Assembly: GCA_022969815.1 (NCBI GenBank) | Contig: GCA_022969815.1_4535.1 | Origin: Escherichia coli | GTDB lineage: Bacteria > Pseudomonadota > Gammaproteobacteria > Enterobacterales > Enterobacteriaceae | DNA: 64,000 bases | Strand: one strand, 5' to 3' | Shown here: positions 1 through 64,000 of the stretch, piece by piece | Layout of the letters: every line of letters starts with the position of its first letter | How positions within the stretch are numbered: position 1 is the first letter of the stretch | The notes under the pieces: generated by a model | Databases searched by the model: none | Told to the model about the DNA's origin: nothing | Seen by the model: the letters and a program-made list of their open reading frames with translations, nothing else | Made by a program: the position numbers and the translations under genes

Positions 1-36
1 CAGTTTTTCTACGGTAACAATAGCGATAGTTTCCAT
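1..36 (-). CDS. 5' end of a leftward early gene that runs off the window edge (partial)
   Basis: ATG at 34-36 (minus) reads METIAIVTVEKL..., preceded by GAGGA SD and by promoter-hairpin module at 55-111. Confidence 0.3.
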   Translation of the reverse strand, partial: METIAIVTVEKL

Positions 37-54
37 TTTGTTTTCCTCATTATC

Positions 55-111
55 GGCGGCACCATTGCCGCCCTACGCATTAAATATAAGTTATCTAAGA
101 GATTAGATCAA
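55..111 (-). promoter_or_regulatory. early promoter-hairpin module E1
   Basis: hairpin GGCGGCACCATTGCCGCC 55-72; -10 TTATAT (rc of 84-89); -35 TTGATC (rc of 106-111); 16-nt spacer. Confidence 0.55.
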
Positions 112-114
112 GGA

Positions 115-306
115 TTATTTTGTAAAGATTACAGCTTCATCAAAATTTTCAACATAGTAAGCAAGCTCTTCATTTGCTGCAACCAGTTGTAAAAGTTGGT
201 CGTAAGATAATCCATTGATCCCCTCTTCATTGTTTAAAGCCTCGATGATTTCATCAACGGGGGCAAAAAACATGTTATTCGATTCCAGGTAGCTGATAGT
301 TTTCAT
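115..306 (-). CDS. hypothetical early protein, 63 aa
   Basis: ATG at 304-306, purine-rich SD, own promoter-hairpin module upstream; no recognisable motif. Confidence 0.6.
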   Translation of the reverse strand: MKTISYLESNNMFFAPVDEIIEALNNEEGINGLSYDQLLQLVAANEELAYYVENFDEAVIFTK

Positions 307-328
307 AATGTTTTACCTTTTTCGGGGA

Positions 329-384
329 GCGGCACCATTGCCGCCCTACGTGGTAAATATTAGCACACTGGCGATCGGTGTCAA
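329..384 (-). promoter_or_regulatory. early promoter-hairpin module E2
   Basis: -35 TTGACA (rc 379-384), 16-nt spacer, -10 TAATAT (rc 357-362), then CACGTAGGG and hairpin GCGGCA-CCAT-TGCCGC (329-344) at predicted 5' end of the 115..306 mRNA. Confidence 0.7.
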
Positions 385-390
385 TACTTT

Positions 391-777
391 TTATTCAATA
401 TAAATCAAATTATCTTCACCAATGTAAGCCGACACGTTCGGCATAAACTTAGCTGCATTTGTTAGGCGGTTCGCCGTGTTAGTGGTGTATACTTCAGGGC
501 GATCCCAGAATCCTACGCCGTGACCGTTACGGGTAAAATGTAAATCATTGCCGATCTGGTTGGCTGTAGCGCCGTCGCTCATTGCTTCCGCAATAGCGGC
601 AAGATTAGCATTAATAAAGGCTGTTACATCCTGGGCGATCCGTTCATCCGCACCAGGAGAAAAATCATAATCGTCTAAGTTATCAATAAAATCACCTTCG
701 TGATCCCTGGCGGATTCAGCAAAAATAAAGGCTTCTTTATAACCGTTGATGATTTCAATAATGATTTCTGTTTTCAT
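391..777 (-). CDS. hypothetical early protein, 128 aa
   Basis: ATG 775-777; ATGA overlap with upstream gene; no recognisable motif. Confidence 0.65.
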   Translation of the reverse strand: MKTEIIIEIINGYKEAFIFAESARDHEGDFIDNLDDYDFSPGADERIAQDVTAFINANLAAIAEAMSDGATANQIGNDLHFTRNGHGVGFWDRPEVYTTNTANRLTNAAKFMPNVSAYIGEDNLIYIE

Positions 778-989
778 GCTGTACGCTCGACAATAATAAT
801 AGTTTGCGGGATCTCGTTTTCTACTACTAACAAGGCTTTTTTCTGTGTAATAGATATTTTAACACGTTGTAACGTAGCGGTAAAGTCTTTCATTTCGTTA
901 TGTGCGGACTTGCTGCAATGCCAGATCTCAGGCTTACCGACTTGCAAACCGCGTAAAAATTCCGTTTTGCCTGTTTTGTTCGTGATCAT
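774..989 (-). CDS. hypothetical early protein, 71 aa
   Basis: track ORF 774..998 begins with GTG; in-frame ATG at 987-989 with AAGGTG SD chosen. Confidence 0.5.
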   Translation of the reverse strand: MITNKTGKTEFLRGLQVGKPEIWHCSKSAHNEMKDFTATLQRVKISITQKKALLVVENEIPQTIIIVERTA

Positions 990-999
990 TTGTTTCACC

Positions 1000-1104
1000 T
1001 TACCCGATACCGTGGGAAGATAGGATCATATTAGCCATAGTTGCAACCACTCCAACCGATAACGCCAGGCCAACTACTGCAACCGTGAAAATTTTCTCTA
1101 ACAT
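1000..1104 (-). CDS. small hydrophobic peptide, 34 aa (not in ORF track)
   Basis: ATG 1102-1104, GAGGG SD, reads MLEKIFTVAVVGLALSVGVVATMANMILSSHGIG, sits directly after promoter module E3. Confidence 0.35.
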   Translation of the reverse strand: MLEKIFTVAVVGLALSVGVVATMANMILSSHGIG

Positions 1105-1122
1105 GATGCTACCCTCATTAAT

Positions 1123-1185
1123 GGGCGTTGCCTTATTGCCCCGCCCTACAAGATGAATACTACGCGCTTACTTTGCTGTTGTCAA
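1123..1185 (-). promoter_or_regulatory. early promoter module E3 (variant leader)
   Basis: -35 TTGACA (rc 1180-1185), 17-nt spacer, -10 TAGTAT (rc 1157-1162), GC stem GGGCG...CGCCC 1123-1146; leader shares CAAGATGAATACTACG with E20. Confidence 0.55.
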
Positions 1186-1350
1186 CAACGGGCGAAAAAA
1201 CTTTTTGATCTGGCTTGCTGTTAGGCGCATATCTGCTTTGAGCGTTGCCAGGCGATAAGCTTTACCCTTGATCAGTTTATGGTGTCCGGTGCCGTTGCCG
1301 ATGATAACATCAATTTCACACAATACACGGGAATAATCAATCTTTTTCAT
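1168..1350 (-). CDS. hypothetical early protein, 60 aa
   Basis: ATG 1348-1350, module E4 upstream. Confidence 0.5.
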   Translation of the reverse strand: MKKIDYSRVLCEIDVIIGNGTGHHKLIKGKAYRLATLKADMRLTASQIKKFFRPLLTTAK

Positions 1351-1370
1351 GTTGTTACCTTTCGTGTTAT

Positions 1371-1427
1371 GGGGGCGCTTGTCGCCCCCTGTCTGATAAA
1401 GATAATCCCTTTCGGGATATCTGTCAA
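1371..1427 (-). promoter_or_regulatory. early promoter-hairpin module E4
   Basis: hairpin GGGGGCGCTTGTCGCCCCC 1371-1389; -10 TATCTT (rc 1399-1404); -35 TTGACA (rc 1422-1427). Confidence 0.55.
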
Positions 1428-1433
1428 CTATTT

Positions 1434-1619
1434 TTATTGTACGGTGTGGCGATCGCTGTATTCAGCGTAAAACTCACATCCATCGTCACGGCTATCAAGT
1501 TTAACGATATATCCACTATTCCAACGTTCAACTGATACTACCGGATAATACTTCCCGTTAAGGATATTTTTCACCAGGTCGCCTTTTACCAGTTCTTTCG
1601 TTTTCTTATAAGTAGTCAT
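1434..1619 (-). CDS. hypothetical early protein, 61 aa
   Basis: track ORF 1434..1700 runs through promoter hairpin E5; internal ATG at 1617-1619 chosen (MTTYKKTKELVKG...). Confidence 0.55.
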   Translation of the reverse strand: MTTYKKTKELVKGDLVKNILNGKYYPVVSVERWNSGYIVKLDSRDDGCEFYAEYSDRHTVQ

Positions 1620-1639
1620 GATGTTTTCTCTTCTGTTTT

Positions 1640-1700
1640 GCGGTGGACCGTTCCGCCGCCCTATGTGGTAAACTATACGCGCCAACGTTCCAGGCGTCAA
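1640..1700 (-). promoter_or_regulatory. early promoter-hairpin module E5
   Basis: hairpin 1640-1659; -10 TATAGT (rc 1672-1677); -35 TTGACG (rc 1695-1700); 17-nt spacer. Confidence 0.65.
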
Positions 1701-1730
1701 GCATATTTTTAAAATTATTTTCTACAACGT

Positions 1731-1757
1731 AAAACGCCCCAGCATAAACCAGGGCGC
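1731..1757 (-). terminator. candidate intrinsic terminator after gene 1818..2045
   Basis: minus-sense hairpin GCGCCC-loop-GGGCG followed by UUUU. Confidence 0.45.
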
Positions 1758-1817
1758 ACTAATTAAATCAGATAGGGGATTGCATTGCCTTACACCTTTT
1801 AGGCTGTTAGCTGGCGA

Positions 1818-2045
1818 TTAGTAGCGTAGGATGTTTACGGATTCATCGCGCCCTAAAATATTCTCATATCTGTTTCCCCTTCCTTCGTACCAGATGATCA
1901 CGGTGTCAGGATCAAACGGATTGTTTTCGATAGCCGTTACCTTGCAGAAGTCATAAGACGGGAACGGATAAACGCCAACCTGTAAACGCGCCCGATCTCC
2001 TGGGCGAATAGTAGCGGCACGATCTGCAATGATATTGTTATACAT
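1818..2045 (-). CDS. hypothetical early protein, 75 aa
   Basis: ATG 2043-2045; no recognisable motif. Confidence 0.55.
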   Translation of the reverse strand: MYNNIIADRAATIRPGDRARLQVGVYPFPSYDFCKVTAIENNPFDPDTVIIWYEGRGNRYENILGRDESVNILRY

Positions 2046-2169
2046 GGTGCACCCCCTTAATATTTTTCTTTTTCTTTGCTTCCAACCGTCTAAGGTTACG
2101 GCTTGACTTATTGCGCAAGGCGCTTAGATCGTCGTACCCTTTCCATGCTTGCATATCTTTCGGATTCAT
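2038..2169 (-). CDS. small basic protein, 43 aa (not in ORF track)
   Basis: ATG 2167-2169 with AAGGGGGG SD 12 nt after the stop of 2181..2459; reads MNPKDMQAWKGYDDLSALRNKSSRNLRRLEAKKKKNIKGVHHV. Confidence 0.4.
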   Translation of the reverse strand: MNPKDMQAWKGYDDLSALRNKSSRNLRRLEAKKKKNIKGVHHV

Positions 2170-2180
2170 GTTATCCCCCC

Positions 2181-2459
2181 TTAACGATTATAAACATTAT
2201 GGATGGCTTCAAAGGCAAGATGACCATAAGCCGCCAAATCGGGATTGATCCAAGCGTTATCCAACATCGTTTCAAGGACTGTGGAATCATCGTATAAAGC
2301 ATCATAGAAATCTGCACGGATGATCGTTTCAATGTCGTCCGGTGTTAGTTTGTCGTTCAACTTGCACACTGTTTCAACGTCAACACCAATTTTCCAATTT
2401 TGTAAATTAGTGGTTAACATTGTTTTCATTTCTTCGGTTGTTAATTTAACGATGGTCAT
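2181..2459 (-). CDS. hypothetical early protein, 92 aa
   Basis: ATG 2457-2459, module E6 upstream. Confidence 0.6.
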   Translation of the reverse strand: MTIVKLTTEEMKTMLTTNLQNWKIGVDVETVCKLNDKLTPDDIETIIRADFYDALYDDSTVLETMLDNAWINPDLAAYGHLAFEAIHNVYNR

Positions 2460-2483
2460 GATTTTTTCTCTCTTCTGTTAGGC

Positions 2484-2538
2484 GGGGCGCTTGTCGCCCC
2501 TATGTGATACATCTTATCAGGTTGATTCAGCTTGTCAA
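2484..2538 (-). promoter_or_regulatory. early promoter-hairpin module E6
   Basis: hairpin GGGGCGCTTGTCGCCCC 2484-2500; -10 TAAGAT (rc 2511-2516); -35 TTGACA (rc 2533-2538). Confidence 0.65.
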
Positions 2539-2539
2539 A

Positions 2540-2719
2540 CTATTTGTTAGCCGGATTATATGCCAGGACCGCGCCGCTCGCTTTCACGCTTTCCGTTTCA
2601 TAGTTGCGCAGATCGTTTTCTGTAAGATTGAGCGCGATCACTTCCTCGATCTCAATGCCAGTGGCAAGGGCGATCTCTTTAATGATGTTTGATGATCTGA
2701 TAACGTTTACTGTTTTCAT
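2540..2719 (-). CDS. hypothetical early protein, 59 aa
   Basis: internal ATG 2717-2719 with AAGGTG SD chosen over the longer track ORF 2540..2776. Confidence 0.5.
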   Translation of the reverse strand: MKTVNVIRSSNIIKEIALATGIEIEEVIALNLTENDLRNYETESVKASGAVLAYNPANK

Positions 2720-2729
2720 GGTGTGCACC

Positions 2730-2849
2730 TTATAAGATGATTGATAAGATAGTGATAACGAAAGCGATAACACCAACGGCGATCGTAGTCTTACGCCCTT
2801 CAGATACTGCCGGATTCTCTACCGTGTATTCTACTGTGTATTTGTTCAT
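2730..2849 (-). CDS. small C-terminally membrane-anchored peptide, 39 aa (not in ORF track)
   Basis: ATG 2847-2849, GAGAGG SD, reads MNKYTVEYTVENPAVSEGRKTTIAVGVIAFVITILSIIL; follows module E7. Confidence 0.35.
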   Translation of the reverse strand: MNKYTVEYTVENPAVSEGRKTTIAVGVIAFVITILSIIL

Positions 2850-2872
2850 TGTGTTATCCTCTCGCTTGCTTT

Positions 2873-2929
2873 GGGAACTATTCCCGCCGCCCTATGAATT
2901 AAATATACACTATCCCAAAATGATTGCAA
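2873..2929 (-). promoter_or_regulatory. early promoter-hairpin module E7
   Basis: hairpin GGGAACTATTCCC 2873-2885; -10 TATATT (rc 2902-2907); -35 TTGCAA 2924-2929. Confidence 0.5.
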
Positions 2930-2948
2930 GCCTTTTTCTAAATTATTT

Positions 2949-3233
2949 TTATGCAGTAAACAGACCATCATTTACAACGGCGGCGATGATCTCCCGCGCC
3001 ATTGATTCAGGAAACGGGGCGCTATAGTCCTGGCTTGTCTCGTCGCTGTCTGTTACCCAATGATAAGCCAACGAGTAAAAGCCTTTACTCCCTGTTTTCA
3101 GTGAAACGATGATCACTCGGTTAAGTCCATCGGTAAACGTTGCCGTTAATGTGCTATCATCTTGCGTCATATTGGACAAGTAAGCGGCATCATTAACCAG
3201 GGAAAACAGTAGCACCGTGTTAGCTTTAACCAT
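2949..3233 (-). CDS. hypothetical early protein, 94 aa
   Basis: track ORF start lies inside hairpin E8; in-frame ATG 3231-3233 with GAGGA SD chosen. Confidence 0.55.
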   Translation of the reverse strand: MVKANTVLLFSLVNDAAYLSNMTQDDSTLTATFTDGLNRVIIVSLKTGSKGFYSLAYHWVTDSDETSQDYSAPFPESMAREIIAAVVNDGLFTA

Positions 3234-3253
3234 GATTTGATCCTCAAACGGGC

Positions 3254-3310
3254 GCGGCACCATTGCCGCCCTACGTAATACAGTTTACCCTATTTCTTCC
3301 AAAAAGCAAG
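3254..3310 (-). promoter_or_regulatory. early promoter-hairpin module E8
   Basis: hairpin GCGGCACCATTGCCGC 3254-3269; -10 TAAACT (rc 3282-3287); -35 TTGCTT (rc 3304-3309). Confidence 0.5.
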
Positions 3311-3490
3311 TTTATTTGCAATTGGTGACAAATAACGTTTACCCGCGTAAAACAGTACAGCGACACTAACCACGGCGGCGATCTCATGCATAACCGACGG
3401 GAAACGAGTATCATAATAAGATCCAATAATAGCAATAGCGGCAACGGCTGCAACGTCGATAATGATTTTTTCTTGTTTTGCGGTGATCAT
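3290..3490 (-). CDS. small membrane protein, 66 aa
   Basis: ATG 3488-3490; hydrophobic stretch DVAAVAAIAIIGSYY and VVSVAVLFYAG. Confidence 0.55.
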   Translation of the reverse strand: MITAKQEKIIIDVAAVAAIAIIGSYYDTRFPSVMHEIAAVVSVAVLFYAGKRYLSPIANKLAFWKK

Positions 3491-3514
3491 AATATTTACC
3501 TTTTTGTATGGTGG

Positions 3515-3571
3515 GGGGAACTATTCCCCGCCTGATGTAATACAGTTTAACAGGTCCGGTTATGGTGTCAA
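3515..3571 (-). promoter_or_regulatory. early promoter-hairpin module E9
   Basis: hairpin GGGGAACTATTCCCC 3515-3529; -10 TAAACT (rc 3544-3549); -35 TTGACA (rc 3566-3571). Confidence 0.6.
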
Positions 3572-3577
3572 CCACTT

Positions 3578-3763
3578 TTAAAGATATTTTATGTTGATAA
3601 CGTTTTCCGGTTTAACCTGGTTGTGATAAGCATCAATGTAAATCAAACCATCATCGGACACGCCCAGGATCACGCCTTGCGCAATAAAACCGTATTGGTC
3701 GCGGTAACGTGCTGCCACTTTGTTCGCTGCGTTGTAGGCTGTTTTAATCTCGTTTAAGGTCAT
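3578..3763 (-). CDS. hypothetical early protein, 61 aa
   Basis: ATG 3761-3763. Confidence 0.5.
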   Translation of the reverse strand: MTLNEIKTAYNAANKVAARYRDQYGFIAQGVILGVSDDGLIYIDAYHNQVKPENVINIKYL

Positions 3764-3793
3764 GTGCTGTTATACTCTCGTTAGATATAAGAA

Positions 3794-3812
3794 AGGGCGC
3801 TATTTGCGCCCT
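3794..3812. terminator. intergenic hairpin, candidate attenuator
   Basis: AGGGCGC-TATTT-GCGCCCT with T-rich flank. Confidence 0.35.
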
Positions 3813-3821
3813 TGATTTGTT

Positions 3822-3968
3822 TTAGTCTTCCAGGTCCATCCATGCACGTTTCTCGGTGCGGTCGCGCTTAGTTTTGTTGCGCTTGTCGCCCTTGCGGATC
3901 ACTTCCTCATTCCACGCTGCGCGTGTTTTGGAGGATTGGATTTTTTCGGCGCGATTAGATGTATTCAT
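3822..3968 (-). CDS. small basic protein, 48 aa (not in ORF track)
   Basis: ATG 3966-3968, AGAGGA SD, reads MNTSNRAEKIQSSKTRAAWNEEVIRKGDKRNKTKRDRTEKRAWMDLED; follows module E10. Confidence 0.4.
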   Translation of the reverse strand: MNTSNRAEKIQSSKTRAAWNEEVIRKGDKRNKTKRDRTEKRAWMDLED

Positions 3969-3992
3969 GATGTTTCCTCTTTTTAGTTGTGA

Positions 3993-4049
3993 GCGGCACC
4001 ATTGCCGCCCTACGTGTTTAAATTTACTTTATTGCTTGATGCCTGTCAA
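3993..4049 (-). promoter_or_regulatory. early promoter-hairpin module E10
   Basis: hairpin 3993-4008; -10 TAAATT (rc 4021-4026); -35 TTGACA (rc 4044-4049); 17-nt spacer. Confidence 0.65.
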
Positions 4050-4066
4050 CTACTTTTAAAAACTTT

Positions 4067-4420
4067 TTATTCGTGGGAAAGTGTAAGGATCACCCCTGCA
4101 ATATATAACCAATAGTTTTCCCTTTCTTTCTGGATCTTGTTTTCGCTACTACGTTCGTTAATGTACCCCCAGGCTGTTAACAACCGATCTACTTCCCAAT
4201 ACTCGAAAGCTATATTAATATTTGACGGCAATCCTTGTAACCATGATGCTATTGCTCTGATAATATTATGATCGTAACGTTTTTGATTATCGGTATACCA
4301 ATACTCGGATTTAAAACAGCGCATCAATTCCGCGATCTTCTCTTTATCTTCTGTGATGCCATACTCGCTATAATCAATTGAGGCCAGAATATAAAGTTTA
4401 ATTGCATTCTGTGCTTTCAT
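4067..4420 (-). CDS. hypothetical early protein, 117 aa
   Basis: ATG 4418-4420, module E11 upstream. Confidence 0.65.
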   Translation of the reverse strand: MKAQNAIKLYILASIDYSEYGITEDKEKIAELMRCFKSEYWYTDNQKRYDHNIIRAIASWLQGLPSNINIAFEYWEVDRLLTAWGYINERSSENKIQKERENYWLYIAGVILTLSHE

Positions 4421-4441
4421 GTTGTCTCTCTTCTGTTGTGA

Positions 4442-4497
4442 GCGGCACCATTGCCGCCCTATGTGTTACATCTTACCGGATTTTTAAAACTTGTCAA
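4442..4497 (-). promoter_or_regulatory. early promoter-hairpin module E11
   Basis: hairpin 4442-4457; -10 TAAGAT (rc 4470-4475); -35 TTGACA (rc 4492-4497). Confidence 0.65.
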
Positions 4498-4718
4498 TCA
4501 TTTTTTACTATCATTTGATACCCTGTTTCCAGGTTAGTAAACACCGTGATCCCGTCCTGGCGTTCACTCATAAGCAAGCAAGGCGCTAACATCCTTCCTA
4601 CTTCCTTGCACTCGTTATAAGCGGCGGTAATGTCTCCCGCTGCCTTGTCTTCTGTGGTGAATGTATCGTTCACGTAAACTTGACCAGCGACAACGGCGAC
4701 AATAGCGAAAGTGATCAT
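4494..4718 (-). CDS. hypothetical protein with hydrophobic N-terminus, 74 aa
   Basis: internal ATG 4716-4718 (MITFAIVAVVAGQVYV...) chosen over the longer track ORF 4494..4790. Confidence 0.5.
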   Translation of the reverse strand: MITFAIVAVVAGQVYVNDTFTTEDKAAGDITAAYNECKEVGRMLAPCLLMSERQDGITVFTNLETGYQMIVKND

Positions 4719-4796
4719 AATGTTTTTCTCTTTATGTGTTTCATTTCGATTAGTTGATAATACGGCAATTCGCAGATTAGTCTTTAGCAATTCATG

Positions 4797-5015
4797 CTAT
4801 TTACTCACAACAATATCGAAAACAAATTTTTCTTTGTTGTCTAAGCTCACGTATCCGATTCGACCACGCAATCCGTGAGTAGTGCCGTATTCGTAACCAT
4901 CCAGACCTTTAACCTTCCAATCCATGCCCATTAAAACCGCATTATATTTCTGACCAACTACAAAAGCGCCACCAGTTGATTCAATGCAAATAACTTTAAT
5001 TTTACGGATTGCCAT
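4797..5015 (-). CDS. hypothetical early protein, 72 aa
   Basis: ATG 5013-5015. Confidence 0.55.
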   Translation of the reverse strand: MAIRKIKVICIESTGGAFVVGQKYNAVLMGMDWKVKGLDGYEYGTTHGLRGRIGYVSLDNKEKFVFDIVVSK

Positions 5016-5054
5016 TTTCTTTCTCTCTCTGTGGTAATTGGTTTCTCTTCTCTA

Positions 5055-5090
5055 TAACGCCCATTATAGGGCGTTATAACGAAAAGTCAA
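5055..5090 (-). promoter_or_regulatory. early promoter with palindrome over the -10 region
   Basis: -35 TTGACT (rc 5085-5090), 16-nt spacer, -10 TATAAT (rc 5063-5068), palindrome TAACGCCC-ATTA-TAGGGCGTTA 5055-5076. Confidence 0.6.
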
Positions 5091-5091
5091 A

Positions 5092-5259
5092 TTATTTTTT
5101 ACGGCTTAAGGTGCCCAGGTTATCAGCGTGGCGCAAACCAGGGAAGATCCACGCGCCTGATGCATCTTTCACAGGGGCTTTAAGCGTAGCGCCCAGGTTG
5201 GCGGCGTTAACTTTACGGGCAACGTTGCGAGCGGCTTCACGGGTAGTAAAAGTGATCAT
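5092..5259 (-). CDS. small protein, 55 aa (not in ORF track)
   Basis: ATG 5257-5259, reads MITFTTREAARNVARKVNAANLGATLKAPVKDASGAWIFPGLRHADNLGTLSRKK; follows module E12. Confidence 0.4.
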   Translation of the reverse strand: MITFTTREAARNVARKVNAANLGATLKAPVKDASGAWIFPGLRHADNLGTLSRKK

Positions 5260-5283
5260 GATGTTTTCCTCTTCTCTTTGTTA

Positions 5284-5345
5284 GGCGGTGGACCATTCCG
5301 CCGCCTTGATGTAATACAGTTTACTTTATTTTGTTAAGATTGCAA
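5284..5345 (-). promoter_or_regulatory. early promoter-hairpin module E12
   Basis: hairpin 5284-5305; -10 TAAACT (rc 5318-5323); -35 TTGCAA 5340-5345. Confidence 0.55.
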
Positions 5346-5351
5346 GTAGTT

Positions 5352-5567
5352 TTATGAAATAATTGTCAAAGTAAAATCATAATCTTTTGACAGTTTATAT
5401 TGCACCTTGTTACCGTATATGTCACCTTTACGTAAAGATCCACGGATACCGATAACATCCTTCACGTCTTTTAAATTTTTCACGCCTGTAATGTCTTTGT
5501 TGAAATACTCGTCATCTGAAAATAAAACTTGACTTGCATTTTTTAACAGTGTGCGGATATTAGCCAT
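5352..5567 (-). CDS. hypothetical early protein, 71 aa
   Basis: ATG 5565-5567. Confidence 0.55.
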   Translation of the reverse strand: MANIRTLLKNASQVLFSDDEYFNKDITGVKNLKDVKDVIGIRGSLRKGDIYGNKVQYKLSKDYDFTLTIIS

Positions 5568-5591
5568 TGAGATAATCTCTCTTTGTTGTGA

Positions 5592-5647
5592 GCGGCACCA
5601 TTGCCGCCCTACGTAATACAGTTTACTCTTTTTCTTTCCGGTGTCAA
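5592..5647 (-). promoter_or_regulatory. early promoter-hairpin module E13
   Basis: hairpin 5592-5607; -10 TAAACT (rc 5620-5625); -35 TTGACA (rc 5642-5647). Confidence 0.65.
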
Positions 5648-5656
5648 CAATCTTTT

Positions 5657-5884
5657 TCAGATTAATTCATCCAGGCATAACAGGCGATCAACGTTGAGAT
5701 CGGTCAGGCTGATGGTTGGCACCTGATAGGATTCGATGTACTCGACGCTCGCATATTCCCCAAAATTAGCAATAGCCCACTTATTCAAGATCTCACATAC
5801 ATCATTAATCTTTTTATTTGTTACAACTGCAATAACCTGGGAAGTGCCAACGGTGCCGGATACGCGAACAATATTGATAGCCAT
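5657..5884 (-). CDS. hypothetical early protein, 75 aa
   Basis: internal ATG 5882-5884 chosen; the longer track ORF runs into hairpin E14. Confidence 0.55.
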   Translation of the reverse strand: MAINIVRVSGTVGTSQVIAVVTNKKINDVCEILNKWAIANFGEYASVEYIESYQVPTISLTDLNVDRLLCLDELI

Positions 5885-5906
5885 GATTTTTCTCTCTTCG
5901 TTAGGC

Positions 5907-5961
5907 GGGGCGCTTGTCGCCCCTATGTGATACATCTTACACTAATTTTAAACGTTGTCAA
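5907..5961 (-). promoter_or_regulatory. early promoter-hairpin module E14
   Basis: hairpin 5907-5923; -10 TAAGAT (rc 5934-5939); -35 TTGACA (rc 5956-5961). Confidence 0.65.
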
Positions 5962-6056
5962 ATTATTTTCTATTTCTTCCGTAATAGCCCAATTTATGAT
6001 CTAAGCTAAAACGTTTTGTTAGATAGGTTGAACGATGTTTCATTTTTATGTCTCCT

Positions 6057-6296
6057 TTACATTCCAACCATAGCGGCGCGGATTGCAGTAGTGCTATATT
6101 TGAATCCGTCCGGTGTTTTATCTTGTCCAGTCTGTTCTAAAAATAACATCATATGACGGGCCGCATCATTGCGATTAGTGTTGTCGTTAATAAAATCCAG
6201 GGCCAACCGATACAATCCCTCATCGTTATTAATCCACAGGCTTACATTCCAATGAGTTTTGTTTTTGTGACCGTTGTACATTTTAGATTTAGCCAT
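6057..6296 (-). CDS. hypothetical early protein, 79 aa
   Basis: ATG 6294-6296. Confidence 0.55.
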   Translation of the reverse strand: MAKSKMYNGHKNKTHWNVSLWINNDEGLYRLALDFINDNTNRNDAARHMMLFLEQTGQDKTPDGFKYSTTAIRAAMVGM

Positions 6297-6317
6297 GATT
6301 TTTCTCTCTTTTTGTTA

Positions 6318-6379
6318 GGCGGTGGACCATTCCGCCGCCTTGATGTAATACAGTTTACTCTTTTTCTTCGTGCTGTCAA
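6318..6379 (-). promoter_or_regulatory. early promoter-hairpin module E15
   Basis: hairpin 6318-6339; -10 TAAACT (rc 6352-6357); -35 TTGACA (rc 6374-6379). Confidence 0.65.
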
Positions 6380-6385
6380 TGCTTT

Positions 6386-6751
6386 TTATAGATCTTTTTT
6401 ACGTTTAACATCGCTTGCATGACTGTATACAGTGATCCCATTGTCACGGCAAAAACGGGAAAGATACGCACCGCGTGAAAATTCCTTGCCCTCAAGGTTG
6501 ATAACCTTGCTAAATTCTTCCAGGGCGACGGTATCGAAATGATCACCATAACCATATTGAAACGGCACGTTAACCACTTCAACCAATTTACCGCAGATCT
6601 CAACGTCTACACTTAAAGAAAAATATGTATTACCGTAGGACTGTTGAAACCAGCGACGGGCGCTAATATGCACCGCCTCAATGCTGGATAATTCAATTTT
6701 AGCCGTGTTAGCCAGGGTAGCATAAGCGGAAACATTGATATTAATAGCCAT
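6386..6751 (-). CDS. hypothetical early protein, 121 aa
   Basis: ATG 6749-6751. Confidence 0.6.
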   Translation of the reverse strand: MAININVSAYATLANTAKIELSSIEAVHISARRWFQQSYGNTYFSLSVDVEICGKLVEVVNVPFQYGYGDHFDTVALEEFSKVINLEGKEFSRGAYLSRFCRDNGITVYSHASDVKRKKDL

Positions 6752-6777
6752 GATGATAATCTCTCTTTTTGGTTAGT

Positions 6778-6829
6778 GGGAAGTATTCCCGATAAAAGTT
6801 ATTATGCTTATACTATCACTCATTGTCAA
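6778..6829 (-). promoter_or_regulatory. early promoter-hairpin module E15b
   Basis: hairpin GGGAAGTATTCCC 6778-6790; -10 CATAAT (rc 6801-6806); -35 TTGACA (rc 6824-6829); 17-nt spacer. Confidence 0.6.
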
Positions 6830-6848
6830 TAGTATAAGACTAAAACTT

Positions 6849-7028
6849 TTAACGATAATCGTTATAGGCTTTATTGACCTGGCGAATGTAACATTCGAAA
6901 GCAAGATCAATGTATTCGTATTCACGCACATAATCACCATAGGTCACTACATACATTTTTAAAGTTTCCTCATAAGCCAGGAGGATCGAATCTAAACCTA
7001 TAATCTCAGTTTTTGCAATGATAGCCAT
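6849..7028 (-). CDS. small protein, 59 aa (not in ORF track)
   Basis: ATG 7026-7028, reads MAIIAKTEIIGLDSILLAYEETLKMYVVTYGDYVREYEYIDLAFECYIRQVNKAYNDYR; follows module E16. Confidence 0.4.
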   Translation of the reverse strand: MAIIAKTEIIGLDSILLAYEETLKMYVVTYGDYVREYEYIDLAFECYIRQVNKAYNDYR

Positions 7029-7049
7029 GATGTTAACCTTTTTATTGTT

Positions 7050-7106
7050 GGCGGCACCATTGCCGCCCTACGTGATAAACTATAACAGAATTTTAAACAG
7101 TGTCAA
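7050..7106 (-). promoter_or_regulatory. early promoter-hairpin module E16
   Basis: hairpin 7050-7067; -10 TATAGT (rc 7079-7084); -35 TTGACA (rc 7101-7106). Confidence 0.65.
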
Positions 7107-7116
7107 ACGTTTTTTC

Positions 7117-7362
7117 TTAGTTTGCGAAATATGGCGCGGCGGCTGATGCCGTTAAGCTCCAAGTGATTTGACTATCGATCAAGTATTCTTCATTCTTGAT
7201 CCGCACGGTATCAATCGAGAAGTTACTAAAAGGCTTACTTTTAATTTTACGAATAACCGTTACACGGCGATCACCTTTCATCTCTTTTAACTGAATCCAG
7301 GCGTAACCTTTTTCATTGACAAAAATTTCATTGTGGTTGGTGATAGATGATAGGTGTTTCAT
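7117..7362 (-). CDS. hypothetical early protein, 81 aa
   Basis: internal ATG 7360-7362 chosen; the longer track ORF runs into hairpin E17. Confidence 0.55.
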   Translation of the reverse strand: MKHLSSITNHNEIFVNEKGYAWIQLKEMKGDRRVTVIRKIKSKPFSNFSIDTVRIKNEEYLIDSQITWSLTASAAAPYFAN

Positions 7363-7383
7363 GATTTCTCTCTTCTGTTTTGA

Positions 7384-7443
7384 GCGGTGGACCATTCCGC
7401 CGCCCTATGTGTTACATCTTACTACTTTTTTAAACATTGTCAA
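7384..7443 (-). promoter_or_regulatory. early promoter-hairpin module E17
   Basis: hairpin 7384-7403; -10 TAAGAT (rc 7416-7421); -35 TTGACA (rc 7438-7443). Confidence 0.65.
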
Positions 7444-7451
7444 GGATATTT

Positions 7452-7733
7452 TTAACTATATGATCCACATCGTTCGCAGTAGTGATCATCGTCGTCATCT
7501 GCTACCTGGCTGATAAAGTGATCAACCTTTGATTTCAGGTTTTTATAGTCGTTTTCGACTTCCTGTAGTCGTCGCTGGTAATATTCCAGGGCTTGCACAT
7601 ATGCCGCTTGTTCGGTTTTCGCTTGCATTGCTAAATTCATGCCGCGCGTTTCATCATACAGCCAATACCCATCATTGCACCCGCTAATTGATAGTGTAGG
7701 GCTTAGTTTTTCGTGGCTGATTGCCTTGCTCAT
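7452..7733 (-). CDS. hypothetical early protein with C-terminal CxxC, 93 aa
   Basis: track start is GTG; in-frame ATG 7731-7733 with AAGGTGG SD chosen; coiled-coil-like middle. Confidence 0.55.
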   Translation of the reverse strand: MSKAISHEKLSPTLSISGCNDGYWLYDETRGMNLAMQAKTEQAAYVQALEYYQRRLQEVENDYKNLKSKVDHFISQVADDDDDHYCERCGSYS

Positions 7734-7743
7734 AGTGTCCACC

Positions 7744-7935
7744 TTACAAAATGACTACGTTATCTTTTTCGTGCAGTGTGGCGGTAATGTTGCGCCCTTT
7801 GTCGCACATTAGCGAGATCTTGCGGTGATGCGGTGGCACTTTCTCGATGTGCGCTACTGTCATTGTGATCCGGTGCAATTCTACTTTGTCACCTGCTTTC
7901 AATGTTGCTACGTTGCCAGTGATATTTTTAAACAT
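7744..7935 (-). CDS. hypothetical early protein, 63 aa
   Basis: in-frame ATG 7933-7935 with AAGGGG SD chosen over the longer track ORF. Confidence 0.5.
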   Translation of the reverse strand: MFKNITGNVATLKAGDKVELHRITMTVAHIEKVPPHHRKISLMCDKGRNITATLHEKDNVVIL

Positions 7936-7945
7936 GGTGCGCCCC

Positions 7946-8056
7946 TTACTTGAAAATGATTGTTGTGATAACTGCCACGGTGATCCAAAATGGAACAACC
8001 AAGATAATAGCGTTAATAGTTCCAACTGTCAAACTATTTTCTTTCTTGATCATCAT
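7946..8056 (-). CDS. small membrane peptide, 36 aa
   Basis: track ORF 7946..8176 starts with GTG inside hairpin E18; ATG 8054-8056 with AAGGA SD gives MMIKKENSLTVGTINAIILVVPFWITVAVITTIIFK. Confidence 0.3.
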   Translation of the reverse strand: MMIKKENSLTVGTINAIILVVPFWITVAVITTIIFK

Positions 8057-8169
8057 GTTTTCCTTACAGTGTCCAAAGAATGATTTCAAGTGCAGCACGG
8101 AAACCAGGAATAAAATTGATTGCAAAAAACAGGGAAGTAGTAGACATTTTTCTATCCTTTCAGTTGTGA

Positions 8170-8225
8170 GCGGCACCGTTGCCGCCCTATGAGTTAACTA
8201 TAAGTGATCACGTTTTACCTGTCAA
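8170..8225 (-). promoter_or_regulatory. early promoter-hairpin module E18
   Basis: hairpin GCGGCACCGTTGCCGC 8170-8185; -10 TTATAG (rc 8198-8203); -35 TTGACA (rc 8220-8225). Confidence 0.55.
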
Positions 8226-8779
8226 CCTAAATCATCAAAATAAAGATAATTTTTTTCGGCTTCTTTCTTCTCTTCCTGCGTTGCCTCAAAGACTGGGAGG
8301 AAGTGATCAAAGGCTATGCACTCAACCGCGTGATCGTCTTCCTCTTCCTGGTCTTCCTCCTGGGCTATGGCTGCAATTTTGGCCAATTTCCTTTCAGCCT
8401 GGATAAGCTTACCATCTAATACGCTTTTTGCAGTACTGTACGCCGTCCAGGTGATGCGCTTACTTTCGAGCGCGGCATCAAGCGCCGCTATCTTGCTGGG
8501 GTATTCATCCAGGACACGAAAAGCCGGATCTACCTTGTACAGCGGATTATCTTTCGCGCCGTCGCTATCATCTGCGGCGCTTGCAATGTCAGCGTTACCA
8601 TTCGCCAGCCAACCAGGGCGATCGCTGCGTGTTTTGGTATTCCCATGACTACGCGCCGATCTGTTGCCTACTTGCTCGCCACTATAACCAGGAGCGTGAT
8701 CGATCATGTCATCCGGTACAATACGCGGATCATTAGCGTCATGTTTTACCCAGGACTGGATCACATATTCGCGCCCCAT
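8222..8779 (-). CDS. hypothetical early protein with acidic patches, 185 aa
   Basis: ATG 8777-8779, AAGGGG SD; acidic run QEEDQEEEDD. Confidence 0.6.
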   Translation of the reverse strand: MGREYVIQSWVKHDANDPRIVPDDMIDHAPGYSGEQVGNRSARSHGNTKTRSDRPGWLANGNADIASAADDSDGAKDNPLYKVDPAFRVLDEYPSKIAALDAALESKRITWTAYSTAKSVLDGKLIQAERKLAKIAAIAQEEDQEEEDDHAVECIAFDHFLPVFEATQEEKKEAEKNYLYFDDLG

Positions 8780-9039
8780 TATACACCCCTTTTAACAATC
8801 ATTTCACACACAAAAAATAAACTGGCGGAATCACGGCAAGGGTAGAAAGATGTGCGATAATCTCTCACCCCTGCTTTTATGATCTCCGTGGTTTTACCTG
8901 ATAGCACATTGTAAATAGTGTAACTTGTCGGACTGTTTTTATATACCTTGCCAGGGTAGATCATAACATAACGAGCAAGGTTATAAAATTCCTCGTTACG
9001 AAAAGCTATGATCTTCCCGCATACCTTAAGAAAATGCAC
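8779..9039 (-). CDS. hypothetical early protein, 86 aa (GTG start)
   Basis: GTG 9037-9039 with AGGGGG SD; alternative ATG at 8962-8964 lacks an SD. Confidence 0.4.
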   Translation of the reverse strand: MHFLKVCGKIIAFRNEEFYNLARYVMIYPGKVYKNSPTSYTIYNVLSGKTTEIIKAGVRDYRTSFYPCRDSASLFFVCEMIVKRGV

Positions 9040-9048
9040 GTTAGCCCC

Positions 9049-9321
9049 CTACAGCAAAAAGTTTACTTGTCTTGCTGTTAATGTAGTATCAACCATCTTC
9101 GGGCTTTTATAATCCACAAAGCGCGCGGTTTTTTCAATAGCGAAACCGAGATAATCTTGCTTGTTGAAATTACATTCTTTCTTAAATGTCTCCCGTGCAA
9201 TGGCGATCGCTGCGTCCAGGGATAAACGCCCGTCAATATTGATATTAGCGAAAGATCCGCCACCGCTCATAGGTTTACCAGTTGTGCCCGTTACGATCAT
9301 TGTTGCGCTATATGATGCCAT
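9049..9321 (-). CDS. hypothetical early protein, 90 aa
   Basis: internal ATG 9319-9321 chosen; the longer track ORF runs into hairpin E19. Confidence 0.55.
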   Translation of the reverse strand: MASYSATMIVTGTTGKPMSGGGSFANINIDGRLSLDAAIAIARETFKKECNFNKQDYLGFAIEKTARFVDYKSPKMVDTTLTARQVNFLL

Positions 9322-9345
9322 GATGATAATCTCTCTTAGTTGTGA

Positions 9346-9405
9346 GCGGTGGACCATTCCGCCGCTCTACGTGATACATCTTATCAGGTTGTTGCCTGTT
9401 GTCAA
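9346..9405 (-). promoter_or_regulatory. early promoter-hairpin module E19
   Basis: hairpin 9346-9365; -10 TAAGAT (rc 9378-9383); -35 TTGACA (rc 9400-9405). Confidence 0.65.
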
Positions 9406-9411
9406 TACTTT

Positions 9412-9609
9412 TTATTCAAGCCCTACGATATGTAAGACACGGCGATCAGCCGTGGCGTGCTGGTCGTCTGTTATAACGCCCATTTCTACCAGGGAATCAA
9501 GGAAGGAAAGCACCGTGATATATTCGTCATCGGGTACACTCATTTCATTAGTACCGTTTACCACTACGCTGATTTGTCCTGCTTTCGCTACTATGTGCAA
9601 TGTTGCCAT
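9412..9609 (-). CDS. hypothetical early protein, 65 aa
   Basis: ATG 9607-9609, GGAG SD. Confidence 0.55.
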   Translation of the reverse strand: MATLHIVAKAGQISVVVNGTNEMSVPDDEYITVLSFLDSLVEMGVITDDQHATADRRVLHIVGLE

Positions 9610-9720
9610 GATCTTAACTCCAGGTGATGAATGATGTTTTTTGTTGGTGGACGGTGGATTATGGAGATCCTCACCTTTGCCCGTCCTACATTGCGCCCTC
9701 CTGTTGTTTATTGTCGTTGT

Positions 9721-9773
9721 GCCTCGCCCCCCTCGACAAGATGAATACTACGCTACCAGGTGCGGAACGTCAA
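9721..9773 (-). promoter_or_regulatory. early promoter E20 (variant leader, about 130-nt 5' UTR)
   Basis: -35 TTGACG (rc 9768-9773), 17-nt spacer, -10 TAGTAT (rc 9745-9750); GC-rich leader shares a motif with E3. Confidence 0.5.
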
Positions 9774-9844
9774 CCACTTTTTCAATCTTTTTTATTTTCT
9801 TTTTGCTTGCTATATATAAAGGAAAGGGCTATCATCTTTCTACC

Positions 9845-9860
9845 GCGCCAACCAGGGCGC
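9845..9860 (+). promoter_or_regulatory. GC hairpin in the leader of the rightward gene 9883..10149
   Basis: GCGCC-AACCAG-GGCGC just upstream of the SD; AT-rich promoter-like sequence at 9795-9836. Confidence 0.35.
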
Positions 9861-9882
9861 ACAACAAAGAAAGGGCGACACC

Positions 9883-10149
9883 ATGACAACTACTACATTA
9901 CACCTCATGCACTCGTTAGGCTGGCAAGGCGGCACGGTCCACCAGGTAGCAAGCGCAACGGGCTTAAAGGTTGAAACCGTTCTCAACCTGGGCGATCATA
10001 AAGTGGAAGAGATAGATCATTTTGATTCGTTCGCTGATGGTTATTTATGGGCTTGCAGTGGCGGCGGGGAAAGCAAGATACCGCCAGGGGCGCGGGGTGA
10101 TATGTATTTTTGGTTAGGCGTTCTTGCCTGGCAAGAAGACAAAAAATAG
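9883..10149 (+). CDS. hypothetical protein, 88 aa (lone rightward gene)
   Basis: ATG 9883, AAGGG SD; divergent from the early array. Confidence 0.45.
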   Translation: MTTTTLHLMHSLGWQGGTVHQVASATGLKVETVLNLGDHKVEEIDHFDSFADGYLWACSGGGESKIPPGARGDMYFWLGVLAWQEDKK

Positions 10150-10151
10150 TC

Positions 10152-10180
10152 TTGACAAGCCCAGGGATCGGGCTTATACT
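10152..10180 (+). promoter_or_regulatory. strong sigma70-type promoter reading into the non-coding region
   Basis: -35 TTGACA 10152-10157, 17-nt spacer, -10 TATACT 10175-10180; no ORF with a start codon downstream for more than 100 nt. Confidence 0.7.
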
Positions 10181-10186
10181 GTTTTA

Positions 10187-10285
10187 CATACAGAAGAGGA
10201 AGCGCCACCCCCACGGCGTAAAGGCGGGGCTAACATACCAGGGGCACCGGTTGGAAGGTCGATCGCCGGGAGGCTGGGCGCTATA
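10187..10285 (+). ncRNA. candidate structured GC-rich transcript
   Basis: about 65% GC with complementary runs (GCGCCACCCCC, GGCGGGG, CCGG-N-CCGG) downstream of the 10152 promoter; 3' end undefined. Confidence 0.3.
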
Positions 10286-10400
10286 TATTTGTAAAGAAAT
10301 GTAAAGATAAAATAATCGCTTGCTTTCCTGGCTGGATCTGTTATTCTTATTACATGGCGAGGGGACACGGGAGCGCGAGATAATCACCGGACCTGCCCGT

Positions 10401-10640
10401 CATTCTCTAAATGAGAATGATTATCATTTACCTTATTGAATAAAAATCAATCTTATTTGGATAGTTGAATGAGAATCAATCTCATTCGCAAGGTGAGAAT
10501 AAATCTCATTTACGCTATTGAATGCGAATCATTCGTATTTACCATGTTGAATGAGAATCATTATCATTTCCGATGCGAAATGAGAATCATTATCATTCTC
10601 ATTCGTATTTCGATTTTAAGTGAGAATAATTCTCATTTCG
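10401..10640. repeat. array of about 7 inverted repeats on GAGAAT/ATTCTC and AATGAG/CTCATT half-sites
   Basis: CATTCTC-TAAAT-GAGAATG (10401-10419), AATGAGAAT-N7-ATTCTCATT, GAGAATAATTCTC (10622-10634) and others. Confidence 0.7.
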
Positions 10641-10653
10641 GTAATTTTCACGC

Positions 10654-10711
10654 AAACTTTAGAATTTGCTTTTCAACTTTCACTTTTGTAAAAGCAAAAA
10701 AACTTTAAATA
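10654..10711. repeat. 58-bp direct repeat, copy R1
   Basis: AAACTTTAGAATTTG...TTTTGTAAA...TTTAAATA, about 80% identical to R2. Confidence 0.7.
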
Positions 10712-10757
10712 CCTGGTGCGCGCGACTTTTTTAAAAATTTTTCTCGGTTTTTTTGTT

Positions 10758-10787
10758 TTGCAATCTGGTCCACCCATTTGAGATAAT
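10758..10787 (+). promoter_or_regulatory. extended -10 promoter
   Basis: -35 TTGCAA 10758-10763, 18-nt spacer, TGaGATAAT 10779-10787; predicted start at the beginning of R2. Confidence 0.45.
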
Positions 10788-10793
10788 GTGTGT

Positions 10794-10851
10794 AAACTTT
10801 AGAATTTGGTTTTGGATTCTCGTTTTTGTAAACTCATAAAAAGTTTAAATA
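10794..10851. repeat. 58-bp direct repeat, copy R2
   Basis: second copy of the R1 unit. Confidence 0.7.
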
Positions 10852-10888
10852 ATTGTAGGGATTTTTGAGATAGTTTGCTTGTAAGATT

Positions 10889-10897
10889 TGAGATAAT
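10889..10897 (+). promoter_or_regulatory. second copy of the extended -10 element ATTTGAGATAAT
   Basis: TGaGATAAT 10889-10897, weak -35; predicted start near 10904. Confidence 0.35.
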
Positions 10898-10903
10898 CTT
10901 TCC

Positions 10904-11006
10904 TGAAGATGCTACGCAGCCTACAACCTACCTGAATGCTCGTCTAACGAGGTTAACTCTAAAAGATGAGTGTTGGTGTAGCTAAAGAGAAAAGGCTCTC
11001 TACGGA
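10904..11006 (+). ncRNA. candidate small RNA, about 100 nt
   Basis: bounded by the extended -10 at 10889-10897 and a terminator; 10-bp inner stem CCTACAACCT/AGGTTGTAGG. Confidence 0.3.
10971..11006. terminator. bidirectional intrinsic terminator
   Basis: AAAA-GGCTC-loop-GAGCC-TTTTT; ends the leftward NADAR operon and the candidate rightward small RNA. Confidence 0.55.
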
Positions 11007-11090
11007 GGTTGTAGGAGCCTTTTTCTGTGGCACAAAGTTGACGTATTCTTTTTAAAAACGAATTTTTTCAAAATATCACGAATATCGCCT

Positions 11091-11618
11091 TTATGGTATT
11101 TTGGCTGGGAACAGGATTTTAATCAGATTGTTGTGGTATTGTCCTAAAAGATTCTGCCCTTTCCAGTTGGCAGGATTAAGCACCCCTGGTTCGTACATAC
11201 CCATTCCAATTCCGTAAACCTTATCATAAGGACTCGCCTCAACGAACGTTTTGAATTGGTACAGTCGCAAGTCAGAGTAAAGATCAGGGTTCTGTGTATA
11301 CTTCAAGCATAAGCCTCGCATTACGATACGCTCTCGGTACTCTTCCCACATGTCATTATTAAAACCAGACACCGCTCGACCCATACGCTTGTAGTATGCC
11401 TGTCCCTTCTCGTCGTCACGCTTCATTGAGTGATCAATGATAGCTGCTGCGATTACCTGATCCTTGAACAGCAAAGCCTTACGCCACATCATGTATTGCT
11501 CTACACAACAGAAAGTCTCACTGTATCCTGGTTCCGTCTCTGTGAATGGTGCAATGTACCAATTGCTAAACACATCTTTATGTGAAAAGAAGAATACATA
11601 TTCATCAGTTATTCGCAT
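11091..11618 (-). CDS. NADAR (YbiA-like) family protein, 175 aa
   Basis: ATG 11616-11618; resemblance to the NADAR/YbiA family over blocks FSNWY, SETFCCVEQYMMWRKALLF, DMWEEYRERIVMRGLCLKYTQNPDL, GIGMG, GQNLLGQ. Confidence 0.7.
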   Translation of the reverse strand: MRITDEYVFFFSHKDVFSNWYIAPFTETEPGYSETFCCVEQYMMWRKALLFKDQVIAAAIIDHSMKRDDEKGQAYYKRMGRAVSGFNNDMWEEYRERIVMRGLCLKYTQNPDLYSDLRLYQFKTFVEASPYDKVYGIGMGMYEPGVLNPANWKGQNLLGQYHNNLIKILFPAKIP

Positions 11619-11793
11619 TTTTCATACCTCTTAAGACTTCAGCTTGCCCGTCTTGAAAAGCTTTCATCAGAACTATCTTAAGATTGACTTCCAAGCGTTC
11701 TTCATCCTCTTTATAACAATCCAACACTGCCTTAAGTTCATCATAGTGGTTCAGAATAGGTTTAAAGATTTCATGATCTGCTAAACGTGCCAT
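11605..11793 (-). CDS. hypothetical protein, 62 aa
   Basis: internal ATG 11791-11793 with AAAGGAG SD chosen. Confidence 0.45.
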   Translation of the reverse strand: MARLADHEIFKPILNHYDELKAVLDCYKEDEERLEVNLKIVLMKAFQDGQAEVLRGMKNANN

Positions 11794-11806
11794 AGTTTCT
11801 CCTTTG

Positions 11807-12172
11807 TTAGTCCATCCACCAGTAGCCATAAACTGCGTCTGCGTCGATGAGTTTGTGTTTGTTGTTCCGCATGTAGTCTAAGATAAGTAGACGTTTATTG
11901 TATCTGGAGAGATTATGACCCTCTTTTCCGCCATAGTCAAAATATTTTGCAAGATCTTTACACTCAAACAAAATCAGTTCGGGAGTTTCTTCACATTGAT
12001 CTGTCTGGTACACTTGACGGATGATCATGTATACATCATCGTCTTCCGCTAAATGCTCTACTGGTCCACATCCAGCAGGAACAAATTCATAGTCCCATCG
12101 AATCAGATGTTTCTCTACTGCTTCAAAGAAATCCATTTTTTCGTTACGCATGATCTGAACATCAACTAACAT
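11807..12172 (-). CDS. hypothetical protein, 121 aa
   Basis: ATG 12170-12172, GGAGG SD. Confidence 0.55.
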   Translation of the reverse strand: MLVDVQIMRNEKMDFFEAVEKHLIRWDYEFVPAGCGPVEHLAEDDDVYMIIRQVYQTDQCEETPELILFECKDLAKYFDYGGKEGHNLSRYNKRLLILDYMRNNKHKLIDADAVYGYWWMD

Positions 12173-12194
12173 AATTTTCCTCCATATGTGAGAA

Positions 12195-12212
12195 ATGCCC
12201 CTTGCGGGGCAT
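12195..12212 (-). terminator. intergenic hairpin, candidate attenuator
   Basis: ATGCCCC-TTGC-GGGGCAT between the ATPase gene and the next gene; weak U tract. Confidence 0.4.
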
Positions 12213-12217
12213 CTTTA

Positions 12218-13357
12218 TTAGAACACACTGCTCAGTGTTGCTGATCGTGTAGTTGTTGGCTCCAGAACTACGCGGAACGTATCTCCAGGTTTATCGCTCA
12301 CTACTACAATCTTACCACCCTCGATCAGGTCACACTTCAAACCTTCGGCAGTAGCTTTCAGGTCGATGCGTGGATCACCATCATCATCCAGGATGACGTA
12401 GCTGCTATCTTCGAGAGGCTCCAGTTCTTCGTCCTTCACTGCTTCCAGGTAGATGTTCAGTTCACATGCACCCGACAAGAACTTGGTAGGAGTGAACTCA
12501 TGCCAGTTGTTGACCCAGTTAGGCTTGATAGCTTTACCGTTGACAACAATAGAGCTAATCGTCCAGCGTGCATCGTTACCCAGAGAGATACCCATCATCT
12601 CCAGACAGGTCTTGAACGTCATTTTCGGATAGAAGTTTAACTCTTCTACGATCCCTTGAATAACATCGAAAGACAGTTCAGTGCTAACATCCCACAAACG
12701 TTGGAAGCTTTCAACATGTTTGCGATTCTTCAGATTCTTATCCAGGTAGTCCAGCATAGTTTCAATAGACAGTTTGTCGTAGTTGAAGCTATAGAAGATA
12801 CGGCTCGGACGGTTGACGAAGTATTCCGAGATGTATCCGCTGTTCTTTGTCAGCATGAACAGTTTGTTACCGCTACCTGTGCCATCCAGCAGAGTCAGCA
12901 GTGCTTCCTGATCTTCCTTCTTGGAATACACTTTGTCGAACTCATCGAACAGTACTACTGCGCGTTCAGAGATTTTACTCATGAACTCCAGGAAGTTGGC
13001 ATCAGAATATGGCTGCGTTACCAGAATAGTTGGGATTCCCAGGTCTTCCGCTTCCAACAGAGTGTTACTGATCAGTTTTGCCAGCATTGTCTTGCCACTG
13101 CCTTTTGTACCCGACAACAGGACACCTGTGTTCTTACCTTCTTTACTACGACGAGCGAAGGTACGGATAACGTGGGCTGCACGTTCTTTGGTTTCCCCGT
13201 ACAGGCGATCAGGAATCGTGAACTTATCAGCACGACTAAGAGAGTAGTTACCATGTGGATCACAATTGACAGTCCAAACGCCAGCGGGGAGTTTATCAAC
13301 CTCTACACCGAAGTCTTTATTAACAATAGCAACATCCCCGTACACTGTGTATTTCAT
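12218..13357 (-). CDS. P-loop NTPase (AAA-like), 379 aa
   Basis: Walker A GTKGSGKT, Walker B VVLFDEFD; ATG 13355-13357, GAGGAG SD. Confidence 0.75.
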   Translation of the reverse strand: MKYTVYGDVAIVNKDFGVEVDKLPAGVWTVNCDPHGNYSLSRADKFTIPDRLYGETKERAAHVIRTFARRSKEGKNTGVLLSGTKGSGKTMLAKLISNTLLEAEDLGIPTILVTQPYSDANFLEFMSKISERAVVLFDEFDKVYSKKEDQEALLTLLDGTGSGNKLFMLTKNSGYISEYFVNRPSRIFYSFNYDKLSIETMLDYLDKNLKNRKHVESFQRLWDVSTELSFDVIQGIVEELNFYPKMTFKTCLEMMGISLGNDARWTISSIVVNGKAIKPNWVNNWHEFTPTKFLSGACELNIYLEAVKDEELEPLEDSSYVILDDDGDPRIDLKATAEGLKCDLIEGGKIVVVSDKPGDTFRVVLEPTTTRSATLSSVF

Positions 13358-13382
13358 TTAATCTCTCCTCTTCTGTTGGAAT

Positions 13383-13417
13383 AGACGTATTATCTCTTGT
13401 CTAATACGTCTTGTCAA
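13383..13417 (-). promoter_or_regulatory. promoter with operator-like palindrome for the ATPase gene
   Basis: -35 TTGACA (rc 13412-13417), 17-nt spacer, -10 GATAAT (rc 13389-13394); 10-bp inverted repeat AGACGTATTA/TAATACGTCT 13383-13411. Confidence 0.55.
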
Positions 13418-13425
13418 TACTTATT

Positions 13426-13785
13426 TTAGATCCCTTCGCCTTTAGTGATGATAGCTTCCATCACCACAGCTTTCTTCTTCTGTTGAACATCTTGACGGAT
13501 CAGGAGGCTACCGCCTTGATCATCCTTATACTGCTTCATGATGATGAAGTTGTTGCCACACACAGCGCCGATAGCCACGTATGGGCGATTAGAGTTATCC
13601 ACATCCACAGATGGGGTTACATCCGTGCAAGTAAAGAACTTGCCATCAGGATCAGTATAAGCAAAGTGGCCTTTAGCAGTTACTGCAACTTCTCCAGTGC
13701 TTGTGGACTGTGCAGCCACAAACGGTGCAGCAGATGCTACGAAACTTGCAGACAGCAGGGCTACAGCTAAAATAATCTTTTTCAT
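13426..13785 (-). CDS. secreted or periplasmic protein, 119 aa
   Basis: N-terminal signal peptide MKKIILAVALLSASFVASAAP; ATG 13783-13785. Confidence 0.6.
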   Translation of the reverse strand: MKKIILAVALLSASFVASAAPFVAAQSTSTGEVAVTAKGHFAYTDPDGKFFTCTDVTPSVDVDNSNRPYVAIGAVCGNNFIIMKQYKDDQGGSLLIRQDVQQKKKAVVMEAIITKGEGI

Positions 13786-13797
13786 GGTGATCTCCTC

Positions 13798-13959
13798 TTA
13801 TTCCAACAACATACACAATGCAGCTACAACCAAGAACAGAGTAGCCACGCTTAAAGCGATAAACATTCCTAATTGAGAATGAAATTCGCCTATGATAGGT
13901 GCAGACAACGCACTTAGCAAACAACCTGTCAAACTTGATTTGATAATAAGATCTAACAT
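13798..13959 (-). CDS. small membrane protein, 53 aa (not in ORF track)
   Basis: ATG 13957-13959, AGGAGG SD; reads MLDLIIKSSLTGCLLSALSAPIIGEFHSQLGMFIALSVATLFLVVAALCMLLE; replaces the overlapping track ORF 13673..13924. Confidence 0.45.
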   Translation of the reverse strand: MLDLIIKSSLTGCLLSALSAPIIGEFHSQLGMFIALSVATLFLVVAALCMLLE

Positions 13960-13967
13960 ATTACCTC

Positions 13968-14219
13968 CTACAATTCCACAATAGTTTTATCTAAGTGGTG
14001 TGCCTCAACTTGAGATAAGGTTAGCACTTCAACCAAACCTCTGTCAATGCCTAATTTGATCACTTGCAAATAATCACCGAAAAGATCAGAGATTTCAATC
14101 TGGTGTTCAGTAACCACCACGACCTCGTTACCCTTGGTATACTCTCTCCAGATTCGTCCACACTTGTAAATGAAATCTTTCTGGTCTTCACTGATCATCT
14201 TAGGCTTAACGCTTAACAT
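13968..14219 (-). CDS. hypothetical protein, 83 aa
   Basis: ATG 14217-14219. Confidence 0.5.
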   Translation of the reverse strand: MLSVKPKMISEDQKDFIYKCGRIWREYTKGNEVVVVTEHQIEISDLFGDYLQVIKLGIDRGLVEVLTLSQVEAHHLDKTIVEL

Positions 14220-14557
14220 TACATACTCCCGTAGTCTGGTTCAATATGGTGTTTACGACAAACAGCATCCCAACGTTCACTACCGAAACCCCGTCCGTGT
14301 AGTGCATCGTATGCGAAATGTTCTGCCAACCACAATACTACACCATCCGGTTCAGTGTCAAGAGGAATTCGAAATTCTCGATCATAACGCATACGGAGAA
14401 CAAACTCATTACCGTCTTCCAGGAGATGCATGTGACTTTTCGCTCGTGATGCTAAGTCAAAGAAAGGTGCCTCATCTTTCCAAGCTTGACGTTCAACCTC
14501 GATACCATGATCAACTACCAGAGTAGCGATCACATCTCTCATTTCTTTACTAAACAT
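14219..14557 (-). CDS. hypothetical protein, 112 aa
   Basis: ATG 14555-14557, GGAGGA SD. Confidence 0.55.
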   Translation of the reverse strand: MFSKEMRDVIATLVVDHGIEVERQAWKDEAPFFDLASRAKSHMHLLEDGNEFVLRMRYDREFRIPLDTEPDGVVLWLAEHFAYDALHGRGFGSERWDAVCRKHHIEPDYGSM

Positions 14558-14566
14558 ATTTCCTCC

Positions 14567-14743
14567 TTAACTAATTAGTTGAACTGCCTTGCAGATGTAA
14601 ATCCAAACAGGACTAAGCATAAGAGCTATACCGAATGTACAAGCCCACTTAATTCCCATATTCTCTATTAGAGACATGATTAAGCCAACAGCATTAATAA
14701 CCAGATAAATCCCTAAGAAAACCACTGTAAAAAATTCAGACAT
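14567..14743 (-). CDS. small membrane protein, 58 aa
   Basis: track start is GTG; ATG 14741-14743 chosen; two hydrophobic segments. Confidence 0.5.
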   Translation of the reverse strand: MSEFFTVVFLGIYLVINAVGLIMSLIENMGIKWACTFGIALMLSPVWIYICKAVQLIS

Positions 14744-14745
14744 AG

Positions 14746-15078
14746 TTAGCTCCACAAGTTATGAAAGTATTCAGCAAACAGGCAACGACCTTCCATTTTA
14801 TCTGTTTTGGTCATAACTGATTCAGGTTTAAAACCTTCGATCATTTGATCAATAATGGATAACCACTCCACTGTAGCTTCCCGCTCCTGCTCTTCTGTTA
14901 GTTTACGGTAATCTGACACATATTTAGCCCAAATCTTAGATGGGATAAGGATATCCCCTCGTTCTACAATACGCGCCTTGAACGCACACAGTCCAGCACA
15001 GATAATCGCGGAGAACGTATCGTCCAGGTCTTGCAGATCTTCTACGTCAAACTGTAATTCATCATGGATAAGTTTCAT
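14746..15078 (-). CDS. hypothetical protein, 110 aa
   Basis: ATG 15076-15078, GAGGAG SD. Confidence 0.55.
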   Translation of the reverse strand: MKLIHDELQFDVEDLQDLDDTFSAIICAGLCAFKARIVERGDILIPSKIWAKYVSDYRKLTEEQEREATVEWLSIIDQMIEGFKPESVMTKTDKMEGRCLFAEYFHNLWS

Positions 15079-15362
15079 TTTGTTTCTCCTCGTTCTGCGT
15101 CCAATTTCAATAAGAAGGCTGCATACTCTTCCGAACCTTTGTGTAAGAACATACGATAAGAACTCACCAGTTTCTTCGTTGTCGTATAACGTTCCATTTC
15201 CCCAACAACACCTCCACCCAGAGTGTAGAGAACAACGCCTTCAACCCCGACATGGGTTACGACTTCAACCATGTCCGTGTTATCCCAGTGATATTTAGGG
15301 GATACAATAAGATCGCCAACTGCTAATTTGATGTTTGCCACTTCGTCTTGTGAATAGTACAT
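15075..15362 (-). CDS. hypothetical protein, 95 aa
   Basis: internal ATG 15360-15362 with GAGGAG SD chosen. Confidence 0.5.
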   Translation of the reverse strand: MYYSQDEVANIKLAVGDLIVSPKYHWDNTDMVEVVTHVGVEGVVLYTLGGGVVGEMERYTTTKKLVSSYRMFLHKGSEEYAAFLLKLDAERGETK

Positions 15363-15399
15363 TTTGTTCTCCTCTCTTAGTTGATGGAAGTAGTATACC

Positions 15400-15891
15400 T
15401 TACCACATAATCTCGCGCAACTCTTTTTCTTCTTTAAAATTACGTAAGTTCTCGATTGCACGGTTTAGTTCTTGTTCCGTCTCTGCTTTCTGAACTTTTT
15501 CCATCATTTTTGCAACAATATCTTTCTTAACTTGAAGATCTGGAACAGGCATACGTTTTTCCATTTCATAAACTTCTCGTCTGTGACGTTCTTCCATCTC
15601 TGCCTTTTCTTTCACCCAATCCGCCTCGTCCATTGCGCCTTTGCAGACACAAGTGTAACCTTTAATATCATAATCCCCATGCTCAATACCAGGTTGAAGG
15701 GATAACGCTTCATTGCCACAATACGCGCACAATGGACGACCTGGCATTTTCAAAGTTTTGGTGGCCTTAGCGCCACATTGACTGTCCCAGCTTGTTTTGT
15801 AGCTGGAACCTGCATCTCCATGTGTTTTTCCAACAAGGAAGTTACGGAAGAAGCCAGTAGCACGTTCGTCGATGTATTCAGGGTAAGCCAT
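15400..15891 (-). CDS. cysteine-cluster (zinc-binding) protein, 163 aa
   Basis: CAYC...CVC cysteines followed by a charged coiled-coil tail; ATG 15889-15891. Confidence 0.6.
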   Translation of the reverse strand: MAYPEYIDERATGFFRNFLVGKTHGDAGSSYKTSWDSQCGAKATKTLKMPGRPLCAYCGNEALSLQPGIEHGDYDIKGYTCVCKGAMDEADWVKEKAEMEERHRREVYEMEKRMPVPDLQVKKDIVAKMMEKVQKAETEQELNRAIENLRNFKEEKELREIMW

Positions 15892-15904
15892 TGTATTTCT
15901 CCTC

Positions 15905-16195
15905 TCACATTAAGACACGTTTTGTGTCGATGGGTGCATTATCAAACATCCGAAGAACGTTGTCAAGCAGTTTTACTAATTCATTTGTAATTTGTTCCTC
16001 TGAACGAGAAGAAGTAAGTACCTTACTCTCACCAACGATGTGCATCACCTTGATAGGAGCGTTCAGGATAATATTATGCTGCTCATCTTCTTCAAAAGAT
16101 GCTAACCACTTCTCATTATTCCCGTGCAAAGCCACGATAACACCAAAACCGTTGATAGTTTGTGAAATGTTCTTAGTTGCTAATGTAATGTTCAT
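15905..16195 (-). CDS. hypothetical protein, 96 aa (first gene of the leftward operon)
   Basis: ATG 16193-16195, AGAGAGG SD. Confidence 0.55.
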   Translation of the reverse strand: MNITLATKNISQTINGFGVIVALHGNNEKWLASFEEDEQHNIILNAPIKVMHIVGESKVLTSSRSEEQITNELVKLLDNVLRMFDNAPIDTKRVLM

Positions 16196-16223
16196 TGTTC
16201 ACCTCTCTTAATAATGTAGGGCT

Positions 16224-16251
16224 ATTGTACACTAAAAATATTTCAGGTCAA
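16224..16251 (-). promoter_or_regulatory. leftward promoter of a divergent pair
   Basis: -35 TTGACC (rc 16246-16251), 16-nt spacer, -10 TACAAT (rc 16224-16229). Confidence 0.6.
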
Positions 16252-16254
16252 GTG

Positions 16255-16282
16255 TTGACAAGCTTTTTGGTTCTGTTATGAT
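16255..16282 (+). promoter_or_regulatory. rightward promoter of a divergent pair
   Basis: -35 TTGACA 16255-16260, 16-nt spacer, extended -10 TGtTATGAT 16274-16282. Confidence 0.65.
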
Positions 16283-16312
16283 TAGCTCATACCAAATGAG
16301 AGGAGAAAACAA

Positions 16313-16729
16313 ATGCAAAACATCAAACTGACTTGGACCGAAGCTAAAGAAGCAATGAAGGAAGGTAGACGTGTTGAGCACAGCTATTTTTGTGGTGGCG
16401 AATGGTTTGAGATGCGGGATGGTGTTATTCTCGACGAACACGGTTATAACATGGAAACTTGGTTCAGAGGGGAGGCTTGGCAAGAAGAGGATTGGTCTGT
16501 AATTGAGGAAGAAGACAATAAGGAAGAACGCGAAATGCGTGAAACAAAGATGCCTGAACTGGACTACCATCGCCTGGAACTTCTTGTGGCAGCATCTTTC
16601 GCTACTGGAGATACAATGTGGCAAACTCCGGTGTCCCGTGTCGATAACCAAAATAAACCGTCTGCCCGTAATCACAAGCTTTACAAAGGTAAAGGTCATA
16701 ACAAACTGAAGAAAGGAAAGAAGAAATGA
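16313..16729 (+). CDS. hypothetical protein with basic C-terminal tail, 138 aa
   Basis: ATG 16313, GAGAGGAG SD; C-terminus KGKGHNKLKKGKKK. Confidence 0.6.
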   Translation: MQNIKLTWTEAKEAMKEGRRVEHSYFCGGEWFEMRDGVILDEHGYNMETWFRGEAWQEEDWSVIEEEDNKEEREMRETKMPELDYHRLELLVAASFATGDTMWQTPVSRVDNQNKPSARNHKLYKGKGHNKLKKGKKK

Positions 16730-16872
16730 TCTACAAAAACAAGTTCACTGGTTGTCTACGTAAGTTTGTCGATAAGAAAGGTTATGTTTCGCTTGACAAC
16801 GGGACTACATGGGTGCAGAATGGGACTTCAGAACAATTGATCAAGGCTCTGCCTTACTACGAGGAGGTTTAA
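16726..16872 (+). CDS. small protein, 48 aa (not in ORF track)
   Basis: ATGA overlap with the upstream stop; its stop abuts the next ATG at 16873; reads MIYKNKFTGCLRKFVDKKGYVSLDNGTTWVQNGTSEQLIKALPYYEEV. Confidence 0.4.
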   Translation: MIYKNKFTGCLRKFVDKKGYVSLDNGTTWVQNGTSEQLIKALPYYEEV

Positions 16873-17196
16873 ATGTCCAACAATCTGTTTAGCGTGTCAA
16901 TCGCACCGCGTGTTAATATTCGCTGCCAGTTTGTTACCTTGCCAGGCGTGACACACATTACTTTAGAGTATGATCCTCGTTCACGAGAGAACCCAATTAC
17001 AGGTAAGATTGATTCAGCCTACGGCGACTTCCTGATGGATCACCAAGCGATCTTATGTTGTGTGCAACGCTTACAGGCAGGGTCTTTATACATCTTTAAG
17101 AAGTCTGTGTTCCAAGAGATTGCTCAAGCAGTTGAAAGCGGTATGGAGACTCTTAACGCTATGATTGAATCAGCTAACAAGAAGGAGGTTTTATGA
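16873..17196 (+). CDS. hypothetical protein, 107 aa
   Basis: ATG with GAGGAGG SD. Confidence 0.6.
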   Translation: MSNNLFSVSIAPRVNIRCQFVTLPGVTHITLEYDPRSRENPITGKIDSAYGDFLMDHQAILCCVQRLQAGSLYIFKKSVFQEIAQAVESGMETLNAMIESANKKEVL

Positions 17197-17450
17197 CACT
17201 TTATCACGTAACTACAGAAGGCGACTGTGAAGGCCGCACTACAAAAGATTTGGGGTATGTTGAAGCAGATTCACCTGAACATGCTATCAAATACCTGCAC
17301 TCCATCGGGAAGTATGCGGGTTATGAGTATACTATCAACGAGGTTGAAGTTAACCCTATACAAGTGGCAACTCCTATGGCAGAGTTGAAACATCTTAAGG
17401 CAAAAGTAAGACCTGGTATAGTGTCCGATTACAAAGGGGAAGTAAAATGA
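17193..17450 (+). CDS. hypothetical protein, 85 aa
   Basis: ATGA overlap, AAGGAGG SD. Confidence 0.6.
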   Translation: MTLYHVTTEGDCEGRTTKDLGYVEADSPEHAIKYLHSIGKYAGYEYTINEVEVNPIQVATPMAELKHLKAKVRPGIVSDYKGEVK

Positions 17451-17656
17451 GTGGATGGATTAAAGTATCTGGCACCGAGGATGTTCCTGTCGGAGAGTGG
17501 TTTGTAATCATGGCAAACGGCAAGAAGGGATTCTGTGAAGTTAACAAAACACGCAATGGCACGGTAGCTGTTATCAATGGTCATTTTTATTTTGACTTGG
17601 CACCTGTGATCGCATATCATGAACTACCAACATATGAAGAGGAGACTAACAAATGA
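17447..17656 (+). CDS. hypothetical protein, 69 aa
   Basis: ATGA overlap. Confidence 0.55.
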   Translation: MSGWIKVSGTEDVPVGEWFVIMANGKKGFCEVNKTRNGTVAVINGHFYFDLAPVIAYHELPTYEEETNK

Positions 17657-17949
17657 GCCTTACCACTATGCACAAAACACTGCTCAAACTATTTAACAAT
17701 CAACGTAATCTTTTGATCGAAGATTTCCGTAGCTTTAAACGTAACAAGGTCAATCGTGCCTACATGCCTCATTCAGCCTTTGATGCCACGTTAAAAGAGT
17801 TTCGTAACCGTATCTCTGAAATGGATGCTTACATCCGTGGCACAAAGCTTGCACGCACAGTAACTATCCAAACAGGGTTGTTGCACTTTTATGATGGAAC
17901 TACCGGATCGATCTACAATCCAGACAGCATAGAGAATTATTTAAAATAA
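17653..17949 (+). CDS. hypothetical protein, 98 aa
   Basis: ATGA overlap. Confidence 0.6.
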   Translation: MSLTTMHKTLLKLFNNQRNLLIEDFRSFKRNKVNRAYMPHSAFDATLKEFRNRISEMDAYIRGTKLARTVTIQTGLLHFYDGTTGSIYNPDSIENYLK

Positions 17950-17952
17950 TTG

Positions 17953-17982
17953 TTGACTTTGATATACGAAGTATGCTACCCT
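17953..17982 (+). promoter_or_regulatory. candidate promoter TTGACTTTGAT...TACCCT
   Basis: -35 TTGACT 17953-17958, 18-nt spacer, -10-like TACCCT 17977-17982; same motif recurs at 42838. Confidence 0.35.
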
Positions 17983-18058
17983 ACCCACGAAGTGCCGAGC
18001 GGGAGCGAGGTATAAGTGTTACCCTCCCGTTAGGGTAGAGGGTAGTAATTATAGTTTC

Positions 18059-18112
18059 TATCGTTAGATTGTTCGAAGAACAGAAACTTAGATCTTGTTC
18101 TTATCGTTAGAT
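18059..18112. repeat. direct repeat TATCGTTAGAT x2 with palindrome TGTTCGAAGAACA
   Basis: copies at 18060-18070 and 18102-18112; palindrome at 18070-18082; in the 200-bp leader of gene 18152. Confidence 0.5.
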
Positions 18113-18151
18113 GATCGTAAGATCAAGAACATAATATAGAGGAGATAAAGA

Positions 18152-18688
18152 ATGAAATTGTTAGATTATGCGATGGTTATGGATCTTAGTGTGCTTCGTG
18201 ACGATGCTCAATACATGACACAGAACCAGGAAGGCACCTTAAACCTGTATTCTGCCTATCCACGTAATCATGGCCCAGTTACAACTTACGGTTGGGGTGA
18301 TAGCAACTTCCTGGATTACTACCCAGCGCCACGTAGCCTGGAAACTGCTGAAGATTGGTTCCACTCTATTATCAACTTGCAAGCAATCCGTGACTACCAA
18401 GAGAGTGGGTCAGATAGCAACCTGGCAAATACATTAGGAACATTGAATACCATCTCTTACACAGAGAAGCCGCCTAAGCTTTACTTCCTGCGGGATATTC
18501 CAGAAGGCACTTTCTTTGTCTATGGCGGTGCTGACGCTTCTGGTGAGCCTCCTATCTGGCAGAAAGTAGATGGTGGTTTAGCAGTTATGTTTGATACAGG
18601 GATCACTTCTCCGCAAGATACCTTCTCTCAAGATCGTATGTGGAAAATCTTGAAAGCGCATCTGACTGTTAGCCCAATCCGAGAATAA
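18152..18688 (+). CDS. hypothetical protein, 178 aa
   Basis: ATG 18152, GAGGAG SD. Confidence 0.65.
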   Translation: MKLLDYAMVMDLSVLRDDAQYMTQNQEGTLNLYSAYPRNHGPVTTYGWGDSNFLDYYPAPRSLETAEDWFHSIINLQAIRDYQESGSDSNLANTLGTLNTISYTEKPPKLYFLRDIPEGTFFVYGGADASGEPPIWQKVDGGLAVMFDTGITSPQDTFSQDRMWKILKAHLTVSPIRE

Positions 18689-18708
18689 TCTTAATCTGTA
18701 AATAAGTC

Positions 18709-18737
18709 TTGATCACGAGGTTGTATTCTGGTAGAAT
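18709..18737 (+). promoter_or_regulatory. sigma70-type promoter
   Basis: -35 TTGATC 18709-18714, 17-nt spacer, -10 TAGAAT 18732-18737. Confidence 0.55.
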
Positions 18738-18766
18738 GCAATCTCACTAAACAAAAGGAGATTTAA

Positions 18767-18964
18767 ATGGCTACGAAGAAACAAAAAATGAAATGTCTGT
18801 CACTGACTCAACTGGGACACAGTGCAGGTTGTGTGACGATCGGTAAAACCTACTCCACCACTTTGAATAAAGAGAACAACAGCTTTACATTCAAAGATGA
18901 CAATGGTAACATGCAGGTGGGTATTTACCCTGAGTGTGCATTCGGCACTTGGGAAAAAGTTTAA
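18767..18964 (+). CDS. hypothetical protein, 65 aa
   Basis: ATG 18767, AAGGAG SD. Confidence 0.55.
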   Translation: MATKKQKMKCLSLTQLGHSAGCVTIGKTYSTTLNKENNSFTFKDDNGNMQVGIYPECAFGTWEKV

Positions 18965-18983
18965 TTAACTGATCGGAGGGAGT

Positions 18984-19157
18984 ATGCAAGACAAGAAAAA
19001 TAATGTTCGTTATGCTTTGTACGGACGTATGGGCGTAGACTGCGAATGGAGACTTCTGTTACAGCGTATTCCCTCTTATCAAGAAGCCATGACGAAGCGA
19101 GAACATTATAAGAAGACGTGGAGACACGTTGTTTGCAAACATTACGAGGAGGCATAA
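18984..19157 (+). CDS. small protein, 57 aa (not in ORF track)
   Basis: ATG 18984 with GGAGGGAG SD; stop overlaps the next start (TAATG); reads MQDKKNNVRYALYGRMGVDCEWRLLLQRIPSYQEAMTKREHYKKTWRHVVCKHYEEA. Confidence 0.4.
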   Translation: MQDKKNNVRYALYGRMGVDCEWRLLLQRIPSYQEAMTKREHYKKTWRHVVCKHYEEA

Positions 19158-19465
19158 TGAGCACATTATCAACAGCAGTCAAGTTCCACCAGGATTATGA
19201 AGAAGCTGTCAAAGATGCTGACAATCCTTCCTCATTAGTGTTTGAGGATCGTACAGGTTTGAAGTGGGTTAAATCTTTCGATGAGATCTATTTCTGGTAT
19301 CCGCAGGGAGCCACAAGCAATAGTTCTCTGTATAGCTACGAACTGGAATACCGTGGCCCTGTAGACGAAGATGAAAACTTTATCATGTATTTCGTAAATA
19401 ATGGTTGCGGTGAAACGTTTAATGTTGTATTCTCTAAAGCAGATGAGTCTGACGAGGAGGTGTGA
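19157..19465 (+). CDS. hypothetical protein, 102 aa (paralog A)
   Basis: ATG 19157 with GAGGAGG SD chosen over the track start 19118; paralogous to 19462..19770. Confidence 0.55.
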   Translation: MSTLSTAVKFHQDYEEAVKDADNPSSLVFEDRTGLKWVKSFDEIYFWYPQGATSNSSLYSYELEYRGPVDEDENFIMYFVNNGCGETFNVVFSKADESDEEV

Positions 19466-19770
19466 TGCAGTACAATACGACTTTAAGTTTGGCAGTTGCA
19501 GCCCACATGCTGTACAATGATTCTGTGAAGGATGAGTTGTCGCCTGTGAGTTTAGCTTTCTATCTGATAGACAGGGATTGGATGTTCTCTGGTGAGGATG
19601 AAATCTACTACGTAAATTCGCGCGGGTTTATTGAAAGTTTTGAACTTGAACATCGCGCACCAACAGCAGAAGATGATCGTTTTATTATGTTCTGTGTAAA
19701 TGATGGTTACGGAGAGGTATATGACGTAGTATTCTTCAAAAACCGACAGAAGACTGAAGAGGAATTCTAA
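19462..19770 (+). CDS. hypothetical protein, 102 aa (paralog B)
   Basis: shares F(V/I)E...E(L/Y)(E/R)...(V/I)N(N/D)G(C/Y)GE(T/V)(F/Y)(N/D)VVF with the upstream gene. Confidence 0.6.
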   Translation: MMQYNTTLSLAVAAHMLYNDSVKDELSPVSLAFYLIDRDWMFSGEDEIYYVNSRGFIESFELEHRAPTAEDDRFIMFCVNDGYGEVYDVVFFKNRQKTEEEF

Positions 19771-20133
19771 ATGAAAAAGCTACTTTGTATCTTGATGTTG
19801 ATGATTGCCACCAATGCTACAGCCGCCCGTGACGGTTTCAAGATTGGGGTGGAAGGTAGCCAATTCTTCACTTGGTACGGTGGTGAAGCTGTCTACCAGG
19901 TGGATGATAAAAAGTATAACTGTAAGTTTGATCGTATAGATCGTGGAGTAGATAGTTGGGGCGACGCTTATAAAGCAACAGGTTTCTATTGCACAAAAGA
20001 TTTATATATTACAGTCAAAGAACCACAAGACAACAGAAAGGTGTTGTTTATTGTGATAAACCCTGCTAAATTTGAAGAACGTAAAGCTTATTATGCAGAT
20101 ATGTTCATTGAATACAAAAAGGAGGAGAAATGA
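19771..20133 (+). CDS. secreted protein, 120 aa
   Basis: signal peptide MKKLLCILMLMIATNATAA. Confidence 0.6.
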   Translation: MKKLLCILMLMIATNATAARDGFKIGVEGSQFFTWYGGEAVYQVDDKKYNCKFDRIDRGVDSWGDAYKATGFYCTKDLYITVKEPQDNRKVLFIVINPAKFEERKAYYADMFIEYKKEEK

Positions 20134-20492
20134 GAGAAACAATCGTAGATGTTGTTATTAATGGTCAACGTTATGTACCTGTTGTAGAGAAGGCTGAACC
20201 AGATGCTTTAGATGTTGTCTTTGAGGATGATGATCTTGGCACTGTTACTGTACGTGAATATTTCAGACGACTGCTCTCTACACTTTGGGAAGAAGAAGAT
20301 AGTTTCAGTGGAAAACGACCTTTTGGTAACTCTTGCTGGCAGTTCGATTTGATTATCGGTTTGATCGATGCTGGCTACCTGGAGGGTAAAGTTTATCGTG
20401 ACGAAGATGGTGGTATAGAAGATACTGATTATGATCGTGAAGAAGCAGATAAACTCATTCAAGGTCTAATTTCACGCATGTGTTTGGGGTAA
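20130..20492 (+). CDS. hypothetical protein, 120 aa
   Basis: ATGA overlap, AAGGAGGAG SD. Confidence 0.6.
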   Translation: MRETIVDVVINGQRYVPVVEKAEPDALDVVFEDDDLGTVTVREYFRRLLSTLWEEEDSFSGKRPFGNSCWQFDLIIGLIDAGYLEGKVYRDEDGGIEDTDYDREEADKLIQGLISRMCLG

Positions 20493-20493
20493 T

Positions 20494-20862
20494 ATGAAAG
20501 TCTTGAACTTCTACCATTTAGGTAAAGTTGTTCCCGACACTGCAACATACATTGGACGCGCGATGCCCCACTTCGGGCTGAAAGCGTCAAAGTTTGCCAA
20601 CCCGTTCAAACTGAAAGAGGATGAACCAAGAGGTGCTACTATCCAAAGATACAAAGAGTGGTTGTGGGATCAGATTCGTTCTGGTAAGATAACTCTTGAA
20701 GATTTGTTGGAGTTGGAAGGTAAAGATGTAGTCTGCTTTTGCTCGCCACAACCGTGCCACGGAGATGTGCTCGTTGCAGCCGTGACATGGGCGAGAAGGG
20801 AATACGATAGACGTAATCCACCGTTTGTGGATGGGTATTGGAACTGGGAGGAGAATCTATGA
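20494..20862 (+). CDS. DUF4326-like protein, 122 aa
   Basis: G(K/R)...NPF...(V/L)xCFCSPQPCHGDVL pattern. Confidence 0.55.
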   Translation: MKVLNFYHLGKVVPDTATYIGRAMPHFGLKASKFANPFKLKEDEPRGATIQRYKEWLWDQIRSGKITLEDLLELEGKDVVCFCSPQPCHGDVLVAAVTWARREYDRRNPPFVDGYWNWEENL

Positions 20863-21212
20863 AGAACATTGTTGCGGTGGATGTATTTGGTGCAAGCGTT
20901 TTGCAAGACAAGCAAGCTCTGCTGTACCACTATGAAGAAGACAAGCTTACGTACATTTATGTCGGGTCAGAAAAGTATCGTATCTTTGATTTGGCTTTGT
21001 TGAAAGAGGGTGATCTCCCTTTAACAGAGAAGCTATACGGCTTCAAATTCAGACGAGATGTAAAGCTTGATGGGAAGATTGCAGTGATTCAAGTTGACGC
21101 GTATTATATCATTACCTTTGTCACCCCTGTGTTCAGCGATCTGAACGGAGAAGGTGCTATTAATGATGTGATCGTCCTGAAAGTAGGTAATGCACTGCAC
21201 GATGTGAAATAA
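20859..21212 (+). CDS. hypothetical protein, 117 aa
   Basis: ATG 20859 with GGGAGGAG SD and ATGA overlap chosen over the track start 20838. Confidence 0.55.
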   Translation: MKNIVAVDVFGASVLQDKQALLYHYEEDKLTYIYVGSEKYRIFDLALLKEGDLPLTEKLYGFKFRRDVKLDGKIAVIQVDAYYIITFVTPVFSDLNGEGAINDVIVLKVGNALHDVK

Positions 21213-21223
21213 CAGGAGGTAGT

Positions 21224-21733
21224 ATGTTCTTTGACGTAGATTCCTTATTCGTTGCCACTGCTGGACAATCTGCGGTTAACGCAGAGTTTGAAGAAAGGGA
21301 GGCGTGGATTGATGCTCATAACTATGATCCTACAAACCTAAACTGGTGCCGTATGGATATCAAAGGTATGAGCAGGGATAGTGCGTTTAGGGCATACTAC
21401 GCTGTATATACTCTTGACAATCTTTATCAGTATTTTGTATTCCGTAATATGATTGTCAACCTTAATCTTGCTGGGAGGCTCAAGAACAAGAAAGAGTTTA
21501 CCCTGGGTCACTACATACCGTTCAAAAAAGGTGGTGAACATTTTCCTTCCAACTGGACAGTGCAAATAAGAGTTGAAAATAACCATGCAGGTGATACAAT
21601 ACCAAAAGTCAAAACAAAATGGTCATGGGAGAAACAGGAACGTTATATACGTTCCCATCTCCCACCAAACTTGAGAGAGCCGTATGCGAGTCGGGCCTTT
21701 CATTTAATGAATATTGTCAAGAGTTTTTACTAA
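21224..21733 (+). CDS. hypothetical protein, 169 aa
   Basis: ATG 21224, AGGAGG SD. Confidence 0.6.
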   Translation: MFFDVDSLFVATAGQSAVNAEFEEREAWIDAHNYDPTNLNWCRMDIKGMSRDSAFRAYYAVYTLDNLYQYFVFRNMIVNLNLAGRLKNKKEFTLGHYIPFKKGGEHFPSNWTVQIRVENNHAGDTIPKVKTKWSWEKQERYIRSHLPPNLREPYASRAFHLMNIVKSFY

Positions 21734-21743
21734 GGAGGATTTA

Positions 21744-23345
21744 GTGTCTAATAATTTGAGTTTCACTCCAACCGAAGAGCAATTTGCTATTGAGCGTGCT
21801 TTCGGGGAAAACCGTTTTGTAACTATTCAAGCAAAATCTGGTTCGGGGAAAACATCTACCCTATACATGCTGGCAAATGGCACAGACAAGAGCATCCTGT
21901 ACCTGGCATTCAACAAAAGCATGGCAGAAGAAGCGCGTCGTAAGATGCCGAGTAATGTAGAGTGTCGAACTCTGCACTCAATTTGCTATCAGAAGCTTCC
22001 GCAAAATTTACGTCACAAACTCTCACGTCCTGAAGGAAAATATGTGAATGTGGCGGGAACAGGTAGCGAAATCGCCAAGAAGTTTAAGATCCAAAACCTT
22101 ATTGATAAAAACGGAAAGACTTTGGTCACTCGTGCTATGATCGGTTTAATGGTTAAACAAACTTTGGCTAAATATGAGTTTTCAGATGATGAGCATATCT
22201 CTTTGAAACACTTCCCTAAAATGCACATCTCTGACCTGAAACGTAAGAATGTGAATGAGAATAAGCTGATCGCAGAAGTCGTTAAATATGCAAAACAATT
22301 GTGGCGTGAGCGTATTGATCCTAACTCGGAAACGATCATGACTCATGACACCTATGTGAAACTGTTCGAACTATCGGGCGAAGACTTAGGGTATGATATC
22401 ATCTTTGGTGATGAGTTCCAGGATGTTAACCCTGCGTTTCTGTCTATCCTGTGTAACGCAGAAAAGGCCAGTCGTATTGTGGTTGTAGGTGATGAGTTCC
22501 AGAGTATTTATCAGTTCCGAGGTAGTCAGAACATGATGAAAGAGACTGCTCAATATGGTGTGGAATTACCATTGACAGCATGTTTCCGTTTTGGTCCTAA
22601 AGTGGCAGATATTGCTAATGCGATCCTTAGTGATAAAACTCCCCTGGCCCATCCATTGGTAGGGAAAGGGTATAACACGGTGACAGGTAGCTTCCACTCG
22701 GATATAGTGGACTTCTCCAAACCGTACACAATCATCTTCCGTAAAAACCTGACATTGCTTATGGATGCAATGGATCGTATTGCGAACGGAGAAGATATCA
22801 ATATTAACGTTGACACCAAAGATTTTATTGCTATGGTGGACAGTGTGAATGCATTGCGTCGCGGAGATATTGATAAAGTTAAGCATGAGACTGTTCTCCC
22901 TTATGCAGACTGGCAGGAGTTTGTGGATTGTGCAGAATCAGATCCAGACGCTAAACGTTTACTGAATATTGTTGTTTCCGGTAAGGCTAACAATATTGCT
23001 TATACGTTGCGTATGCACCGTAATTCACCTACAGCAAAGGTGACGCTGACCACAGCACACAAATCGAAAGGTTTGGAATGGGATCAAGTTATCGTTGCAA
23101 ATGACTTCCCTTCAAACTATGATAAGAAGACACGCGAGTGGGTAGGACTGGAAGAATCTGAACGTAACCTTCTGTATGTTGCTCACACACGTTGTATTAA
23201 ATGTTTGCAGTGGAATGAGACAGTGCATGAGATCTTAACCATGCAGCAATTAGGCGGAGATACATCTCCTAAGATGACTGAAGAAGATGAAATGGTTGCA
23301 GCATTGGCTCGTAAGATCAAGCAGATTCGATGCGAGGAGTATTAA
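21744..23345 (+). CDS. SF1 UvrD/Rep-like DNA helicase, 533 aa
   Basis: Walker A AKSGSGKTS, motif II VVVGDEFQ, motif VI TAHKSKGLEWDQV; GTG start 21744 with AAGGAGG SD just after the upstream stop. Confidence 0.85.
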   Translation: MSNNLSFTPTEEQFAIERAFGENRFVTIQAKSGSGKTSTLYMLANGTDKSILYLAFNKSMAEEARRKMPSNVECRTLHSICYQKLPQNLRHKLSRPEGKYVNVAGTGSEIAKKFKIQNLIDKNGKTLVTRAMIGLMVKQTLAKYEFSDDEHISLKHFPKMHISDLKRKNVNENKLIAEVVKYAKQLWRERIDPNSETIMTHDTYVKLFELSGEDLGYDIIFGDEFQDVNPAFLSILCNAEKASRIVVVGDEFQSIYQFRGSQNMMKETAQYGVELPLTACFRFGPKVADIANAILSDKTPLAHPLVGKGYNTVTGSFHSDIVDFSKPYTIIFRKNLTLLMDAMDRIANGEDININVDTKDFIAMVDSVNALRRGDIDKVKHETVLPYADWQEFVDCAESDPDAKRLLNIVVSGKANNIAYTLRMHRNSPTAKVTLTTAHKSKGLEWDQVIVANDFPSNYDKKTREWVGLEESERNLLYVAHTRCIKCLQWNETVHEILTMQQLGGDTSPKMTEEDEMVAALARKIKQIRCEEY

Positions 23346-23346
23346 T

Positions 23347-23598
23347 ATGGCGGGTTATCATTTAATAGATATTGAGAAACAACCTTACGGCAGTATTGAA
23401 AAGATTCAGGAAGAAGTTTATGAACTTTTTGATGCTGTCGAACAGGATTGCAGACTTATGCAATTGGTCGAATTGTCAGATATTGTGGGTGCTGTTGAAG
23501 GTGTGCTGGAGACACAGTTTCCTGGGATGACGTTGCAAGATTTGATCACTATGTCAGACCTTACCAAACGTGCTTTCCGCACAGGAGGAAGATCATGA
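23347..23598 (+). CDS. hypothetical protein, 83 aa
   Basis: ATG 23347 with GAGGAG SD chosen over the track start 23287. Confidence 0.5.
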   Translation: MAGYHLIDIEKQPYGSIEKIQEEVYELFDAVEQDCRLMQLVELSDIVGAVEGVLETQFPGMTLQDLITMSDLTKRAFRTGGRS

Positions 23599-24158
23599 AT
23601 GGGGAAGTCATTGCCAATGCGATCCACTATTACGGACGCTATGCACAAATGATTCAAGTACCTTACCTGGTAGATGCAGATATTCTTGCATACACACTAC
23701 CAGAAGGTAAAGAGGATCGCCCTTTGGGGCATCCTAATGGGAGATTCTATGTTGCCAGCGCAGAACAATCCTTCCTCCAGATGGAGAAAGATGGTTTTGA
23801 GTTTGTAGCAGAACACCCTTATATGGCATTGACCCCATGTTACCGCACAGAAGATGTTCTTGATGAAAGTCATTTTAACATCTTTCTGAAACTGGAATTG
23901 ATTGAGTTTTATCCGAAACATGGACCTATAGCATATGCAAAGGATATGTGTAATTTTCTTTGGACCTATTATAGTCTGGAAACACGTATAGTAAAAACTG
24001 AAATAGGGTTTGACGTGGAAGACAAATATGGGTTAGAATTAGGGTCATTCGGAATGAGGAATTCTCCGAAAGGTCATCCGTACATGTATGCCACAGGCAT
24101 AGCAGAACCACGAGCATCTATTGCTCTTAACCACAGAGAGGGGTTTATTTATGAATAA
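23595..24158 (+). CDS. hypothetical protein with class II aminoacyl-tRNA synthetase-like motifs, 187 aa
   Basis: PCYRTEDVLDESH...LELIEFY resembles class II motif 2; GLELGSFGMR resembles motif 3; tentative. Confidence 0.45.
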   Translation: MNGEVIANAIHYYGRYAQMIQVPYLVDADILAYTLPEGKEDRPLGHPNGRFYVASAEQSFLQMEKDGFEFVAEHPYMALTPCYRTEDVLDESHFNIFLKLELIEFYPKHGPIAYAKDMCNFLWTYYSLETRIVKTEIGFDVEDKYGLELGSFGMRNSPKGHPYMYATGIAEPRASIALNHREGFIYE

Positions 24159-25653
24159 GTCGATGGAAGAATTGGTTAAATATTATGTCCACACAGAAGA
24201 CCTGACAGATGCAGAGTTTACCAAGATCTATGATCTTTGCGAGCAGATTCAGCAAGGTCCGTGGGACAACGAAGAAGATTTTCGTAATGATGTAGGCGCA
24301 GAGACAGGGTTTTTGTTCTTTGATCCGTCTAATGGTATTGATGCTACACACTCCGAGGATTATCTGCCAGCAGGTGTTTCTTCTGTTACCACTACCGAAC
24401 ATTTTATTGATCTGCTTTTGGAGACAGCCTGGTGTGATTCGAAGCCTATCTACTACTGCATGAAGGATACGCTGCGTATGGCAGCAAGTCGTCTGTACGA
24501 TGGGAACTCCCGTTTATATACGGCTGTAGCCGCGCTTTATGGGAATGGTTGGACTGCCGATCAACTCCAAAAAGCTTGGGAAGAAGGGCATGGTGGGCGT
24601 GACGTTGTTATTTTCTCTGAAGTTTTAGGGGTGGATTCTATCTCCTATGAAAATATTCCACGCTTAGGGACAAAACCAGAAATCATAGATGGAGAAGAAA
24701 TGTTAGATCTTATTTTAGCTAAAGTGGCAGGGCGATCTATTCACGAAGTGTGCGTATCTACCAGAAAGATTTCCACAAGTCAAATGGAATCTCTTTTAAA
24801 GATTTTCACCCTGGTAACTGGTGAAGGGTATTGGAAAGATGCTGAACATTTTCTGATGTATAGTCGTGGTCTGTCTGAACACTACTCTTTCTATAGTTCT
24901 AAGTCGGGGATTGATGGTCACAACAGTCCACAAGGATTAGAAATAGGTGTTGACGAATTTATCAAACTGTTTTTGAAGCATTTAGGTATTGACAATACCG
25001 AGAAATCATTGGAAGATATCATTGCTGACTTAACAAAAGAAGGAGATAAAGTGGAAGAGAATACTTTTGAAGTTGAAGAATATGTGGACGAATATCTTCC
25101 GAACCCTGGTTTCCCTCCAGAGGGTAATCCTTATGTGAAGATCGTCTGCCGTAACGGGCAAACTTTCACAGGTCCAGCCGATGATATGGGTTGGAGAGTA
25201 GATGAGAACCATCCTGATAATTGGGATCTGGTGAAATACATGATTGTTCCGCGTGTAGCTAAAGTGGAGGCTGTTCGAGATGATGTGGTTGCTCCGGTAT
25301 ATGCACCTAAACCACGTTATCGCAAGACTCGCCAAAAACCTCCTGTAGGTAAGAAGCCAGTTGTGCGTATTCTCTACACCACACAACAAACCTACATGTT
25401 TAAGAATGTGGACAGTGTACAGGTTACAGGCGAGAAAGTGTATATCCAATATGCGCGTAATATTGCAGAAGGTATTGTTGAGTCTGTTGTTTCCGAGATC
25501 GACAGCAATCTGCTTCTCGCGGTGGTGATTGAAGAGAATGGACACCGTGATAACTTCTTAGCTAACATCGACGGTTCTTGGGATTACCAAGGTCATGATG
25601 GTACTGCCGTTAAAGGTGGTAAGCTGATGGGACGACAGTTCCTTTCTAAATAA
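24151..25653 (+). CDS. hypothetical protein, 500 aa
   Basis: ATG 24151 chosen (8-nt overlap with the upstream gene); no recognisable motif. Confidence 0.65.
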   Translation: MNKSMEELVKYYVHTEDLTDAEFTKIYDLCEQIQQGPWDNEEDFRNDVGAETGFLFFDPSNGIDATHSEDYLPAGVSSVTTTEHFIDLLLETAWCDSKPIYYCMKDTLRMAASRLYDGNSRLYTAVAALYGNGWTADQLQKAWEEGHGGRDVVIFSEVLGVDSISYENIPRLGTKPEIIDGEEMLDLILAKVAGRSIHEVCVSTRKISTSQMESLLKIFTLVTGEGYWKDAEHFLMYSRGLSEHYSFYSSKSGIDGHNSPQGLEIGVDEFIKLFLKHLGIDNTEKSLEDIIADLTKEGDKVEENTFEVEEYVDEYLPNPGFPPEGNPYVKIVCRNGQTFTGPADDMGWRVDENHPDNWDLVKYMIVPRVAKVEAVRDDVVAPVYAPKPRYRKTRQKPPVGKKPVVRILYTTQQTYMFKNVDSVQVTGEKVYIQYARNIAEGIVESVVSEIDSNLLLAVVIEENGHRDNFLANIDGSWDYQGHDGTAVKGGKLMGRQFLSK

Positions 25654-25658
25654 TGCAT

Positions 25659-25684
25659 AGGGCGCTCTCTGCGCCCTTTTTCTT
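25659..25684 (+). terminator. intrinsic terminator
   Basis: AGGGCGC-TCTCT-GCGCCCT followed by TTTTTCTTT. Confidence 0.65.
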
Positions 25685-25694
25685 TGGAGGTGAT

Positions 25695-25886
25695 ATGGTT
25701 ACGTATTTTGCAGTGAAAAACGAAGTAGGAACGGCTGGGAAGCTGATTATGGACAGCGATCGAGACACTCGTGAGGTTATTTGTATCCTGATTGATATTT
25801 TACAAAGAAAAGAGTTGCTTTCTGATCGAGATATTGCTAATCTACTTGGCATCGGCGGTGACGAACTTCAACGACTGCCATTCTAA
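25695..25886 (+). CDS. hypothetical protein, 63 aa
   Basis: ATG 25695 with GGAGG SD; the track start 25653 lies inside the terminator hairpin. Confidence 0.45.
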   Translation: MVTYFAVKNEVGTAGKLIMDSDRDTREVICILIDILQRKELLSDRDIANLLGIGGDELQRLPF

Positions 25887-25898
25887 AGGAGACTAACA

Positions 25899-26501
25899 AT
25901 GCAACAACTGATCGTTAATATGCCTCGCACTGGTAATGAAGTTTTTGGTGTACCAGTAGACAAAGTTTGGAAAGCACACTTTCATCTGACCTTAGCCGAG
26001 GTAAGTAGTGAAGAGCTTATGCGAGCAGCAAAGATTATCGGTGCAAAATGCACAACTATCGATCTACATCGTGACACGCAATCACAACGCGATCGTATGT
26101 TAACTAAGTATCAGGGTGGCATTGACACAGGCTTGATGTTGGAATGTGTGGCAAAGTTAAAAGCTGCTGGCTTCAAAGTGTTACGCTATAAACTGGAACA
26201 AATGTTCAAGGATGTAGAACATGTAATGCAGATGAACCTAAGCAAAGAGCACTACGGAGAGGTACACATCAAGACTCCTGCTTCTATGCCGGAGATTGAC
26301 ACTGGCTTCTTCCGTATCTCTTCTAATGCAGAAGAGGTGGATTATCGTTTCTATAATGCCCGTCTGTATACCGAAGAAGATAAGTTGCAGTTCAAGAAAG
26401 CTTATGATATGCTTCTGGCACATAATGTTGAAATAAAGGGCTACCATGTAGAACAAGTGGTAGTAGACAGTAATCTTAACTTAGACGCATGGTGGGCTTA
26501 A
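25899..26501 (+). CDS. hypothetical protein, 200 aa
   Basis: ATG 25899, AAGGAG SD. Confidence 0.6.
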   Translation: MQQLIVNMPRTGNEVFGVPVDKVWKAHFHLTLAEVSSEELMRAAKIIGAKCTTIDLHRDTQSQRDRMLTKYQGGIDTGLMLECVAKLKAAGFKVLRYKLEQMFKDVEHVMQMNLSKEHYGEVHIKTPASMPEIDTGFFRISSNAEEVDYRFYNARLYTEEDKLQFKKAYDMLLAHNVEIKGYHVEQVVVDSNLNLDAWWA

Positions 26502-26502
26502 T

Positions 26503-27159
26503 ATGACAATCAAACACATTTCTTTCGATGTATGGAACACACTGATCACAGCAAACCCAAATTACGCGGATATGCGAGCTTGGACTATCGCAAAATACGG
26601 AGATATTTCGGAAGTAGAAGCAAGAGCAGCTTACAAGAAGATCAAAAAGGAACTGGATAATGCGGCACTTCAGGGAACAGCCGAGTGTGCAGCATATGCC
26701 TGGGAAAGACTTGGTTACGAACTTGGGATAACACCTTTGAAGTCTGCAAAGCTTCGTTTCGAGTGTGAACAATGGTTCCTTAAGTTTCCACCTCATGTAG
26801 CTGTGGATCTACCGATGCACTTGCTATATCTTTCGGGGCGTTATGATTTGAGCATTAAGAGCAATACCAACTTCATATCAGGAGATATCTTGCGACGTGC
26901 CTGTAAGTTTGAAAGTTGGAATTGTTTTGAGTTCACACATTTCTCGGATGAAGCTTTACTTTGTAAACCAGATCCGCGATTCTTTGCTCGCACGATCACT
27001 TATTCTCCAATCCCTCTGGTAGGGCAGGAAGTGTTGCACGTAGGTGATAGTGAAGAATATGATGGAAAATGTGTTGACGTAGGATTTAACTTCTGTCATA
27101 TTAAGAACCCTAACGACTTGTTAGATAAACTTGCTAAAGGAGAACTTGTTAATGCGTAA
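26503..27159 (+). CDS. HAD-superfamily hydrolase, 218 aa
   Basis: motif I FDVWNTL (haloacid-dehalogenase-like), motif III KPDP, motif IV GDSEEYD. Confidence 0.65.
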   Translation: MTIKHISFDVWNTLITANPNYADMRAWTIAKYGDISEVEARAAYKKIKKELDNAALQGTAECAAYAWERLGYELGITPLKSAKLRFECEQWFLKFPPHVAVDLPMHLLYLSGRYDLSIKSNTNFISGDILRRACKFESWNCFEFTHFSDEALLCKPDPRFFARTITYSPIPLVGQEVLHVGDSEEYDGKCVDVGFNFCHIKNPNDLLDKLAKGELVNA

Positions 27160-27979
27160 TCAAACTCAAATCTTTGCTCACAAATTTGATAATCTGGAAA
27201 CTGCTCGCTTTGATATTCGTGATTATTCCAAACTGAAGTTTGGTAGCAACCAGGCGGCACGCCGTATGGGGAAAACATTAGCAGTCTCTTTCTATGACTT
27301 GGTAGTCAAGAATATGCCGGAAGAAGAGTTTGTGGTGATCCCTTCACCTTACAATCATGTGCATAACGCAGCAACGATGATGACCAATCAGTTCATCAAC
27401 TTCCTGAACCTGTTGCTGTTGAATCACAAGGGTAGCCGTGCAGTAGAGTTGGATACGATCCACCGCAAGGTGAGTTACATTAACGATTATGGTTTCCTGG
27501 ACAAAGCAAGCCGTAAGAAACTGATCGACGGGGACACATTTTATTGCAACAAAGATTTTTGGGGCAACAAGAAGTTGATCTTCATTGATGATGTGAACAT
27601 CACGGGGACTCATGAAGACAAACTCATTGAGATCCTGGATGAAAACAAAGTTACAAACGATGTTTACTTCCTGTATTTTGCCAAGTACACTGGTAATCAA
27701 GCAGACACAGAAGCTAAACTGAACTTCAATCATATTAACACGACAGATGCTTTTGTTAAGATGATCAATGAAGAACAGGATGCACAATGTTTGGTTCGTC
27801 CTATCAAGTATCTGATGGGACAAGCACCGGAAGAGTTTAAAATCATTCTCTCCCGTCTGCCACACCGTTATGTAGAAGCACTGTTCTTTGGGTGTCTTGG
27901 GGAAGGTTATGACAAGATCGAGAAGTATTCTGAAAACTTCGTCTTCCTGAACCGTTACTTTAACCAACATATCCTGTAA
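27152..27979 (+). CDS. phosphoribosyltransferase-like protein, 275 aa
   Basis: PRPP-binding-loop-like LIFIDDVNITGT; ATG 27152 with AAAGGAG SD chosen. Confidence 0.5.
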   Translation: MRNQTQIFAHKFDNLETARFDIRDYSKLKFGSNQAARRMGKTLAVSFYDLVVKNMPEEEFVVIPSPYNHVHNAATMMTNQFINFLNLLLLNHKGSRAVELDTIHRKVSYINDYGFLDKASRKKLIDGDTFYCNKDFWGNKKLIFIDDVNITGTHEDKLIEILDENKVTNDVYFLYFAKYTGNQADTEAKLNFNHINTTDAFVKMINEEQDAQCLVRPIKYLMGQAPEEFKIILSRLPHRYVEALFFGCLGEGYDKIEKYSENFVFLNRYFNQHIL

Positions 27980-27988
27980 GGAGGCAAA

Positions 27989-28462
27989 ATGTTGAAGGTT
28001 GTTACTGGGAATCTGATCGATGCAGCCAAGAATGGGGAAGTGAACGTTATAGCCCACTGTTGTAACTGTATGTGTAATATGGGTGCAGGAATTGCTCCGC
28101 AAATTAAACGAGCATTTCCTTATGCATATGCAGCAGATCTGGGCACAATGGCAGGTGATCAAAGTAAGTTAGGTTATTTTAGTTTAGGGGTGCCAGACGA
28201 ACAATCAGATCCTTTGGTATATAATCTATACGGGCAGTATCGTTATGGATACAATGCTAAAGGTCGTCAGTTGGACTATGATGCCCTCTACGATGCACTA
28301 ATAGCTATGGCTAATGATTTGCTTCTCCGTGACCAAAAATGTAAGATCGGTTTACCTATGATTGGAGCGGGACACGCTGGAGGTAATTGGGCTATCATCC
28401 AAGTGATGATTGAAGAAACTTTAGTAAAAACAGGTCACGATGTGACTATCTATAAACTTTAA
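27989..28462 (+). CDS. macro-domain protein, 157 aa
   Basis: VVTGNLIDA...VNVIAHCCNC...GAGIA and later GAGHAGG match the macro-domain (ADP-ribose binding/hydrolase) pattern. Confidence 0.7.
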   Translation: MLKVVTGNLIDAAKNGEVNVIAHCCNCMCNMGAGIAPQIKRAFPYAYAADLGTMAGDQSKLGYFSLGVPDEQSDPLVYNLYGQYRYGYNAKGRQLDYDALYDALIAMANDLLLRDQKCKIGLPMIGAGHAGGNWAIIQVMIEETLVKTGHDVTIYKL

Positions 28463-28475
28463 GAGGAGAAATATT

Positions 28476-28697
28476 ATGGGCGTTTTAGCAGGTATTCTTG
28501 CAGTGATTATTGTGTTTGTTATTGCTTTTCTGATCAGTATGATTCCAGCATGGCTTCTGCTGCTGGCTTATAACTACGTTGTTGAAATGATGGGTCACAC
28601 AGATATCACTGTTCCTATCACCTTCTGGACTGTGGTGTGTGTGGCATTTATCATGGCTGTACTACGTGGGATCTTTTCCTCAAGTTCTTCAAAATAA
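28476..28697 (+). CDS. small membrane protein with two hydrophobic segments, 73 aa
   Basis: AGGAG SD; predicted TM segments. Confidence 0.55.
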   Translation: MGVLAGILAVIIVFVIAFLISMIPAWLLLLAYNYVVEMMGHTDITVPITFWTVVCVAFIMAVLRGIFSSSSSK

Positions 28698-28700
28698 GTG

Positions 28701-28759
28701 TTGACAAAGTTTTAGAATAGAGTAAGATGTATCACATGAGGCGGGGAGTGGTTCCCCGC
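28701..28759 (+). promoter_or_regulatory. early-type promoter-hairpin module on the + strand, upstream of terC
   Basis: -35 TTGACA 28701-28706, 16-nt spacer, -10 TAAGAT 28723-28728, then GTATCACAT and hairpin GCGGGGAGTGGTTCCCCGC 28741-28759. Confidence 0.65.
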
Positions 28760-28778
28760 AAAGAGAAAGGAGAAAATA

Positions 28779-29753
28779 ATGCAACTTGGTTTCCCCATTA
28801 TTGATGTAGTGGTTCTGGTAGGTATCTTAGTACTGTCTATTGCGGTGGATTTTTTCGGGCACCGTGAGAACAAGGAGATCTCATTCAAATCAGCAGTCGG
28901 TTGGTCAATCTTTTGGATTGGGGTGTCACTGGCGTACTACGGTTTTGTATACTTCCAACATGGCGCTGACTTCGCCAACCTGTTCCTAAGTGGGTATGTG
29001 TTAGAGAAGTCGCTTTCGGTAGATAACTTAGTTGTGTTTGTGGCAGTGTTCACCAGTTTCGGTATTAAGAGCACGCACTTACAACATAAGATTCTGCTGT
29101 GGGGTATTGCAGGTGCGATTGTCTTCCGAGGTGTGTTTGTAGCAGCAGGTACTTACTTGTTAAGTTTGGGCTGGTATGTTAACATTATCTTCGGTGCTGT
29201 TATCCTGTTCTGTGCATTCAAAATGGTAATGGCTGGCGGGGATGATGAAGAAGTTGATTACTCTAAACATTGGGCTACCCGCGTCGTTCGTAAACTGTTC
29301 CCAGTATCGGATCAGATGGATGGTGAGAAGTTCTTCACGATTAAGAATGGTGTTCGTGTAGCAACTCCGGCTCTGGTTTGTGTGTTCGTGATGGAAATGG
29401 TAGATGTGATCTTTGCAGTAGACTCGGTTCCGGCTGTAATTGCAGTGACACAAGAACCTCTGCTGGTGTTCTCTTCGATGCTCTGTGCAATCTTAGGCTT
29501 ACGTGCTCTGTTCTTTGTTCTTAGTGTGGCCCTGAAGTATCTGGTTCACCTGGAGAAAGCAGTTATCGCGGTACTGGTGTTTGTTGGTGTGAAACTGATG
29601 TATCACCCGTTTGCAGAAACGCTGCACGCAAAAGTGAGCTTCCTGCCAGCGCATATTGACCCGACGATCAGCATGTATATCGTGCTTGGTACTCTGACCC
29701 TGGGCGTGATTGCAAGTTTCATCTTCCCTGAAAAAGAAGAAGCTACCGCTTAA
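28779..29753 (+). CDS. terC: TerC-family integral membrane protein, 324 aa
   Basis: multiple TM helices and the TerC signature EKSLSVDNL. Confidence 0.8.
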   Translation: MQLGFPIIDVVVLVGILVLSIAVDFFGHRENKEISFKSAVGWSIFWIGVSLAYYGFVYFQHGADFANLFLSGYVLEKSLSVDNLVVFVAVFTSFGIKSTHLQHKILLWGIAGAIVFRGVFVAAGTYLLSLGWYVNIIFGAVILFCAFKMVMAGGDDEEVDYSKHWATRVVRKLFPVSDQMDGEKFFTIKNGVRVATPALVCVFVMEMVDVIFAVDSVPAVIAVTQEPLLVFSSMLCAILGLRALFFVLSVALKYLVHLEKAVIAVLVFVGVKLMYHPFAETLHAKVSFLPAHIDPTISMYIVLGTLTLGVIASFIFPEKEEATA

Positions 29754-29761
29754 TACCAATG

Positions 29762-29786
29762 AACCTCCTTCGGGAGGTTTCTTACT
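29762..29786 (+). terminator. candidate intrinsic terminator after terC
   Basis: AACCTCC-TTCG-GGAGGTT followed by a T-rich tract. Confidence 0.55.
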
Positions 29787-29801
29787 AACATAGGAGGAAT
29801 T

Positions 29802-30152
29802 ATGTCTGTATATTTTGACGATGTTCAGGAATATGTTTGGTGTCTTTCTGGCACAATCTCGGAGGTAGAAGCTGCGATTCAAGAGGTTTTTCCTTACGCT
29901 TATGTAGAAGTTAAACAGGCACCTCCTATGGATCTTCCCCCTAATGTGGAAGCTTGTTGTGGTTCCGGCGAGGGTACAGTCATCCCAGTTCTGCGTTACG
30001 AACTACAAGCAGCAAGTGCAAATGTCGATGATATTATTACAGAAATTAAGGCGTATGGTTTCTGGACCTCTCCTTACGCTAAATGGGATAACTCTGACAC
30101 TTGGGATTTATTCTTCTGGGATAATGAGACAGATGACGAGGTATTTCTGTAA
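29802..30152 (+). CDS. hypothetical protein, 116 aa
   Basis: ATG 29802, AGGAGG SD. Confidence 0.55.
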   Translation: MSVYFDDVQEYVWCLSGTISEVEAAIQEVFPYAYVEVKQAPPMDLPPNVEACCGSGEGTVIPVLRYELQAASANVDDIITEIKAYGFWTSPYAKWDNSDTWDLFFWDNETDDEVFL

Positions 30153-30394
30153 TGAAAGTTGTTTGGGTTGTGTTTGAAAATATTTGTTTTGCAATAGGTT
30201 TGTTCGTCATACTTTTTGTGTTGACAAACGTGATCAATGGTAGTAAAGTATCCCTATACAAAGACGGGGAGCAGATTTACTGCTTCTCTGGAGATTTCAA
30301 ACACACCTGTGTTAATATGCAGAAAGAAGAAACTCCACACCAGAAGTCAAGAGAAGATTTTGATTGGTGGTCACTACTTAATAACTTAAGATGA
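30152..30394 (+). CDS. small protein with N-terminal TM helix, 80 aa
   Basis: hydrophobic N-terminus VVWVVFENICFAIGLFVILFVL. Confidence 0.5.
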   Translation: MKVVWVVFENICFAIGLFVILFVLTNVINGSKVSLYKDGEQIYCFSGDFKHTCVNMQKEETPHQKSREDFDWWSLLNNLR

Positions 30395-30403
30395 GGAGAA
30401 AAT

Positions 30404-31270
30404 ATGAAAAATATTCAGCCATTACCTGTAGTTGGGGATTTGTATTTCTTATCTGGTACGGGTTATTCCCCAGAAGCATTAGAAGTTAACAAGAACGTCT
30501 TCCGAGTGAAAGAAATAAGAGAAGAATGTAATGAAATTGTTTTCGAAGGTATTACTAACGGAGTTCTTCAGTATGCAGAGATGCGTAGCTGCTTCCAGCA
30601 ACCTTTCCGCCCGTTGGCAGACGAGTATAAGATTGCGGTAAATATTGACGATCTTAAAAAATCTCCTTTGTTTGAAGGGTTCTCTGCTTTTATGGCAGAT
30701 ACTTATGTTGATGTAAAGAGATCTAACCTTTTCGCAGGGGATAATTTCCCTCACTTTGTAGCAGAGAAAAGTCATGGTTTTTCCGATTATGTGGATGCTG
30801 TAAACTATGATGTTTCTGAATTGACAGGAGAGCAGGATTATCTCCTGTTGTCTCCTGAAGATTTCATGAGTGTAATGTATGCCGTAGCTGAACAGAAATG
30901 GAAGAAAGAAGAACCTGTAGCCAAAGTTAAAAAGGTTAAAGGTAAACGTGCCAAAGGTGTTCCAGAACGTAAGCGCACCGTAAATAAGGCGACAGTTTTC
31001 TTTACCAGCGGTGAGCAATATACGATCAAAGGTTTTAAAGAAGTGGGTTACACTGCTGGCGGAAACCTTATGTTCTTCACAGTTGCAGAAGAAGGAGAAA
31101 CTTTTATCCGTTTTTCCAATATGTGGGAAATGTCTGTAGAAGATATTAAAAGTGTTGTTGTTTTAGGTGTACATAAGAGTTTCATTATTAACCAAATCTC
31201 TGATTTCAGTGCACACTTAACGGCACCAGATTTCGAAACTACCACAACAAGCTTTAACTTCAAGGTGTAA
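30404..31270 (+). CDS. hypothetical protein, 288 aa
   Basis: ATG 30404, GAGGAG SD. Confidence 0.6.
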   Translation: MKNIQPLPVVGDLYFLSGTGYSPEALEVNKNVFRVKEIREECNEIVFEGITNGVLQYAEMRSCFQQPFRPLADEYKIAVNIDDLKKSPLFEGFSAFMADTYVDVKRSNLFAGDNFPHFVAEKSHGFSDYVDAVNYDVSELTGEQDYLLLSPEDFMSVMYAVAEQKWKKEEPVAKVKKVKGKRAKGVPERKRTVNKATVFFTSGEQYTIKGFKEVGYTAGGNLMFFTVAEEGETFIRFSNMWEMSVEDIKSVVVLGVHKSFIINQISDFSAHLTAPDFETTTTSFNFKV

Positions 31271-31273
31271 TGC

Positions 31274-31864
31274 ATGAATACCGAGAGAGATTTAAAACTC
31301 TTGTGGTGGGAAGTGATGCAGGAGATCAAGGAAGATTTCCCTGTTTACTACAACATGCTACGTGAAGCTGGATATACGGCTTGCGTTAGGAACAAAGTGA
31401 ATAACTCTTTCGGTTGGTGCAACTACCGAGAAAAGATTGTTGTTGTGAATTGGTACTTGCATAAAAACTCCACAAGGGATATGATAGTGGACACAATGAA
31501 GCATGAAATTGCTCATGCTATTGATGGTTGTATGGGTAAGTTCAGTCGTCATGGACCACACTGGCAAAAACTGGCAGCAGAGTTGGGAGCCAATCCTAAA
31601 GCTACTTCCAAAGAACCGTTCAATCATGAATACAAATATGTTCTTGTTTTGGTAGACAGATTTGCCACAAGATGTGTTAGAGGGTATAATCGTAAACCTA
31701 ACCGTATGACTCCAGGGAAACAACCACATATTTGGTTGAAGAGTGATAAAGAGGGGACAGAAGGAAAAATATGGTTGTATAAATGGGAAGATTGGGTTAA
31801 AGTAGCTAAAGAATATGGTGTTTCACCTTACACAAGAGAAATAGAAGAGGAGAATGAAGAATGA
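31274..31864 (+). CDS. SprT-like zinc metallopeptidase, 196 aa
   Basis: HExxH motif MKHEIAHAIDG with a downstream H and SprT-like N-terminal region. Confidence 0.6.
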   Translation: MNTERDLKLLWWEVMQEIKEDFPVYYNMLREAGYTACVRNKVNNSFGWCNYREKIVVVNWYLHKNSTRDMIVDTMKHEIAHAIDGCMGKFSRHGPHWQKLAAELGANPKATSKEPFNHEYKYVLVLVDRFATRCVRGYNRKPNRMTPGKQPHIWLKSDKEGTEGKIWLYKWEDWVKVAKEYGVSPYTREIEEENEE

Positions 31865-32973
31865 CAAGTCCATTTTTGAAAGCGGCAACTGGTGGTCAAA
31901 AGAAATCTGAAACGAGTGTACTGACTGCTACTACAGACGCAAGCAAGTCCGTGTTCGCTCCGAGTGTCCTGGATGCAAGTCCGGTGTATGCTCCAGCAGC
32001 GCCAAAAGCTGTGCCTACCCTGCCAACAATGTCTCGTAAAGAGATTGAAGAAGTAGGTGCAGAAGCAGGTTTAACTCTCCGTTCTCTGAACGCTGAAGTG
32101 CTGAAGCACCAACGTAGCAATCAAGGTGACGAAATGAGTCAACGCCTTACCGCCTTGATTAAACAAGCCAAACAGCTTGATCCTGCCTCCATTAAGCAGA
32201 GTAAAGGTGTAGGTAAACTCATCAAGAAACTGATGGGGATGAAAGAAGATCTCTTCGGCGAGTTTGATAACGTGAACAACCGTATCGAAGAACTCGTTAA
32301 GAATCTTCAAATGGATATCCGTAAAGAAGAAGACTCTCTGGTGTACCTGGAGAAGCTGCACCAGGCGATCGGGCAGTACGCCGCAAGTCTGAATCGTGAT
32401 ATGGAATTACTCACAGCAGCTTATGAGCAAGAACTGGCTACTTTTGAAGCCACACCAGAAGATGATGTAGAAGCCCGTCAGAGCGTCCGTGACACGCTTG
32501 ATCTTCTGGAGATACGTATTGCTGACTTAAAGGCATTACGCTTGCTGTGCGTGCAAATGGGGCCGCGTGTACTGGGTATGCAGAAAGTATCTGCCAGCCT
32601 CATGCGTTCTGCTCGTAATATTGTGAACAATGTGATTCCTGCTTACTCTGCCAACTTCTCAATGTATATTGAAAGTCTGCGCCAGAAGAAAGCAGCAGAA
32701 ACACAGAACAACGTTCTGGACGAGTTCAACCTGGCAATCAAACTGGGTAGCGATCTTGCCACACAGAATCAGATCGAAGCAGCAGCACTGGCTAACCGCC
32801 AAGTGTTGGATATTGAAACCCTGCGTCACGATCAGGAAAACTTGGTTAAGATGTTGGAAGAAACTAACCGCATCAATACGGAAGCCCGTGCTGCCCGTGT
32901 TGATTACATCAATGAAGTTCAATCTCTCGAAGATGGGATGGTTGATGCTGTTAAGAAGGGGCTTGGTAAATGA
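31861..32973 (+). CDS. coiled-coil protein, possibly TelA-like, 370 aa
   Basis: long helical, charged repeats; size and composition are compatible with TelA-type proteins; family assignment unverified. Confidence 0.55.
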   Translation: MTSPFLKAATGGQKKSETSVLTATTDASKSVFAPSVLDASPVYAPAAPKAVPTLPTMSRKEIEEVGAEAGLTLRSLNAEVLKHQRSNQGDEMSQRLTALIKQAKQLDPASIKQSKGVGKLIKKLMGMKEDLFGEFDNVNNRIEELVKNLQMDIRKEEDSLVYLEKLHQAIGQYAASLNRDMELLTAAYEQELATFEATPEDDVEARQSVRDTLDLLEIRIADLKALRLLCVQMGPRVLGMQKVSASLMRSARNIVNNVIPAYSANFSMYIESLRQKKAAETQNNVLDEFNLAIKLGSDLATQNQIEAAALANRQVLDIETLRHDQENLVKMLEETNRINTEARAARVDYINEVQSLEDGMVDAVKKGLGK

Positions 32974-33164
32974 GAATCCGTATCTATATAATTGATGATA
33001 GTTTTGGTGTACGTTATGATGACGAACGTCGATTCGCACCTATGAGCAGCGTACATCCCCCAAGCATTTTAGCAAGTTTACGGAAAGATTATTCTTATGA
33101 AACTTGTAATAGTTTCGGTTTTGAGATTCTTTCAGATATAGAATTTAATGAGGAAGAAGAATGA
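32970..33164 (+). CDS. hypothetical protein, 64 aa
   Basis: ATGA overlap. Confidence 0.45.
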   Translation: MRIRIYIIDDSFGVRYDDERRFAPMSSVHPPSILASLRKDYSYETCNSFGFEILSDIEFNEEEE

Positions 33165-33334
33165 AAATTTTACGAGTGAGCATCGAAACAGCTTGGTGTG
33201 GATGTAGTGAGGTTGTTGATATTGAGATTGAAGAGGATATGTCTCAAGAAGATATCGAAGATCTTGCAAAAGAAACATTCCAGGATTATTGTAACTACGG
33301 GTTCCATATTTTAGAGGAGGGAGAAGATGTTTAA
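33161..33334 (+). CDS. small acidic protein with CGC motif, 57 aa (not in ORF track)
   Basis: ATGA overlap; the stop overlaps the next ATG; reads MKILRVSIETAWCGCSEVVDIEIEEDMSQEDIEDLAKETFQDYCNYGFHILEEGEDV. Confidence 0.4.
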   Translation: MKILRVSIETAWCGCSEVVDIEIEEDMSQEDIEDLAKETFQDYCNYGFHILEEGEDV

Positions 33335-33530
33335 CTACGAGAACGACCCTAACATTATCCAGTTAACTCGACAAGAACTGATCACAATCATGGAAGATGC
33401 TTTTATCGATGGGTGGAAGACTCAAAACTATGATTGGAGTGGCCCAGAAGACTTTCTGCGTCTTCATAAAGAGTATGACGAGTCCAGTGAGACGACTATT
33501 GCCATTGACGATCTTAAGGCAGGTGTATAA
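33327..33530 (+). CDS. hypothetical protein, 67 aa
   Basis: GGAGGGAG SD. Confidence 0.5.
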   Translation: MFNYENDPNIIQLTRQELITIMEDAFIDGWKTQNYDWSGPEDFLRLHKEYDESSETTIAIDDLKAGV

Positions 33531-34099
33531 TGGGTTGCTTTAGTTTTCTGTGTAAGGAGTCGGGCAAAGCTGCCCTCTCCACCTCTTTCGATGGATCTCC
33601 TTGCTATCTCTTTCTACTGAAAGATGGAAAGGTTATCGAAGAGATGCACGGCAATTATGATAGTTATGGGCGTGTCTTCTCCAGTAAGCAGGATGCTCAC
33701 GGGAACAGAGAAAGCTTTAAATGGACTATACCTTGGAGCGACGTTTGTGATCTTATGTTCTCTGTAAACCGTGGAGACGGTATTGCTATGGTTTTAGCAG
33801 AACACTTTACAGGAGAAGCCCCCACAGAACGATCCGAGGATGATCCTAATCAAGGTTGGGGAGACGGAGAAGAAGAGGAAGAAGAGGATTATTTCTACAG
33901 CACCGAAAATAATATTTTCAAACGTGTTGACAACCCTTATCATAAAGTGCATAATGTCCTCACTGAAACAGAAGACGACAAAATGGAAATTGAAGAAGAT
34001 GATCCTCTTGTAACACTGCCTACAAGCGAGTTACAAAAAATCATCAAAGAAGCTTACGATTTGGGCTTCAAAACTGGTAAAGGAGGAGTTAATGTTTGA
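33530..34099 (+). CDS. hypothetical protein with polyacidic tract, 189 aa
   Basis: GEEEEEEDYFY acidic run. Confidence 0.55.
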   Translation: MGCFSFLCKESGKAALSTSFDGSPCYLFLLKDGKVIEEMHGNYDSYGRVFSSKQDAHGNRESFKWTIPWSDVCDLMFSVNRGDGIAMVLAEHFTGEAPTERSEDDPNQGWGDGEEEEEEDYFYSTENNIFKRVDNPYHKVHNVLTETEDDKMEIEEDDPLVTLPTSELQKIIKEAYDLGFKTGKGGVNV

Positions 34100-34364
34100 T
34101 TTTAAAATAAAAGATTCAAAACCCCAAGACGTAGCGGTTCGCTTCGAAGAGTTGGGGATTGGTGAAACTTTCATGTATTATTCAGCATACGAAGAAAATG
34201 GTTTGGATACATTTGCAAACTTAGTATTTCTTAAAAGCGGCGGCGCGACTGCTGTTTGTTTGAATAGTTCATCAAGAGGGAGTGTTCATACCGTATCCCC
34301 AGATGTGCCGATGGTTGCAGTTCGTTTAGTAGTTACCGATATTACACTTACAGAGGAGAAATAA
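34092..34364 (+). CDS. hypothetical protein, 90 aa (paralog of 35386..35667)
   Basis: shared F.IK(K)DSKP...SAY(E/D)E(N/D)GLD pattern. Confidence 0.5.
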   Translation: MFDFKIKDSKPQDVAVRFEELGIGETFMYYSAYEENGLDTFANLVFLKSGGATAVCLNSSSRGSVHTVSPDVPMVAVRLVVTDITLTEEK

Positions 34365-34365
34365 T

Positions 34366-35166
34366 ATGTCCAATAAAATTAGCCTGAAGAAACGCCAAGA
34401 CACCCTGACCATTTCACTGAAGAAAAAGAAAATCGTGAACGAAGATCAAAAGATCGTTCTGCGTGTTGCAAGTGCACTGGATATCTCCGGTAGCATGTCC
34501 AGCCTGTATCGTAACGGTACTGTAAGTGAGTTTGTTGGTAAGTTGCTTCCGTTTGGTATGCTGTTCGATGATAACGCGCAGATCGATATGTGGGCTTTCA
34601 ACAATAGCTCTCGTGAAATCACTCCAGCAACTGCTGATGTGTATGATGATTACGTTGGTAAATGCATTAATGGTCGTGTAACAGTCCAGGGTGGCACAAG
34701 CTATGCACCTGTTATGCAGGATATTTACGATTCCTACTTCGGTAGCACCACTAAATATGAAACTGTAGAAACTCCTGTAACCAAAGAAGTTCCTAAGAAA
34801 GGTTTCTTCAACCGTTTACTGGGTAAAACTGAAACTGTAGAAGCTGTTGTAGAAAAAACTGTAGCCGTTGCTGTGCCTGGTGTAGACGTTACTCCGGCAG
34901 TTGTGTTCTTCCAGACAGATGGTGAGAACGATGATCCGAGCCGTGTACTCTCCGTACTGGAAAAGAACAAGGGTAAACCTATCTACTGGTTCATGGTGGG
35001 TGTTGGTAGTGCTCGTTTCTCTTTCCTGAAAGATTTGGCTGAAGCTTACGACAACGTAGCATTCATTGGTCTGAACGATCTTTCCTTGACAGACGAGCAG
35101 CTTTACGATAAACTCTTGTCTGAAGAGTTCGGTGAGTGGGTCGAAAAGGTTGGTGCTAAGAAATGA
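34366..35166 (+). CDS. vWA-domain protein (TerY-like), 266 aa
   Basis: MIDAS motifs DISGSM, GGTSY, QTDGEND; N-terminus ISLKK...ISLKK like the TerD-type protein downstream. Confidence 0.7.
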   Translation: MSNKISLKKRQDTLTISLKKKKIVNEDQKIVLRVASALDISGSMSSLYRNGTVSEFVGKLLPFGMLFDDNAQIDMWAFNNSSREITPATADVYDDYVGKCINGRVTVQGGTSYAPVMQDIYDSYFGSTTKYETVETPVTKEVPKKGFFNRLLGKTETVEAVVEKTVAVAVPGVDVTPAVVFFQTDGENDDPSRVLSVLEKNKGKPIYWFMVGVGSARFSFLKDLAEAYDNVAFIGLNDLSLTDEQLYDKLLSEEFGEWVEKVGAKK

Positions 35167-35405
35167 TCGACACGCTGATCTCTCAAACGGTGTTACAAGT
35201 GATGCGCGAGAGAGAAGCTTTCATCATGAAGGGTCTTAAAGATTACTTTGGGACTCTTTCTTTGGAAGAACTCAAGCTACGCGTTGAAATCCATCAGTAT
35301 CCTTTTTATGAAGAATGGATTGACAAAGCAAATAAAGCTGTTATAATGCGTATCAACAAACCAGAAATCACGACAGGAGGACAAGATGTTAAATTTCGCC
35401 ATTAA
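35163..35405 (+). CDS. hypothetical protein, 80 aa
   Basis: ATGA overlap. Confidence 0.5.
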   Translation: MIDTLISQTVLQVMREREAFIMKGLKDYFGTLSLEELKLRVEIHQYPFYEEWIDKANKAVIMRINKPEITTGGQDVKFRH

Positions 35406-35667
35406 GAAAGATAGCAAACCAGAGATTCAGACTTGTCGCATTGCAAATCTTACACATCGGGATTTGTTTGTTCTGAAAAGCGCCTACGATGAAGACGGTC
35501 TTGACCCAGAAGCAGTCATCGTTTATATGGTATTGCGGCGAGACGAAGACACCAAGCACCCATATAATGCGGTAGAAATGAATTACAATGCAATGTTGTG
35601 TTCAATACACCATACGGCAGAGTTGGTGCAGGTAGAGTTAACAGTTAACGAAATTAAACTTAAATAA
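35386..35667 (+). CDS. hypothetical protein, 93 aa (paralog of 34092..34364)
   Basis: AGGAGG SD; shared pattern with 34092..34364. Confidence 0.5.
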   Translation: MLNFAIKKDSKPEIQTCRIANLTHRDLFVLKSAYDEDGLDPEAVIVYMVLRRDEDTKHPYNAVEMNYNAMLCSIHHTAELVQVELTVNEIKLK

Positions 35668-35682
35668 TAGAGGAGACATATA

Positions 35683-36285
35683 ATGAGCGATAAAATTTCC
35701 CTGAAAAAAGGTTCCACCGACAAGATTTCCCTGAAGAAAGTTGCTCCGGCACTGAAAGAACTGCGTCTGGAGTTCTCCTGGAAATCAAACTCTAAACTGG
35801 ATCTGGATGTAAGCGCACTGGTATGCCGACACAACGCTTCTGGCAACCCTGAAATGCTGTCTGCACGTCATCTGGTTTGTTATGCTAACAAGTTTGATCC
35901 AGAACGTTCTGTATTCGCGGGTGATGATGTTCGTGACGGTACTGGTCAAATGGAACAGATCGATGTAACCTTGGCTAAGATCTCCGATAAAGCCGAAGAG
36001 ATTGCTTTTGTCCTGACTATTGATGATGAAACGGGTCAGAAACGTCTGGGTCACGCTACTGAAGGTATGCTGAAGATTTTCGATTCCGAACGTAACGTAG
36101 AGATCCTGGACTTCGACTTCCTGGCTCCTGAAGTAGCTGGTAACACGATCTGCCACGTAGCTTCCTTGGTTCGTGAAGACGGCGAATGGAAACTGAAAGC
36201 TTACGGTGTTGGTAAAGCAGGTATGGATATCTGTGATGTGGTTATGGCCTTCGGTGGTCAGAAAGAATGGTATGATTGCCCGTAA
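35683..36285 (+). CDS. terD: TerD-family protein, 200 aa
   Basis: ISLKKG...ISLKK, LDLDVSALV, FAGDDVRDGTGQMEQIDV, EIAFVLTIDDE, EDGEWKLKAYGVG match the TerD/TerZ/TerE domain pattern. Confidence 0.8.
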   Translation: MSDKISLKKGSTDKISLKKVAPALKELRLEFSWKSNSKLDLDVSALVCRHNASGNPEMLSARHLVCYANKFDPERSVFAGDDVRDGTGQMEQIDVTLAKISDKAEEIAFVLTIDDETGQKRLGHATEGMLKIFDSERNVEILDFDFLAPEVAGNTICHVASLVREDGEWKLKAYGVGKAGMDICDVVMAFGGQKEWYDCP

Positions 36286-36322
36286 GATTTAACTGAAATG
36301 TTGTTGGGGGAGAAATCCCCCA

Positions 36323-36351
36323 TTGCAAAAACGCCTCTCATGTGTTATACT
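36323..36351 (+). promoter_or_regulatory. sigma70-type promoter for the hydrolase gene
   Basis: -35 TTGCAA 36323-36328, 17-nt spacer, -10 TATACT 36346-36351; hairpin GGGGGAGAAATCCCCC 36306-36321 just upstream. Confidence 0.6.
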
Positions 36352-36382
36352 GGTAGTTCATTCACCCAAAAGGAGGCAAAAT

Positions 36383-36904
36383 TTGCTGATAAAAAACTTT
36401 GTAACAGTTGCGTTACTATCCTTAACTGCTTTTACATTTACACCTGTCACGGCAACCGCCGAAGCTGCAAACGTAAAGACTGCTAAAGTAGTTCACAAAT
36501 GTGCAAAGCAAGATACTAAAGAAAATCTCTTAGCTTGTGCAATTTACGCTGAAAGTCGTAATCAGGGTAAACGTGGAATGTATGCTGTAGGTAACGTAGT
36601 ATTGAACAGGAAAGGTGATGATTACTTCCCTGACAATATTAAAGATATTCTCTTCCAACGGGGACAATTCTCTTACAGGAAGAAGTTTAACGTTACTGAA
36701 GCAGAGCGATGGAAAGAAGCTAAAGCTATCGCAAAACGACTTATATACCTGGATACAAACTTCCCTACACTTAGAGAAGCCCAGGACATGACAAAAGGTG
36801 CGACATTTTTTAAGAAAGTAAAAACCCGTGCACACTGGACAAAAGATATGGTCTTAGTGTATCGTTATAAAGAACATCAGTTCTACTCACCGACAAGGAG
36901 CTAA
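36383..36904 (+). CDS. SleB-like cell-wall hydrolase with signal peptide (probable endolysin), 173 aa
   Basis: hydrolase motifs LACAIYAESRNQGKRGMYAVGNVVLNRKG...FP...QRGQFS; TTG start 36383 six nt after AGGAGG; cleavable signal-like N-terminus VTVALLSLTAFTFTPVTATAEA. Confidence 0.7.
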   Translation: MLIKNFVTVALLSLTAFTFTPVTATAEAANVKTAKVVHKCAKQDTKENLLACAIYAESRNQGKRGMYAVGNVVLNRKGDDYFPDNIKDILFQRGQFSYRKKFNVTEAERWKEAKAIAKRLIYLDTNFPTLREAQDMTKGATFFKKVKTRAHWTKDMVLVYRYKEHQFYSPTRS

Positions 36905-36905
36905 T

Positions 36906-37190
36906 ATGCGAGAAGATAATACTGTTGTTGTTGCGAGCTATCTCGTTATCGGTTTAACCGAAGAAGATGTGTACTACATTCGTAAAGGTTTGGAAGCTTA
37001 CGCTACCCTCTTCATGGAAGACGAAAGCGATGTTGATAAATATTCCGTGGAGTTGATCAACGACAGTATTTATCCTTGCATAGCTCTTAAAGTAGATGCT
37101 GTTCTGTGGGAGCGTTTTGCAAGAAGTCACGATGCTATTGAATCTTCAATGGTTATGACACAAAACAACATTTTGGGGGTGATTCACTAA
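36906..37190 (+). CDS. hypothetical protein, 94 aa
   Basis: AAGGAG SD. Confidence 0.5.
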   Translation: MREDNTVVVASYLVIGLTEEDVYYIRKGLEAYATLFMEDESDVDKYSVELINDSIYPCIALKVDAVLWERFARSHDAIESSMVMTQNNILGVIH

Positions 37191-37420
37191 TGGCAGATAT
37201 CATTGAGGTAAACTTCCGTACTCGGAAGAAAGTAGAGAAATATACAATATTGAAAAGTGTTTGCGTTGTTTGTTTCAATAGTGTAATCTACGATTCAAGA
37301 AAGGGCGAAGACGGTAATGAGCCGTATATCGAACTGTCAAAGGGCAACGGTAGTTGCATTTGTAAAGCTTGTGCTGTTCAGATTAAGGGGGTTGTTGATG
37401 AAAACGAATGGGATAAATAA
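37190..37420 (+). CDS. CxxC zinc-ribbon protein, 76 aa
   Basis: CVVC...CICKAC. Confidence 0.5.
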   Translation: MADIIEVNFRTRKKVEKYTILKSVCVVCFNSVIYDSRKGEDGNEPYIELSKGNGSCICKACAVQIKGVVDENEWDK

Positions 37421-37592
37421 TACAGGGGAACTTTCTCTTGAGAACGTAACAAACGACAAACTGATTAAAATGCGAGATGTAGCTTTGGATCATCTCCAAG
37501 ACTCCTTCAAGGAATATATGGAAGCACGGGATCGTGTGCTTGAGATTCGTCAAGCAATGGTTAAACGCGGAATGGTAGTGGATTCTAAGTAA
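37398..37592 (+). CDS. hypothetical protein, 64 aa
   Basis: internal ATG 37398 with AAGGGGG SD chosen; 23-nt overlap with the upstream gene. Confidence 0.4.
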   Translation: MKTNGINNTGELSLENVTNDKLIKMRDVALDHLQDSFKEYMEARDRVLEIRQAMVKRGMVVDSK

Positions 37593-37601
37593 GGGGTTAG
37601 T

Positions 37602-38165
37602 ATGATTTATTATATTACCCCGTATCTGACTGGAGATATCGGCAAAGCAATTAACGATGCTATTGCCGTTCTTCATGAAGATAGTTGGGTGTGTTTACGT
37701 GATACAGATACCATGTTCTTACTGCCAGACCAACCTTCCATGTTGGAAGATTTGGTAGCAACCAACCCACCGTTCGATGTAATCGGTGCATCCTGTAACC
37801 GTTTAGGCAGTAGTTATCAACTCCTCGGCGGAAAGATTGATGATGATCCTGACATTCTGAACCATATTTCTCATGCCAAAGTTGCTCGTGATTACTATGG
37901 TGATGAAATTGAGGAAGTCCCACAAGGCACTCCCTTGGCAGGTTTCTTCCTATTGTTCAGGAAATCATTATGGAAGGAGATCCCTTTTGAAGAACGTAGC
38001 ATCCAGTTCGATATAATCTTCTCAAACACTTTACATGAACGAGGGAAAAGGTTAGGATTGATGCGTGGGATGTATCTCTTCCACATTTACCGTTTAGGTC
38101 AAAAAGATCCTCAACGGGCAATATCACACCTCATGCATTGTCATGATCACCGGAAAACTATTTAG
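37602..38165 (+). CDS. hypothetical protein, 187 aa (possible transferase)
   Basis: sits at the head of the glycosyltransferase cluster; no firm motif. Confidence 0.5.
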   Translation: MIYYITPYLTGDIGKAINDAIAVLHEDSWVCLRDTDTMFLLPDQPSMLEDLVATNPPFDVIGASCNRLGSSYQLLGGKIDDDPDILNHISHAKVARDYYGDEIEEVPQGTPLAGFFLLFRKSLWKEIPFEERSIQFDIIFSNTLHERGKRLGLMRGMYLFHIYRLGQKDPQRAISHLMHCHDHRKTI

Positions 38166-38173
38166 GGGGAAAG

Positions 38174-38857
38174 ATGGAAAATGTTAAAATTGGGGTTGGC
38201 GTTATCACTGTAGGCGTTCGTCCACTTAAAGATTACATGGTTGCACCTGGTGTAGACTTCAAAGTGTTTCACGATCCCGATCGTAAAGGTGTAGCTTATG
38301 CTCGCAACCAATTGATGAAACAGTTCTACGATGAAGGTTTTGACTACTGGTTTATTTTCGACGATGATTGCTATCCAGTTAAACGTGGTTGGGAAGAATA
38401 CTTCGTTAACCAGGCTGTCGAGAATGGTTGGGACTTCTTCGGTATGCCAGAATACTTCAAAGATACTGTGATCGGTTGTTCTGGAGAAGTAGTCTTCTGG
38501 GAATTGGCTATGTGTCAGTTTGCAATGTATTCTCGTGCAATTGTTGAGACGATGGGTTATTTCCGCCCGTATACGCACGGATATGGTTTTGAAGATGCGG
38601 AATGGACTAACCGTCTGAAAGCTTCAGGTTTGAATAAAGGACTCCAGGGCGTACCTTGCCCGATGCGCATTATGGCGTACATTCACCCCGACGATGTTTT
38701 CGGAGACAACCCTTTACCTTTTGCGAATCTGACGAAAGAAGAGAAAGAAGCAGCAATCGGGATCAACTGGGAAGAATACAAACTATCTTTGGAGGATATC
38801 AATAATGGCAAAACATACATCTCTTTTGAAGAGGCTGAAGGATATGGCGTTAAATAA
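38174..38857 (+). CDS. GT-A (family 2-like) glycosyltransferase, 227 aa
   Basis: GVGVITVGVRP...KGVAYARNQLM...YWFIFDDDCYP (ARN motif and DxD). Confidence 0.65.
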   Translation: MENVKIGVGVITVGVRPLKDYMVAPGVDFKVFHDPDRKGVAYARNQLMKQFYDEGFDYWFIFDDDCYPVKRGWEEYFVNQAVENGWDFFGMPEYFKDTVIGCSGEVVFWELAMCQFAMYSRAIVETMGYFRPYTHGYGFEDAEWTNRLKASGLNKGLQGVPCPMRIMAYIHPDDVFGDNPLPFANLTKEEKEAAIGINWEEYKLSLEDINNGKTYISFEEAEGYGVK

Positions 38858-39791
38858 GAAACCAACCCTACTGTGCGATAACAAATTCAACAGTGGTTGT
38901 GATTATCATCGCATTGTTATGCCATTTTCTCACATAGAGATCAAGCCACGTACTGATGTACTGGTCTTTAACCGCATCTTCTCGAAAGGTTCTGATGAAG
39001 TAGCCAAACTTAAGCGTCAAGGTGTTAAGATTGTTGTAGATTTGGATGATTTCTATCAGTTGAATCCAGAGCACTACCTTGCGCATCTGTACGCGCCAAA
39101 CACCCGCACCATTGTGGAAATGGTTAAATTGGCAGATGCGGTCATCGTGACAACAGAATACCTGGCATATAAAATTCGTCACTTAAACTCTAATGTTGTT
39201 GTGATCCGAAATGCTCTACCGTTCGATGATGACCAGTTCACTCTCTCGAATGATCGTACTTCGGGTACGCCTATTATCTGGGCTGGAGGTGCAAGTCATG
39301 AGCCTGATTTACGTTTGCTTTCAAATACTTTTGATGATAGTCTGTTGTCTATCGCAGGGTATGAAGCGAGCAGCACAGTGACAGGGCAAGAGTGGGTTAA
39401 GATTCGCCGTAGTTTGCCTAATGCGCAGTATAAACCTGCTGTACATTCTTTGGATGAGTATATGTCGGCATACGATGGTCACGCTATGGCGGTAGCCCCG
39501 TTAGTAGATAATGACTTCAACCATTGCAAGAGCAACCTGAAAGTATTAGAAGCTGGTGCTAAAGGCATTCCAATCGTTTGTTCTAAGGTATTACCTTACT
39601 ACAACCCGATCGATGCCCGTGCAGTAACCTTCGCAGATAGCAAGGCAGAGTGGCACTATGAAGTTGTAAAACTACTTCGTAATCCAAACTACCGTGAAGA
39701 TCGTGGACTGTTCTTGGCTGAACATGTTCGTACTCATTACAACTTGAAGGATGCAAACGAATTGCGTCGTCAAGTGATCGAAAGTCTATAG
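38844..39791 (+). CDS. GT-B-type glycosyltransferase, 315 aa (paralog 1)
   Basis: C-terminal K.NLK.LEAGAKG.P.VCS nucleotide-sugar-binding-like motif; ATG 38844 chosen by length match to the paralog (alternative ATG 38805). Confidence 0.6.
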   Translation: MALNKKPTLLCDNKFNSGCDYHRIVMPFSHIEIKPRTDVLVFNRIFSKGSDEVAKLKRQGVKIVVDLDDFYQLNPEHYLAHLYAPNTRTIVEMVKLADAVIVTTEYLAYKIRHLNSNVVVIRNALPFDDDQFTLSNDRTSGTPIIWAGGASHEPDLRLLSNTFDDSLLSIAGYEASSTVTGQEWVKIRRSLPNAQYKPAVHSLDEYMSAYDGHAMAVAPLVDNDFNHCKSNLKVLEAGAKGIPIVCSKVLPYYNPIDARAVTFADSKAEWHYEVVKLLRNPNYREDRGLFLAEHVRTHYNLKDANELRRQVIESL

Positions 39792-39797
39792 GTGTCT

Positions 39798-40742
39798 ATG
39801 GGACAAATTATTCTTGACAATCGTGCTGGAAAAGAATATAGTGTCTGCGATTATCACCGAGTAATGCTGCCTTACACAAGGCAGTTCTCGGCTCAACCGT
39901 CACAGAACGTATATGTCTTTAACGGTGTCCCTACAAAAGGGAAACAAGGTTTCATAGCCCTTAAGAGCATGGGTTTTAAGATGGTAATGGATTTGGATGA
40001 CTCCTTAAACATTCCTCAAGGACACATGCTGGAAGACATTTTTGATGCAGGTATTCGAGAAGACTTGCAATGGTTTCTTGAACGTAGCGATCTTGTGACG
40101 ACAACAACACCTGCTCTCCAGGTGGAACTGTCCCAGTACAATCCTAACGTACATATTATTCCAAATGGCTTACCGTTTGATGAGGATCAGTTCACGTTAA
40201 CTCGTGATCGCTATTCCAAATCGCCGATAGTATGGGCTGGAAGTGAAACACATAAACAAGATTTAGCTCTACTGCCGAATTTTGGAAGGGATTTAACAAT
40301 CTGCGGATTCCGTAGAGATAGTGAAGTCTTAAGTAGTAAGCAATGGACTGACATACGTGAAAAAGTGGCTCCAAGCTGCAATTATGAGGCTGTTAGACCA
40401 TATGAGAGCTATATGGAATCTTATGATGGTCATCAAATAATGCTTGCGCCTTTGACCGATAACCTGTTTAATAACGCCAAAAGTAACCTTAAGATTCTGG
40501 AGGCTGGTGCCAAGGGTCTGCCTTTGGTCTGTTCTCCTCGTGAGAATTACTTCACAGAAGAGTTTAAGGATTTACTGTTCTTTGCAGAATCAAGAAGTGA
40601 ATGGGAAGATATTGTTAATTACCTGATCCAAGAACCTGATGTGGGGATCGAGAAGGGATTGGCTTTAGCTAAATATGTTCGTAAGCATTATCACATTGAT
40701 GTGCTGAATGAACGCCGTAGATTATTATTTGAGGAGCTATAA
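39798..40742 (+). CDS. GT-B-type glycosyltransferase, 314 aa (paralog 2)
   Basis: about 35-40% identical by eye to 38844..39791 (CDYHR, PNGLPFDEDQFTL, LEAGAKGLPLVCS); ATG 39798 (track start is GTG 39792). Confidence 0.6.
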   Translation: MGQIILDNRAGKEYSVCDYHRVMLPYTRQFSAQPSQNVYVFNGVPTKGKQGFIALKSMGFKMVMDLDDSLNIPQGHMLEDIFDAGIREDLQWFLERSDLVTTTTPALQVELSQYNPNVHIIPNGLPFDEDQFTLTRDRYSKSPIVWAGSETHKQDLALLPNFGRDLTICGFRRDSEVLSSKQWTDIREKVAPSCNYEAVRPYESYMESYDGHQIMLAPLTDNLFNNAKSNLKILEAGAKGLPLVCSPRENYFTEEFKDLLFFAESRSEWEDIVNYLIQEPDVGIEKGLALAKYVRKHYHIDVLNERRRLLFEEL

Positions 40743-41020
40743 TGCTGAATACTTTTGATTTTGAGTACACTACGAAAAGTGGTTTTAATGTTGTGGTGGA
40801 AGTTGATTATTACTACGAAGAACCTGATCCACACTCACGGGAAAGTGATTGGGATTACCACGGTGGGTTACTGATCGACGGTATCCGTTTCTATGCGGGT
40901 CTGGAACAGCTTGATGCGGAAGATATTAACGTGACCGTAACAGAAATCGCATACCAATTCAAAAAACATATGGAGGCATTAGAAGCCGCGTACATGATGG
41001 AAACTAACGAATCATTTTAA
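40742..41020 (+). CDS. hypothetical protein, 92 aa
   Basis: TAATG overlap. Confidence 0.5.
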   Translation: MLNTFDFEYTTKSGFNVVVEVDYYYEEPDPHSRESDWDYHGGLLIDGIRFYAGLEQLDAEDINVTVTEIAYQFKKHMEALEAAYMMETNESF

Positions 41021-41032
41021 CAGGAGAGGATT

Positions 41033-42814
41033 GTGACACACATTATAACGAAATATGGATTTGATGTTGATCTTAGCAGGGAAGGGCACACTGGCTGTCC
41101 ACGCTGCATGAAAAATGGCAAGGATCGCTCTCGTAATAACCTGATGGTTTATGGATTGGATTCTAACGGTGAGCATAAAGGAGCTAAATGCTTTGCGTGT
41201 GAGTACACAATCCCCAGCGTTGAATGGTTAAGAGAGAATGGTGAAGTTTTAGAAGAAGAGGAGGATATTGTGGGTTCGGAATTTAATAAAGAGATTCATC
41301 GTAAGATTGTAGAAGAAACAGGTACTAACCCACGAGGCTACCGTGGGATCAAGGAAGAATATTCTAAATTCTACGGTGTTCGTTACCAGTATAAACAAGA
41401 AGAATCTAATCTTGTTGTGGAACATACTTTGTATCCAACAACTATCGGTAAAGAACTGGTAGGTTTTAAGCGTCGTATCCATCCTAAAGACTTCTCCAAG
41501 CCCATTGGTCAAGTAGGTAAAGATGTAGATTTGTTTGGACAATTTCGTTTCCTTGAGCGTTCCCATACCGTAATCATTACTGGTGGTGAACATGATGCCT
41601 TGGCAGCATATCAAATGTTGGCAGAAGGTCTTGACAGGAAATATGAATTACCAGCAGTAGTTAGTGGCACAACTGGTGAAACCAGTATGTACAAACAGGT
41701 ACAGGCACAGTACCCTTTCTTTGAGAAGTTCAAGAAGATCATCGTCTGCATGGATAATGATAAAGCAGGTAAGGAAGCTTTTGAGAACATTGTAAAAGTG
41801 TTGCCTCGTAATAAAGTTTACCTGATGAAGATGGAACTGAAAGATGCTAATGAATACCTGTTGCAAGATAAAGCAAAAGACTTTGTGAAGGCTTATTGGG
41901 GTGCAAAACTCTATACCCCAGCAGGTGTTTATGCTTCAAACGAACTTTATGAAGCTGCAATGGATTGCTTGGATGCACAAGTGATCACTCTCCCTCCGTT
42001 CATGCGTACTGCTGCGAACATGTTGGGTGGTGGTCTGGTAGAAGAAGAGATCACAGTTATTCTGGCTAAAACGAGTATCGGTAAGACGTTGATGGTGAAT
42101 GAGATCACCAAACACATTATCGTAGCTCATCCAGAACATGTGTTGGGTATTCTGTCCCTGGAAGCAACGTATAAGAAATACTCACGTAACCTTCTTTCTT
42201 CGTTCCTGCATATTCCTTTGCATCGTAAGACTAAGGAAGAAAAGGCTGCGATCCTGGAAGAGAACAAGGAAGCTATTAATAACTTCTACGTTCGTGAAGA
42301 TGGTTCTCCTCGCTTCTTTGTCTGTGATGACCGTGGTGCAGACATTGATTCAATCAAGGAGAAGGTGCTGGAGATGATTATCTACTTTGGCATTACCATC
42401 TTGGTAATTGACCCATACTCGGATCTGTTGTCGGGGATGAGTGTTCAGGAACAAGAAGAATTGGCAACGTGGTTGAAGCGCATCATGAAAGAATATGGCA
42501 TTACGATCATCGTGATCTCTCACGTTAAGAAAGCTGCGAACAATGGTAATGAGCACTTAACCGAAGATGATGCAATGGGTAGTAGTTTCTTGGCAAAAGG
42601 TGCAGGTATTACACTGGCACTGGAACGAGATAAAGCCGCAGAAGACCCTGTTGAGCGCAACACAACTCATTGTTATATCTTGAAAAACCGTGAGTTCTCA
42701 GAAACTGGTCCTGCTGGACAATTCTATTACGATATTAAAACTGCCACACTGCACGACAAAGCACAGTATTTTGCTAATCCTGATAATGCAGGTGGTGCAG
42801 AAGGCGCATATTGA
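41033..42814 (+). CDS. bifunctional primase-helicase (T7 gp4-like), 593 aa
   Basis: N-terminal zinc ribbon CPRC...CFAC, TOPRIM CMDNDKAGKE, helicase Walker A AKTSIGKT; GTG start with AGGAGAGG SD. Confidence 0.85.
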   Translation: MTHIITKYGFDVDLSREGHTGCPRCMKNGKDRSRNNLMVYGLDSNGEHKGAKCFACEYTIPSVEWLRENGEVLEEEEDIVGSEFNKEIHRKIVEETGTNPRGYRGIKEEYSKFYGVRYQYKQEESNLVVEHTLYPTTIGKELVGFKRRIHPKDFSKPIGQVGKDVDLFGQFRFLERSHTVIITGGEHDALAAYQMLAEGLDRKYELPAVVSGTTGETSMYKQVQAQYPFFEKFKKIIVCMDNDKAGKEAFENIVKVLPRNKVYLMKMELKDANEYLLQDKAKDFVKAYWGAKLYTPAGVYASNELYEAAMDCLDAQVITLPPFMRTAANMLGGGLVEEEITVILAKTSIGKTLMVNEITKHIIVAHPEHVLGILSLEATYKKYSRNLLSSFLHIPLHRKTKEEKAAILEENKEAINNFYVREDGSPRFFVCDDRGADIDSIKEKVLEMIIYFGITILVIDPYSDLLSGMSVQEQEELATWLKRIMKEYGITIIVISHVKKAANNGNEHLTEDDAMGSSFLAKGAGITLALERDKAAEDPVERNTTHCYILKNREFSETGPAGQFYYDIKTATLHDKAQYFANPDNAGGAEGAY

Positions 42815-42820
42815 TTCAGA

Positions 42821-42836
42821 AGGGGCGCAAGCCCCT
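42821..42836 (+). terminator. hairpin after the primase-helicase gene
   Basis: AGGGGC-GCAA-GCCCCT with a modest T tract. Confidence 0.45.
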
Positions 42837-42837
42837 C

Positions 42838-42867
42838 TTGACTTTTGATTGAGGAATGTGATACCCT
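42838..42867 (+). promoter_or_regulatory. candidate promoter TTGACTTTTGAT...TACCCT
   Basis: -35 TTGACT 42838-42843, 18-nt spacer, TACCCT 42862-42867; mirrors the element at 17953. Confidence 0.35.
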
Positions 42868-42897
42868 TCAGGTTGAGTTACATAATATGGAGGACTA

Positions 42898-45495
42898 ATG
42901 AGTAAGTTTACATGGGATATTGAAGCAACCGCATTACTGAACAATGACACAATTGATTACCTGGCAAGCCCTTATCGATTGAAAGACACTTTTGGTATGC
43001 ATTGTATTTGTCTGGAAAACCACGAAACAGGAGAGATCATTGCTTTTCACGATGGTCCTAAGTACATTTTCGATGGTCGTCCTTATGAAGAGTCTGACGG
43101 TAAGTACACTTATGTACTGAAGGAGTATGTGGCACAAGAATACACACACTTTCCTCTGGCAGATTTTCCAGATTTTGTCAACCATACAGGCAAGTTCGCA
43201 GATAAGCCTGAATACCTCGTAGAAATGGCTGTAGCCCATAACGGCATCAACTATGACCACTTGGCAGTTAAGCTTTACTACGGGCTGAATTACAGCGTTA
43301 AATACAACACTTGGGGTGATTCAAAAGTTAAGATTATTGATACCTTAATCCTTAGTAAAGTATTGAACCCTGATCGCAAGGTTGATGGTAAACCTGGACA
43401 CAACTTGAATGCCCTTTCTAAAAAAGCTGGCGGGGATGTTAAGATCGATTTCCGTAAAGAGATTCCAGAAGGAGAGCGATTCAAGACGTTCGCCGCAGAT
43501 ATGTTGTACTACTGTATCTACGACAACAAGGCAACTACAGCAGTATATTATTACCTCATGGAAGAATGGGGTGATTATAAGAAGTGGCAAGAGCCGTTCG
43601 ACTTGGAGCAACGTATTGCGGATATCATCACCCGTCAAGAACACCGTGGCTTTAAGTTCAACATGCAACAAGCTGAACAGAACCTGGAATTCTTGGACAA
43701 AGAAATGGAACGTCTACGTTTGTTGGTAGAGCCTATTCTTCCACCTAAACCAGCGACTAAAGGTTATCTGAAAGATTTTATTCCACCGAAACTTCAAATC
43801 AAGAAGAACGGTGAGCCAACAAATCATATCATCAGGTTTGCGGAGAAACATGGCGGTAGCCTTGAAGAACGTGAAGGTGATTGGTGGCTGCTTGTTTTAG
43901 ATAAAGAGTTTAAGTTACCGATCTCAAGTGAAGAACCTATTTGTGAACCTACCATTCCGTCTACACTGAATGATACGACACACATTAAAAACTGGCTTGT
44001 AGGTTTGGGTTGGGTTCCGTCTGAATATAAAGACAAAGACTTGACGCTTAAATCTGGTTCGAAGATCAAGAAAGATCCTGACGACTTAGAGAAAGGTATT
44101 CTGTCTTATGTCAAACAAACTCTGGAAAGCAACTTCTGTAATGATCGTTGCGAACACTTACAAGCTGATGCTGAAACATTAGAGCTTAGAATCCGTGAAC
44201 GTCTGGCTAAAGGGAAAGGTCGTGGTCTTAAAGTGCTGACCAACCCATGCTTCACGAAGGGGCAGGAGAAAGAGATTTGTCCTAATCTTGAAGCACTGGG
44301 CGAGAAGTTCCCGTATGCCACGCAGATTGTGCAGTACCTGACGTACAAACATCGTCGAAACTCTATTTTGGGCGGTGGTGCAGATTGGGAAGACGATGAG
44401 GAAGATCAAGAATACGATAAAGGCTTCTTAGCAGCAGTTCGTGCCGATGGTCGTATATCGACTCCAGCGGCTACGTGTGACGCTGCAACATCTCGTATGA
44501 AGCATCGCTCTGTTGCGAACGTTCCTCGCGTTACATCGTTGTTTGGGTACGAAATGCGTAACTTGTTTGGGGTAGAAACACCGCGTTACTTCCAGATCGG
44601 TTATGACTTTGACTCCTTGGAAGCAAAGATTGAGTCGCATTATTGTTGGCGCTACGAACCGGAGCCTCATGAATATTGTAACGCTCTCTTGTTGGAGAAG
44701 CCTAACGATGTTCATACCATGATGGCAAGACGTATCACAGAAACTATTGGACGTAAGTTTGAACGTAGTCCAGCTAAATCTGTTAAGTACGGGATTACAT
44801 ATGGAGCACAGGCAGACAAGGTTGCTAAGACAATTGGTAGTGATAAGTACACAGGACAACTGGTGTTTGATGCATTCTGGGAAGCGGCTTTCCCGTTAGC
44901 ACAACTGAAAGAGAAGTTGAATGCTTTCTGGGTTAACACTGGCAAGCAGTATGTTCTCGGTATCGATGGACGTAAAGTCCCAACACGATCTGCACATGCA
45001 ATCTTAAACTCACTGTTCCAAAGTGGCGGGGTTATCTGTGCTAAACGTGCAATGGTGATTTATGACGATATGATCGAAGAGGAAGGTTTAGCTGTTGACT
45101 TCTTCGTTGACGACTGGAAGAATAAAGACTTCGTTCAGCAAATGATCGCTTACCACGATGAAGCGCAGCTTGAAGTATCTCGTAACTTGGTGGAATTTAA
45201 ATGGTTCTCCAAAGAATCTTTAGGTTGGGTTAAAGTGGATGACGAGAAAGAGCAGAAGAAAATAGATGCGGAATGTCTTGCAAAAGCTAACGAATGGAAG
45301 CATAATAAAGAGAAAGAGACAGGGCAGATTTGGGCTAACGTTCACGAATCACCTAAAGGTGGTTGGTTTACCGCTTACAGTCGTGCCGGAGAACTTGCTT
45401 CTCTTGCTGTTATCAAAGCTGGGGAATATTACAAACTAAATGTTCAGCTTACTGCTGGATACGATGTTGGTAGTTCCTGGGCGAGCTGTCACTGA
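42898..45495 (+). CDS. family A DNA polymerase with 3'-5' exonuclease domain, 865 aa
   Basis: Exo I DIEAT; motif A DFDSLEAKI; motif B RRITETIGRKFERSPAKSVKYGITYG; motif C HDE. Confidence 0.9.
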   Translation: MSKFTWDIEATALLNNDTIDYLASPYRLKDTFGMHCICLENHETGEIIAFHDGPKYIFDGRPYEESDGKYTYVLKEYVAQEYTHFPLADFPDFVNHTGKFADKPEYLVEMAVAHNGINYDHLAVKLYYGLNYSVKYNTWGDSKVKIIDTLILSKVLNPDRKVDGKPGHNLNALSKKAGGDVKIDFRKEIPEGERFKTFAADMLYYCIYDNKATTAVYYYLMEEWGDYKKWQEPFDLEQRIADIITRQEHRGFKFNMQQAEQNLEFLDKEMERLRLLVEPILPPKPATKGYLKDFIPPKLQIKKNGEPTNHIIRFAEKHGGSLEEREGDWWLLVLDKEFKLPISSEEPICEPTIPSTLNDTTHIKNWLVGLGWVPSEYKDKDLTLKSGSKIKKDPDDLEKGILSYVKQTLESNFCNDRCEHLQADAETLELRIRERLAKGKGRGLKVLTNPCFTKGQEKEICPNLEALGEKFPYATQIVQYLTYKHRRNSILGGGADWEDDEEDQEYDKGFLAAVRADGRISTPAATCDAATSRMKHRSVANVPRVTSLFGYEMRNLFGVETPRYFQIGYDFDSLEAKIESHYCWRYEPEPHEYCNALLLEKPNDVHTMMARRITETIGRKFERSPAKSVKYGITYGAQADKVAKTIGSDKYTGQLVFDAFWEAAFPLAQLKEKLNAFWVNTGKQYVLGIDGRKVPTRSAHAILNSLFQSGGVICAKRAMVIYDDMIEEEGLAVDFFVDDWKNKDFVQQMIAYHDEAQLEVSRNLVEFKWFSKESLGWVKVDDEKEQKKIDAECLAKANEWKHNKEKETGQIWANVHESPKGGWFTAYSRAGELASLAVIKAGEYYKLNVQLTAGYDVGSSWASCH

Positions 45496-45501
45496 TGGTA
45501 C

Positions 45502-45520
45502 GGGGCTTCGGCCCCTTTAT
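45502..45520 (+). terminator. hairpin, partial terminator after the polymerase gene
   Basis: GGGGC-TTCG-GCCCC followed by TTTAT. Confidence 0.45.
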
Positions 45521-45530
45521 AGGAGGATAT

Positions 45531-45725
45531 ATGAGTTACGATTTAGATTACTTTGGTATGCCTTACCTACCCGATGAGTTCGCAGATGAGGCGGAGGATC
45601 GTGAGTGGGATGATGGGGATATCCGTTGTTGGTCTTGTGGTAAAGACATGTCTTATGAACAACACATGCACAACGATGGCTTCTGTCCACACTGTCAGAA
45701 TGAAATCGATTTAGAGGAGGACTAA
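45531..45725 (+). CDS. zinc-ribbon protein, 64 aa
   Basis: CWSC...CPHC; ATG 45531 with GGAGG SD (the track start lies before the hairpin). Confidence 0.5.
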   Translation: MSYDLDYFGMPYLPDEFADEAEDREWDDGDIRCWSCGKDMSYEQHMHNDGFCPHCQNEIDLEED

Positions 45726-45727
45726 TA

Positions 45728-45895
45728 ATGACTTCCGGTATTATGATCTGTTATAAGATCGTTCGTATTGTTGGGGATGAAGTTACTACTCGCCACTTTA
45801 TGATTGAAAATCACGCTGACGAAGTGTATAATGATTGGCTGGAACAAGGCGGATACGACTTCGTATCTAAAGAAACTTTCCACTTGGAAGTATAA
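45728..45895 (+). CDS. small protein, 55 aa (not in ORF track)
   Basis: ATG 45728; reads MTSGIMICYKIVRIVGDEVTTRHFMIENHADEVYNDWLEQGGYDFVSKETFHLEV. Confidence 0.4.
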   Translation: MTSGIMICYKIVRIVGDEVTTRHFMIENHADEVYNDWLEQGGYDFVSKETFHLEV

Positions 45896-45904
45896 GGAGA
45901 AGAA

Positions 45905-46123
45905 ATGCGTAAATTAGTGAGTTTTAATGTTTCAATTCTTGTTGATGAACAACATGAAGATGTTATTAAAGGTCTTGCAAATAAGCTTGCAGGTGGAATG
46001 ACGGAAGCTGAAGTGTGGGAAGAATGTGCTCGACTTTATGAGGAAGGTGTTATTGAGGTCTTGGGGGATGAGATTAATATGGACGATGTTGTAAAAGTAA
46101 CTGTGGAGCGTATCAATGACTAA
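45905..46123 (+). CDS. hypothetical protein, 72 aa
   Basis: GGAGAAG SD. Confidence 0.5.
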   Translation: MRKLVSFNVSILVDEQHEDVIKGLANKLAGGMTEAEVWEECARLYEEGVIEVLGDEINMDDVVKVTVERIND

Positions 46124-46712
46124 ATCAAGCCAGATTACCCTTGCCTGTGAGATCCTTACTGTTCTTAAGATTGCTGATCCTCGTTCAATCCTGGCAGGTG
46201 GCGCAGTCCGTGACTGGCGAATGTTAAATGCTGCTGGGCGAGATCTTGACTTCTACACCTCTCTTCCTGCATATAACGGGGAAGCAGAGATTAAAGAATT
46301 TATCACCACATCTTTACGTGGGACAAATATTAAGCTTTTAGGTAACAAAGATTTACCTGAAAACTATTCGTCAATGGTTGGTTTGAAACATGTGTTTGAA
46401 TTTGAACGTGATGGTCAATTATGTAACCTCATGATCATGGAAAGGGGCTACCTACCACAAGTAGCACATAACTTTGATACATCTGTTTGCCAAGCTTCTT
46501 TCGACGGAGACACCTACTGGTATAGTGATAACTTTGAAGTTACACTCGCTACTGGTATTTGTTTCTTGCACAAAGATGCAAAGGAGGATGCCAAACATGT
46601 TCGTAAACTTGCTGATCGCTTCCCAACTATGCGTTTTGTTCGTGAAGTACATGTTCGTCCCGACCCGCAAGCGGATAATTTTGAAGATTTTCAGGACGAC
46701 ATTCCTTGGTAA
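46116..46712 (+). CDS. minimal nucleotidyltransferase (Pol-beta superfamily head domain) with SSB-tip-like C-terminus, 198 aa
   Basis: GGAVRDWRMLNAAGRDLDF (GG.VRD...DxD, as in CCA-adding/poly(A) polymerase heads); C-terminus EDFQDDIPW. Confidence 0.55.
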   Translation: MTKSSQITLACEILTVLKIADPRSILAGGAVRDWRMLNAAGRDLDFYTSLPAYNGEAEIKEFITTSLRGTNIKLLGNKDLPENYSSMVGLKHVFEFERDGQLCNLMIMERGYLPQVAHNFDTSVCQASFDGDTYWYSDNFEVTLATGICFLHKDAKEDAKHVRKLADRFPTMRFVREVHVRPDPQADNFEDFQDDIPW

Positions 46713-46719
46713 ATAAAGC

Positions 46720-46749
46720 TTGACTTTCACTAATCTTTTATGATAGGAT
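46720..46749 (+). promoter_or_regulatory. candidate promoter
   Basis: -35 TTGACT 46720-46725, 18-nt spacer, -10 TAGGAT 46744-46749. Confidence 0.4.
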
Positions 46750-46757
46750 GACAATCA

Positions 46758-47153
46758 ATGACTGAACGTTCAAAAATAAGTGTTGAAACTGAATACAGCG
46801 AATACCTGAACAGTTTGATACTTGTTGAAAAAGATGTAATAGGTCTGGATAACTCGTTCTTCTTTCAAATCCTGATAGGTAAGGGTGGACACCGAAAGTT
46901 ATTCTCTCGTGTGGAAGACTCTGACCTATCCGAAACTGAAATAACGGTTAAAGAATTTATTAGCTTGCAGGATAACATCCGAAAAGTTATTGACACAGCC
47001 GGAAACGCTGTTACAATAAAACTCGATATGCATTCTGTGCAATTTGTTCATTTTCCGAATGGAGAAATTGGAGTTGGAATAGGTAAAGGTAAGTACCTTT
47101 TAGAAAAAGAAAACGCAGAGCTTCTTCGTGAGTTCTGTGCAAAAACAATGTGA
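46758..47153 (+). CDS. hypothetical protein, 131 aa
   Basis: ATG 46758. Confidence 0.55.
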   Translation: MTERSKISVETEYSEYLNSLILVEKDVIGLDNSFFFQILIGKGGHRKLFSRVEDSDLSETEITVKEFISLQDNIRKVIDTAGNAVTIKLDMHSVQFVHFPNGEIGVGIGKGKYLLEKENAELLREFCAKTM

Positions 47154-47170
47154 ATATAGAGGAGATAATA

Positions 47171-48079
47171 ATGTCCGTAATTAATACTGAAACTGATCGT
47201 AAAGGCAAAACTGTAACTTATGCAACTGGTGTTGTAGACTACGTTAAACTGGATAAATTTGCAGAGCCTAAAACCTTCCAATGGGATGGTAAGTCGATTG
47301 TTTCTACTCACCGTGCTTCACTCGTTCTGAAAGAAAAGGGTGCCAAGCAGGATGCAAAAGGGACGTGGATTAGCCTGGGTGATATTGAACTGAAAGAAGG
47401 TTACGAAAATCTTCAGGTTAAAGATGGTGATACTTGGATCACTATCGAAAAAGGTGTTGAAGTTAGTATTGATATCGACAAAGTTGATACCAAAGGTGAC
47501 AAAACTTACTACAATACTAAGAAATCTCGTATCACTGTTCTTTCTACTGAAGGCGTTCAAAAGAAAGAAAATAAATCAGGTGGCACTGGCGTTTCAGGTA
47601 ACACTGGAAACAAACAATCCTTCAAAAAACGTGATACCGTAGGTCTTGAGACTGGTCACGCAGTTAACGGAGCTTTGGAACTGATTCGTAATGGTGTGAA
47701 AGGTGAAGCGTTTGATATTGCAGGTGTGGTTCAGTCTGCTACTGTGACTCTGAAAGCTGAAGTGGCTAAAGAGCGTGGCGTAGATATCAGTGATTATGAT
47801 CTGGGGGCTTCTGTTGGTCACGCTGTTCTGAATGCCTGTAAAGATCATTCCGGTAAGTCTGTTTCAGTAGAAGATTTGATTGAAACTGCTCGTGAAGTTC
47901 TGGCACTTTCTGACAAGGTAGCTAATGCCATTCGTGGTGCAGCAGAACAACCTAAGAAAGAAGAAGCCAAGAAAGAGCCTAAGAAGGAAGAACCTAAGCA
48001 GGAGCCTAAGCAAGAACCTGCTCCTCAACAAAATCAAGAAGAACCTCCAATGGACTTCGACGATGATATTCCTTTTTGA
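47171..48079 (+). CDS. putative ssDNA-binding protein ending in the host SSB C-terminal tip, 302 aa
   Basis: last residues EPPMDFDDDIPF, preceded by a Pro/Glu/Lys-rich linker; ATG 47171 with GAGGAG SD. Confidence 0.6.
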   Translation: MSVINTETDRKGKTVTYATGVVDYVKLDKFAEPKTFQWDGKSIVSTHRASLVLKEKGAKQDAKGTWISLGDIELKEGYENLQVKDGDTWITIEKGVEVSIDIDKVDTKGDKTYYNTKKSRITVLSTEGVQKKENKSGGTGVSGNTGNKQSFKKRDTVGLETGHAVNGALELIRNGVKGEAFDIAGVVQSATVTLKAEVAKERGVDISDYDLGASVGHAVLNACKDHSGKSVSVEDLIETAREVLALSDKVANAIRGAAEQPKKEEAKKEPKKEEPKQEPKQEPAPQQNQEEPPMDFDDDIPF

Positions 48080-48110
48080 TCTTATTGATTTATAAAGAGT
48101 TTTTATAAAA

Positions 48111-48142
48111 GAAAAGGGAACCTTTGCGGGTTCCCTTTTTTA
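48111..48142. terminator. bidirectional intrinsic terminator at the convergence point
   Basis: AAAA-GGGAACC-TTTGCG-GGTTCCC-TTTTTT. Confidence 0.8.
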
Positions 48143-50818
48143 TTAGTCGTAATATTTCAAACCTGTAATGAACTTCGATCCCCAATCCGCACTTGCGGCG
48201 GTGAACGTCAACATCCAAGTAGTAGCTGTACCAGTGAAGACCTCTCGTTGCACAGTCCCATCCGTGTGGTAAATGTCCACCCCAGTGTGTCCGTTCTTAG
48301 GAATAGTGAAGGTAGCAGCACTGGAACTGTCTCGTGCATAAGAACAAACAAATGGTGTCCCCGCCCAAACTGGATTTGTCATATCACCCATCTCAAGCTG
48401 TGGAACCCAAGCAATAAGACCTGCCGTACCATCTCCTGCGAAAGTGTCTGATCCACTTGCATTCAAAGCTATAATCTCATAGGTTATAGATGCTTGTTTG
48501 GCAACTGTCACTTTGTGTAGAATTACACGATACCAACCATTCCCCATATCGATTATGTTTGCATCTGCACCTGTAAATGTTCCAGCTACAAGATCATAAG
48601 TCCCTTCGTTAATCTCGTCTCCTGAAGTCAATTTGAGTTTCACTTTAGTGATCCCGTCTGGCTTCAAGAATACAGATGCCGCCCATTGTTTACCTGCTGT
48701 GATATCCGAAGCCGTGTTCACTGCTGATAAAATATGTTGTCCTGAAGTTGTAGAAGGTGTTAACTTGTAAGTGTTAGCGGTAGTTCCAACCGGAGAGTTG
48801 ATTGTTGATGCTGCTACTGTCAAGTTAGTCTTCAGCCACGGGGAGGCGGTTGTCAAGTTATTGTTGATAAAGATATGTGTACGACTGTTTGCTACAACAC
48901 GTCTACCCTGTGGAGTTGTACCAACATATTCTAAAGGTGCTACGGGAGCAGAACTCTCTGTAGGTACAAGGATATCTCCAGAAGTCCTCGCATAACGGTT
49001 ACTCCTGTTTACGCTTACACCTGCCGGAATAGTTTCTTGCGTCAAATCATAGTCCATCACAATCACCACAGCATTTACCGCTAAATAAGAACTATCTTCC
49101 GCAGTTACCACGCCTTGATAGGTTGCTCTACAACCGATACGACAATCCCCATCAGTAACCGCTGTAATAACGCCTGTAACGGGGTCAACTGTTGCTACCG
49201 TAGGGTCGTTAGAGAAATACTCAACAACCATGCCAGGGAGGTTCTCCGCCCCTGCTGGAGTTATTTCTGCCACCAATGTCTGCGTTGTTCCTTCATCCAT
49301 AGCTGAAAGGCTCGGAGTATACACCCCCAGTACAGAAGCATATCCCCCAGAACTGTCGGATAAGGTTGTTCCTGCTGCGTTTAATGCTGTCATCCCTGCA
49401 TCAAAACCACCTTCAGCAACAAACGTCATCAAACCAGAGGAAGATATCGTCATATAAGCTGGGGCAGATGTTGTGTAAGCTTCGTTGAAGATCTTACCTC
49501 CTGAAGGACTTACTGAATAGGTTAACTGTTTGCTCCCACCAACAATACAAATACCTAAAGAATCTGTAGTTAAACTGGTAGCCAAATCTGATCCTAAGAT
49601 CGAATCTTGTGAAATAGGTGCGAACTTGTTAGAATTCAACGTCCCATTAAACAGAGGGTTGGTCTTACCGTCAACAGTAACACCAGAGTAAAACAGATTA
49701 CCATCGTAGACAAAGAAAGTAGCATGGTAGCCTAACTGGTTAGTCACATCCAGATTCTGACTGTGGACACTTGTTAGTTTGCTCATGTCCCAATTCGGAA
49801 CACCTTCGGGTTTAAGAGGCTTCTCAACAACCAAAGGATCTGCTGCCAGAGATGCGTAACCAACACCTAAGTTTCCTGTGTAGTTTTTACCTACAGCCCA
49901 CAAACTGTTATTAATACTTAAGAAGAAAGCGTGGCGACTCATTGGGAAACTCCATGCAGAGAAACCGCCGGAGAAGTTGCTTACTTTCGTATAAGTTGTC
50001 GCAGTGTTAGAACGTGCATACAAATAATTCGTTGTTCCAGTACCGCCAGAGGTATCTCCAATTACCAATGTCTGGGAAACCGTGTTAACGTAATCTTTCA
50101 CAAAAACTGTTTCGGTAGAAGATATAGTCGCAGTAACGAAAGCTGTTGTTGTACTGTTGTTACCTGCCATACCTTTGCTTGCACCGCAAACACGTAATGC
50201 ACCGACATTGTTAAGGTAAGAACACTGGTTGTATCCTGCATCAAATGCTAAAGCAACAGAAGTTATTTGACGTGGATTTGGGATTTGGTTAGTATTACTT
50301 GCACCAAGGCTTCCTACTGTGTTTTGTCCCGAACCATAAAGGACTCCATTGTTCATGAGCCACAAGGTGTTATTATAACCCCCTTTGACCTCTTTCAGGT
50401 TGGCTAAGGTTATGATTGAGGTAATAGATGATGGGAAGCTGGTCCACGTAGTCATGCAAACATCAGCGCCGCCAGCGGCTGTAGATCCAACAAGACCTGC
50501 TAACAATCCTGCATACTGCCAACCACCACTTTGAAGCTTGATAACGAAGCAACGATCTGCTGGAAATATATCTGCTGCTGTTGTTGATGCTAAATGGAAG
50601 GTAGAGTATTTTGCTGTACGTGTGCCGTCAGCAATCTCTCCGAACACATTATCCCCTTGAGTGAATAAACGCCCATCGTTCAAGAGGAGAGCTAAACTGC
50701 TTTTAGAATTGCCAGAAGCATCTGGGTAATCTAAAGTTATTACTTTCTTGATTATTCCTGCTGGAAGTGGAACTACACCTGTGCTGGTCATAATCATCAT
50801 TACTGGAATTGGAAACAT
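48143..50818 (-). CDS. large tail fibre or adhesin-like protein, 891 aa
   Basis: G/S/T/N-rich beta-type repeats typical of fibre and receptor-binding proteins; ATG 50816-50818, GGAGGA SD. Confidence 0.65.
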   Translation of the reverse strand: MFPIPVMMIMTSTGVVPLPAGIIKKVITLDYPDASGNSKSSLALLLNDGRLFTQGDNVFGEIADGTRTAKYSTFHLASTTAADIFPADRCFVIKLQSGGWQYAGLLAGLVGSTAAGGADVCMTTWTSFPSSITSIITLANLKEVKGGYNNTLWLMNNGVLYGSGQNTVGSLGASNTNQIPNPRQITSVALAFDAGYNQCSYLNNVGALRVCGASKGMAGNNSTTTAFVTATISSTETVFVKDYVNTVSQTLVIGDTSGGTGTTNYLYARSNTATTYTKVSNFSGGFSAWSFPMSRHAFFLSINNSLWAVGKNYTGNLGVGYASLAADPLVVEKPLKPEGVPNWDMSKLTSVHSQNLDVTNQLGYHATFFVYDGNLFYSGVTVDGKTNPLFNGTLNSNKFAPISQDSILGSDLATSLTTDSLGICIVGGSKQLTYSVSPSGGKIFNEAYTTSAPAYMTISSSGLMTFVAEGGFDAGMTALNAAGTTLSDSSGGYASVLGVYTPSLSAMDEGTTQTLVAEITPAGAENLPGMVVEYFSNDPTVATVDPVTGVITAVTDGDCRIGCRATYQGVVTAEDSSYLAVNAVVIVMDYDLTQETIPAGVSVNRSNRYARTSGDILVPTESSAPVAPLEYVGTTPQGRRVVANSRTHIFINNNLTTASPWLKTNLTVAASTINSPVGTTANTYKLTPSTTSGQHILSAVNTASDITAGKQWAASVFLKPDGITKVKLKLTSGDEINEGTYDLVAGTFTGADANIIDMGNGWYRVILHKVTVAKQASITYEIIALNASGSDTFAGDGTAGLIAWVPQLEMGDMTNPVWAGTPFVCSYARDSSSAATFTIPKNGHTGVDIYHTDGTVQREVFTGTATTWMLTFTAASADWGSKFITGLKYYD

Positions 50819-50838
50819 TTTTATCCTCCATAAAAGAA

Positions 50839-50856
50839 AAGCCCCTTGCGGGGCTT
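50839..50856 (-). terminator. hairpin terminator between tail genes
   Basis: AAGCCCC-TTGC-GGGGCTT followed by U-rich tract on the minus strand. Confidence 0.55.
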
Positions 50857-50859
50857 CTA

Positions 50860-52905
50860 TTATCGTGTTACAACAACCATGTCCACGATATTACCCACAC
50901 CTGGATACGTCAACTGTAGAATTGTCACAGCACTTGCTGCTGTTGCTACATCCGTATCGTTCAGTGCTCCGTAAGACGCATCCAGCGTCACGGTGTGTCC
51001 CGTTGTATCTTGCAGAAGGTAAATCATTGCAGAGAAAGCTTTCGGTTTTGTAGCCCCTGTAACTCCAGGCCATGCTCCGATCGTCAATGCGTCTGTAACG
51101 TTGACCACGTACATATTGGTGGCTCCAGAAGGAGTCCAAGAAGTACCTGAACTTGCTACCGTAGTAGTTTCCAGTTCCAGATAACCCGCTGTTACCTTCG
51201 TAGGCGTGATTGCTTCTGTAGGATCTCCCGCAGAGATTTCAATCCAATCACCATCAGAACGCCCGTAGGTTAAACCATCTTCAGGAGCTTCAGGAATGCT
51301 TGGAAGTGTACCAACTTGCGTCCAAACAGTAGCAGCGGTTTTCTTAAAGACAGCCCCTGTTGCAGTGTTGAAAGCGTAGTCGTTAATAACACCTTCGGCA
51401 TTGGTTGGGTTGGTTGCAGCTACAAACCATTGCGCTCCATCCTTACCATCTGTTCCATCAGTCCCTGGTGTACCGTTAGTTCCGTCTGTTCCGTTAGTAC
51501 CTGCTGGACCTGGATCACCCTTATCTCCCTTGTCACCTTTGTCCCCTTTTATACTACCCATGTCAACAAAAGAGGCGGTGTTCGTATCTTTGTCATAAGT
51601 GTAGATATAGAGGTTGCTGGTGTCTTCTGTCAGATAAGCATCGCCGTAGCTGTTGTACGTTGGCAGCGCAGAACCGTTTGGTACATGACCTTTGGCAGTG
51701 ATAGATGTTCCACCAAGGCTTCCTACGTTCATCCAGTCTGTAGCGCCTTCTACCCAAACATACAAGTTGTTGTTGATAATATATGCATCACCAACTTCCC
51801 CTGTTGCTGGGAGTTCAGATTCATTAGAGAGAACGTCTAAGATTTCCAAGCCAGAACCTGTTGCACCAACTGGACCTTGTGGGCCTACTTCACCCTGATC
51901 GCCTTGTTGACCCTGAATCCCTTGGTCGCCTTTCTCCCCTTTGATCGCTGCGATAAAATCTACTTCTGTCCCTGTGTTACCGATATCTAACCAAGATTGG
52001 TAAGCTGACTTCCCTTCGTCACCGTCTGTCCCATCAAGACCATCAACACCTGCTTCACCTTGCGGACCTTGTGGGCCTACAATGTTACCCATGTTAACCC
52101 AGTCTTCACCATTAGAGACATAAAGATATCCGCCAATAGAGTAAGCTTGGCTTACGTTATTTGGGTTAGCTGCTGGTAGGTTAGCAGTAGAGTCAAGATC
52201 CCCACGGTAATCAAAACCGTTCGCATTAAGACCTGCCGCCCCTTGTGGACCTTGAGGACCAACATCTCCTCGATCTCCTTTCAGGGATTCCAGGTAGTCG
52301 TAAATTGTACCAGTATTACCTATTGACAACCATACTTGGTACGCTGACTTCCCTTCTGGACCCAGAGAAGAAATCATTTTCCAAGTTGCGCCGTCCCAAG
52401 CGTAAATTGCGTCCCCGACAATCCAACCATCTCCTAAAGCATTACCTGTTGTAGGTAATTGGTTGATGTTGTTCAAAGATCCTTTGATATTTAATTGTGC
52501 GCCAGTGTCACCTTTAAGAGACGCTAACCACTGTTGTTCTGTGCCTACGAAACCATTATCCAGAGCAATCTGGTAGGCTGATTTCCCAGCTTCAGGGATT
52601 TGAGAAGAGATGTTATTGATCTCTTGCTGCATTATTGCAAAACGGGCATTAATTACTGCGATATCATCAGCAGTGCCTACGCTCTCCCATCCAGTGGAGT
52701 TAATGCCGCCTGTGCTTGCCGGAGTAGAGTTCTCAGGAACAACTTTCGGAAAAGCACCTTTCCATTTATAATAGTTACCGTCATCATCTAAAAGCAGAAC
52801 TTCACGGGCATTACGTAAAGTAAATCCCGCTGCAAAGCTTCGACGTTTACGGTACGTAGCTTCGACCATATCTGCAATCGAGCTATTCGGTCTTGTTAAA
52901 AGCAT
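50860..52905 (-). CDS. tail fibre with collagen-like Gly-X-Y repeats, 681 aa
   Basis: multiple G-X-Y tracts, e.g. KGDKGDKGDKGDPGPAGTNGTDGTNGTPGTDGTDGKDG. Confidence 0.8.
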   Translation of the reverse strand: MLLTRPNSSIADMVEATYRKRRSFAAGFTLRNAREVLLLDDDGNYYKWKGAFPKVVPENSTPASTGGINSTGWESVGTADDIAVINARFAIMQQEINNISSQIPEAGKSAYQIALDNGFVGTEQQWLASLKGDTGAQLNIKGSLNNINQLPTTGNALGDGWIVGDAIYAWDGATWKMISSLGPEGKSAYQVWLSIGNTGTIYDYLESLKGDRGDVGPQGPQGAAGLNANGFDYRGDLDSTANLPAANPNNVSQAYSIGGYLYVSNGEDWVNMGNIVGPQGPQGEAGVDGLDGTDGDEGKSAYQSWLDIGNTGTEVDFIAAIKGEKGDQGIQGQQGDQGEVGPQGPVGATGSGLEILDVLSNESELPATGEVGDAYIINNNLYVWVEGATDWMNVGSLGGTSITAKGHVPNGSALPTYNSYGDAYLTEDTSNLYIYTYDKDTNTASFVDMGSIKGDKGDKGDKGDPGPAGTNGTDGTNGTPGTDGTDGKDGAQWFVAATNPTNAEGVINDYAFNTATGAVFKKTAATVWTQVGTLPSIPEAPEDGLTYGRSDGDWIEISAGDPTEAITPTKVTAGYLELETTTVASSGTSWTPSGATNMYVVNVTDALTIGAWPGVTGATKPKAFSAMIYLLQDTTGHTVTLDASYGALNDTDVATAASAVTILQLTYPGVGNIVDMVVVTR

Positions 52906-52950
52906 TTATTTACTCCTGATTAATCATTCGTTTATCGTTGGGAGTTAAAA

Positions 52951-52965
52951 GGGGGACAAGCCCCC
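52951..52965 (-). terminator. hairpin terminator after the tailspike gene
   Basis: GGGGG-ACAAG-CCCCC followed by UUUU on the minus strand. Confidence 0.5.
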
Positions 52966-52971
52966 TTTCAC

Positions 52972-55900
52972 TTATGTCGTCGGAGTATCAATCACCGGAG
53001 TAGGACGAATTACCGCAGTGTTACCAACCGCAACGTTGCTTGCGCTATTAGGAATAGTTGTGATACGTACTCCTGCTGCTGTCGCTGTTTGGATAGGATC
53101 TGCAATATCCACCTTCACTGGGTTGGTCCAAGTATCGTTATCCTGATAAGGGGCACGAGTGATTACTGTGTCCAAATCAGATCCGCCTGGACCCGCACCT
53201 GGGATACGGATACGTGTACCTGCTGACAGTGGGTAATGATATAACCAAGAAGCATTTGTCGCTGTACCGTTAGGTGTCAGGTTCTGCACAATCGATTTAT
53301 CACCAACATTTGTCGCTCGGATACCGAAGGCTGGAATGTCTGGGATGTACGCACCACTTGTAGTTACAAGGAAGAACGTGTTATCTGCTTTAACGATAAT
53401 ATCTCCTTTATCGAACTCTTTCCCTGTTGGGAAGTGCATCCCGTCAATGTTACGACCTGGGATTGCTTCGATGTAGTAAGATTTACCAGTAGAGCCTACC
53501 AGAGCACCAATACCACCTGCGATGTTCGTATACATATTCGCTTCAACGTTACAGTTGATACGATGTATATCCGAGTAACGGCAACGGCTCCATTGAGGAC
53601 GACCAGTTACCATTGTGTTTCCATTTGGATAGCAGTTTACGTTCACCATCTCCAGTACGGACTTCTCTCTACGGAAGAAACCATCGTAGAAAGTACCTGG
53701 ACCAGATTCAGGCTGACCCACACACTCGAAAGAGTTACAAGTGATGTTAGCCATTGACAACCAAGAAGCGATACCAAACAATTGCAGAGCGTTACAACGG
53801 ATGTTATCGAAGCTAACGCGGTTCTCAAAGCCTGGACCCGCTGATACACCTGCGAAGACACGTCCTGTAGCTGTATGTACGTTACGTACCGAGTAATTGA
53901 AGCAAGGGTTTGATGGGCGACCCTGTGCAGGAACAACAGGTTTACCATCCTCGCCTAAAACTGCGTTCGTACCCCATTCCAGATAGATCATACGGATTGC
54001 ACTTGGCAACGTACTGTCGTCTGTAATAGGCTCACCATAAACACCATCGATCGTGAAATCTTTACAGCCGTACATTACAACAGCGCCTGTTGCAAGCCCT
54101 GTACCAACAGAAACTGTCTGGTCAGGATCACCGTGGATGTTCTGGATAGAAATGTTACGACCAACTTCTACGTGAACAATCTGGCGGCAACGTTTCGCAA
54201 ATACGTTACGGATTGTAATATTCTTACAATACTGCGTATCTGGAATGTCATAACCGTATGGGCCTTTACCTGCTACACCGATACCGATACCCCAGTTGGA
54301 AAGAGGAATTGGTGCGTTCGTTCCGTCGATGTGAGACAAGTAGATGTTCTCAATAACACAACCTTCATCGTAGTGCTTGTTGATTACGTTCAGTTCGATT
54401 GCATCGCCCTGCATATCCATAAACGTCAAGTTACGGAAGACACCGCGACTAACTGGTTCACCAGTACCTTGTTGAAGGATACCGTAAAGTCCGTTTTTAA
54501 ACGTACAGTTGTCAATCTCAAAAGTACCTGGAATTGGGTTGCCCTGGAATACCAAGCTACCAACCTGTCCTGGACGAGGTGCACCATCCCACAAGCAGTC
54601 ATAGATACGCACATCGCCACCCCAGTACATTACACGGGAGTTGCGGAAAGTTGTACCTTCCACTTTACAGTTTTGTAGACGGTAGTCACGTTGTCCACGG
54701 AAGACACCACCAAGGAGGGTGATCCCAGTAATATCAAAAGAACTTGTAGTGAAGGTCATATCACAACCATAAGCATTCAGGATCTTGCTCTTGGTTGCTG
54801 CTGTTGCCACGAGAGCCGCTTGGAAAGCTGCTTCTGGAGTAGCGTACACTGCACTGTTTGCAAACTCGGACAGGTAAACAACATCAAACAGATCATCAAA
54901 CTTACCACCATGTGGAGTTAACAGACCTTCTGTGTTTGTCAGTACCCAAGCATTTGGACCTACGCCACCAGAGGAGGCAAGGGTGTCACTCGCAGAGAGA
55001 GTTTTTGGCAAAGTGCCAGCCCAACGGTAACGACCTGCACCCATACCAATAGTCTGGTGTTTAAGGGTCAGGGTAATTTCATTACCGAAACTGGTAGGCA
55101 GATGTACATATTGCTGACGTTCAACTGCTAATGCTGCCAAGTCAACAGTACCAGAAGAGTGGGTAAGAACACCAGTATCTGATAAGCTAACAAATGTCCC
55201 AGTTAAACCAGGTGGCAGGGTGTAAGCTATTTGGTTAGTGGCATCATACAGGGCTTTCAGACCTACTAAAGCTTGTCCTGATTTTGCGTAAGCCACTTCA
55301 TAATTCAGGAAACCATATTTACGAGCAATTGTCTGAAGAGGAACAGCGTTCATATCTTCGGTCAATGTTTCAGTAGTTGTTTCCAGGTTAGAAATTCGGT
55401 TTTCGAGGTTAGGATCGTTTTCTGCGCTTGCTACAATCTTGCCGATGTAAGCAAACAACTGATTAGGTAATCCAGTTGCAGGATCATGTCCAAGTGGTTC
55501 GGACAAGATGATCTGACTGTTCTCAATACGGAATGCATCACCCACGATCTGGATAACGCCGTTGATAGTCACAATAGCACTATCGAACACATAAGGAGGA
55601 CTGATTACTTTTTCATAACCTGTTGCAGAGGTATACAGCCAAGGAATAACTTCACTTGGCAGTTGTTCAGTCTGCATTCCCCACAGCACCCAGTTATTGT
55701 CCCCGACTGGAGTCCCTTGCATTGGGATAGGGTTCACCAGTGTTGCTGCTGGAGCGTAGTAGTATCCACTCAAGATTCCGTTCTGATAGAAACGGAGTTG
55801 GTTGAATACTGTTTCATTGGTCCCTTGCGCCCAGGCAATAGGACTTTTGAAGTAAAAGTTATCAACCAAAGCCTTACGTAAAGTCGGAATCAATCCTGAT

Positions 55901-56022
55901 TCCGTATCAATACTTTCTGTTGCGCTTCCGTTGATGATATCATGTATCTGGTTAGAAGAAAAGATTACCAGATCTACGCCCTGTTCCAAGGACGTAGCGG
56001 GATATGTTGGGAATAGTGTCAT
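52972..56022 (-). CDS. tailspike with probable right-handed beta-helix (pectate-lyase-like) domain, 1016 aa
   Basis: periodic short beta-strand repeats (NITIRNV, ISIQNIHGD, DFTIDGVYG, FRNLTFMDMQGDAIE) typical of parallel beta-helix depolymerases. Confidence 0.7.
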   Translation of the reverse strand: MTLFPTYPATSLEQGVDLVIFSSNQIHDIINGSATESIDTESGLIPTLRKALVDNFYFKSPIAWAQGTNETVFNQLRFYQNGILSGYYYAPAATLVNPIPMQGTPVGDNNWVLWGMQTEQLPSEVIPWLYTSATGYEKVISPPYVFDSAIVTINGVIQIVGDAFRIENSQIILSEPLGHDPATGLPNQLFAYIGKIVASAENDPNLENRISNLETTTETLTEDMNAVPLQTIARKYGFLNYEVAYAKSGQALVGLKALYDATNQIAYTLPPGLTGTFVSLSDTGVLTHSSGTVDLAALAVERQQYVHLPTSFGNEITLTLKHQTIGMGAGRYRWAGTLPKTLSASDTLASSGGVGPNAWVLTNTEGLLTPHGGKFDDLFDVVYLSEFANSAVYATPEAAFQAALVATAATKSKILNAYGCDMTFTTSSFDITGITLLGGVFRGQRDYRLQNCKVEGTTFRNSRVMYWGGDVRIYDCLWDGAPRPGQVGSLVFQGNPIPGTFEIDNCTFKNGLYGILQQGTGEPVSRGVFRNLTFMDMQGDAIELNVINKHYDEGCVIENIYLSHIDGTNAPIPLSNWGIGIGVAGKGPYGYDIPDTQYCKNITIRNVFAKRCRQIVHVEVGRNISIQNIHGDPDQTVSVGTGLATGAVVMYGCKDFTIDGVYGEPITDDSTLPSAIRMIYLEWGTNAVLGEDGKPVVPAQGRPSNPCFNYSVRNVHTATGRVFAGVSAGPGFENRVSFDNIRCNALQLFGIASWLSMANITCNSFECVGQPESGPGTFYDGFFRREKSVLEMVNVNCYPNGNTMVTGRPQWSRCRYSDIHRINCNVEANMYTNIAGGIGALVGSTGKSYYIEAIPGRNIDGMHFPTGKEFDKGDIIVKADNTFFLVTTSGAYIPDIPAFGIRATNVGDKSIVQNLTPNGTATNASWLYHYPLSAGTRIRIPGAGPGGSDLDTVITRAPYQDNDTWTNPVKVDIADPIQTATAAGVRITTIPNSASNVAVGNTAVIRPTPVIDTPTT

Positions 56023-56028
56023 TTATAA

Positions 56029-56364
56029 TTAACCCTTACTCTGTGTACGTTTAGTAATATCCTCTAACATCATCTGGATCGTTGCATTCTTGAGGTCCAT
56101 GATTTTTTCAATCTTCTGCTCAAGAGTCGTATTGTTCGCCAGTAATGTAGAGTTAATCTGATTCAGCATTTGAGTAAGTTCAGCTTTCGTTGCGTAAGTG
56201 GATTCGACGAAAACAAGTTTCTTTTCCAACTCACGGGCCTTGTCTTCGACCTTCTCCAAATCAACACCAAACTTATCTATTTTTTGTTTAAACAGAAACC
56301 AGATTAAACCGATTAGAGGGATGATTGCATCCTTAGCAAGACCCCAGACTTCTTGAAATTCCAT
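56029..56364 (-). CDS. membrane-anchored coiled-coil protein, 111 aa
   Basis: N-terminal TM helix AIIPLIGLIWFLF followed by a charged heptad region. Confidence 0.5.
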   Translation of the reverse strand: MEFQEVWGLAKDAIIPLIGLIWFLFKQKIDKFGVDLEKVEDKARELEKKLVFVESTYATKAELTQMLNQINSTLLANNTTLEQKIEKIMDLKNATIQMMLEDITKRTQSKG

Positions 56365-56375
56365 ATTTGCATCCC

Positions 56376-56921
56376 TTATTTTGTTGGTAGGGTAGGCCAG
56401 TTAACCTCGTAAGGATATCCCTCTTGAAGAGGCACACGGTTCAATTCCACAACATAAACTTGGAGTTGCTTCAGTTCCGCAAGTTCTTCGGGTGTCGCTA
56501 TCTCAAGATCTTTTGCATATTGCAAAGGCGTGATAAGGGCAACGGCTGCTTCTTGCTTATTCTTTATTTCAGCAGAAACCTTGACAATCATTTGTTCACG
56601 ACTGTACTCTTTATCTTTCAGTGTAAGAGTTTCTAAGTCTAAAACCTTGTCACGGATATCTTCGAAACTTGTAATCTCAAAATCAACTTGTGCAAGAGAC
56701 ATGTTTTCGGGACACAACAGAGTAGGATCTGTGTTCCAAAAAACTATACGGTTCTGATCGTCAAACACAACTTTCATTTTGTCGTTTTTTAACAGACCAT
56801 CGCGTAATTCATACCAATCAAAACCCTGGTCGCAAAGTAGGAACAAAATGTTCTCTACTTCTACGAGTTCTCTTAGGGCGGGATCTTCTGGGATATACTT
56901 CTTAAAATTAGTGTAGAGCAT
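56376..56921 (-). CDS. hypothetical tail-associated protein, 181 aa
   Basis: ATG 56919-56921, GGAGG SD. Confidence 0.55.
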   Translation of the reverse strand: MLYTNFKKYIPEDPALRELVEVENILFLLCDQGFDWYELRDGLLKNDKMKVVFDDQNRIVFWNTDPTLLCPENMSLAQVDFEITSFEDIRDKVLDLETLTLKDKEYSREQMIVKVSAEIKNKQEAAVALITPLQYAKDLEIATPEELAELKQLQVYVVELNRVPLQEGYPYEVNWPTLPTK

Positions 56922-57983
56922 TTAGCCTCCAATATCGTACCAGTTTCCGTTCACGTTTCGCTGGAGACGTTTGAAGTAAACACCACCAATGTTATCCGCA
57001 GAACTACGGCCTGTTTCCTGGACAATAATACCAGAAAGAACATAGCCGGAAGAACAAACATATGTCCAAGACACTTCGTTACCTGGTGGGTAATATACGC
57101 CTTGGCTGGTATAACGTATGTCACGAACAAAAGTACCATTCGCATAGTTATAGTTGTTACTGATCTGGTTTTGCAAGTTATTGTTCACGTTGTCAATACG
57201 TGAGTTCAAGTTGTTGTTAACGTTGTTCAGGTTGTTTTGAACAGAGTTAATATTCGTTTGCAAGGTGTTCTGTAAAGAGCTTAAACGTGAGTTCAAGTAA
57301 TCTAAACGAACCAGAGCATTACCGTTCCCAGTATCTTGTCCACTATTAGATCGTGGATTATCAATCAGGACATAACCACCATCATACAAACGTACTGCAC
57401 AGGATACGTTACCATTGGTAGGGTTCCTGCGATACATGTAAAGGTGTCCTCCGTTATTGTATTCGGAAGAGATTTCACCGTTGGTTTGACCTGCGAAGTT
57501 TTTAAAGAATATAGTAGCAGGATCTGAAGTAGATGTACCATTTACATAAATATCTCCACCATAGATAGCACCGCCGCCGTCACGTTTAACTAACACGTTA
57601 GGGGTTACTGTAGTGCTTGTTGCATCTGTGATGTTTGAAGATAAGTGGTTGTGGCTGTTATCTACAACTTGGATAGAAAGCGTTACTGCTGCATTTCCGT
57701 TCCAGGTTACTTCACCTGTTGCATCCCCTGCCATTGTTATTTTAGTACCAACCAGAGGAAGATATGTATTTGGTAATGTTGGAAGAAACTCGTCAACCAG
57801 ATAACGAATCCATAGCCCGTTATTGTTGAGTACCCAGTTCATTTCTTCACAAGTCATGATCTGACCATAATCCATACCCACGGTACGAATAATTTCTTTA
57901 GGTCGAATCTTGTTTAAGTTTTGTGTTCCTGGGAGGGTAACTGTTTCTACAGCCCAATCAGGATAGTATATTGGCTTCGCCAT
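56922..57983 (-). CDS. tail fibre protein, 353 aa
   Basis: Asn-rich heptad region NINSVQNNLNNVNNNLNSRIDNVNNNLQNQ, Gly/Thr/Ser-rich distal part. Confidence 0.65.
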   Translation of the reverse strand: MAKPIYYPDWAVETVTLPGTQNLNKIRPKEIIRTVGMDYGQIMTCEEMNWVLNNNGLWIRYLVDEFLPTLPNTYLPLVGTKITMAGDATGEVTWNGNAAVTLSIQVVDNSHNHLSSNITDATSTTVTPNVLVKRDGGGAIYGGDIYVNGTSTSDPATIFFKNFAGQTNGEISSEYNNGGHLYMYRRNPTNGNVSCAVRLYDGGYVLIDNPRSNSGQDTGNGNALVRLDYLNSRLSSLQNTLQTNINSVQNNLNNVNNNLNSRIDNVNNNLQNQISNNYNYANGTFVRDIRYTSQGVYYPPGNEVSWTYVCSSGYVLSGIIVQETGRSSADNIGGVYFKRLQRNVNGNWYDIGG

Positions 57984-57992
57984 TGGAACTCC

Positions 57993-58622
57993 TTAATCGA
58001 TTTGTTTCAGAAGCATACACATGCGTCCAGTTTCATCTCCTGTAGATTCCAAGTACAAGGAACCCAAACCACCAATACCATGAGGATCTTTGGTAGCGTA
58101 ATAAGAGGTGAATCCAAAAGCTGATCCGGCTTTAGCTCCCAGTCGATAGTTGCTTATAATTGGGAACACACTTAAAAGTTGCTCAAGAGCTTGATCAGAC
58201 TGAAGACACAAGTTATAAAAGAACACATCAAAGGATTTATTCAATCCCACATATGTGTTAATTGTATCTCGTTTTGTACCTGTGAAACGGGCGAAGATAT
58301 CAATAATGTCCCCACGAGTCCCCGAAGAGGCAACACGATAAGCCCTGATTTTTAAAATTGTGCGGTACTCTTCATCATCAGAACCATTTCGTTCAATACC
58401 CATCTCTTCACCAAGGAGATCAAGATAATCTCCCGTGGCTGTAGATATTAAACGGTGTTTAGCAAGATAGATCATTGCCTGATCTATCTTTTGCTTTTCA
58501 CTTGATACGATGTAGAGGAGCTTGACAATGTTAGGGGAAGATTTAAAATCTTCAATCAACAGATCTTTAACGTCTTCATTGATATTCTCCCAAGTCGTTA
58601 CATGGTCAACACTCACTGCCAT
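57993..58622 (-). CDS. baseplate-associated protein (assumed), 209 aa
   Basis: position within the tail module. Confidence 0.5.
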   Translation of the reverse strand: MAVSVDHVTTWENINEDVKDLLIEDFKSSPNIVKLLYIVSSEKQKIDQAMIYLAKHRLISTATGDYLDLLGEEMGIERNGSDDEEYRTILKIRAYRVASSGTRGDIIDIFARFTGTKRDTINTYVGLNKSFDVFFYNLCLQSDQALEQLLSVFPIISNYRLGAKAGSAFGFTSYYATKDPHGIGGLGSLYLESTGDETGRMCMLLKQID

Positions 58623-58624
58623 TT

Positions 58625-60112
58625 TTAGACTCCATACTCGTAGGAAATGTTATCAAGGTCGAAAGACGGGACAATATTGTAGGCAGGAATAATGTTCCCT
58701 TCTGTATATTTACTGTCGTCTTCATTATTAAGTTTAACATAAACACGGAGAGAAGTCAAGCGCCCAAAGGCAAGTGCTGCATAAATAACACCTTTAATCT
58801 GGTCGTTTGTCACAGAAGAACCCAATTCGAAATAGGCTTGCAGGTTATCCAATGCTTTAACAATGTTTTCTTTCTCTGTTCCACTTAACGTTGTACCGTT
58901 GATTGTCTGGTATACAAGTTTCAAAGAGTACGTTGCAGTAGCACCAGGAGAGAAGCGGATAATCTCTTGTCCACCGTCTTCCGTCATGACAGTAATGTTA
59001 GTTGTGCCATACGTCAAGGTATTGATTGGTTTAGTGTCGTAAATCACTTTAGCAACTTCTTCGGCACTCCCACCATACACGATTGTCTGGAAACTCATTG
59101 CAGGTGCATGTTCCTGATCGTGGATTGTCGGGTTGTCGTAAATCTTAACCTTAGTTACGCCATCAGTTTGCAACAAGGCTTTAACGATAGCTGCGCGTGT
59201 ACCTGCGTTTGCTTCATCAAGGTTATCGTTGAAACGTGAGCGGAACTCTGCGTCTGTCTCTACATCTCGTCCTGAAGAGAAAGCATAGAAGTTACCAGAA
59301 TCAAGGTAGCCTGTGAAGGTTGAAGAGATTCCAGAAATGGATTCCACACCTACCGGATTGTACCCTGCTTCCGCCCCTACCACTGGAATTTCACTCCACT
59401 TCATCCCAACAGGGACAGAAGCGTAGAATTTTATTGGTGTTACCAAACCAACAGGTTCTGCATCTCCCGCTGCTGCGAAGCCAACGTAAACGTTACTTGC
59501 GTCTGCGTGGATTAAACCTTGATCCGTAGTGGAGAGGTTGTCTCGAATAAAGTTTGCAAGATCTGTAATGAATGTCGAAGAAGCTGGAGAGAGTACTCGA
59601 CTGTTCAGACCACCATCATTTGCACTTTGTGCGTAGAAAGTTATGTTAGCCATACCTGTAGCTGTTGCATTCGCACGCGAGATTTGATATGCTGCGATCT
59701 TAGCATTCAACATAGTAGGTGCACTGACATAATAGTTCATGTCGTTGTCTGCATTAAAATACGTATCTGTACCAAGTTCAAAAGTCCAAGGGGCTTTGTT
59801 GTTGCTTTTCACATAAGCAAAACCTGAACCAGGTGCAGCGGCTGAACGGTAGAAACCACGTTTGGAGAAGATCTCATCAAGGTAGATACCTTCGGCACCA
59901 TCCAGTGTCTGGGTATTATAAACCCCTTGCATCCCTTCCCATAATGTGTAGTCGGTATAAGCAATAATACGGAACAACTGCCCGAAAACAGTATCCTCCG
60001 AAGTCGCTGCATCAGCACCAAAGGTGTTCTTAAGTGCAGTCATGTAGTTGTTAAGTACATCGTCGAATGTCGGGATTACAAATCCCGCATCGGTTAAACC
60101 ATATTCATCCAT
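58625..60112 (-). CDS. baseplate-like structural protein, 495 aa
   Basis: position and size within the tail module. Confidence 0.55.
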   Translation of the reverse strand: MDEYGLTDAGFVIPTFDDVLNNYMTALKNTFGADAATSEDTVFGQLFRIIAYTDYTLWEGMQGVYNTQTLDGAEGIYLDEIFSKRGFYRSAAAPGSGFAYVKSNNKAPWTFELGTDTYFNADNDMNYYVSAPTMLNAKIAAYQISRANATATGMANITFYAQSANDGGLNSRVLSPASSTFITDLANFIRDNLSTTDQGLIHADASNVYVGFAAAGDAEPVGLVTPIKFYASVPVGMKWSEIPVVGAEAGYNPVGVESISGISSTFTGYLDSGNFYAFSSGRDVETDAEFRSRFNDNLDEANAGTRAAIVKALLQTDGVTKVKIYDNPTIHDQEHAPAMSFQTIVYGGSAEEVAKVIYDTKPINTLTYGTTNITVMTEDGGQEIIRFSPGATATYSLKLVYQTINGTTLSGTEKENIVKALDNLQAYFELGSSVTNDQIKGVIYAALAFGRLTSLRVYVKLNNEDDSKYTEGNIIPAYNIVPSFDLDNISYEYGV

Positions 60113-60369
60113 TACTCATCCTCTTTGTTGTGTTCAGGGTTAGAAGACCTACCCCAACGCAGGTCTATTAGATTTTTCATTAATCGTGAGGGAGTGATCA
60201 TAAAAACAAAAGCCCAGCCCATCCATTCAGGAATTTCTTTTTCTATTCCTAAAAAGATGAACATGCCTGTCATTGTCATCATACCTACGGCGTTCCATAC
60301 TTTAGTGGAACTTACCCCGTTCCCAGGGTAAGTGCAGAACATGCCACGTAAAAATTTTTTAATGCTCAT
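60112..60369 (-). CDS. small membrane protein with two TM segments and charged C-terminus, 85 aa
   Basis: MMTMTGMFIFLGI and GWAFVFMITP hydrophobic segments, tail ...SSNPEHNKEDE. Confidence 0.45.
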   Translation of the reverse strand: MSIKKFLRGMFCTYPGNGVSSTKVWNAVGMMTMTGMFIFLGIEKEIPEWMGWAFVFMITPSRLMKNLIDLRWGRSSNPEHNKEDE

Positions 60370-60370
60370 A

Positions 60371-63202
60371 TTATGGCCTCAAGTCAATACCGATGTTTGG
60401 TAAGCTGGATTGTGCATTGCTTCGACGATACAAAGCGTACAGACCAAAGCCACGGAGGATTTCTCCAGAGTGGAAACCAAACGCCGGAGCGTTATCATTT
60501 GCAGCATCAGGGTTAGAACTCCAAGAACCGTTCATTACATGGTTGGGACCAGCAACAACATAATTCTCTTGCAGGAGGTCAAAGCAACGATCCGCTACGA
60601 TGGAAATATTAGGGATCTGGTTTTCCAGATTAGCCAACCCGATATAACAGCAACCCGCCAGGAACAATGCAGACATGTGGGATGTAAAGTCCCATGTAGG
60701 AGCCGAGACTGTGCCATCAGGCATGAAGATTGTAGGAGTACGCCCTTCGTTGTTGTCTTGGAACCACTTCAGATAGTTCACCCAGTTCTTAGTCACTGTC
60801 ATGAGTTTGGCTGGAATAGGTTCACCACGAGCTTGCAGTTCATGCAAACAACGAGCACCACAATAAAATGCACGAGCTTCATATCCATCCCAAGCTTTTT
60901 CATTCCAGTGTTTCATTGTAAACTGGTTCTTTTCCCCGTACTTCAATGCATCCCAACGATCCCATACAAAGGCTTGAGCCATTGGTCCAGGCATAACAGG
61001 ATCAAATGTTTCATAGAACCACATTTGAGAGTCATAAAGGAAGTTGATACTTTCTGTTAATCGTGTATACTCAATATTCTCACCAGCAAAGCAATACAAT
61101 ACTGGGTACTGGTATCCAGGGTAGGGCAGTCCACGCCAACCATCAAAGAGCGCCGTATTAGGATCGCTAATGTTGGAGAATGGAATAATACCTGGTGTGT
61201 AATGGAGGCTATTCAGTTTGTAGTCAACAATTACGCAGTCGCCAAGTTTCGCGCTGTATGGATTTTGTGCTTGCAAAGAGATGCGGAAATACATTGTGTA
61301 ATCATCACCATTTGCAGAAGAATACCGAGTAGGTACTTCATTCACACAATACCAATCAAACTGTGCGTTAACACCATTAACAGGATCAGTGTCCAATCCG
61401 ATGTTGATTTGGTCGAGAGCACTAATGTCGATAGTCGCAGGTTTAGGATCTGTTTCTGGGTGATTCGGTTGCCAAGAGCTTAACTGGAAACTTGCCGCAG
61501 TTATTGTCTTAGTTACCCAAGTCCCACCAGTTTTCTCCAACATAGCCCACCATCTCCATCCGTCTTTATCCGTCAATGTGATATTGAAATCATCATTGTA
61601 AGTACGGTAAGATAAAGATTGGAGTGGTGCTACTTCTTCATCCAGTAACCAGAAACCAATAGAGATTCCACCGTCAGTATCCATAACCGCAGTGCAAATC
61701 TGATCGCTAATGTTTGAAGGTAAAATATTCGTTGTATACTGGAAGTTTACCACAGTATTGTCACCCCAGTCAATAACATTTCGCGGATCAGCAACAATAT
61801 ACTGTCCACCACCTGGAGGTGTTGAACGAATGAAGCTGGATAGCGGAATATCCATCGACTGGATAGAGGTTGTCGCTGTTGGGATACCACAACGATAATC
61901 TACCAGGTCATCATTCGTTTTTGTCTTACTCAAAGACAATTCTGGACGGAAGATAACAGGGACACCCGCATCATCCACACCTGCAAACTCTACACGCAAT
62001 TTGGAATTATTATCCACACGGAACCAAATAGCTTGTTGCTCCATTGTCGTCTGTGCAGCCACTTTCTGACGAATGGTAATGTACCCTTGAGCATCACGAC
62101 CAAAATCAGCCGTAGATCCTGATGGATAGTAATAGTCATAACTAATACCATCTGTGAACGGAATACTTGCCAATGTGGATTTACGGAAGAACTTGTCGAA
62201 ACGGTCAATATCAGAGTAATCAATACAAACCATCAAAGAAGACTTCCATGCCAGACGATACTTTTCTTCTCCGGTGATCTTGTACATCATGTAACAAGCA
62301 TCGCACCACCAAGTTTCAGCATCGGAAGCATTATCTGCAAACGAAATATCAATCGGAACGTTTACTGGGCGGTTATGCCACATTTCGTTACGTCCGATCA
62401 GATAACCACCTTTGTCTACAGGATTACATGTTGCATAGTTGAACTTGTAGTTGCCAGTGACTGTCTTGTTTTTCAGTTGAACCGTACCGTACTCGGAAAG
62501 AGAGTGTCCAGTAGAAAGAATGTTTCCGTCCCAGTCTACTTTACGTCCCAGACGATCGATAATCCAATCTACATCCCACTGACTACCCTTAACGTCCCAA
62601 TCTGTTGATCCGTCTGCCTTGGTGCCATATACTGTAGCGTTTACAGAGTTCCATCCCAGATTACCGTCGAAAGCAAACCAAGCTTTATCCAAGTATTCTC
62701 CCCAATGTGGAGCACCTTTAGGAATCACTGTGCGTCCGTTGGTCCAAGTCATCACGCTTCCTTTAAAGCCGCCGTGAGTTGGATACCCATCGTCTGTCAG
62801 AGGATAGTGAGCCAAACGAGGCTCCTTTCCGTTGATGATCCAGTTAGGACGATATTTTGCCGGAGGATTAGGGATTGGCTGACCACCAAAGAAGTGGTCA
62901 ATGTAAGCTTGCCAGTAAGTTTTAGCCAAGTCAAGATACTTAACATCGCCAGTACCCAAATAAGCATAAGCACACCCCAGAACTAAAACAGATTGACCTT
63001 CTGTGGTCGCATCTCCGTTGGGCTGTCCTTCCTGTCCAGTCCAGTTGATGAAGTGTCGGTTGTTTGCAAGAACATGCTCTGGGTTGATAAGGTAATGCTG
63101 TACCGTTGGGTCGATTGTCAAACCTGTGCTTCTTTCCATGAACTGGACATGACCATCAATCAGTTGGAAAGCATTATCAATATTGTGCTTAATTTGAGAC
63201 AT
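60371..63202 (-). CDS. large virion protein, possibly with a carbohydrate-active domain, 943 aa
   Basis: Trp/Tyr-rich; ATG 63200-63202, GGGAG SD; function unassigned. Confidence 0.6.
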   Translation of the reverse strand: MSQIKHNIDNAFQLIDGHVQFMERSTGLTIDPTVQHYLINPEHVLANNRHFINWTGQEGQPNGDATTEGQSVLVLGCAYAYLGTGDVKYLDLAKTYWQAYIDHFFGGQPIPNPPAKYRPNWIINGKEPRLAHYPLTDDGYPTHGGFKGSVMTWTNGRTVIPKGAPHWGEYLDKAWFAFDGNLGWNSVNATVYGTKADGSTDWDVKGSQWDVDWIIDRLGRKVDWDGNILSTGHSLSEYGTVQLKNKTVTGNYKFNYATCNPVDKGGYLIGRNEMWHNRPVNVPIDISFADNASDAETWWCDACYMMYKITGEEKYRLAWKSSLMVCIDYSDIDRFDKFFRKSTLASIPFTDGISYDYYYPSGSTADFGRDAQGYITIRQKVAAQTTMEQQAIWFRVDNNSKLRVEFAGVDDAGVPVIFRPELSLSKTKTNDDLVDYRCGIPTATTSIQSMDIPLSSFIRSTPPGGGQYIVADPRNVIDWGDNTVVNFQYTTNILPSNISDQICTAVMDTDGGISIGFWLLDEEVAPLQSLSYRTYNDDFNITLTDKDGWRWWAMLEKTGGTWVTKTITAASFQLSSWQPNHPETDPKPATIDISALDQINIGLDTDPVNGVNAQFDWYCVNEVPTRYSSANGDDYTMYFRISLQAQNPYSAKLGDCVIVDYKLNSLHYTPGIIPFSNISDPNTALFDGWRGLPYPGYQYPVLYCFAGENIEYTRLTESINFLYDSQMWFYETFDPVMPGPMAQAFVWDRWDALKYGEKNQFTMKHWNEKAWDGYEARAFYCGARCLHELQARGEPIPAKLMTVTKNWVNYLKWFQDNNEGRTPTIFMPDGTVSAPTWDFTSHMSALFLAGCCYIGLANLENQIPNISIVADRCFDLLQENYVVAGPNHVMNGSWSSNPDAANDNAPAFGFHSGEILRGFGLYALYRRSNAQSSLPNIGIDLRP

Positions 63203-63675
63203 TAGATCACTCCCGCCATTACCATACTTCCAATCCAGGAAGCACCGTTGTCTAAACTGATAAATTCAAAAGTATCGATCGCACCTTGACGATAACTCAA
63301 AACAGGTGCACGCCCAAAACTCCACTTAACCGATGCTGGCCATACCACTTTATTCGCCCCACTACCCTGACGCAAAGCCAAACTAAAGTTTAAAACTGTC
63401 GCTGTGGTAACAGGAATGTTTGTAAAGCTGATCGTACAAGAAGCGGAAGAGAGAGTCGCATAAAAATACTCTGCCGAACCCACATCTAAAGCCAATGTAC
63501 TGGTGGCAGTGCCACGGGTACTTAAACGATTACGAGTAACCCCAGCACCATTCAAAAGAACGCGCAGGGACGTTTTCTTAGTTATCCCTGCCTGATCCGT
63601 TACAAAGAAATCTGTATCTGAGACAGACGTGGTTTGAACCAAATCTGTAACTTTGATAGTTGTTAAATCTGCCAT
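63202..63675 (-). CDS. hypothetical tail protein, 157 aa
   Basis: ATG 63673-63675, AGGAG SD. Confidence 0.55.
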   Translation of the reverse strand: MADLTTIKVTDLVQTTSVSDTDFFVTDQAGITKKTSLRVLLNGAGVTRNRLSTRGTATSTLALDVGSAEYFYATLSSASCTISFTNIPVTTATVLNFSLALRQGSGANKVVWPASVKWSFGRAPVLSYRQGAIDTFEFISLDNGASWIGSMVMAGVI

Positions 63676-63676
63676 T

Positions 63677-63988
63677 TTATACTCCTGTCATAGCCGTAAG
63701 GCCGAAGTTATTACTTGTTGAAAGAACTGAACCAGAATCGCTAACCATCATGCGTTCAACAGCAGTTTCCGTCGCCCATTCATTCCACCAAGTAGAATAT
63801 GTATTTTCAGGCAGACCAACAAAGTTAATGAAGCGGTACAGACGGTTAGAAGATTCAACAATGGTATATGCTTCACAAGTGATTGCTGCATTGTCATCGC
63901 CAGCTTCTGGGTAAATAAATTCTTCAGAAGGTTGGGTGTTGAAACTTGTTGTTACTGTGTCTGCGCCTACTGTGACAACAACATCCAT
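63677..63988 (-). CDS. hypothetical structural protein, 103 aa
   Basis: ATG 63986-63988; its upstream region lies outside the window. Confidence 0.5.
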   Translation of the reverse strand: MDVVVTVGADTVTTSFNTQPSEEFIYPEAGDDNAAITCEAYTIVESSNRLYRFINFVGLPENTYSTWWNEWATETAVERMMVSDSGSVLSTSNNFGLTAMTGV

Positions 63989-64000
63989 ATTATAATAGCG

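Follow-up and report, generated by a model that had tools for sequence, protein, structure and literature searches.

Four genes predicted to encode glycosyltransferases lie in tandem on the + strand of the 64,000-nucleotide stretch of contig GCA_022969815.1_4535.1 that was analysed here (hereafter the window) and that belongs to a large E. coli phage, at the coordinates where an initial annotation, made from the letters alone, had placed them. The first, p1 (37602-38165; orthologue of phi92 gp166), encodes a minimal GT-A-fold glycosyltransferase of 187 amino acids with a DxD motif at D34-x-D36. It is followed by p2 (38174-38857; 227 aa; orthologue of phi92 gp165), also of the GT-A fold and with ARN, DDD (DxD) and YGFED motifs, and by two genes for GT4-like GT-B glycosyltransferases, p3 (38805 or 38844 to 39791; 328 or 315 aa; orthologue of phi92 gp164) and p4 (39792 or 39798 to 40742; 316 aa, or 314 aa from the ATG at 39798; orthologue of phi92 gp163). 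The start of p3 is ambiguous in that the ATG at 38805 is preceded by a GGAGG sequence 9 nt upstream, while the alternative ATG at 38844 yields the family-typical length of 315 aa and agrees with the phAPEC8 annotation. The spacing of the genes is operon-like, with a gap of 8 nt between p1 and p2, an overlap between p2 and p3, a gap of 0-6 nt between p3 and p4, and a 1 nt overlap between p4 and the succeeding gene. The latter (40742-41020, + strand) encodes a conserved 92-aa protein that matches PHROG 4240 (E=1e-30) and is considered here as context, not as an established functional part of the cluster. It is present in 133 phage records of the phAPEC8/phi92 group, directly after the last glycosyltransferase gene wherever the region was inspected, and has a weak homologue in PVP-SE1.

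The genes for a primase-helicase (41033-42814) and then DNA polymerase A (42898-45495) are situated directly downstream, so the replication-block setting described in the initial annotation stands. In a scan of the + strand that was begun at 33 kb, the first terminator-like site with more than three G-C pairs was encountered at 42821, and the cluster is probably co-transcribed with the primase-helicase gene. This probable co-transcription, together with the position within the replication block, places the cluster outside the late structural genes. A search for sigma-70 promoters returned a single perfect consensus, at 35320-35347, which was not accepted: it lies inside an ORF, at least one such match arose in 6 of 100 shuffles, and the overall count of sites equalled the shuffled expectation. 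Comparison with phAPEC8 gave dN/dS values of 0.04-0.08 for each of the four genes, which are under strong purifying selection and are not chance ORFs.

The p1 protein has a single Rossmann-like alpha/beta/alpha nucleotide-sugar-binding fold, in which D34-T-D36 (within RDTDTMF) shows almost no variation among 22 homologues, and its structural neighbours include Mimivirus R655 and R699. It had been proposed initially only as a possible fourth transferase; the GT-A fold and near-invariant DxD motif identify it as a glycosyltransferase. Since no match to p1 was obtained in Pfam at E<=1 or in NCBIfam, its only matches being to PHROG 14179 and 26101, p1 is a GT-A-fold enzyme that falls outside the curated sequence families. 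Domains resembling p1 are recurrently fused to other glycosyltransferase domains (TOD1/MUCI70, GT2) and to Methyltransf_24, and a DNA-binding or nucleotide-metabolism domain was found in none of the 10 p1-like multi-domain proteins that were scanned.

The p2 protein matches PHROG 2456 (E=4e-75) and carries the ARN (A43-R44-N45) and DxD (D63-D64-D65) motifs that were noticed at the outset. Invariant residues include R44, N45, D64, D65, E140 and D141, with D63 present in at least 90% of homologues, and features of inverting GT-A enzymes are apparent both in the F-D63-D64-D65 DxD motif and in the invariant acidic ED pair of Y-G-F-E140-D141. Pfam scores were all sub-threshold (Glycos_transf_2, 19.7 vs 23.3 bits; TAGT, 18.5 vs 27.5; Glyco_transf_7C, 15.8 vs 23), while the phi92 record annotates the fold as ppGalNAc-T2-like. 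Judged from its motifs, p2 is a GT-A-fold glycosyltransferase. Membership of TAGT or of PHROG 842 (T-even HMC glucosyltransferase) was considered for p2 and rejected, the weak matches being confined to the generic N-terminal nucleotide-binding/DxD region and no better than those to GT2. No profile similarity was detected between p1 and p2, which by this measure are mutually unrelated GT-A-fold glycosyltransferases.

The tandem GT-B duplication was borne out by comparison of p3 and p4, which are 41% identical over 303 aa (E=4e-77). Both proteins comprise two Rossmann domains, of which the C-terminal is the nucleotide-sugar-binding domain, and every residue that is invariant across 54 members of the GT-B family is retained in each. 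The p3 protein matches PHROG 7162 (E=1e-138); its identity is 61% to the only GT-B that Klebsiella relatives possess and 29.6-45% to metagenomic homologues. It is nearer than p4 to five of the six homologues that were compared, the two being tied on the most distant (from locus L008); by these distances p3 is the ancestral copy and p4 the more divergent paralogue. The top structural neighbours of p4 are 6kih, BshA and PimA. When p3 and p4 are aligned to MshA, the second Glu of the EX7E motif is kept (E235, invariant), the position of the first Glu is occupied by Asn, and a 5-residue insertion (KSNLK) is present; the chemistry of the two enzymes may be retaining or inverting. The enzymology of the initial annotation is correct, in that the cluster encodes four glycosyltransferases, two of the GT-A fold and a duplicated GT-B.

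Transmembrane segments were not predicted in any of the four proteins (maximum 19-residue Kyte-Doolittle hydropathy of 0.64-1.26), all of which are predicted to be soluble, and the cluster contains no gene for a flippase, ligase, polymerase or Gtr-type membrane partner. NCBIfam provided no match to p2, p3 or p4 either. Searches of PDB sequences with single sequences and with profiles of three families yielded nothing useful, the best real matches being to MshA/TreT (E ~0.01-0.2) and b4GalT7 (0.08), and the nearest structural matches, generic enzymes of the GT4 and GT2 types, do not identify the acceptor. The acidity of the four proteins (pI 4.6-6.6) was considered as an argument against a DNA acceptor, but was set aside because the DNA arabinosyltransferases of RB69, taken as a control, are just as acidic (pI 5.2-6.3).

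Phages phiWec188 and PsgM04F, of the phAPEC8/phi92 group (Stephanstirmvirinae), share 97% identity with the window and carry a version of the cluster itself that is 97-99% identical. The four-gene cluster is already known, being annotated as glycosyltransferases in the GenBank/RefSeq records of phi92 (gp163-gp166) and phAPEC8 (gp071-gp074), where the genes have the same order, occupy the same slot upstream of the primase-helicase, encode proteins with 68-82% amino acid identity and show no substantial difference from p1-p4; as a publicly annotated sequence feature it is unsurprising. The number of transferases varies among relatives, with p1 and one GT-B in Klebsiella phage phi1_175008 and locus L019, p1, p2 and one GT-B in phage 05F01 and locus L004, and all four in the E. 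coli phages, and variation of this kind would be expected of a chain-building line. In PVP-SE1 (Vequintavirinae), the slot between weak homologues of the flanking genes (E=0.001 and 1e-7) holds one small gene as opposed to four transferases, and the cluster may, tentatively, be regarded as an inserted accessory module. PsgM04F additionally encodes all four enzymes of the complete dTDP-L-rhamnose pathway, RmlABCD (Pfam E 2e-73 to 9e-80). None of the rml genes lies within the window, and their presence in this exact genome is presumed from relatives that are 93-97% identical. RmlC (at >=60% identity) was found in 132 phage records, as was p1, each search including 106 Escherichia records; p1-p4 are co-inherited with rml across the phage group.

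Homologous modules were also identified in smaller phages, at the start of the operon for packaging and capsid proteins, where a GT-B homologue resides beside or within a few genes of terminase, portal or capsid genes in at least six independent lineages. The GT-B gene is directly upstream of the terminase gene in loci L008, L009 and L021 and in Streptomyces phage KimJongPhill, genes 4-6 of which encode an epimerase, a methyltransferase and the GT-B, two genes before the terminase. It is located between the terminase and portal genes in L010/L011/L020, and ~6 kb upstream in L022. A p2-like GT-A accompanies the GT-B in L009, L010/L020 and L021, and weakly in L022, and the modules often adjoin genes for methyltransferases or sugar epimerases. 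Similarly, the p1-like domain is found in gp41 of Cellulophaga phage phi18:1, between head-morphogenesis and capsid genes and next to a methyltransferase gene, while L016 has, a few kb away from its portal gene, p1-like and p2-like genes together with two GT2 genes and a gene for an FkbM-type methyltransferase. This association with structural and packaging genes applies to the small-phage and Cellulophaga homologues, the cluster in the window being part of the replication block instead. It represents guilt by association only, and genes for DNA modification may also adjoin terminases.

The reading that is favoured here, albeit tentatively and at well below even confidence, is that the cluster forms a phage-autonomous line that builds an oligosaccharide, probably containing rhamnose, on virion proteins. 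The four predicted soluble, cytoplasmic glycosyltransferases would work one after another to build up a short oligosaccharide, with donors comprising host UDP-sugars and dTDP-L-rhamnose from the phage's own RmlABCD, encoded elsewhere in the genomes of the closest relatives. The likeliest acceptor would be one or more phage structural proteins, which would receive the glycan in the cytoplasm, ahead of assembly or in its course. Serial action and the use of rhamnose are presumptive parts of this scheme, and the protein acceptor is the most presumptive of all. Since RmlABCD is phage-encoded, the glycan product would be independent of host serotype. In favour of this reading are the intact glycosyltransferase motifs under purifying selection, the variable number of transferases among relatives, the p1-like fusions, the position of the homologues in smaller phages and the lack of membrane segments and membrane partners. 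Virion glycosylation of this kind would be like that of actinobacteriophages, chloroviruses and mimiviruses. The chloroviruses and mimiviruses glycosylate their capsids or fibrils by means of their own sugar-nucleotide pathways and GT-A and GT-B enzymes, and Freeman et al. (2023) reportedly describe glycosyltransferase/methyltransferase cassettes associated with virion glycosylation in actinobacteriophages. The likeness extends to soluble GT-A and GT-B enzymes that the virus itself encodes, accompanied in some cases by sugar methyltransferases and by autonomous nucleotide-sugar synthesis, and, among small phages (one of them a phage of Streptomyces), to p2, p3 and p4 homologues placed ahead of the genes for terminase, portal and capsid. 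Unlike the known systems, however, p1-p4 lie in the replication block, are not accompanied by a methyltransferase and belong to a phage of a Gram-negative host. The position apart from the late structural genes counts against the favoured reading. In addition, the literature that was found contains no report of a glycoprotein in virions of the phi92/phAPEC8 type, and obvious Ser/Thr-rich C-terminal tails were not seen in the capsid, decoration and tube proteins of a relative, an observation that is uninformative.

The main rival to virion-protein glycosylation is remodelling of the host envelope, which is possible but rather doubtful. The enzymes would in this case add rhamnose or other sugars to lipid-linked LPS core, O-antigen or enterobacterial common antigen (ECA) intermediates on the inner side of the membrane, and phage Rml may divert dTDP-4-keto-6-deoxyglucose from ECA synthesis; phage receptors on the infected cell would be masked as a result, leading to superinfection exclusion or keeping progeny from adhering to debris. 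Such a receptor-masking strategy in a virulent phage would be the significance of ECA or LPS remodelling, if true. It would resemble the GtrABC seroconversion of temperate phages in being a phage-encoded glycan change, but GtrABC are membrane proteins that work with undecaprenyl-phosphate sugars at the periplasmic face, whereas p1-p4 have no membrane segment and the phage is virulent. The want of a membrane partner within the cluster also argues against it, as does the occurrence of homologous modules across very different hosts (Cellulophaga, Streptomyces and those of diverse metagenomic phages) with no common envelope glycan, and the authors of the BASEL extension considered that fully modifying glycans as abundant as those of the surface within a lytic cycle is unlikely to be effective, which is opinion as opposed to data (PMC11990801). 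The predicted solubility of all four proteins would suit glycosylation of a non-structural host or phage protein or of a small molecule, for example the predicted nucleoside-like metabolite of a Ter-type module, although this is judged unlikely. A module of that type (HAD, PRTase_3, Macro, TerC, TelA, vWA-TerF and TerD; 26.5-36.3 kb) is located directly upstream on the same strand, with no terminator-like site of more than three G-C pairs from 33 kb to 42821, and the Ter-then-GT order is conserved in Klebsiella relatives; Anantharaman, Iyer and Aravind are said to have predicted, in 2012, a nucleoside-like metabolite for Ter-type modules containing PRTase, HAD, TerD and TelA. The smaller phages, however, have glycosyltransferase modules without any Ter genes, no fusion or neighbour ties the transferases specifically to PRTase or HAD genes, and four transferases would be many for signalling or takeover modification.

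DNA base glycosylation, which the initial annotation had listed among the candidate roles, is the least supported of these and is regarded as very improbable. The transferases would here modify a hydroxylated base of the replicated phage DNA for evasion of nucleases, as do the T4 alpha/beta-glucosyltransferases and the RB69/DLP3 arabinosyltransferases. The cluster adjoins primase-helicase and DNA polymerase genes, as the RB69 genes do, and the proven RB69/DLP3/RL38J1 systems (arabinosyl/hexosyl-5-hydroxycytosine) likewise combine several GT-Bs with a phage sugar-nucleotide pathway, their GT-Bs sharing the top p4 neighbours 6kih, BshA and PimA (PMC13326640). Acidic proteins and generic GT4 neighbours add to the likeness with these phages and T4, Olsen et al. 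proposed a DNA-modification role for the rml genes (PMC7552041), and relatives carry a divergent ThyX-like protein, a MazG-like pyrophosphatase and an NT5C-like nucleotidase. Conversely, no ThyA-family hydroxymethylase, 5-hydroxycytosine synthase or TET/JBP is annotated in bases 1-137,000 of the 151,205 of PsgM04F (97% identical), the thymidylate synthase of which is of the Thy1/ThyX type with an xHRxxSxxxxSxR motif. Profile and tblastn comparisons revealed no similarity of p1-p4 to the DNA arabinosyltransferases of RB69, nor any match to a Straboviridae record; two extra GT-As are present, and p1-family fusions involve glycosyltransferase and methyltransferase domains only. Moreover, the phi92-like phages Bas60-62, from a phage group that carries both the p1-p4 cluster and rml (two BASEL records were checked), are reported to be 'exceptionally susceptible' to RM systems (PMC8594841), and Stephanstirmvirinae are affected by Druantia III and ARMADA II, two defences that do not stop hypermodified T-even phages (PMC13463889; bioRxiv 10.64898/2026.05.13.724758). 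Nucleoside analysis of phi92-like phages was not found in the literature. A variant that would accommodate the restriction sensitivity, and which is scarcely to be expected, is that the cluster and RmlABCD build a rhamnose-containing glycan at sparse or sequence-restricted DNA positions, the hydroxyl being provided by a class of enzyme that has so far had no known link to DNA modification, such as the divergent ThyX-like protein; this glycan would be no shield against classical restriction enzymes and would act against another class of defence.

Were the favoured reading of a rhamnose glycan on virion proteins to be correct, it would constitute, to our knowledge, the first virion glycosylation system described in enterobacterial phages. 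Antibody recognition, clearance and stability of the virions would be affected, in a group of phages (phAPEC8/phi92) that are broad in host range and often isolated for use in therapy and biocontrol. The cluster and the rml operon together represent a defined module, open to deletion in phages for which E. coli K-12 serves as a host.

ORF calling in the window placed four plus-strand genes with operon-like spacing at 37602-40742, here termed p1 (37602-38165, 187 aa), p2 (38174-38857, 227 aa), p3 (38805 or 38844 to 39791, 328 or 315 aa) and p4 (39792 or 39798 to 40742, 316 or 314 aa). An AGGGG ribosome-binding site is present at p1, and GGAGG lies 9 nt 5' of the p3 ATG at 38805; the p3 ATG at 38844 gives a protein of family-typical length and is the start annotated in phAPEC8. 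All four proteins have full-length matches to PHROG families labelled as glycosyltransferase (E=4e-103, 4e-75, 1e-138 and 2e-135 for p1 to p4, respectively), which identifies p1, listed in the initial annotation as a possible transferase, as a member of this class. The Pfam gathering score was reached by p4 only (Glyco_trans_1_2, 29.8 versus 25 bits), with p2 giving sub-threshold matches to GT2, TAGT and Glyco_transf_7C and p1 giving none; no match to NCBIfam was obtained for p1-p4. The ARN and DxD motifs noted previously in p2 are present (ARN, DDD and additionally YGFED), with R44, N45, D64, D65, E140 and D141 invariant, and p2 has no detectable relationship to p1. The GT-B proteins p3 and p4 are, as proposed, tandem paralogues, being 41% identical (E=4e-77), and both retain all invariant residues of a 54-member alignment (the DLDD motif, H76, N123, H152, D155, KSNLK..E235, N304 and R307). 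No membrane segments were predicted in p1-p4, and all four genes have dN/dS values of 0.04-0.08 versus phAPEC8. The cluster comprises four intact glycosyltransferases under strong purifying selection, and the initial sequence observations on it were borne out in every particular.

A plus-strand scan from 33 kb onward met no terminator-like site other than weak ones of 3 G-C pairs before a hairpin at 42821-42836 directly past the primase-helicase gene, so the cluster and the primase-helicase gene probably share one transcript. Upstream, the longest form of ORF 37317-37592 shares 104 nt with the preceding ORF (37190-37420), relatives annotate a 65-aa product starting at 37398, and the PHROG match is limited to residues 41-89, so that the true start is probably 37398. 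The sole perfect TTGACA-N16-TATAAT in the 64-kb window (35320-35347) has an extended -10 TG and falls within an 80-aa ORF (35163-35405) just 5' of the TerD gene; at least one perfect match arose in 6 of 100 shuffles, rendering its significance doubtful.

Over the cluster region, identity is 97% with Escherichia phages phiWec188 and phiWec190 as well as with 'Pseudomonas' phage PsgM04F, versus ∼76% for Phapecoctavirus records. Identity between the window and PsgM04F is 88-98% over most of the 64 kb, bar a few short gaps, in PsgM04F stretches that left out the counterpart of the last 11 kb. The four genes occur in ∼130 Stephanstirmvirinae records. They are annotated in RefSeq records of close relatives as 'glycosyltransferase (x4)' and in the phi92 record, from gp166 to gp163, as 'glycosyl-transferase fold', 'ppGalNAc-T2 fold', 'GT-B fold' and 'TreT fold', and the cluster is therefore already known as a sequence feature; a literature search found no paper assigning a function to it. 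Near-identical genomes have been deposited under Pseudomonas (PsgM04F), Campylobacter (A150, A110a, C3 and others) and Acinetobacter (ABPW7), host labels that are probably wrong or the result of enrichment contamination. PsgM04F has a ∼0.9 kb 'endonuclease' gene (10562-11455) between its primase-helicase and DNA polymerase genes that is missing from the matching slot of the window (42816-42886), which looks like a homing-endonuclease presence/absence polymorphism. The PsgM04F names for ORFs 23595-24158 (187 aa, 'histidyl tRNA synthetase') and 24121-25653 (510 aa, 'ribonucleotide reductase') appear unreliable, as neither ORF matches anything in Pfam or NCBIfam.

Transferase number varies within the subfamily: Klebsiella members have p1 and one GT-B only, and phage 05F01 and a metagenomic locus (L004) have p1, p2 and a single GT-B. 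Given that this lone GT-B shares 61% identity with p3 and only 40% with p4, and that four of five more distant GT-B homologues are also nearer p3 (the most distant, from metagenomic locus L008, being a tie), sequence comparison identifies p3 as the ancestral copy and p4 as a diverged duplicate. Phapecoctavirus and Justusliebigvirus each have two GT-B copies, so the duplication is older than their split. In PVP-SE1, of the sister subfamily, weak homologues of the flanking genes enclose one small gene rather than four transferases, tentatively suggesting that the cluster is an inserted accessory module.

A dTDP-L-rhamnose pathway in this phage group was noted earlier by Olsen et al. (PMC7552041). 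It is complete in PsgM04F, where RmlB, RmlA, RmlC and RmlD are consecutive (Pfam E 2e-73 to 9e-80); the window itself contains no rml genes. Searches at ≥60% identity retrieved 132 phage records with RmlC and likewise 132 with p1, 106 of them 'Escherichia' in either search. Equal counts, despite a distance of ∼80 kb, show that the rml and transferase modules are co-inherited. The donor for p1-p4 may be dTDP-rhamnose, and the four enzymes would act in series.

Homologues whose genomic context was inspected come from contigs that carry phage hallmark genes. By far most matches lack a functional name at source, and no NCBIfam family is matched by any. The p1 family has 1007 representatives at E≤0.001, and about one-third of its top matches are fusions with the p1 part C-terminal. 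Pfam scans of 10 such fusions revealed TOD1/MUCI70 glycosyltransferase-like, GT2 and, in one case, Methyltransf_24 partners, with no nucleic-acid-related partner domain. In smaller phages (loci L008, L009, L010/L011/L020, L021 and L022) the packaging and head genes have a GT-B homologue next to them or at most a few genes away, and in L009, L010/L020, L021 and, weakly, L022 a p2-like GT-A goes with it; in L021 the pair is followed by one small ORF and then the small terminase. Streptomyces phage KimJongPhill has an epimerase, a methyltransferase and a GT-B homologue (profile E=6e-44) two genes before terminase, and Cellulophaga phage gp41 (TOD1-like plus p1-like) sits between head-morphogenesis and capsid genes with a methyltransferase adjacent. 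Locus L016 combines p1-like and p2-like genes with two GT2 and an FkbM-type methyltransferase, a portal gene lying a few kb away. Homologous modules are combinatorial and late-operon-associated, and some contain a methyltransferase, which matches descriptions of glycan synthesis on structural proteins by virus-encoded enzymes. Virion proteins would rank first as acceptor of p1-p4, tentatively and at less than an even chance. Host LPS or ECA intermediates rank second, a possible though rather doubtful choice, as a host-specific envelope glycan is hard to reconcile with homologous modules in hosts so diverse.

DNA base glycosylation, a candidate role in the initial annotation and already a published idea for the rml genes of the group (PMC7552041), would fit a cluster adjoining primase-helicase and polymerase genes. 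In the DNA-glycosylating systems of RB69, DLP3 and RL38J1, several GT-Bs likewise occur together with a phage-encoded sugar-nucleotide pathway close to replication genes, and structural searches with their transferases lead to the neighbours also obtained for p4 (PMC13326640). However, these systems require a ThyA-homologue 5-hydroxy-dCMP synthase, which was not found in the annotation of PsgM04F over bases 1-137,000 of 151,205, where the sole thymidylate synthase is of the Thy1/ThyX type; the RB69 region yielded nothing with GT-B, p1 and p2 profiles, and tblastn gave no match in Straboviridae. Moreover, Maffei et al. described Vequintavirinae and relatives, including phi92-like phages, as 'exceptionally susceptible' to RM systems 'despite a putative dTDP glycosylation machinery' (PMC8594841), and Druantia III and ARMADA II hit Stephanstirmvirinae whereas hypermodified T-even phages escape both (PMC13463889; bioRxiv 10.64898/2026.05.13.724758). 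This proposed role is therefore disfavoured, and DNA is a most improbable acceptor. It ranks below a soluble protein or metabolite, itself an unlikely third choice, under which a link to the Ter-type module immediately 5' of the cluster is one possibility; some of the probability is allotted to none of these four acceptors. The acceptor question is modest and easily testable, in a therapeutically popular phage group. The acidic pI of p1-p4 was dropped as an argument on the acceptor after an RB69 control.

In the PsgM04F region 102241-103846 (15241-16846 of stretch L003), outside the window, the 'thymidylate synthase' is a long, divergent ThyX-like protein of 331 aa; the group's protein matches Pfam Thy1 at only 37 bits, with the motif THRLFSRNAASSR. 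Its gene in PsgM04F adjoins that of an NT5C-like 5'-nucleotidase, and a MazG-like pyrophosphatase is encoded ∼5 kb away.

The Ter-type module (26503-36285, plus strand) encodes a HAD-like hydrolase (26503-27159), ComF-like PRTase_3 (27131-27979), Macro domain (27989-28462), TerC (28779-29753), SprT-like (31274-31864), TelA (31861-32973), vWA-TerF-like (34366-35166) and TerD (35683-36285) proteins, all on the plus strand, and Klebsiella relatives keep the same order. Ter-type modules were reportedly predicted by Anantharaman, Iyer and Aravind in 2012 to make a nucleoside-like metabolite; here one is found in a virulent coliphage. In the early/replication region, between the TerD gene and the glycosyltransferase genes, a SleB-type cell-wall hydrolase is encoded (36323-36904; Pfam Hydrolase_2, E=5e-17). 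Relatives have it as 'endolysin', and it lies a long way from where a relative has its annotated Rz-like spanin.

Follow-up and report, generated by a model that had tools for sequence, protein, structure and literature searches.

Bacterial genome maintenance is organised around one hub peptide, the C-terminal tip of SSB, and the question raised by this locus is what two neighbouring phage proteins, one of them a nucleotidyltransferase (NTase), do with such a tip at their own C-termini. The window (the whole stretch of 64,000 nucleotides of DNA that was analysed) is that of a Phapecoctavirus-like Escherichia coli myophage, and the two genes lie in its replication module in the following setting:

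41033-42814, plus strand: T7-like primase/helicase (from the annotations of relatives), just upstream of the NTase and SSB-like genes
42898-45495, plus strand: family A DNA polymerase (DNA_pol_A match and PHROG 17), the second gene of the context block 41033..45495
46116..46712, plus strand: minimal NTase of 198 aa, with a Gad2-like core, a variable linker and a DDIPW tip (match to PHROG 10174 'nucleotidyltransferase', 1e-46)
46758..47153, plus strand: conserved 131-aa protein of the function-unknown PHROG 16560, invariably located after the NTase slot and before the SSB-like gene
47171..48079, plus strand: SSB-like protein of 302 aa (PHROG 4477 match; annotated as SSB in some GenBank records)
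48112..48139, no strand assigned: terminator-like stem-loop, an 11-bp stem and then a T-rich run on the minus strand (consensus match only)

The order primase/helicase, polymerase, NTase, 131-aa protein and SSB-like protein is kept across the Stephanstirmvirinae. The 131-aa protein, for which a PDB sequence search returned no match, holds its position in PaulScherrer, 05F01, L009, L010 and L011, and the NTase gene occupies a variable accessory slot. The stem-loop separates the SSB-like gene from a convergent tail-protein gene; scans for promoters and terminators gave nothing above shuffled expectation.

The two C-terminal tips

Translation gives the C-terminus of the 302-aa protein as ...QNQEEPPMDFDDDIPF and that of the 198-aa NTase as ...ADNFEDFQDDIPW, i.e. 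...EDFQDDIPW, and the SSB of E. coli K-12 (NC_000913.3) ends ...SNEPPMDFDDDIPF. Compared with the E. coli SSB tail, the end of the 302-aa protein, EPPMDFDDDIPF, is identical to that of K-12 SSB at 12/12 residues, and the NTase tip is DDIPW. The initial annotation was therefore right on both counts, having described the larger protein as ending in the E. coli SSB tip and the NTase as ending in a close variant of it. The start codons of both genes are supported, since homologues begin MSVINTE... and MTKSSQ.... The last 48 nt of the SSB-like gene match the chromosomal ssb at 32 of 48 positions, so the tail was not recently captured as DNA; recent capture from either a host or a plasmid ssb was considered and rejected, the similar stretch being only 39-52 nt long.

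These ends are unique in the genome. The window contains 473 stop-to-stop open reading frames of 50 aa or more, of which only those of the NTase and the SSB-like protein have an acidic-x-I-P-[FW] end, and in the complete phiWec179 genome, that of a relative, the same two genes alone carry such ends out of 1713 open reading frames of 40 aa or more. At this protein composition a DDIP[FW] end would arise by chance with a probability of 6.4e-7 (about 2e-4 for a genome of 300 genes). Column identity in the NTase family is 0.96 over the tip and 0.56 over the 20 columns that precede it, and in the SSB-like family the corresponding values are 0.93 for the tip and 0.36 for the linker. The NTase tail combines a free aromatic C-terminus, a Pro, an aliphatic residue, at least two acidic residues and a flexible linker, the features of the SSB-tip class. 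That host SSB partners are recruited, as first proposed, is partly upheld: both tips can be placed in the SSB-tip class by sequence, and their reader may be the host, the phage replisome or both.

The carriers of the tips

The SSB-like protein has at least 130 homologues, and its AlphaFold2 model (mean pLDDT 78) can be divided as follows:

47171..47545, plus strand: beta-rich, OB-like N-terminal domain, residues 1-125 (predicted model)
47639..47938, plus strand: four-helix domain, residues 157-256 (pLDDT about 90), with the conserved motifs GxETGHAxNGA and DLGASVGHAxLNA
47945..48040, plus strand: disordered K/E/P/Q-rich linker, residues 259-290 (pLDDT < 50)
48041..48076, plus strand: tip, identical to the C-terminus of E. 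coli SSB over 12 residues, with the stop codon at 48077-48079

Kinship with known SSBs was found in the tail. PF00436 was not detected at E values up to 0.1, the NCBIfam SSB models align to residues 225-302 (the tail) only, a PDB profile search likewise returned tail matches only, and a phmmer search with the N-terminal 115 aa of E. coli SSB against the window and phiWec179 returned nothing. Foldseek against viral and PDB libraries found no annotated relative of the protein, and structural searches with the four-helix domain, which is common to homologues of about 400 aa such as those of Cronobacter phage CR3 and Serratia phage ChuuTotoro, found no informative match. This protein therefore differs from a canonical SSB: in the model an OB-like domain is followed by a four-helix domain that is unique to it, then by the disordered linker and the tip. 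The phage 'SSB' belongs to a fold family that is uncharacterised and has a conserved helical domain in addition. A Pro-Phe tip is present in all of the 120 homologues listed (mostly as DFDDDIPF), about 100 of which terminate at the tip and about 20 of which add 15 residues beyond it. This 15-residue extension does not imply loss of the NTase tip, as L009 has both, and it is not in general a mere by-product of the insertion of an HNH homing endonuclease: in mEp235 and a Vibrio phage the extension is present with a DnaQ-like exonuclease gene downstream in place of the HNH gene.

Three features were located within the NTase gene:

46197..46250, plus strand: catalytic motif GGAVRDW...RDLD (G28 G29 ... 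D43 x D45), aligning with motif A of class II CCA/poly(A) polymerases
46641..46694, plus strand: variable linker, residues 176-193, with indels among homologues (mean column identity 0.56 over the last 20 pre-tip columns)
46695..46709, plus strand: DDIPW tip, followed by TAA at 46710-46712

The PHROG 10174 match bears out the reading of this gene as a minimal NTase. Its family comprises 431 representative clusters, and most of the 150 that were listed measure about 190-220 aa. G28, G29, W34, D43 and D45 are invariant among 101 members; because the catalytic residues do not vary, in tipped and untipped members alike, enzyme activity is under selection. DDIPW is kept throughout the 10 homologue clusters (58-99% identity) with the single exception of one DSFPW, the terminal Trp being present in all, and P0134, a syntenic homologue with 37% identity, keeps the tip as NFPDDIPW. 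For the NTase, AlphaFold2 modelling on 11 aligned sequences reached a pLDDT of 45, too low for use.

Searches of Pfam, NCBIfam, PADLOC and the PDB with the NTase gave sub-threshold matches to motif A only, including one to PF01743 (E 0.13, 13.1 bits against a cut-off of 23). When the family profile was compared using hhalign, E. coli Cca scored 25.6% over 40 columns and PcnB 63.6% over 50 columns, against 97.5% (E 7.4e-12, 124 columns) for a 9-sequence alignment of the anti-Gabija protein Gad2 and 92.4% (E 5e-7) for one verified Gad2. The alignment stops at about residue 143 of the 394 residues of Gad2; PF26128 was not listed in our own hmmscan against Pfam, and precomputed PF26128 matches are faint. 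These profile comparisons make the NTase core a homologue of Gad2's nucleotidyltransferase domain, and the GenBank annotation of relatives as 'putative tRNA nucleotidyl transferase / poly(A) polymerase' is probably wrong. Some of the listed Gad2 homologues are also short (214-278 aa).

What the tips may dock to

The tip was also sought beyond this phage. DDIPW followed by a stop occurs at at least 120 loci in IMG/VR, and among the matches listed 113 close open reading frames of at least 60 aa, which fall into at least 24 unrelated clusters including PF00436 SSBs, gp32-like proteins, Toprim+DnaB primase/helicases, an SF2 helicase and AAA_5. The scrambled control DIDPW-stop gave 18 matches, one of which closes an open reading frame of at least 60 aa, and in cellular genomes 33 of 121 DDIPW-stop matches do so. 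This variant of the tip, DDIPW-COOH, is enriched in viruses, and its matches in cellular genomes are mostly due to chance. The idea that the Trp tip was copied from the SSB of some host clade is unsupported, most matches in 100,044 species genomes being chance. Of the DDDIPF-stop matches, 115/121 are ends of open reading frames, yet an SSB OB domain resembling that of E. coli is present in only 43. A second, unrelated phage group also encodes adjacent W-tipped and F-tipped replication proteins. A search of the open-access literature for SSB-tip mimics in phages and for 'DDIPW' returned nothing relevant.

The reading that we favour, with a probability of roughly 0.55, is that both tips are docking peptides of the SSB-tip class, that the 302-aa protein coats phage ssDNA, and that the Trp tip tethers a Gad2-like NTase to tip-binding pockets. 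Peptides of this class have an acidic run, then Ile-Pro and an aromatic residue with a free carboxylate, and they terminate a disordered linker. The 302-aa protein would be the phage's own ssDNA-coating protein in a T7-like replisome, and its host-identical Phe tip would let it engage the usual readers of E. coli SSB. The 198-aa protein would be an accessory NTase that dispenses with the large C-terminal region of Gad2 and ends in a Trp tip instead, through which it could be held at the same class of pocket, on host SSB partners, on phage replisome proteins or on both. Tethering of this kind would concentrate nucleotidyl transfer at SSB-coated ssDNA and nearby 3' ends, in a role that is most likely counter-defence or DNA-end modification rather than tRNA maturation.

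A more sweeping proposal, offered tentatively, is that DDIPW-COOH is a virus-specific, re-tuned SSB tip that acts as a plug-in tag on unrelated phage proteins (SSBs of at least three folds, primase-helicases, helicases, ATPases and this NTase), wiring its carriers into the host SSB hub or into a parallel, private phage hub, and at this locus delivering a Gad2-like counter-defence enzyme to SSB-coated DNA.

Of the competing explanations, docking internal to the phage survives best, although we consider it unlikely to be the whole account. On this proposal both tails would bind the phage polymerase or primase/helicase as in T7, the NTase would be a replisome accessory and host partners would be uninvolved. 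The phage has a replisome of the T7 type (family A polymerase, gp4-like primase/helicase and SSB-like protein), and the literature on T7 describes the acidic tails of gp4 and gp2.5 as competing for one and the same basic patch on the T7 polymerase; the viral enrichment of the Trp tip, mostly a chance match in cellular genomes, argues against a copied host tail, and phage primase-helicases and helicases elsewhere are also W-tipped. The primase/helicase of this phage ends ...GGAEGAY in the translation of its open reading frame. Against purely internal docking, the 12-residue identity with the host extends to the PPM upstream of the minimal DDDIPF and is kept across homologues from enterobacterial phages; this identity is hard to account for unless the host reads the tip. 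In addition, small phages without a polymerase of their own may carry such tips on their SSBs.

It is rather improbable that the NTase tail is chiefly a decoy, with catalysis secondary, that blocks the pockets in which ExoI, RecQ and other host nucleases and helicases receive the SSB tip. A decoy might keep ExoI and RecQ off phage ssDNA or blind a defence that senses SSB, and several defence systems are indeed reported to sense phage SSB (table in PMC12904381). As a larger hydrophobic anchor than Phe, Trp could outcompete the host tail, and a variable accessory slot would suit such a gene; however, a decoy has no need of an attached 175-aa enzyme, and the catalytic residues stay invariant whether or not a family member carries the tip.

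Tails of this kind may also act in cis. SSB acidic tails compete with ssDNA for the OB cleft, as in T7 gp2.5 and E. coli SSB, and the tail here, which is acidic and tethered by a flexible linker, might likewise fold as a ssDNA mimic onto its own protein's nucleic-acid-binding surface, gating activity rather than recruiting partners. We regard this as more improbable still: charge mimicry does not need an invariant Ile-Pro-Trp-COOH, and because 24 unrelated protein families share that exact motif, a common external reader is the better explanation. That the NTase is a tRNA CCA-adding enzyme or poly(A) polymerase with an incidental tail, as the GenBank annotation of relatives, the weak motif-A matches to PF01743 and PDB CCA enzymes and the 10 tRNA genes of this phage type might suggest, is scarcely credible, as the likeness is confined to motif A and stays below the Pfam threshold, the protein is half the size of its smallest matches, its profile matches Gad2 far better than Cca, CCA is already encoded in nine of the 10 tRNA genes, and the gene belongs to the replication module, well away from the tRNA genes.

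If phages routinely append the SSB tip or its Trp variant to their proteins, this would be a general and simple route by which foreign activities enter replication forks, and a single peptide search would predict phage proteins that work at ssDNA. A Gad2-related NTase bearing an address label for its site of action would, if the tag reading is true, offer the first mechanistic handle on Gad2-type nucleotidyltransferases.

Comparison with known systems

The 302-aa protein shares with bacterial, plasmid and phage SSBs (E. coli SSB ending ...MDFDDDIPF) a disordered linker and an acidic Ile-Pro-Phe-COOH tip, so that the linker plus ...DDDIPF-COOH arrangement of a bacterial-type SSB is present in full, and its gene likewise lies within a replication module; the N-terminal domain may be OB-like, as the model suggests. 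It differs from bacterial SSBs in that, outside the tail, it belongs to neither PF00436, TIGR00621 nor any other SSB model, and in that the phage protein has the conserved four-helix domain as an extra.

With class II CCA-adding enzymes and poly(A) polymerase I (the PF01743 head) the NTase has in common the GGxVRD...DxD motif A, but the alignment is confined to that motif (40-50 columns) and nothing in the NTase corresponds to their neck, body and tail regions. The likeness to Gad2 (Gabija anti-defence 2; PF26128) extends over about 124 columns with shared AGG...D.D and FD.(S/T)(V/I)C motifs, and both are phage accessory genes. Gad2, however, is about 400 aa long with a large C-terminal region, a full-length architecture that the NTase does not have: its core ends at about 175 aa and is followed by the linker and the SSB-type tip.

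The T7 system of gp2.5 and gp4 has a replisome of the same type and, as here, two replication proteins of one phage with similar acidic tails that end in an aromatic residue. In this phage, by contrast, the motif is the bacterial SSB tip D-D-I-P-F/W rather than the T7 tail sequence, and the second carrier of the tail is a nucleotidyltransferase rather than the helicase.

Source phage and the two C-terminal tips

The region shares 82-99% identity with E. coli myophages of Phapecoctavirus type (subfamily Stephanstirmvirinae), among them phiWec179/181/186/188/190 and phAPEC8. The local gene order is:

41033-42814: T7-like primase/helicase
42898-45495: family A DNA polymerase
between the polymerase and the nucleotidyltransferase: three small ORFs
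46116-46712 (+): nucleotidyltransferase, 198 aa
between the nucleotidyltransferase and the SSB-like gene: 131-aa protein
47171-48079 (+): SSB-like gene, 302 aa
beyond the SSB-like gene: terminator-like hairpin, then convergent tail genes

The order polymerase, nucleotidyltransferase, ~130-aa protein and SSB-like gene is also found in Justusliebigvirus PaulScherrer (Bas60), Klebsiella phage 05F01 and two metagenomic relatives (L009, L011). The polymerase is far longer in several relatives, at 1099-1189 aa (L007 2061-5375; L011 2285-5584; L009 1-2740); that of PaulScherrer is annotated as intein-containing, and the 865-aa window copy has no intein. Two glycosyltransferase-like ORFs (38805-40742) lie directly upstream of the primase/helicase, and phiWec179 (L003 42284-45559) carries a complete dTDP-rhamnose pathway (rffG, glucose-1-phosphate thymidylyltransferase, rfbC and rfbD) together with cobB, TerC and a Ser/Thr phosphatase.

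Translation of the SSB-like gene gives the C-terminus ...QNQEEPPMDFDDDIPF, and the E. coli K-12 ssb product, fetched for comparison, finishes ...SNEPPMDFDDDIPF; the final 12 residues are identical, which bears out the initial annotation that the 302-aa protein carries the E. coli SSB tip. Only 32 of the 48 final nucleotides agree with K-12 ssb, and recent capture of the tail from host DNA is therefore ruled out. The nucleotidyltransferase ends ...ADNFEDFQDDIPW, and its description as a close variant of the tip also holds. Such ends are rare: they occur in 2 of 473 window ORFs of at least 50 aa and in 2 of 1713 ORFs of at least 40 aa in the complete 154-kb phiWec179 genome, the same two genes in each case, and the per-protein chance of a DDIP[FW] end is 6.4e-7. 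The window primase/helicase (41033-42814) finishes in a short tail rich in Gly and Ala whose last residue is Tyr (...NAGGAEGAY); it lacks both the SSB-type tip and an acidic tail like that of T7 gp4.

Both tips are conserved beyond their surroundings. Among enzyme homologues of 58-99% identity, all ten clusters end in DDIPW save for one DSFPW, whilst the ~20 residues before the tip differ in sequence and length (column identity 0.96 in the tip versus 0.56 in this linker), and an NFPDDIPW end is retained in a syntenic homologue of only 37% identity. For the SSB-like protein, at least 130 homologues were found, and nearly all of the 120 listed carry (P)(M/V)DFDDDIPF (0.93 in the tip versus 0.36 in the linker). 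The aromatic residue of the tip is invariant in each family, Phe in the SSB-like proteins and Trp in the enzymes, so neither tip is an interchangeable copy of the other.

The tip as a portable tag

DDIPW followed by a stop has at least 120 matches in the IMG/VR viral contigs, and 113 of the matches listed end an ORF of at least 60 aa; the scrambled control DIDPW-stop has 18 in the whole collection, one of which ends such an ORF. In 100,044 bacterial and archaeal genomes there are at least 121 DDIPW matches, of which 33 among those listed end an ORF of this length, several being similar to viral families. The 113 listed viral ORF ends, usually preceded by low-complexity linkers, fall into 24 unrelated clusters, and Pfam families among the listed carriers include canonical SSB, gp32-like SSB, Toprim+DnaB primase/helicase, SF2 helicase, AAA_5 ATPase, Pam3_Gp34-like proteins and DUF6511. 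For DDDIPF-stop, at least 121 matches were found in the IMG/VR viral contigs, and 115 of those listed close an ORF of 60 aa or more; an SSB OB domain of the E. coli kind is present in only 43 of these 115, and among the others are an SF2 helicase and numerous small families. An unrelated phage group has, in four contigs (L079 2737-5187; L085 11000-13451; L107; L129), a W-tipped Pam3_Gp34-like protein of ~275 aa that adjoins a ~520-aa primase-like protein ending E(E/D)(E/D)IPF, and adjacent W and F tips are therefore not unique to the window phage.

Some 20 among the 120 listed SSB-like homologues (including P0016, P0024, P0027, P0042, P0054, P0055, P0061, P0062, P0071 and P0074) continue for a conserved 15 aa beyond the tip, as in ...DDDIPF-APIGLQYGRNFLHCF or -APVTLPFPRHAIHAI. 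With this extension, the Phe carboxylate, free in other tips of this kind, would be buried, and 211 phage records carry tip and extension at >=80% coverage (tblastn). In two relatives (L009 5905-6399; L010 5914-6261), a gene resembling HNH or zinc-ribbon endonucleases overlaps the 3' end of the extended SSB-like gene, which suggests homing-endonuclease traffic there. Canonical SSBs of the lambdoid phage mEp235 and a Vibrio phage also bear such a 15-aa extension, followed downstream by a DnaQ-like 3'-5' exonuclease gene instead. Loci with extended SSB or SSB-like genes include L007 7053-8000, L273 1078-1584 and L274 1027-1584.

The two tip-bearing proteins

Outside its tail, the 302-aa protein was recognised by none of Pfam, NCBIfam, a phmmer comparison against the OB domain of E. 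coli SSB and a PDB profile search. In its AlphaFold2 model (pLDDT 78), which has five regions, residues 1-125 form a beta-rich domain and residues 157-256 a four-helix domain; the segment 132-150 and a K/E/P-rich linker (259-290) are disordered, and the tip is the fifth region. On these tail-only matches and the model, it is therefore read as the putative ssDNA-binding protein of the phage, from an uncharacterised family, SSB-like in predicted role yet outside the bacterial SSB family by sequence. The four-helix domain (window 47639-47938) holds two alike conserved motifs, G-x-E-T-G-H-A-x-N-G-A and D-L-G-A-S-V-G-H-A-x-L-N-A, with Gly and His nearly invariant; structural matching of this domain gave nothing informative, and it may serve in oligomerisation or in binding a partner. 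Tail-profile matches in the PDB include the C-termini (residues 757-776 or 769-788) of several Dictyostelium myosin-2 motor-domain constructs (2xel, 2jhr and others), where an engineered tag may be the cause and not a biological relationship.

The nucleotidyltransferase belongs to a family of 431 representative clusters, mostly of ~190-220 aa among the 150 listed, and the motif GG(28-29)...D43xD45 is invariant across 101 members; those whose context was examined lie in phage genomes or replication-gene neighbourhoods. With class II CCA-adding enzymes and poly(A) polymerase it shares motif A alone, below the Pfam threshold, and faint precomputed matches indicated Pfam 'Gad2'. Gad2 sequences were taken from the supplement of Yirmiya et al. 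(10.1101/2023.05.01.538930) for profile comparison (see table).

Matches of the nucleotidyltransferase family profile
Target: probability; E; columns
Nine-sequence Gad2 alignment: 97.5%; 7.4e-12; 124
One verified Gad2: 92.4%; 5e-7; 124
E. coli PcnB: 63.6%; 6.7e-5; 50
E. coli Cca: 25.6%; 7.4e-4; 40

Gad2 is an anti-Gabija protein of ~400 aa with a predicted nucleotidyltransferase domain, its mechanism still unknown according to a 2026 review. The window enzyme is the nucleotidyltransferase core alone, followed by linker and tip. Supplement table 10 of the same source also classes short proteins (214-278 aa) as Gad2 homologues, and two full-length Paenibacillus homologues there end ...ETLKPIF and ...KAVPIF.

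The enzyme gene is accessory. Justusliebigvirus and 05F01 carry it without the tip, and in one relative (L010 3770-4582) a 270-aa SIR2-domain protein occupies the slot with the 131-aa and SSB-like genes retained, which gives this position the look of a variable accessory site. The gene is also mosaic: the window allele is 99% identical to that of phiWec188/190, whilst its protein is only 63% identical to that of phiWec179 (L005 37057-37662) in flanking DNA of 93% identity; the linker is the most divergent part and both alleles end D(D/E)DIPW.

Proposed docking and comparison with known systems

The E. coli SSB tip inserts its terminal Phe and carboxylate into a basic-flanked pocket on more than 12 partner proteins. 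The T7 polymerase has a single basic patch for which the acidic tails of gp2.5 and gp4 compete, and it is by analogy with this sharing and with E. coli SSB that both window tails are proposed as docking peptides. The 12-residue identity with host SSB argues that the SSB-like protein may engage host SSB partners; the virus-enriched W tip suggests that what reads the enzyme's tail may differ, or be tuned differently, the candidates being some of the host partners or the replisome of the phage itself. Under either reader, the enzyme would be tethered at sites of SSB-coated ssDNA and 3' ends.

Docking that is wholly phage-internal, a decoy tail on the enzyme and a cis-inhibitory tail were each considered as alternatives. 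The fourth alternative, the annotated tRNA/poly(A) function, is unlikely as regards tRNA: CCA is already encoded in 9 of 10 phage tRNA genes, and the enzyme gene is part of the replication module. GenBank's labelling of it as a tRNA enzyme is probably an error. A role in counter-defence or DNA-end modification is the most appealing guess for the enzyme, given its kinship with Gad2 and its variable slot.

Host-like tips on phage and plasmid SSBs are already known, as are shared tails within one phage, from T7. Four points, for which searches of the open-access literature gave no description, are new: an SSB-type tip on a Gad2-like nucleotidyltransferase, the probable error in its annotation as a tRNA enzyme, a phage 'SSB' in an uncharacterised OB-plus-helical family, and a Trp-ended tip as a widespread, virus-enriched tag across many unrelated proteins.
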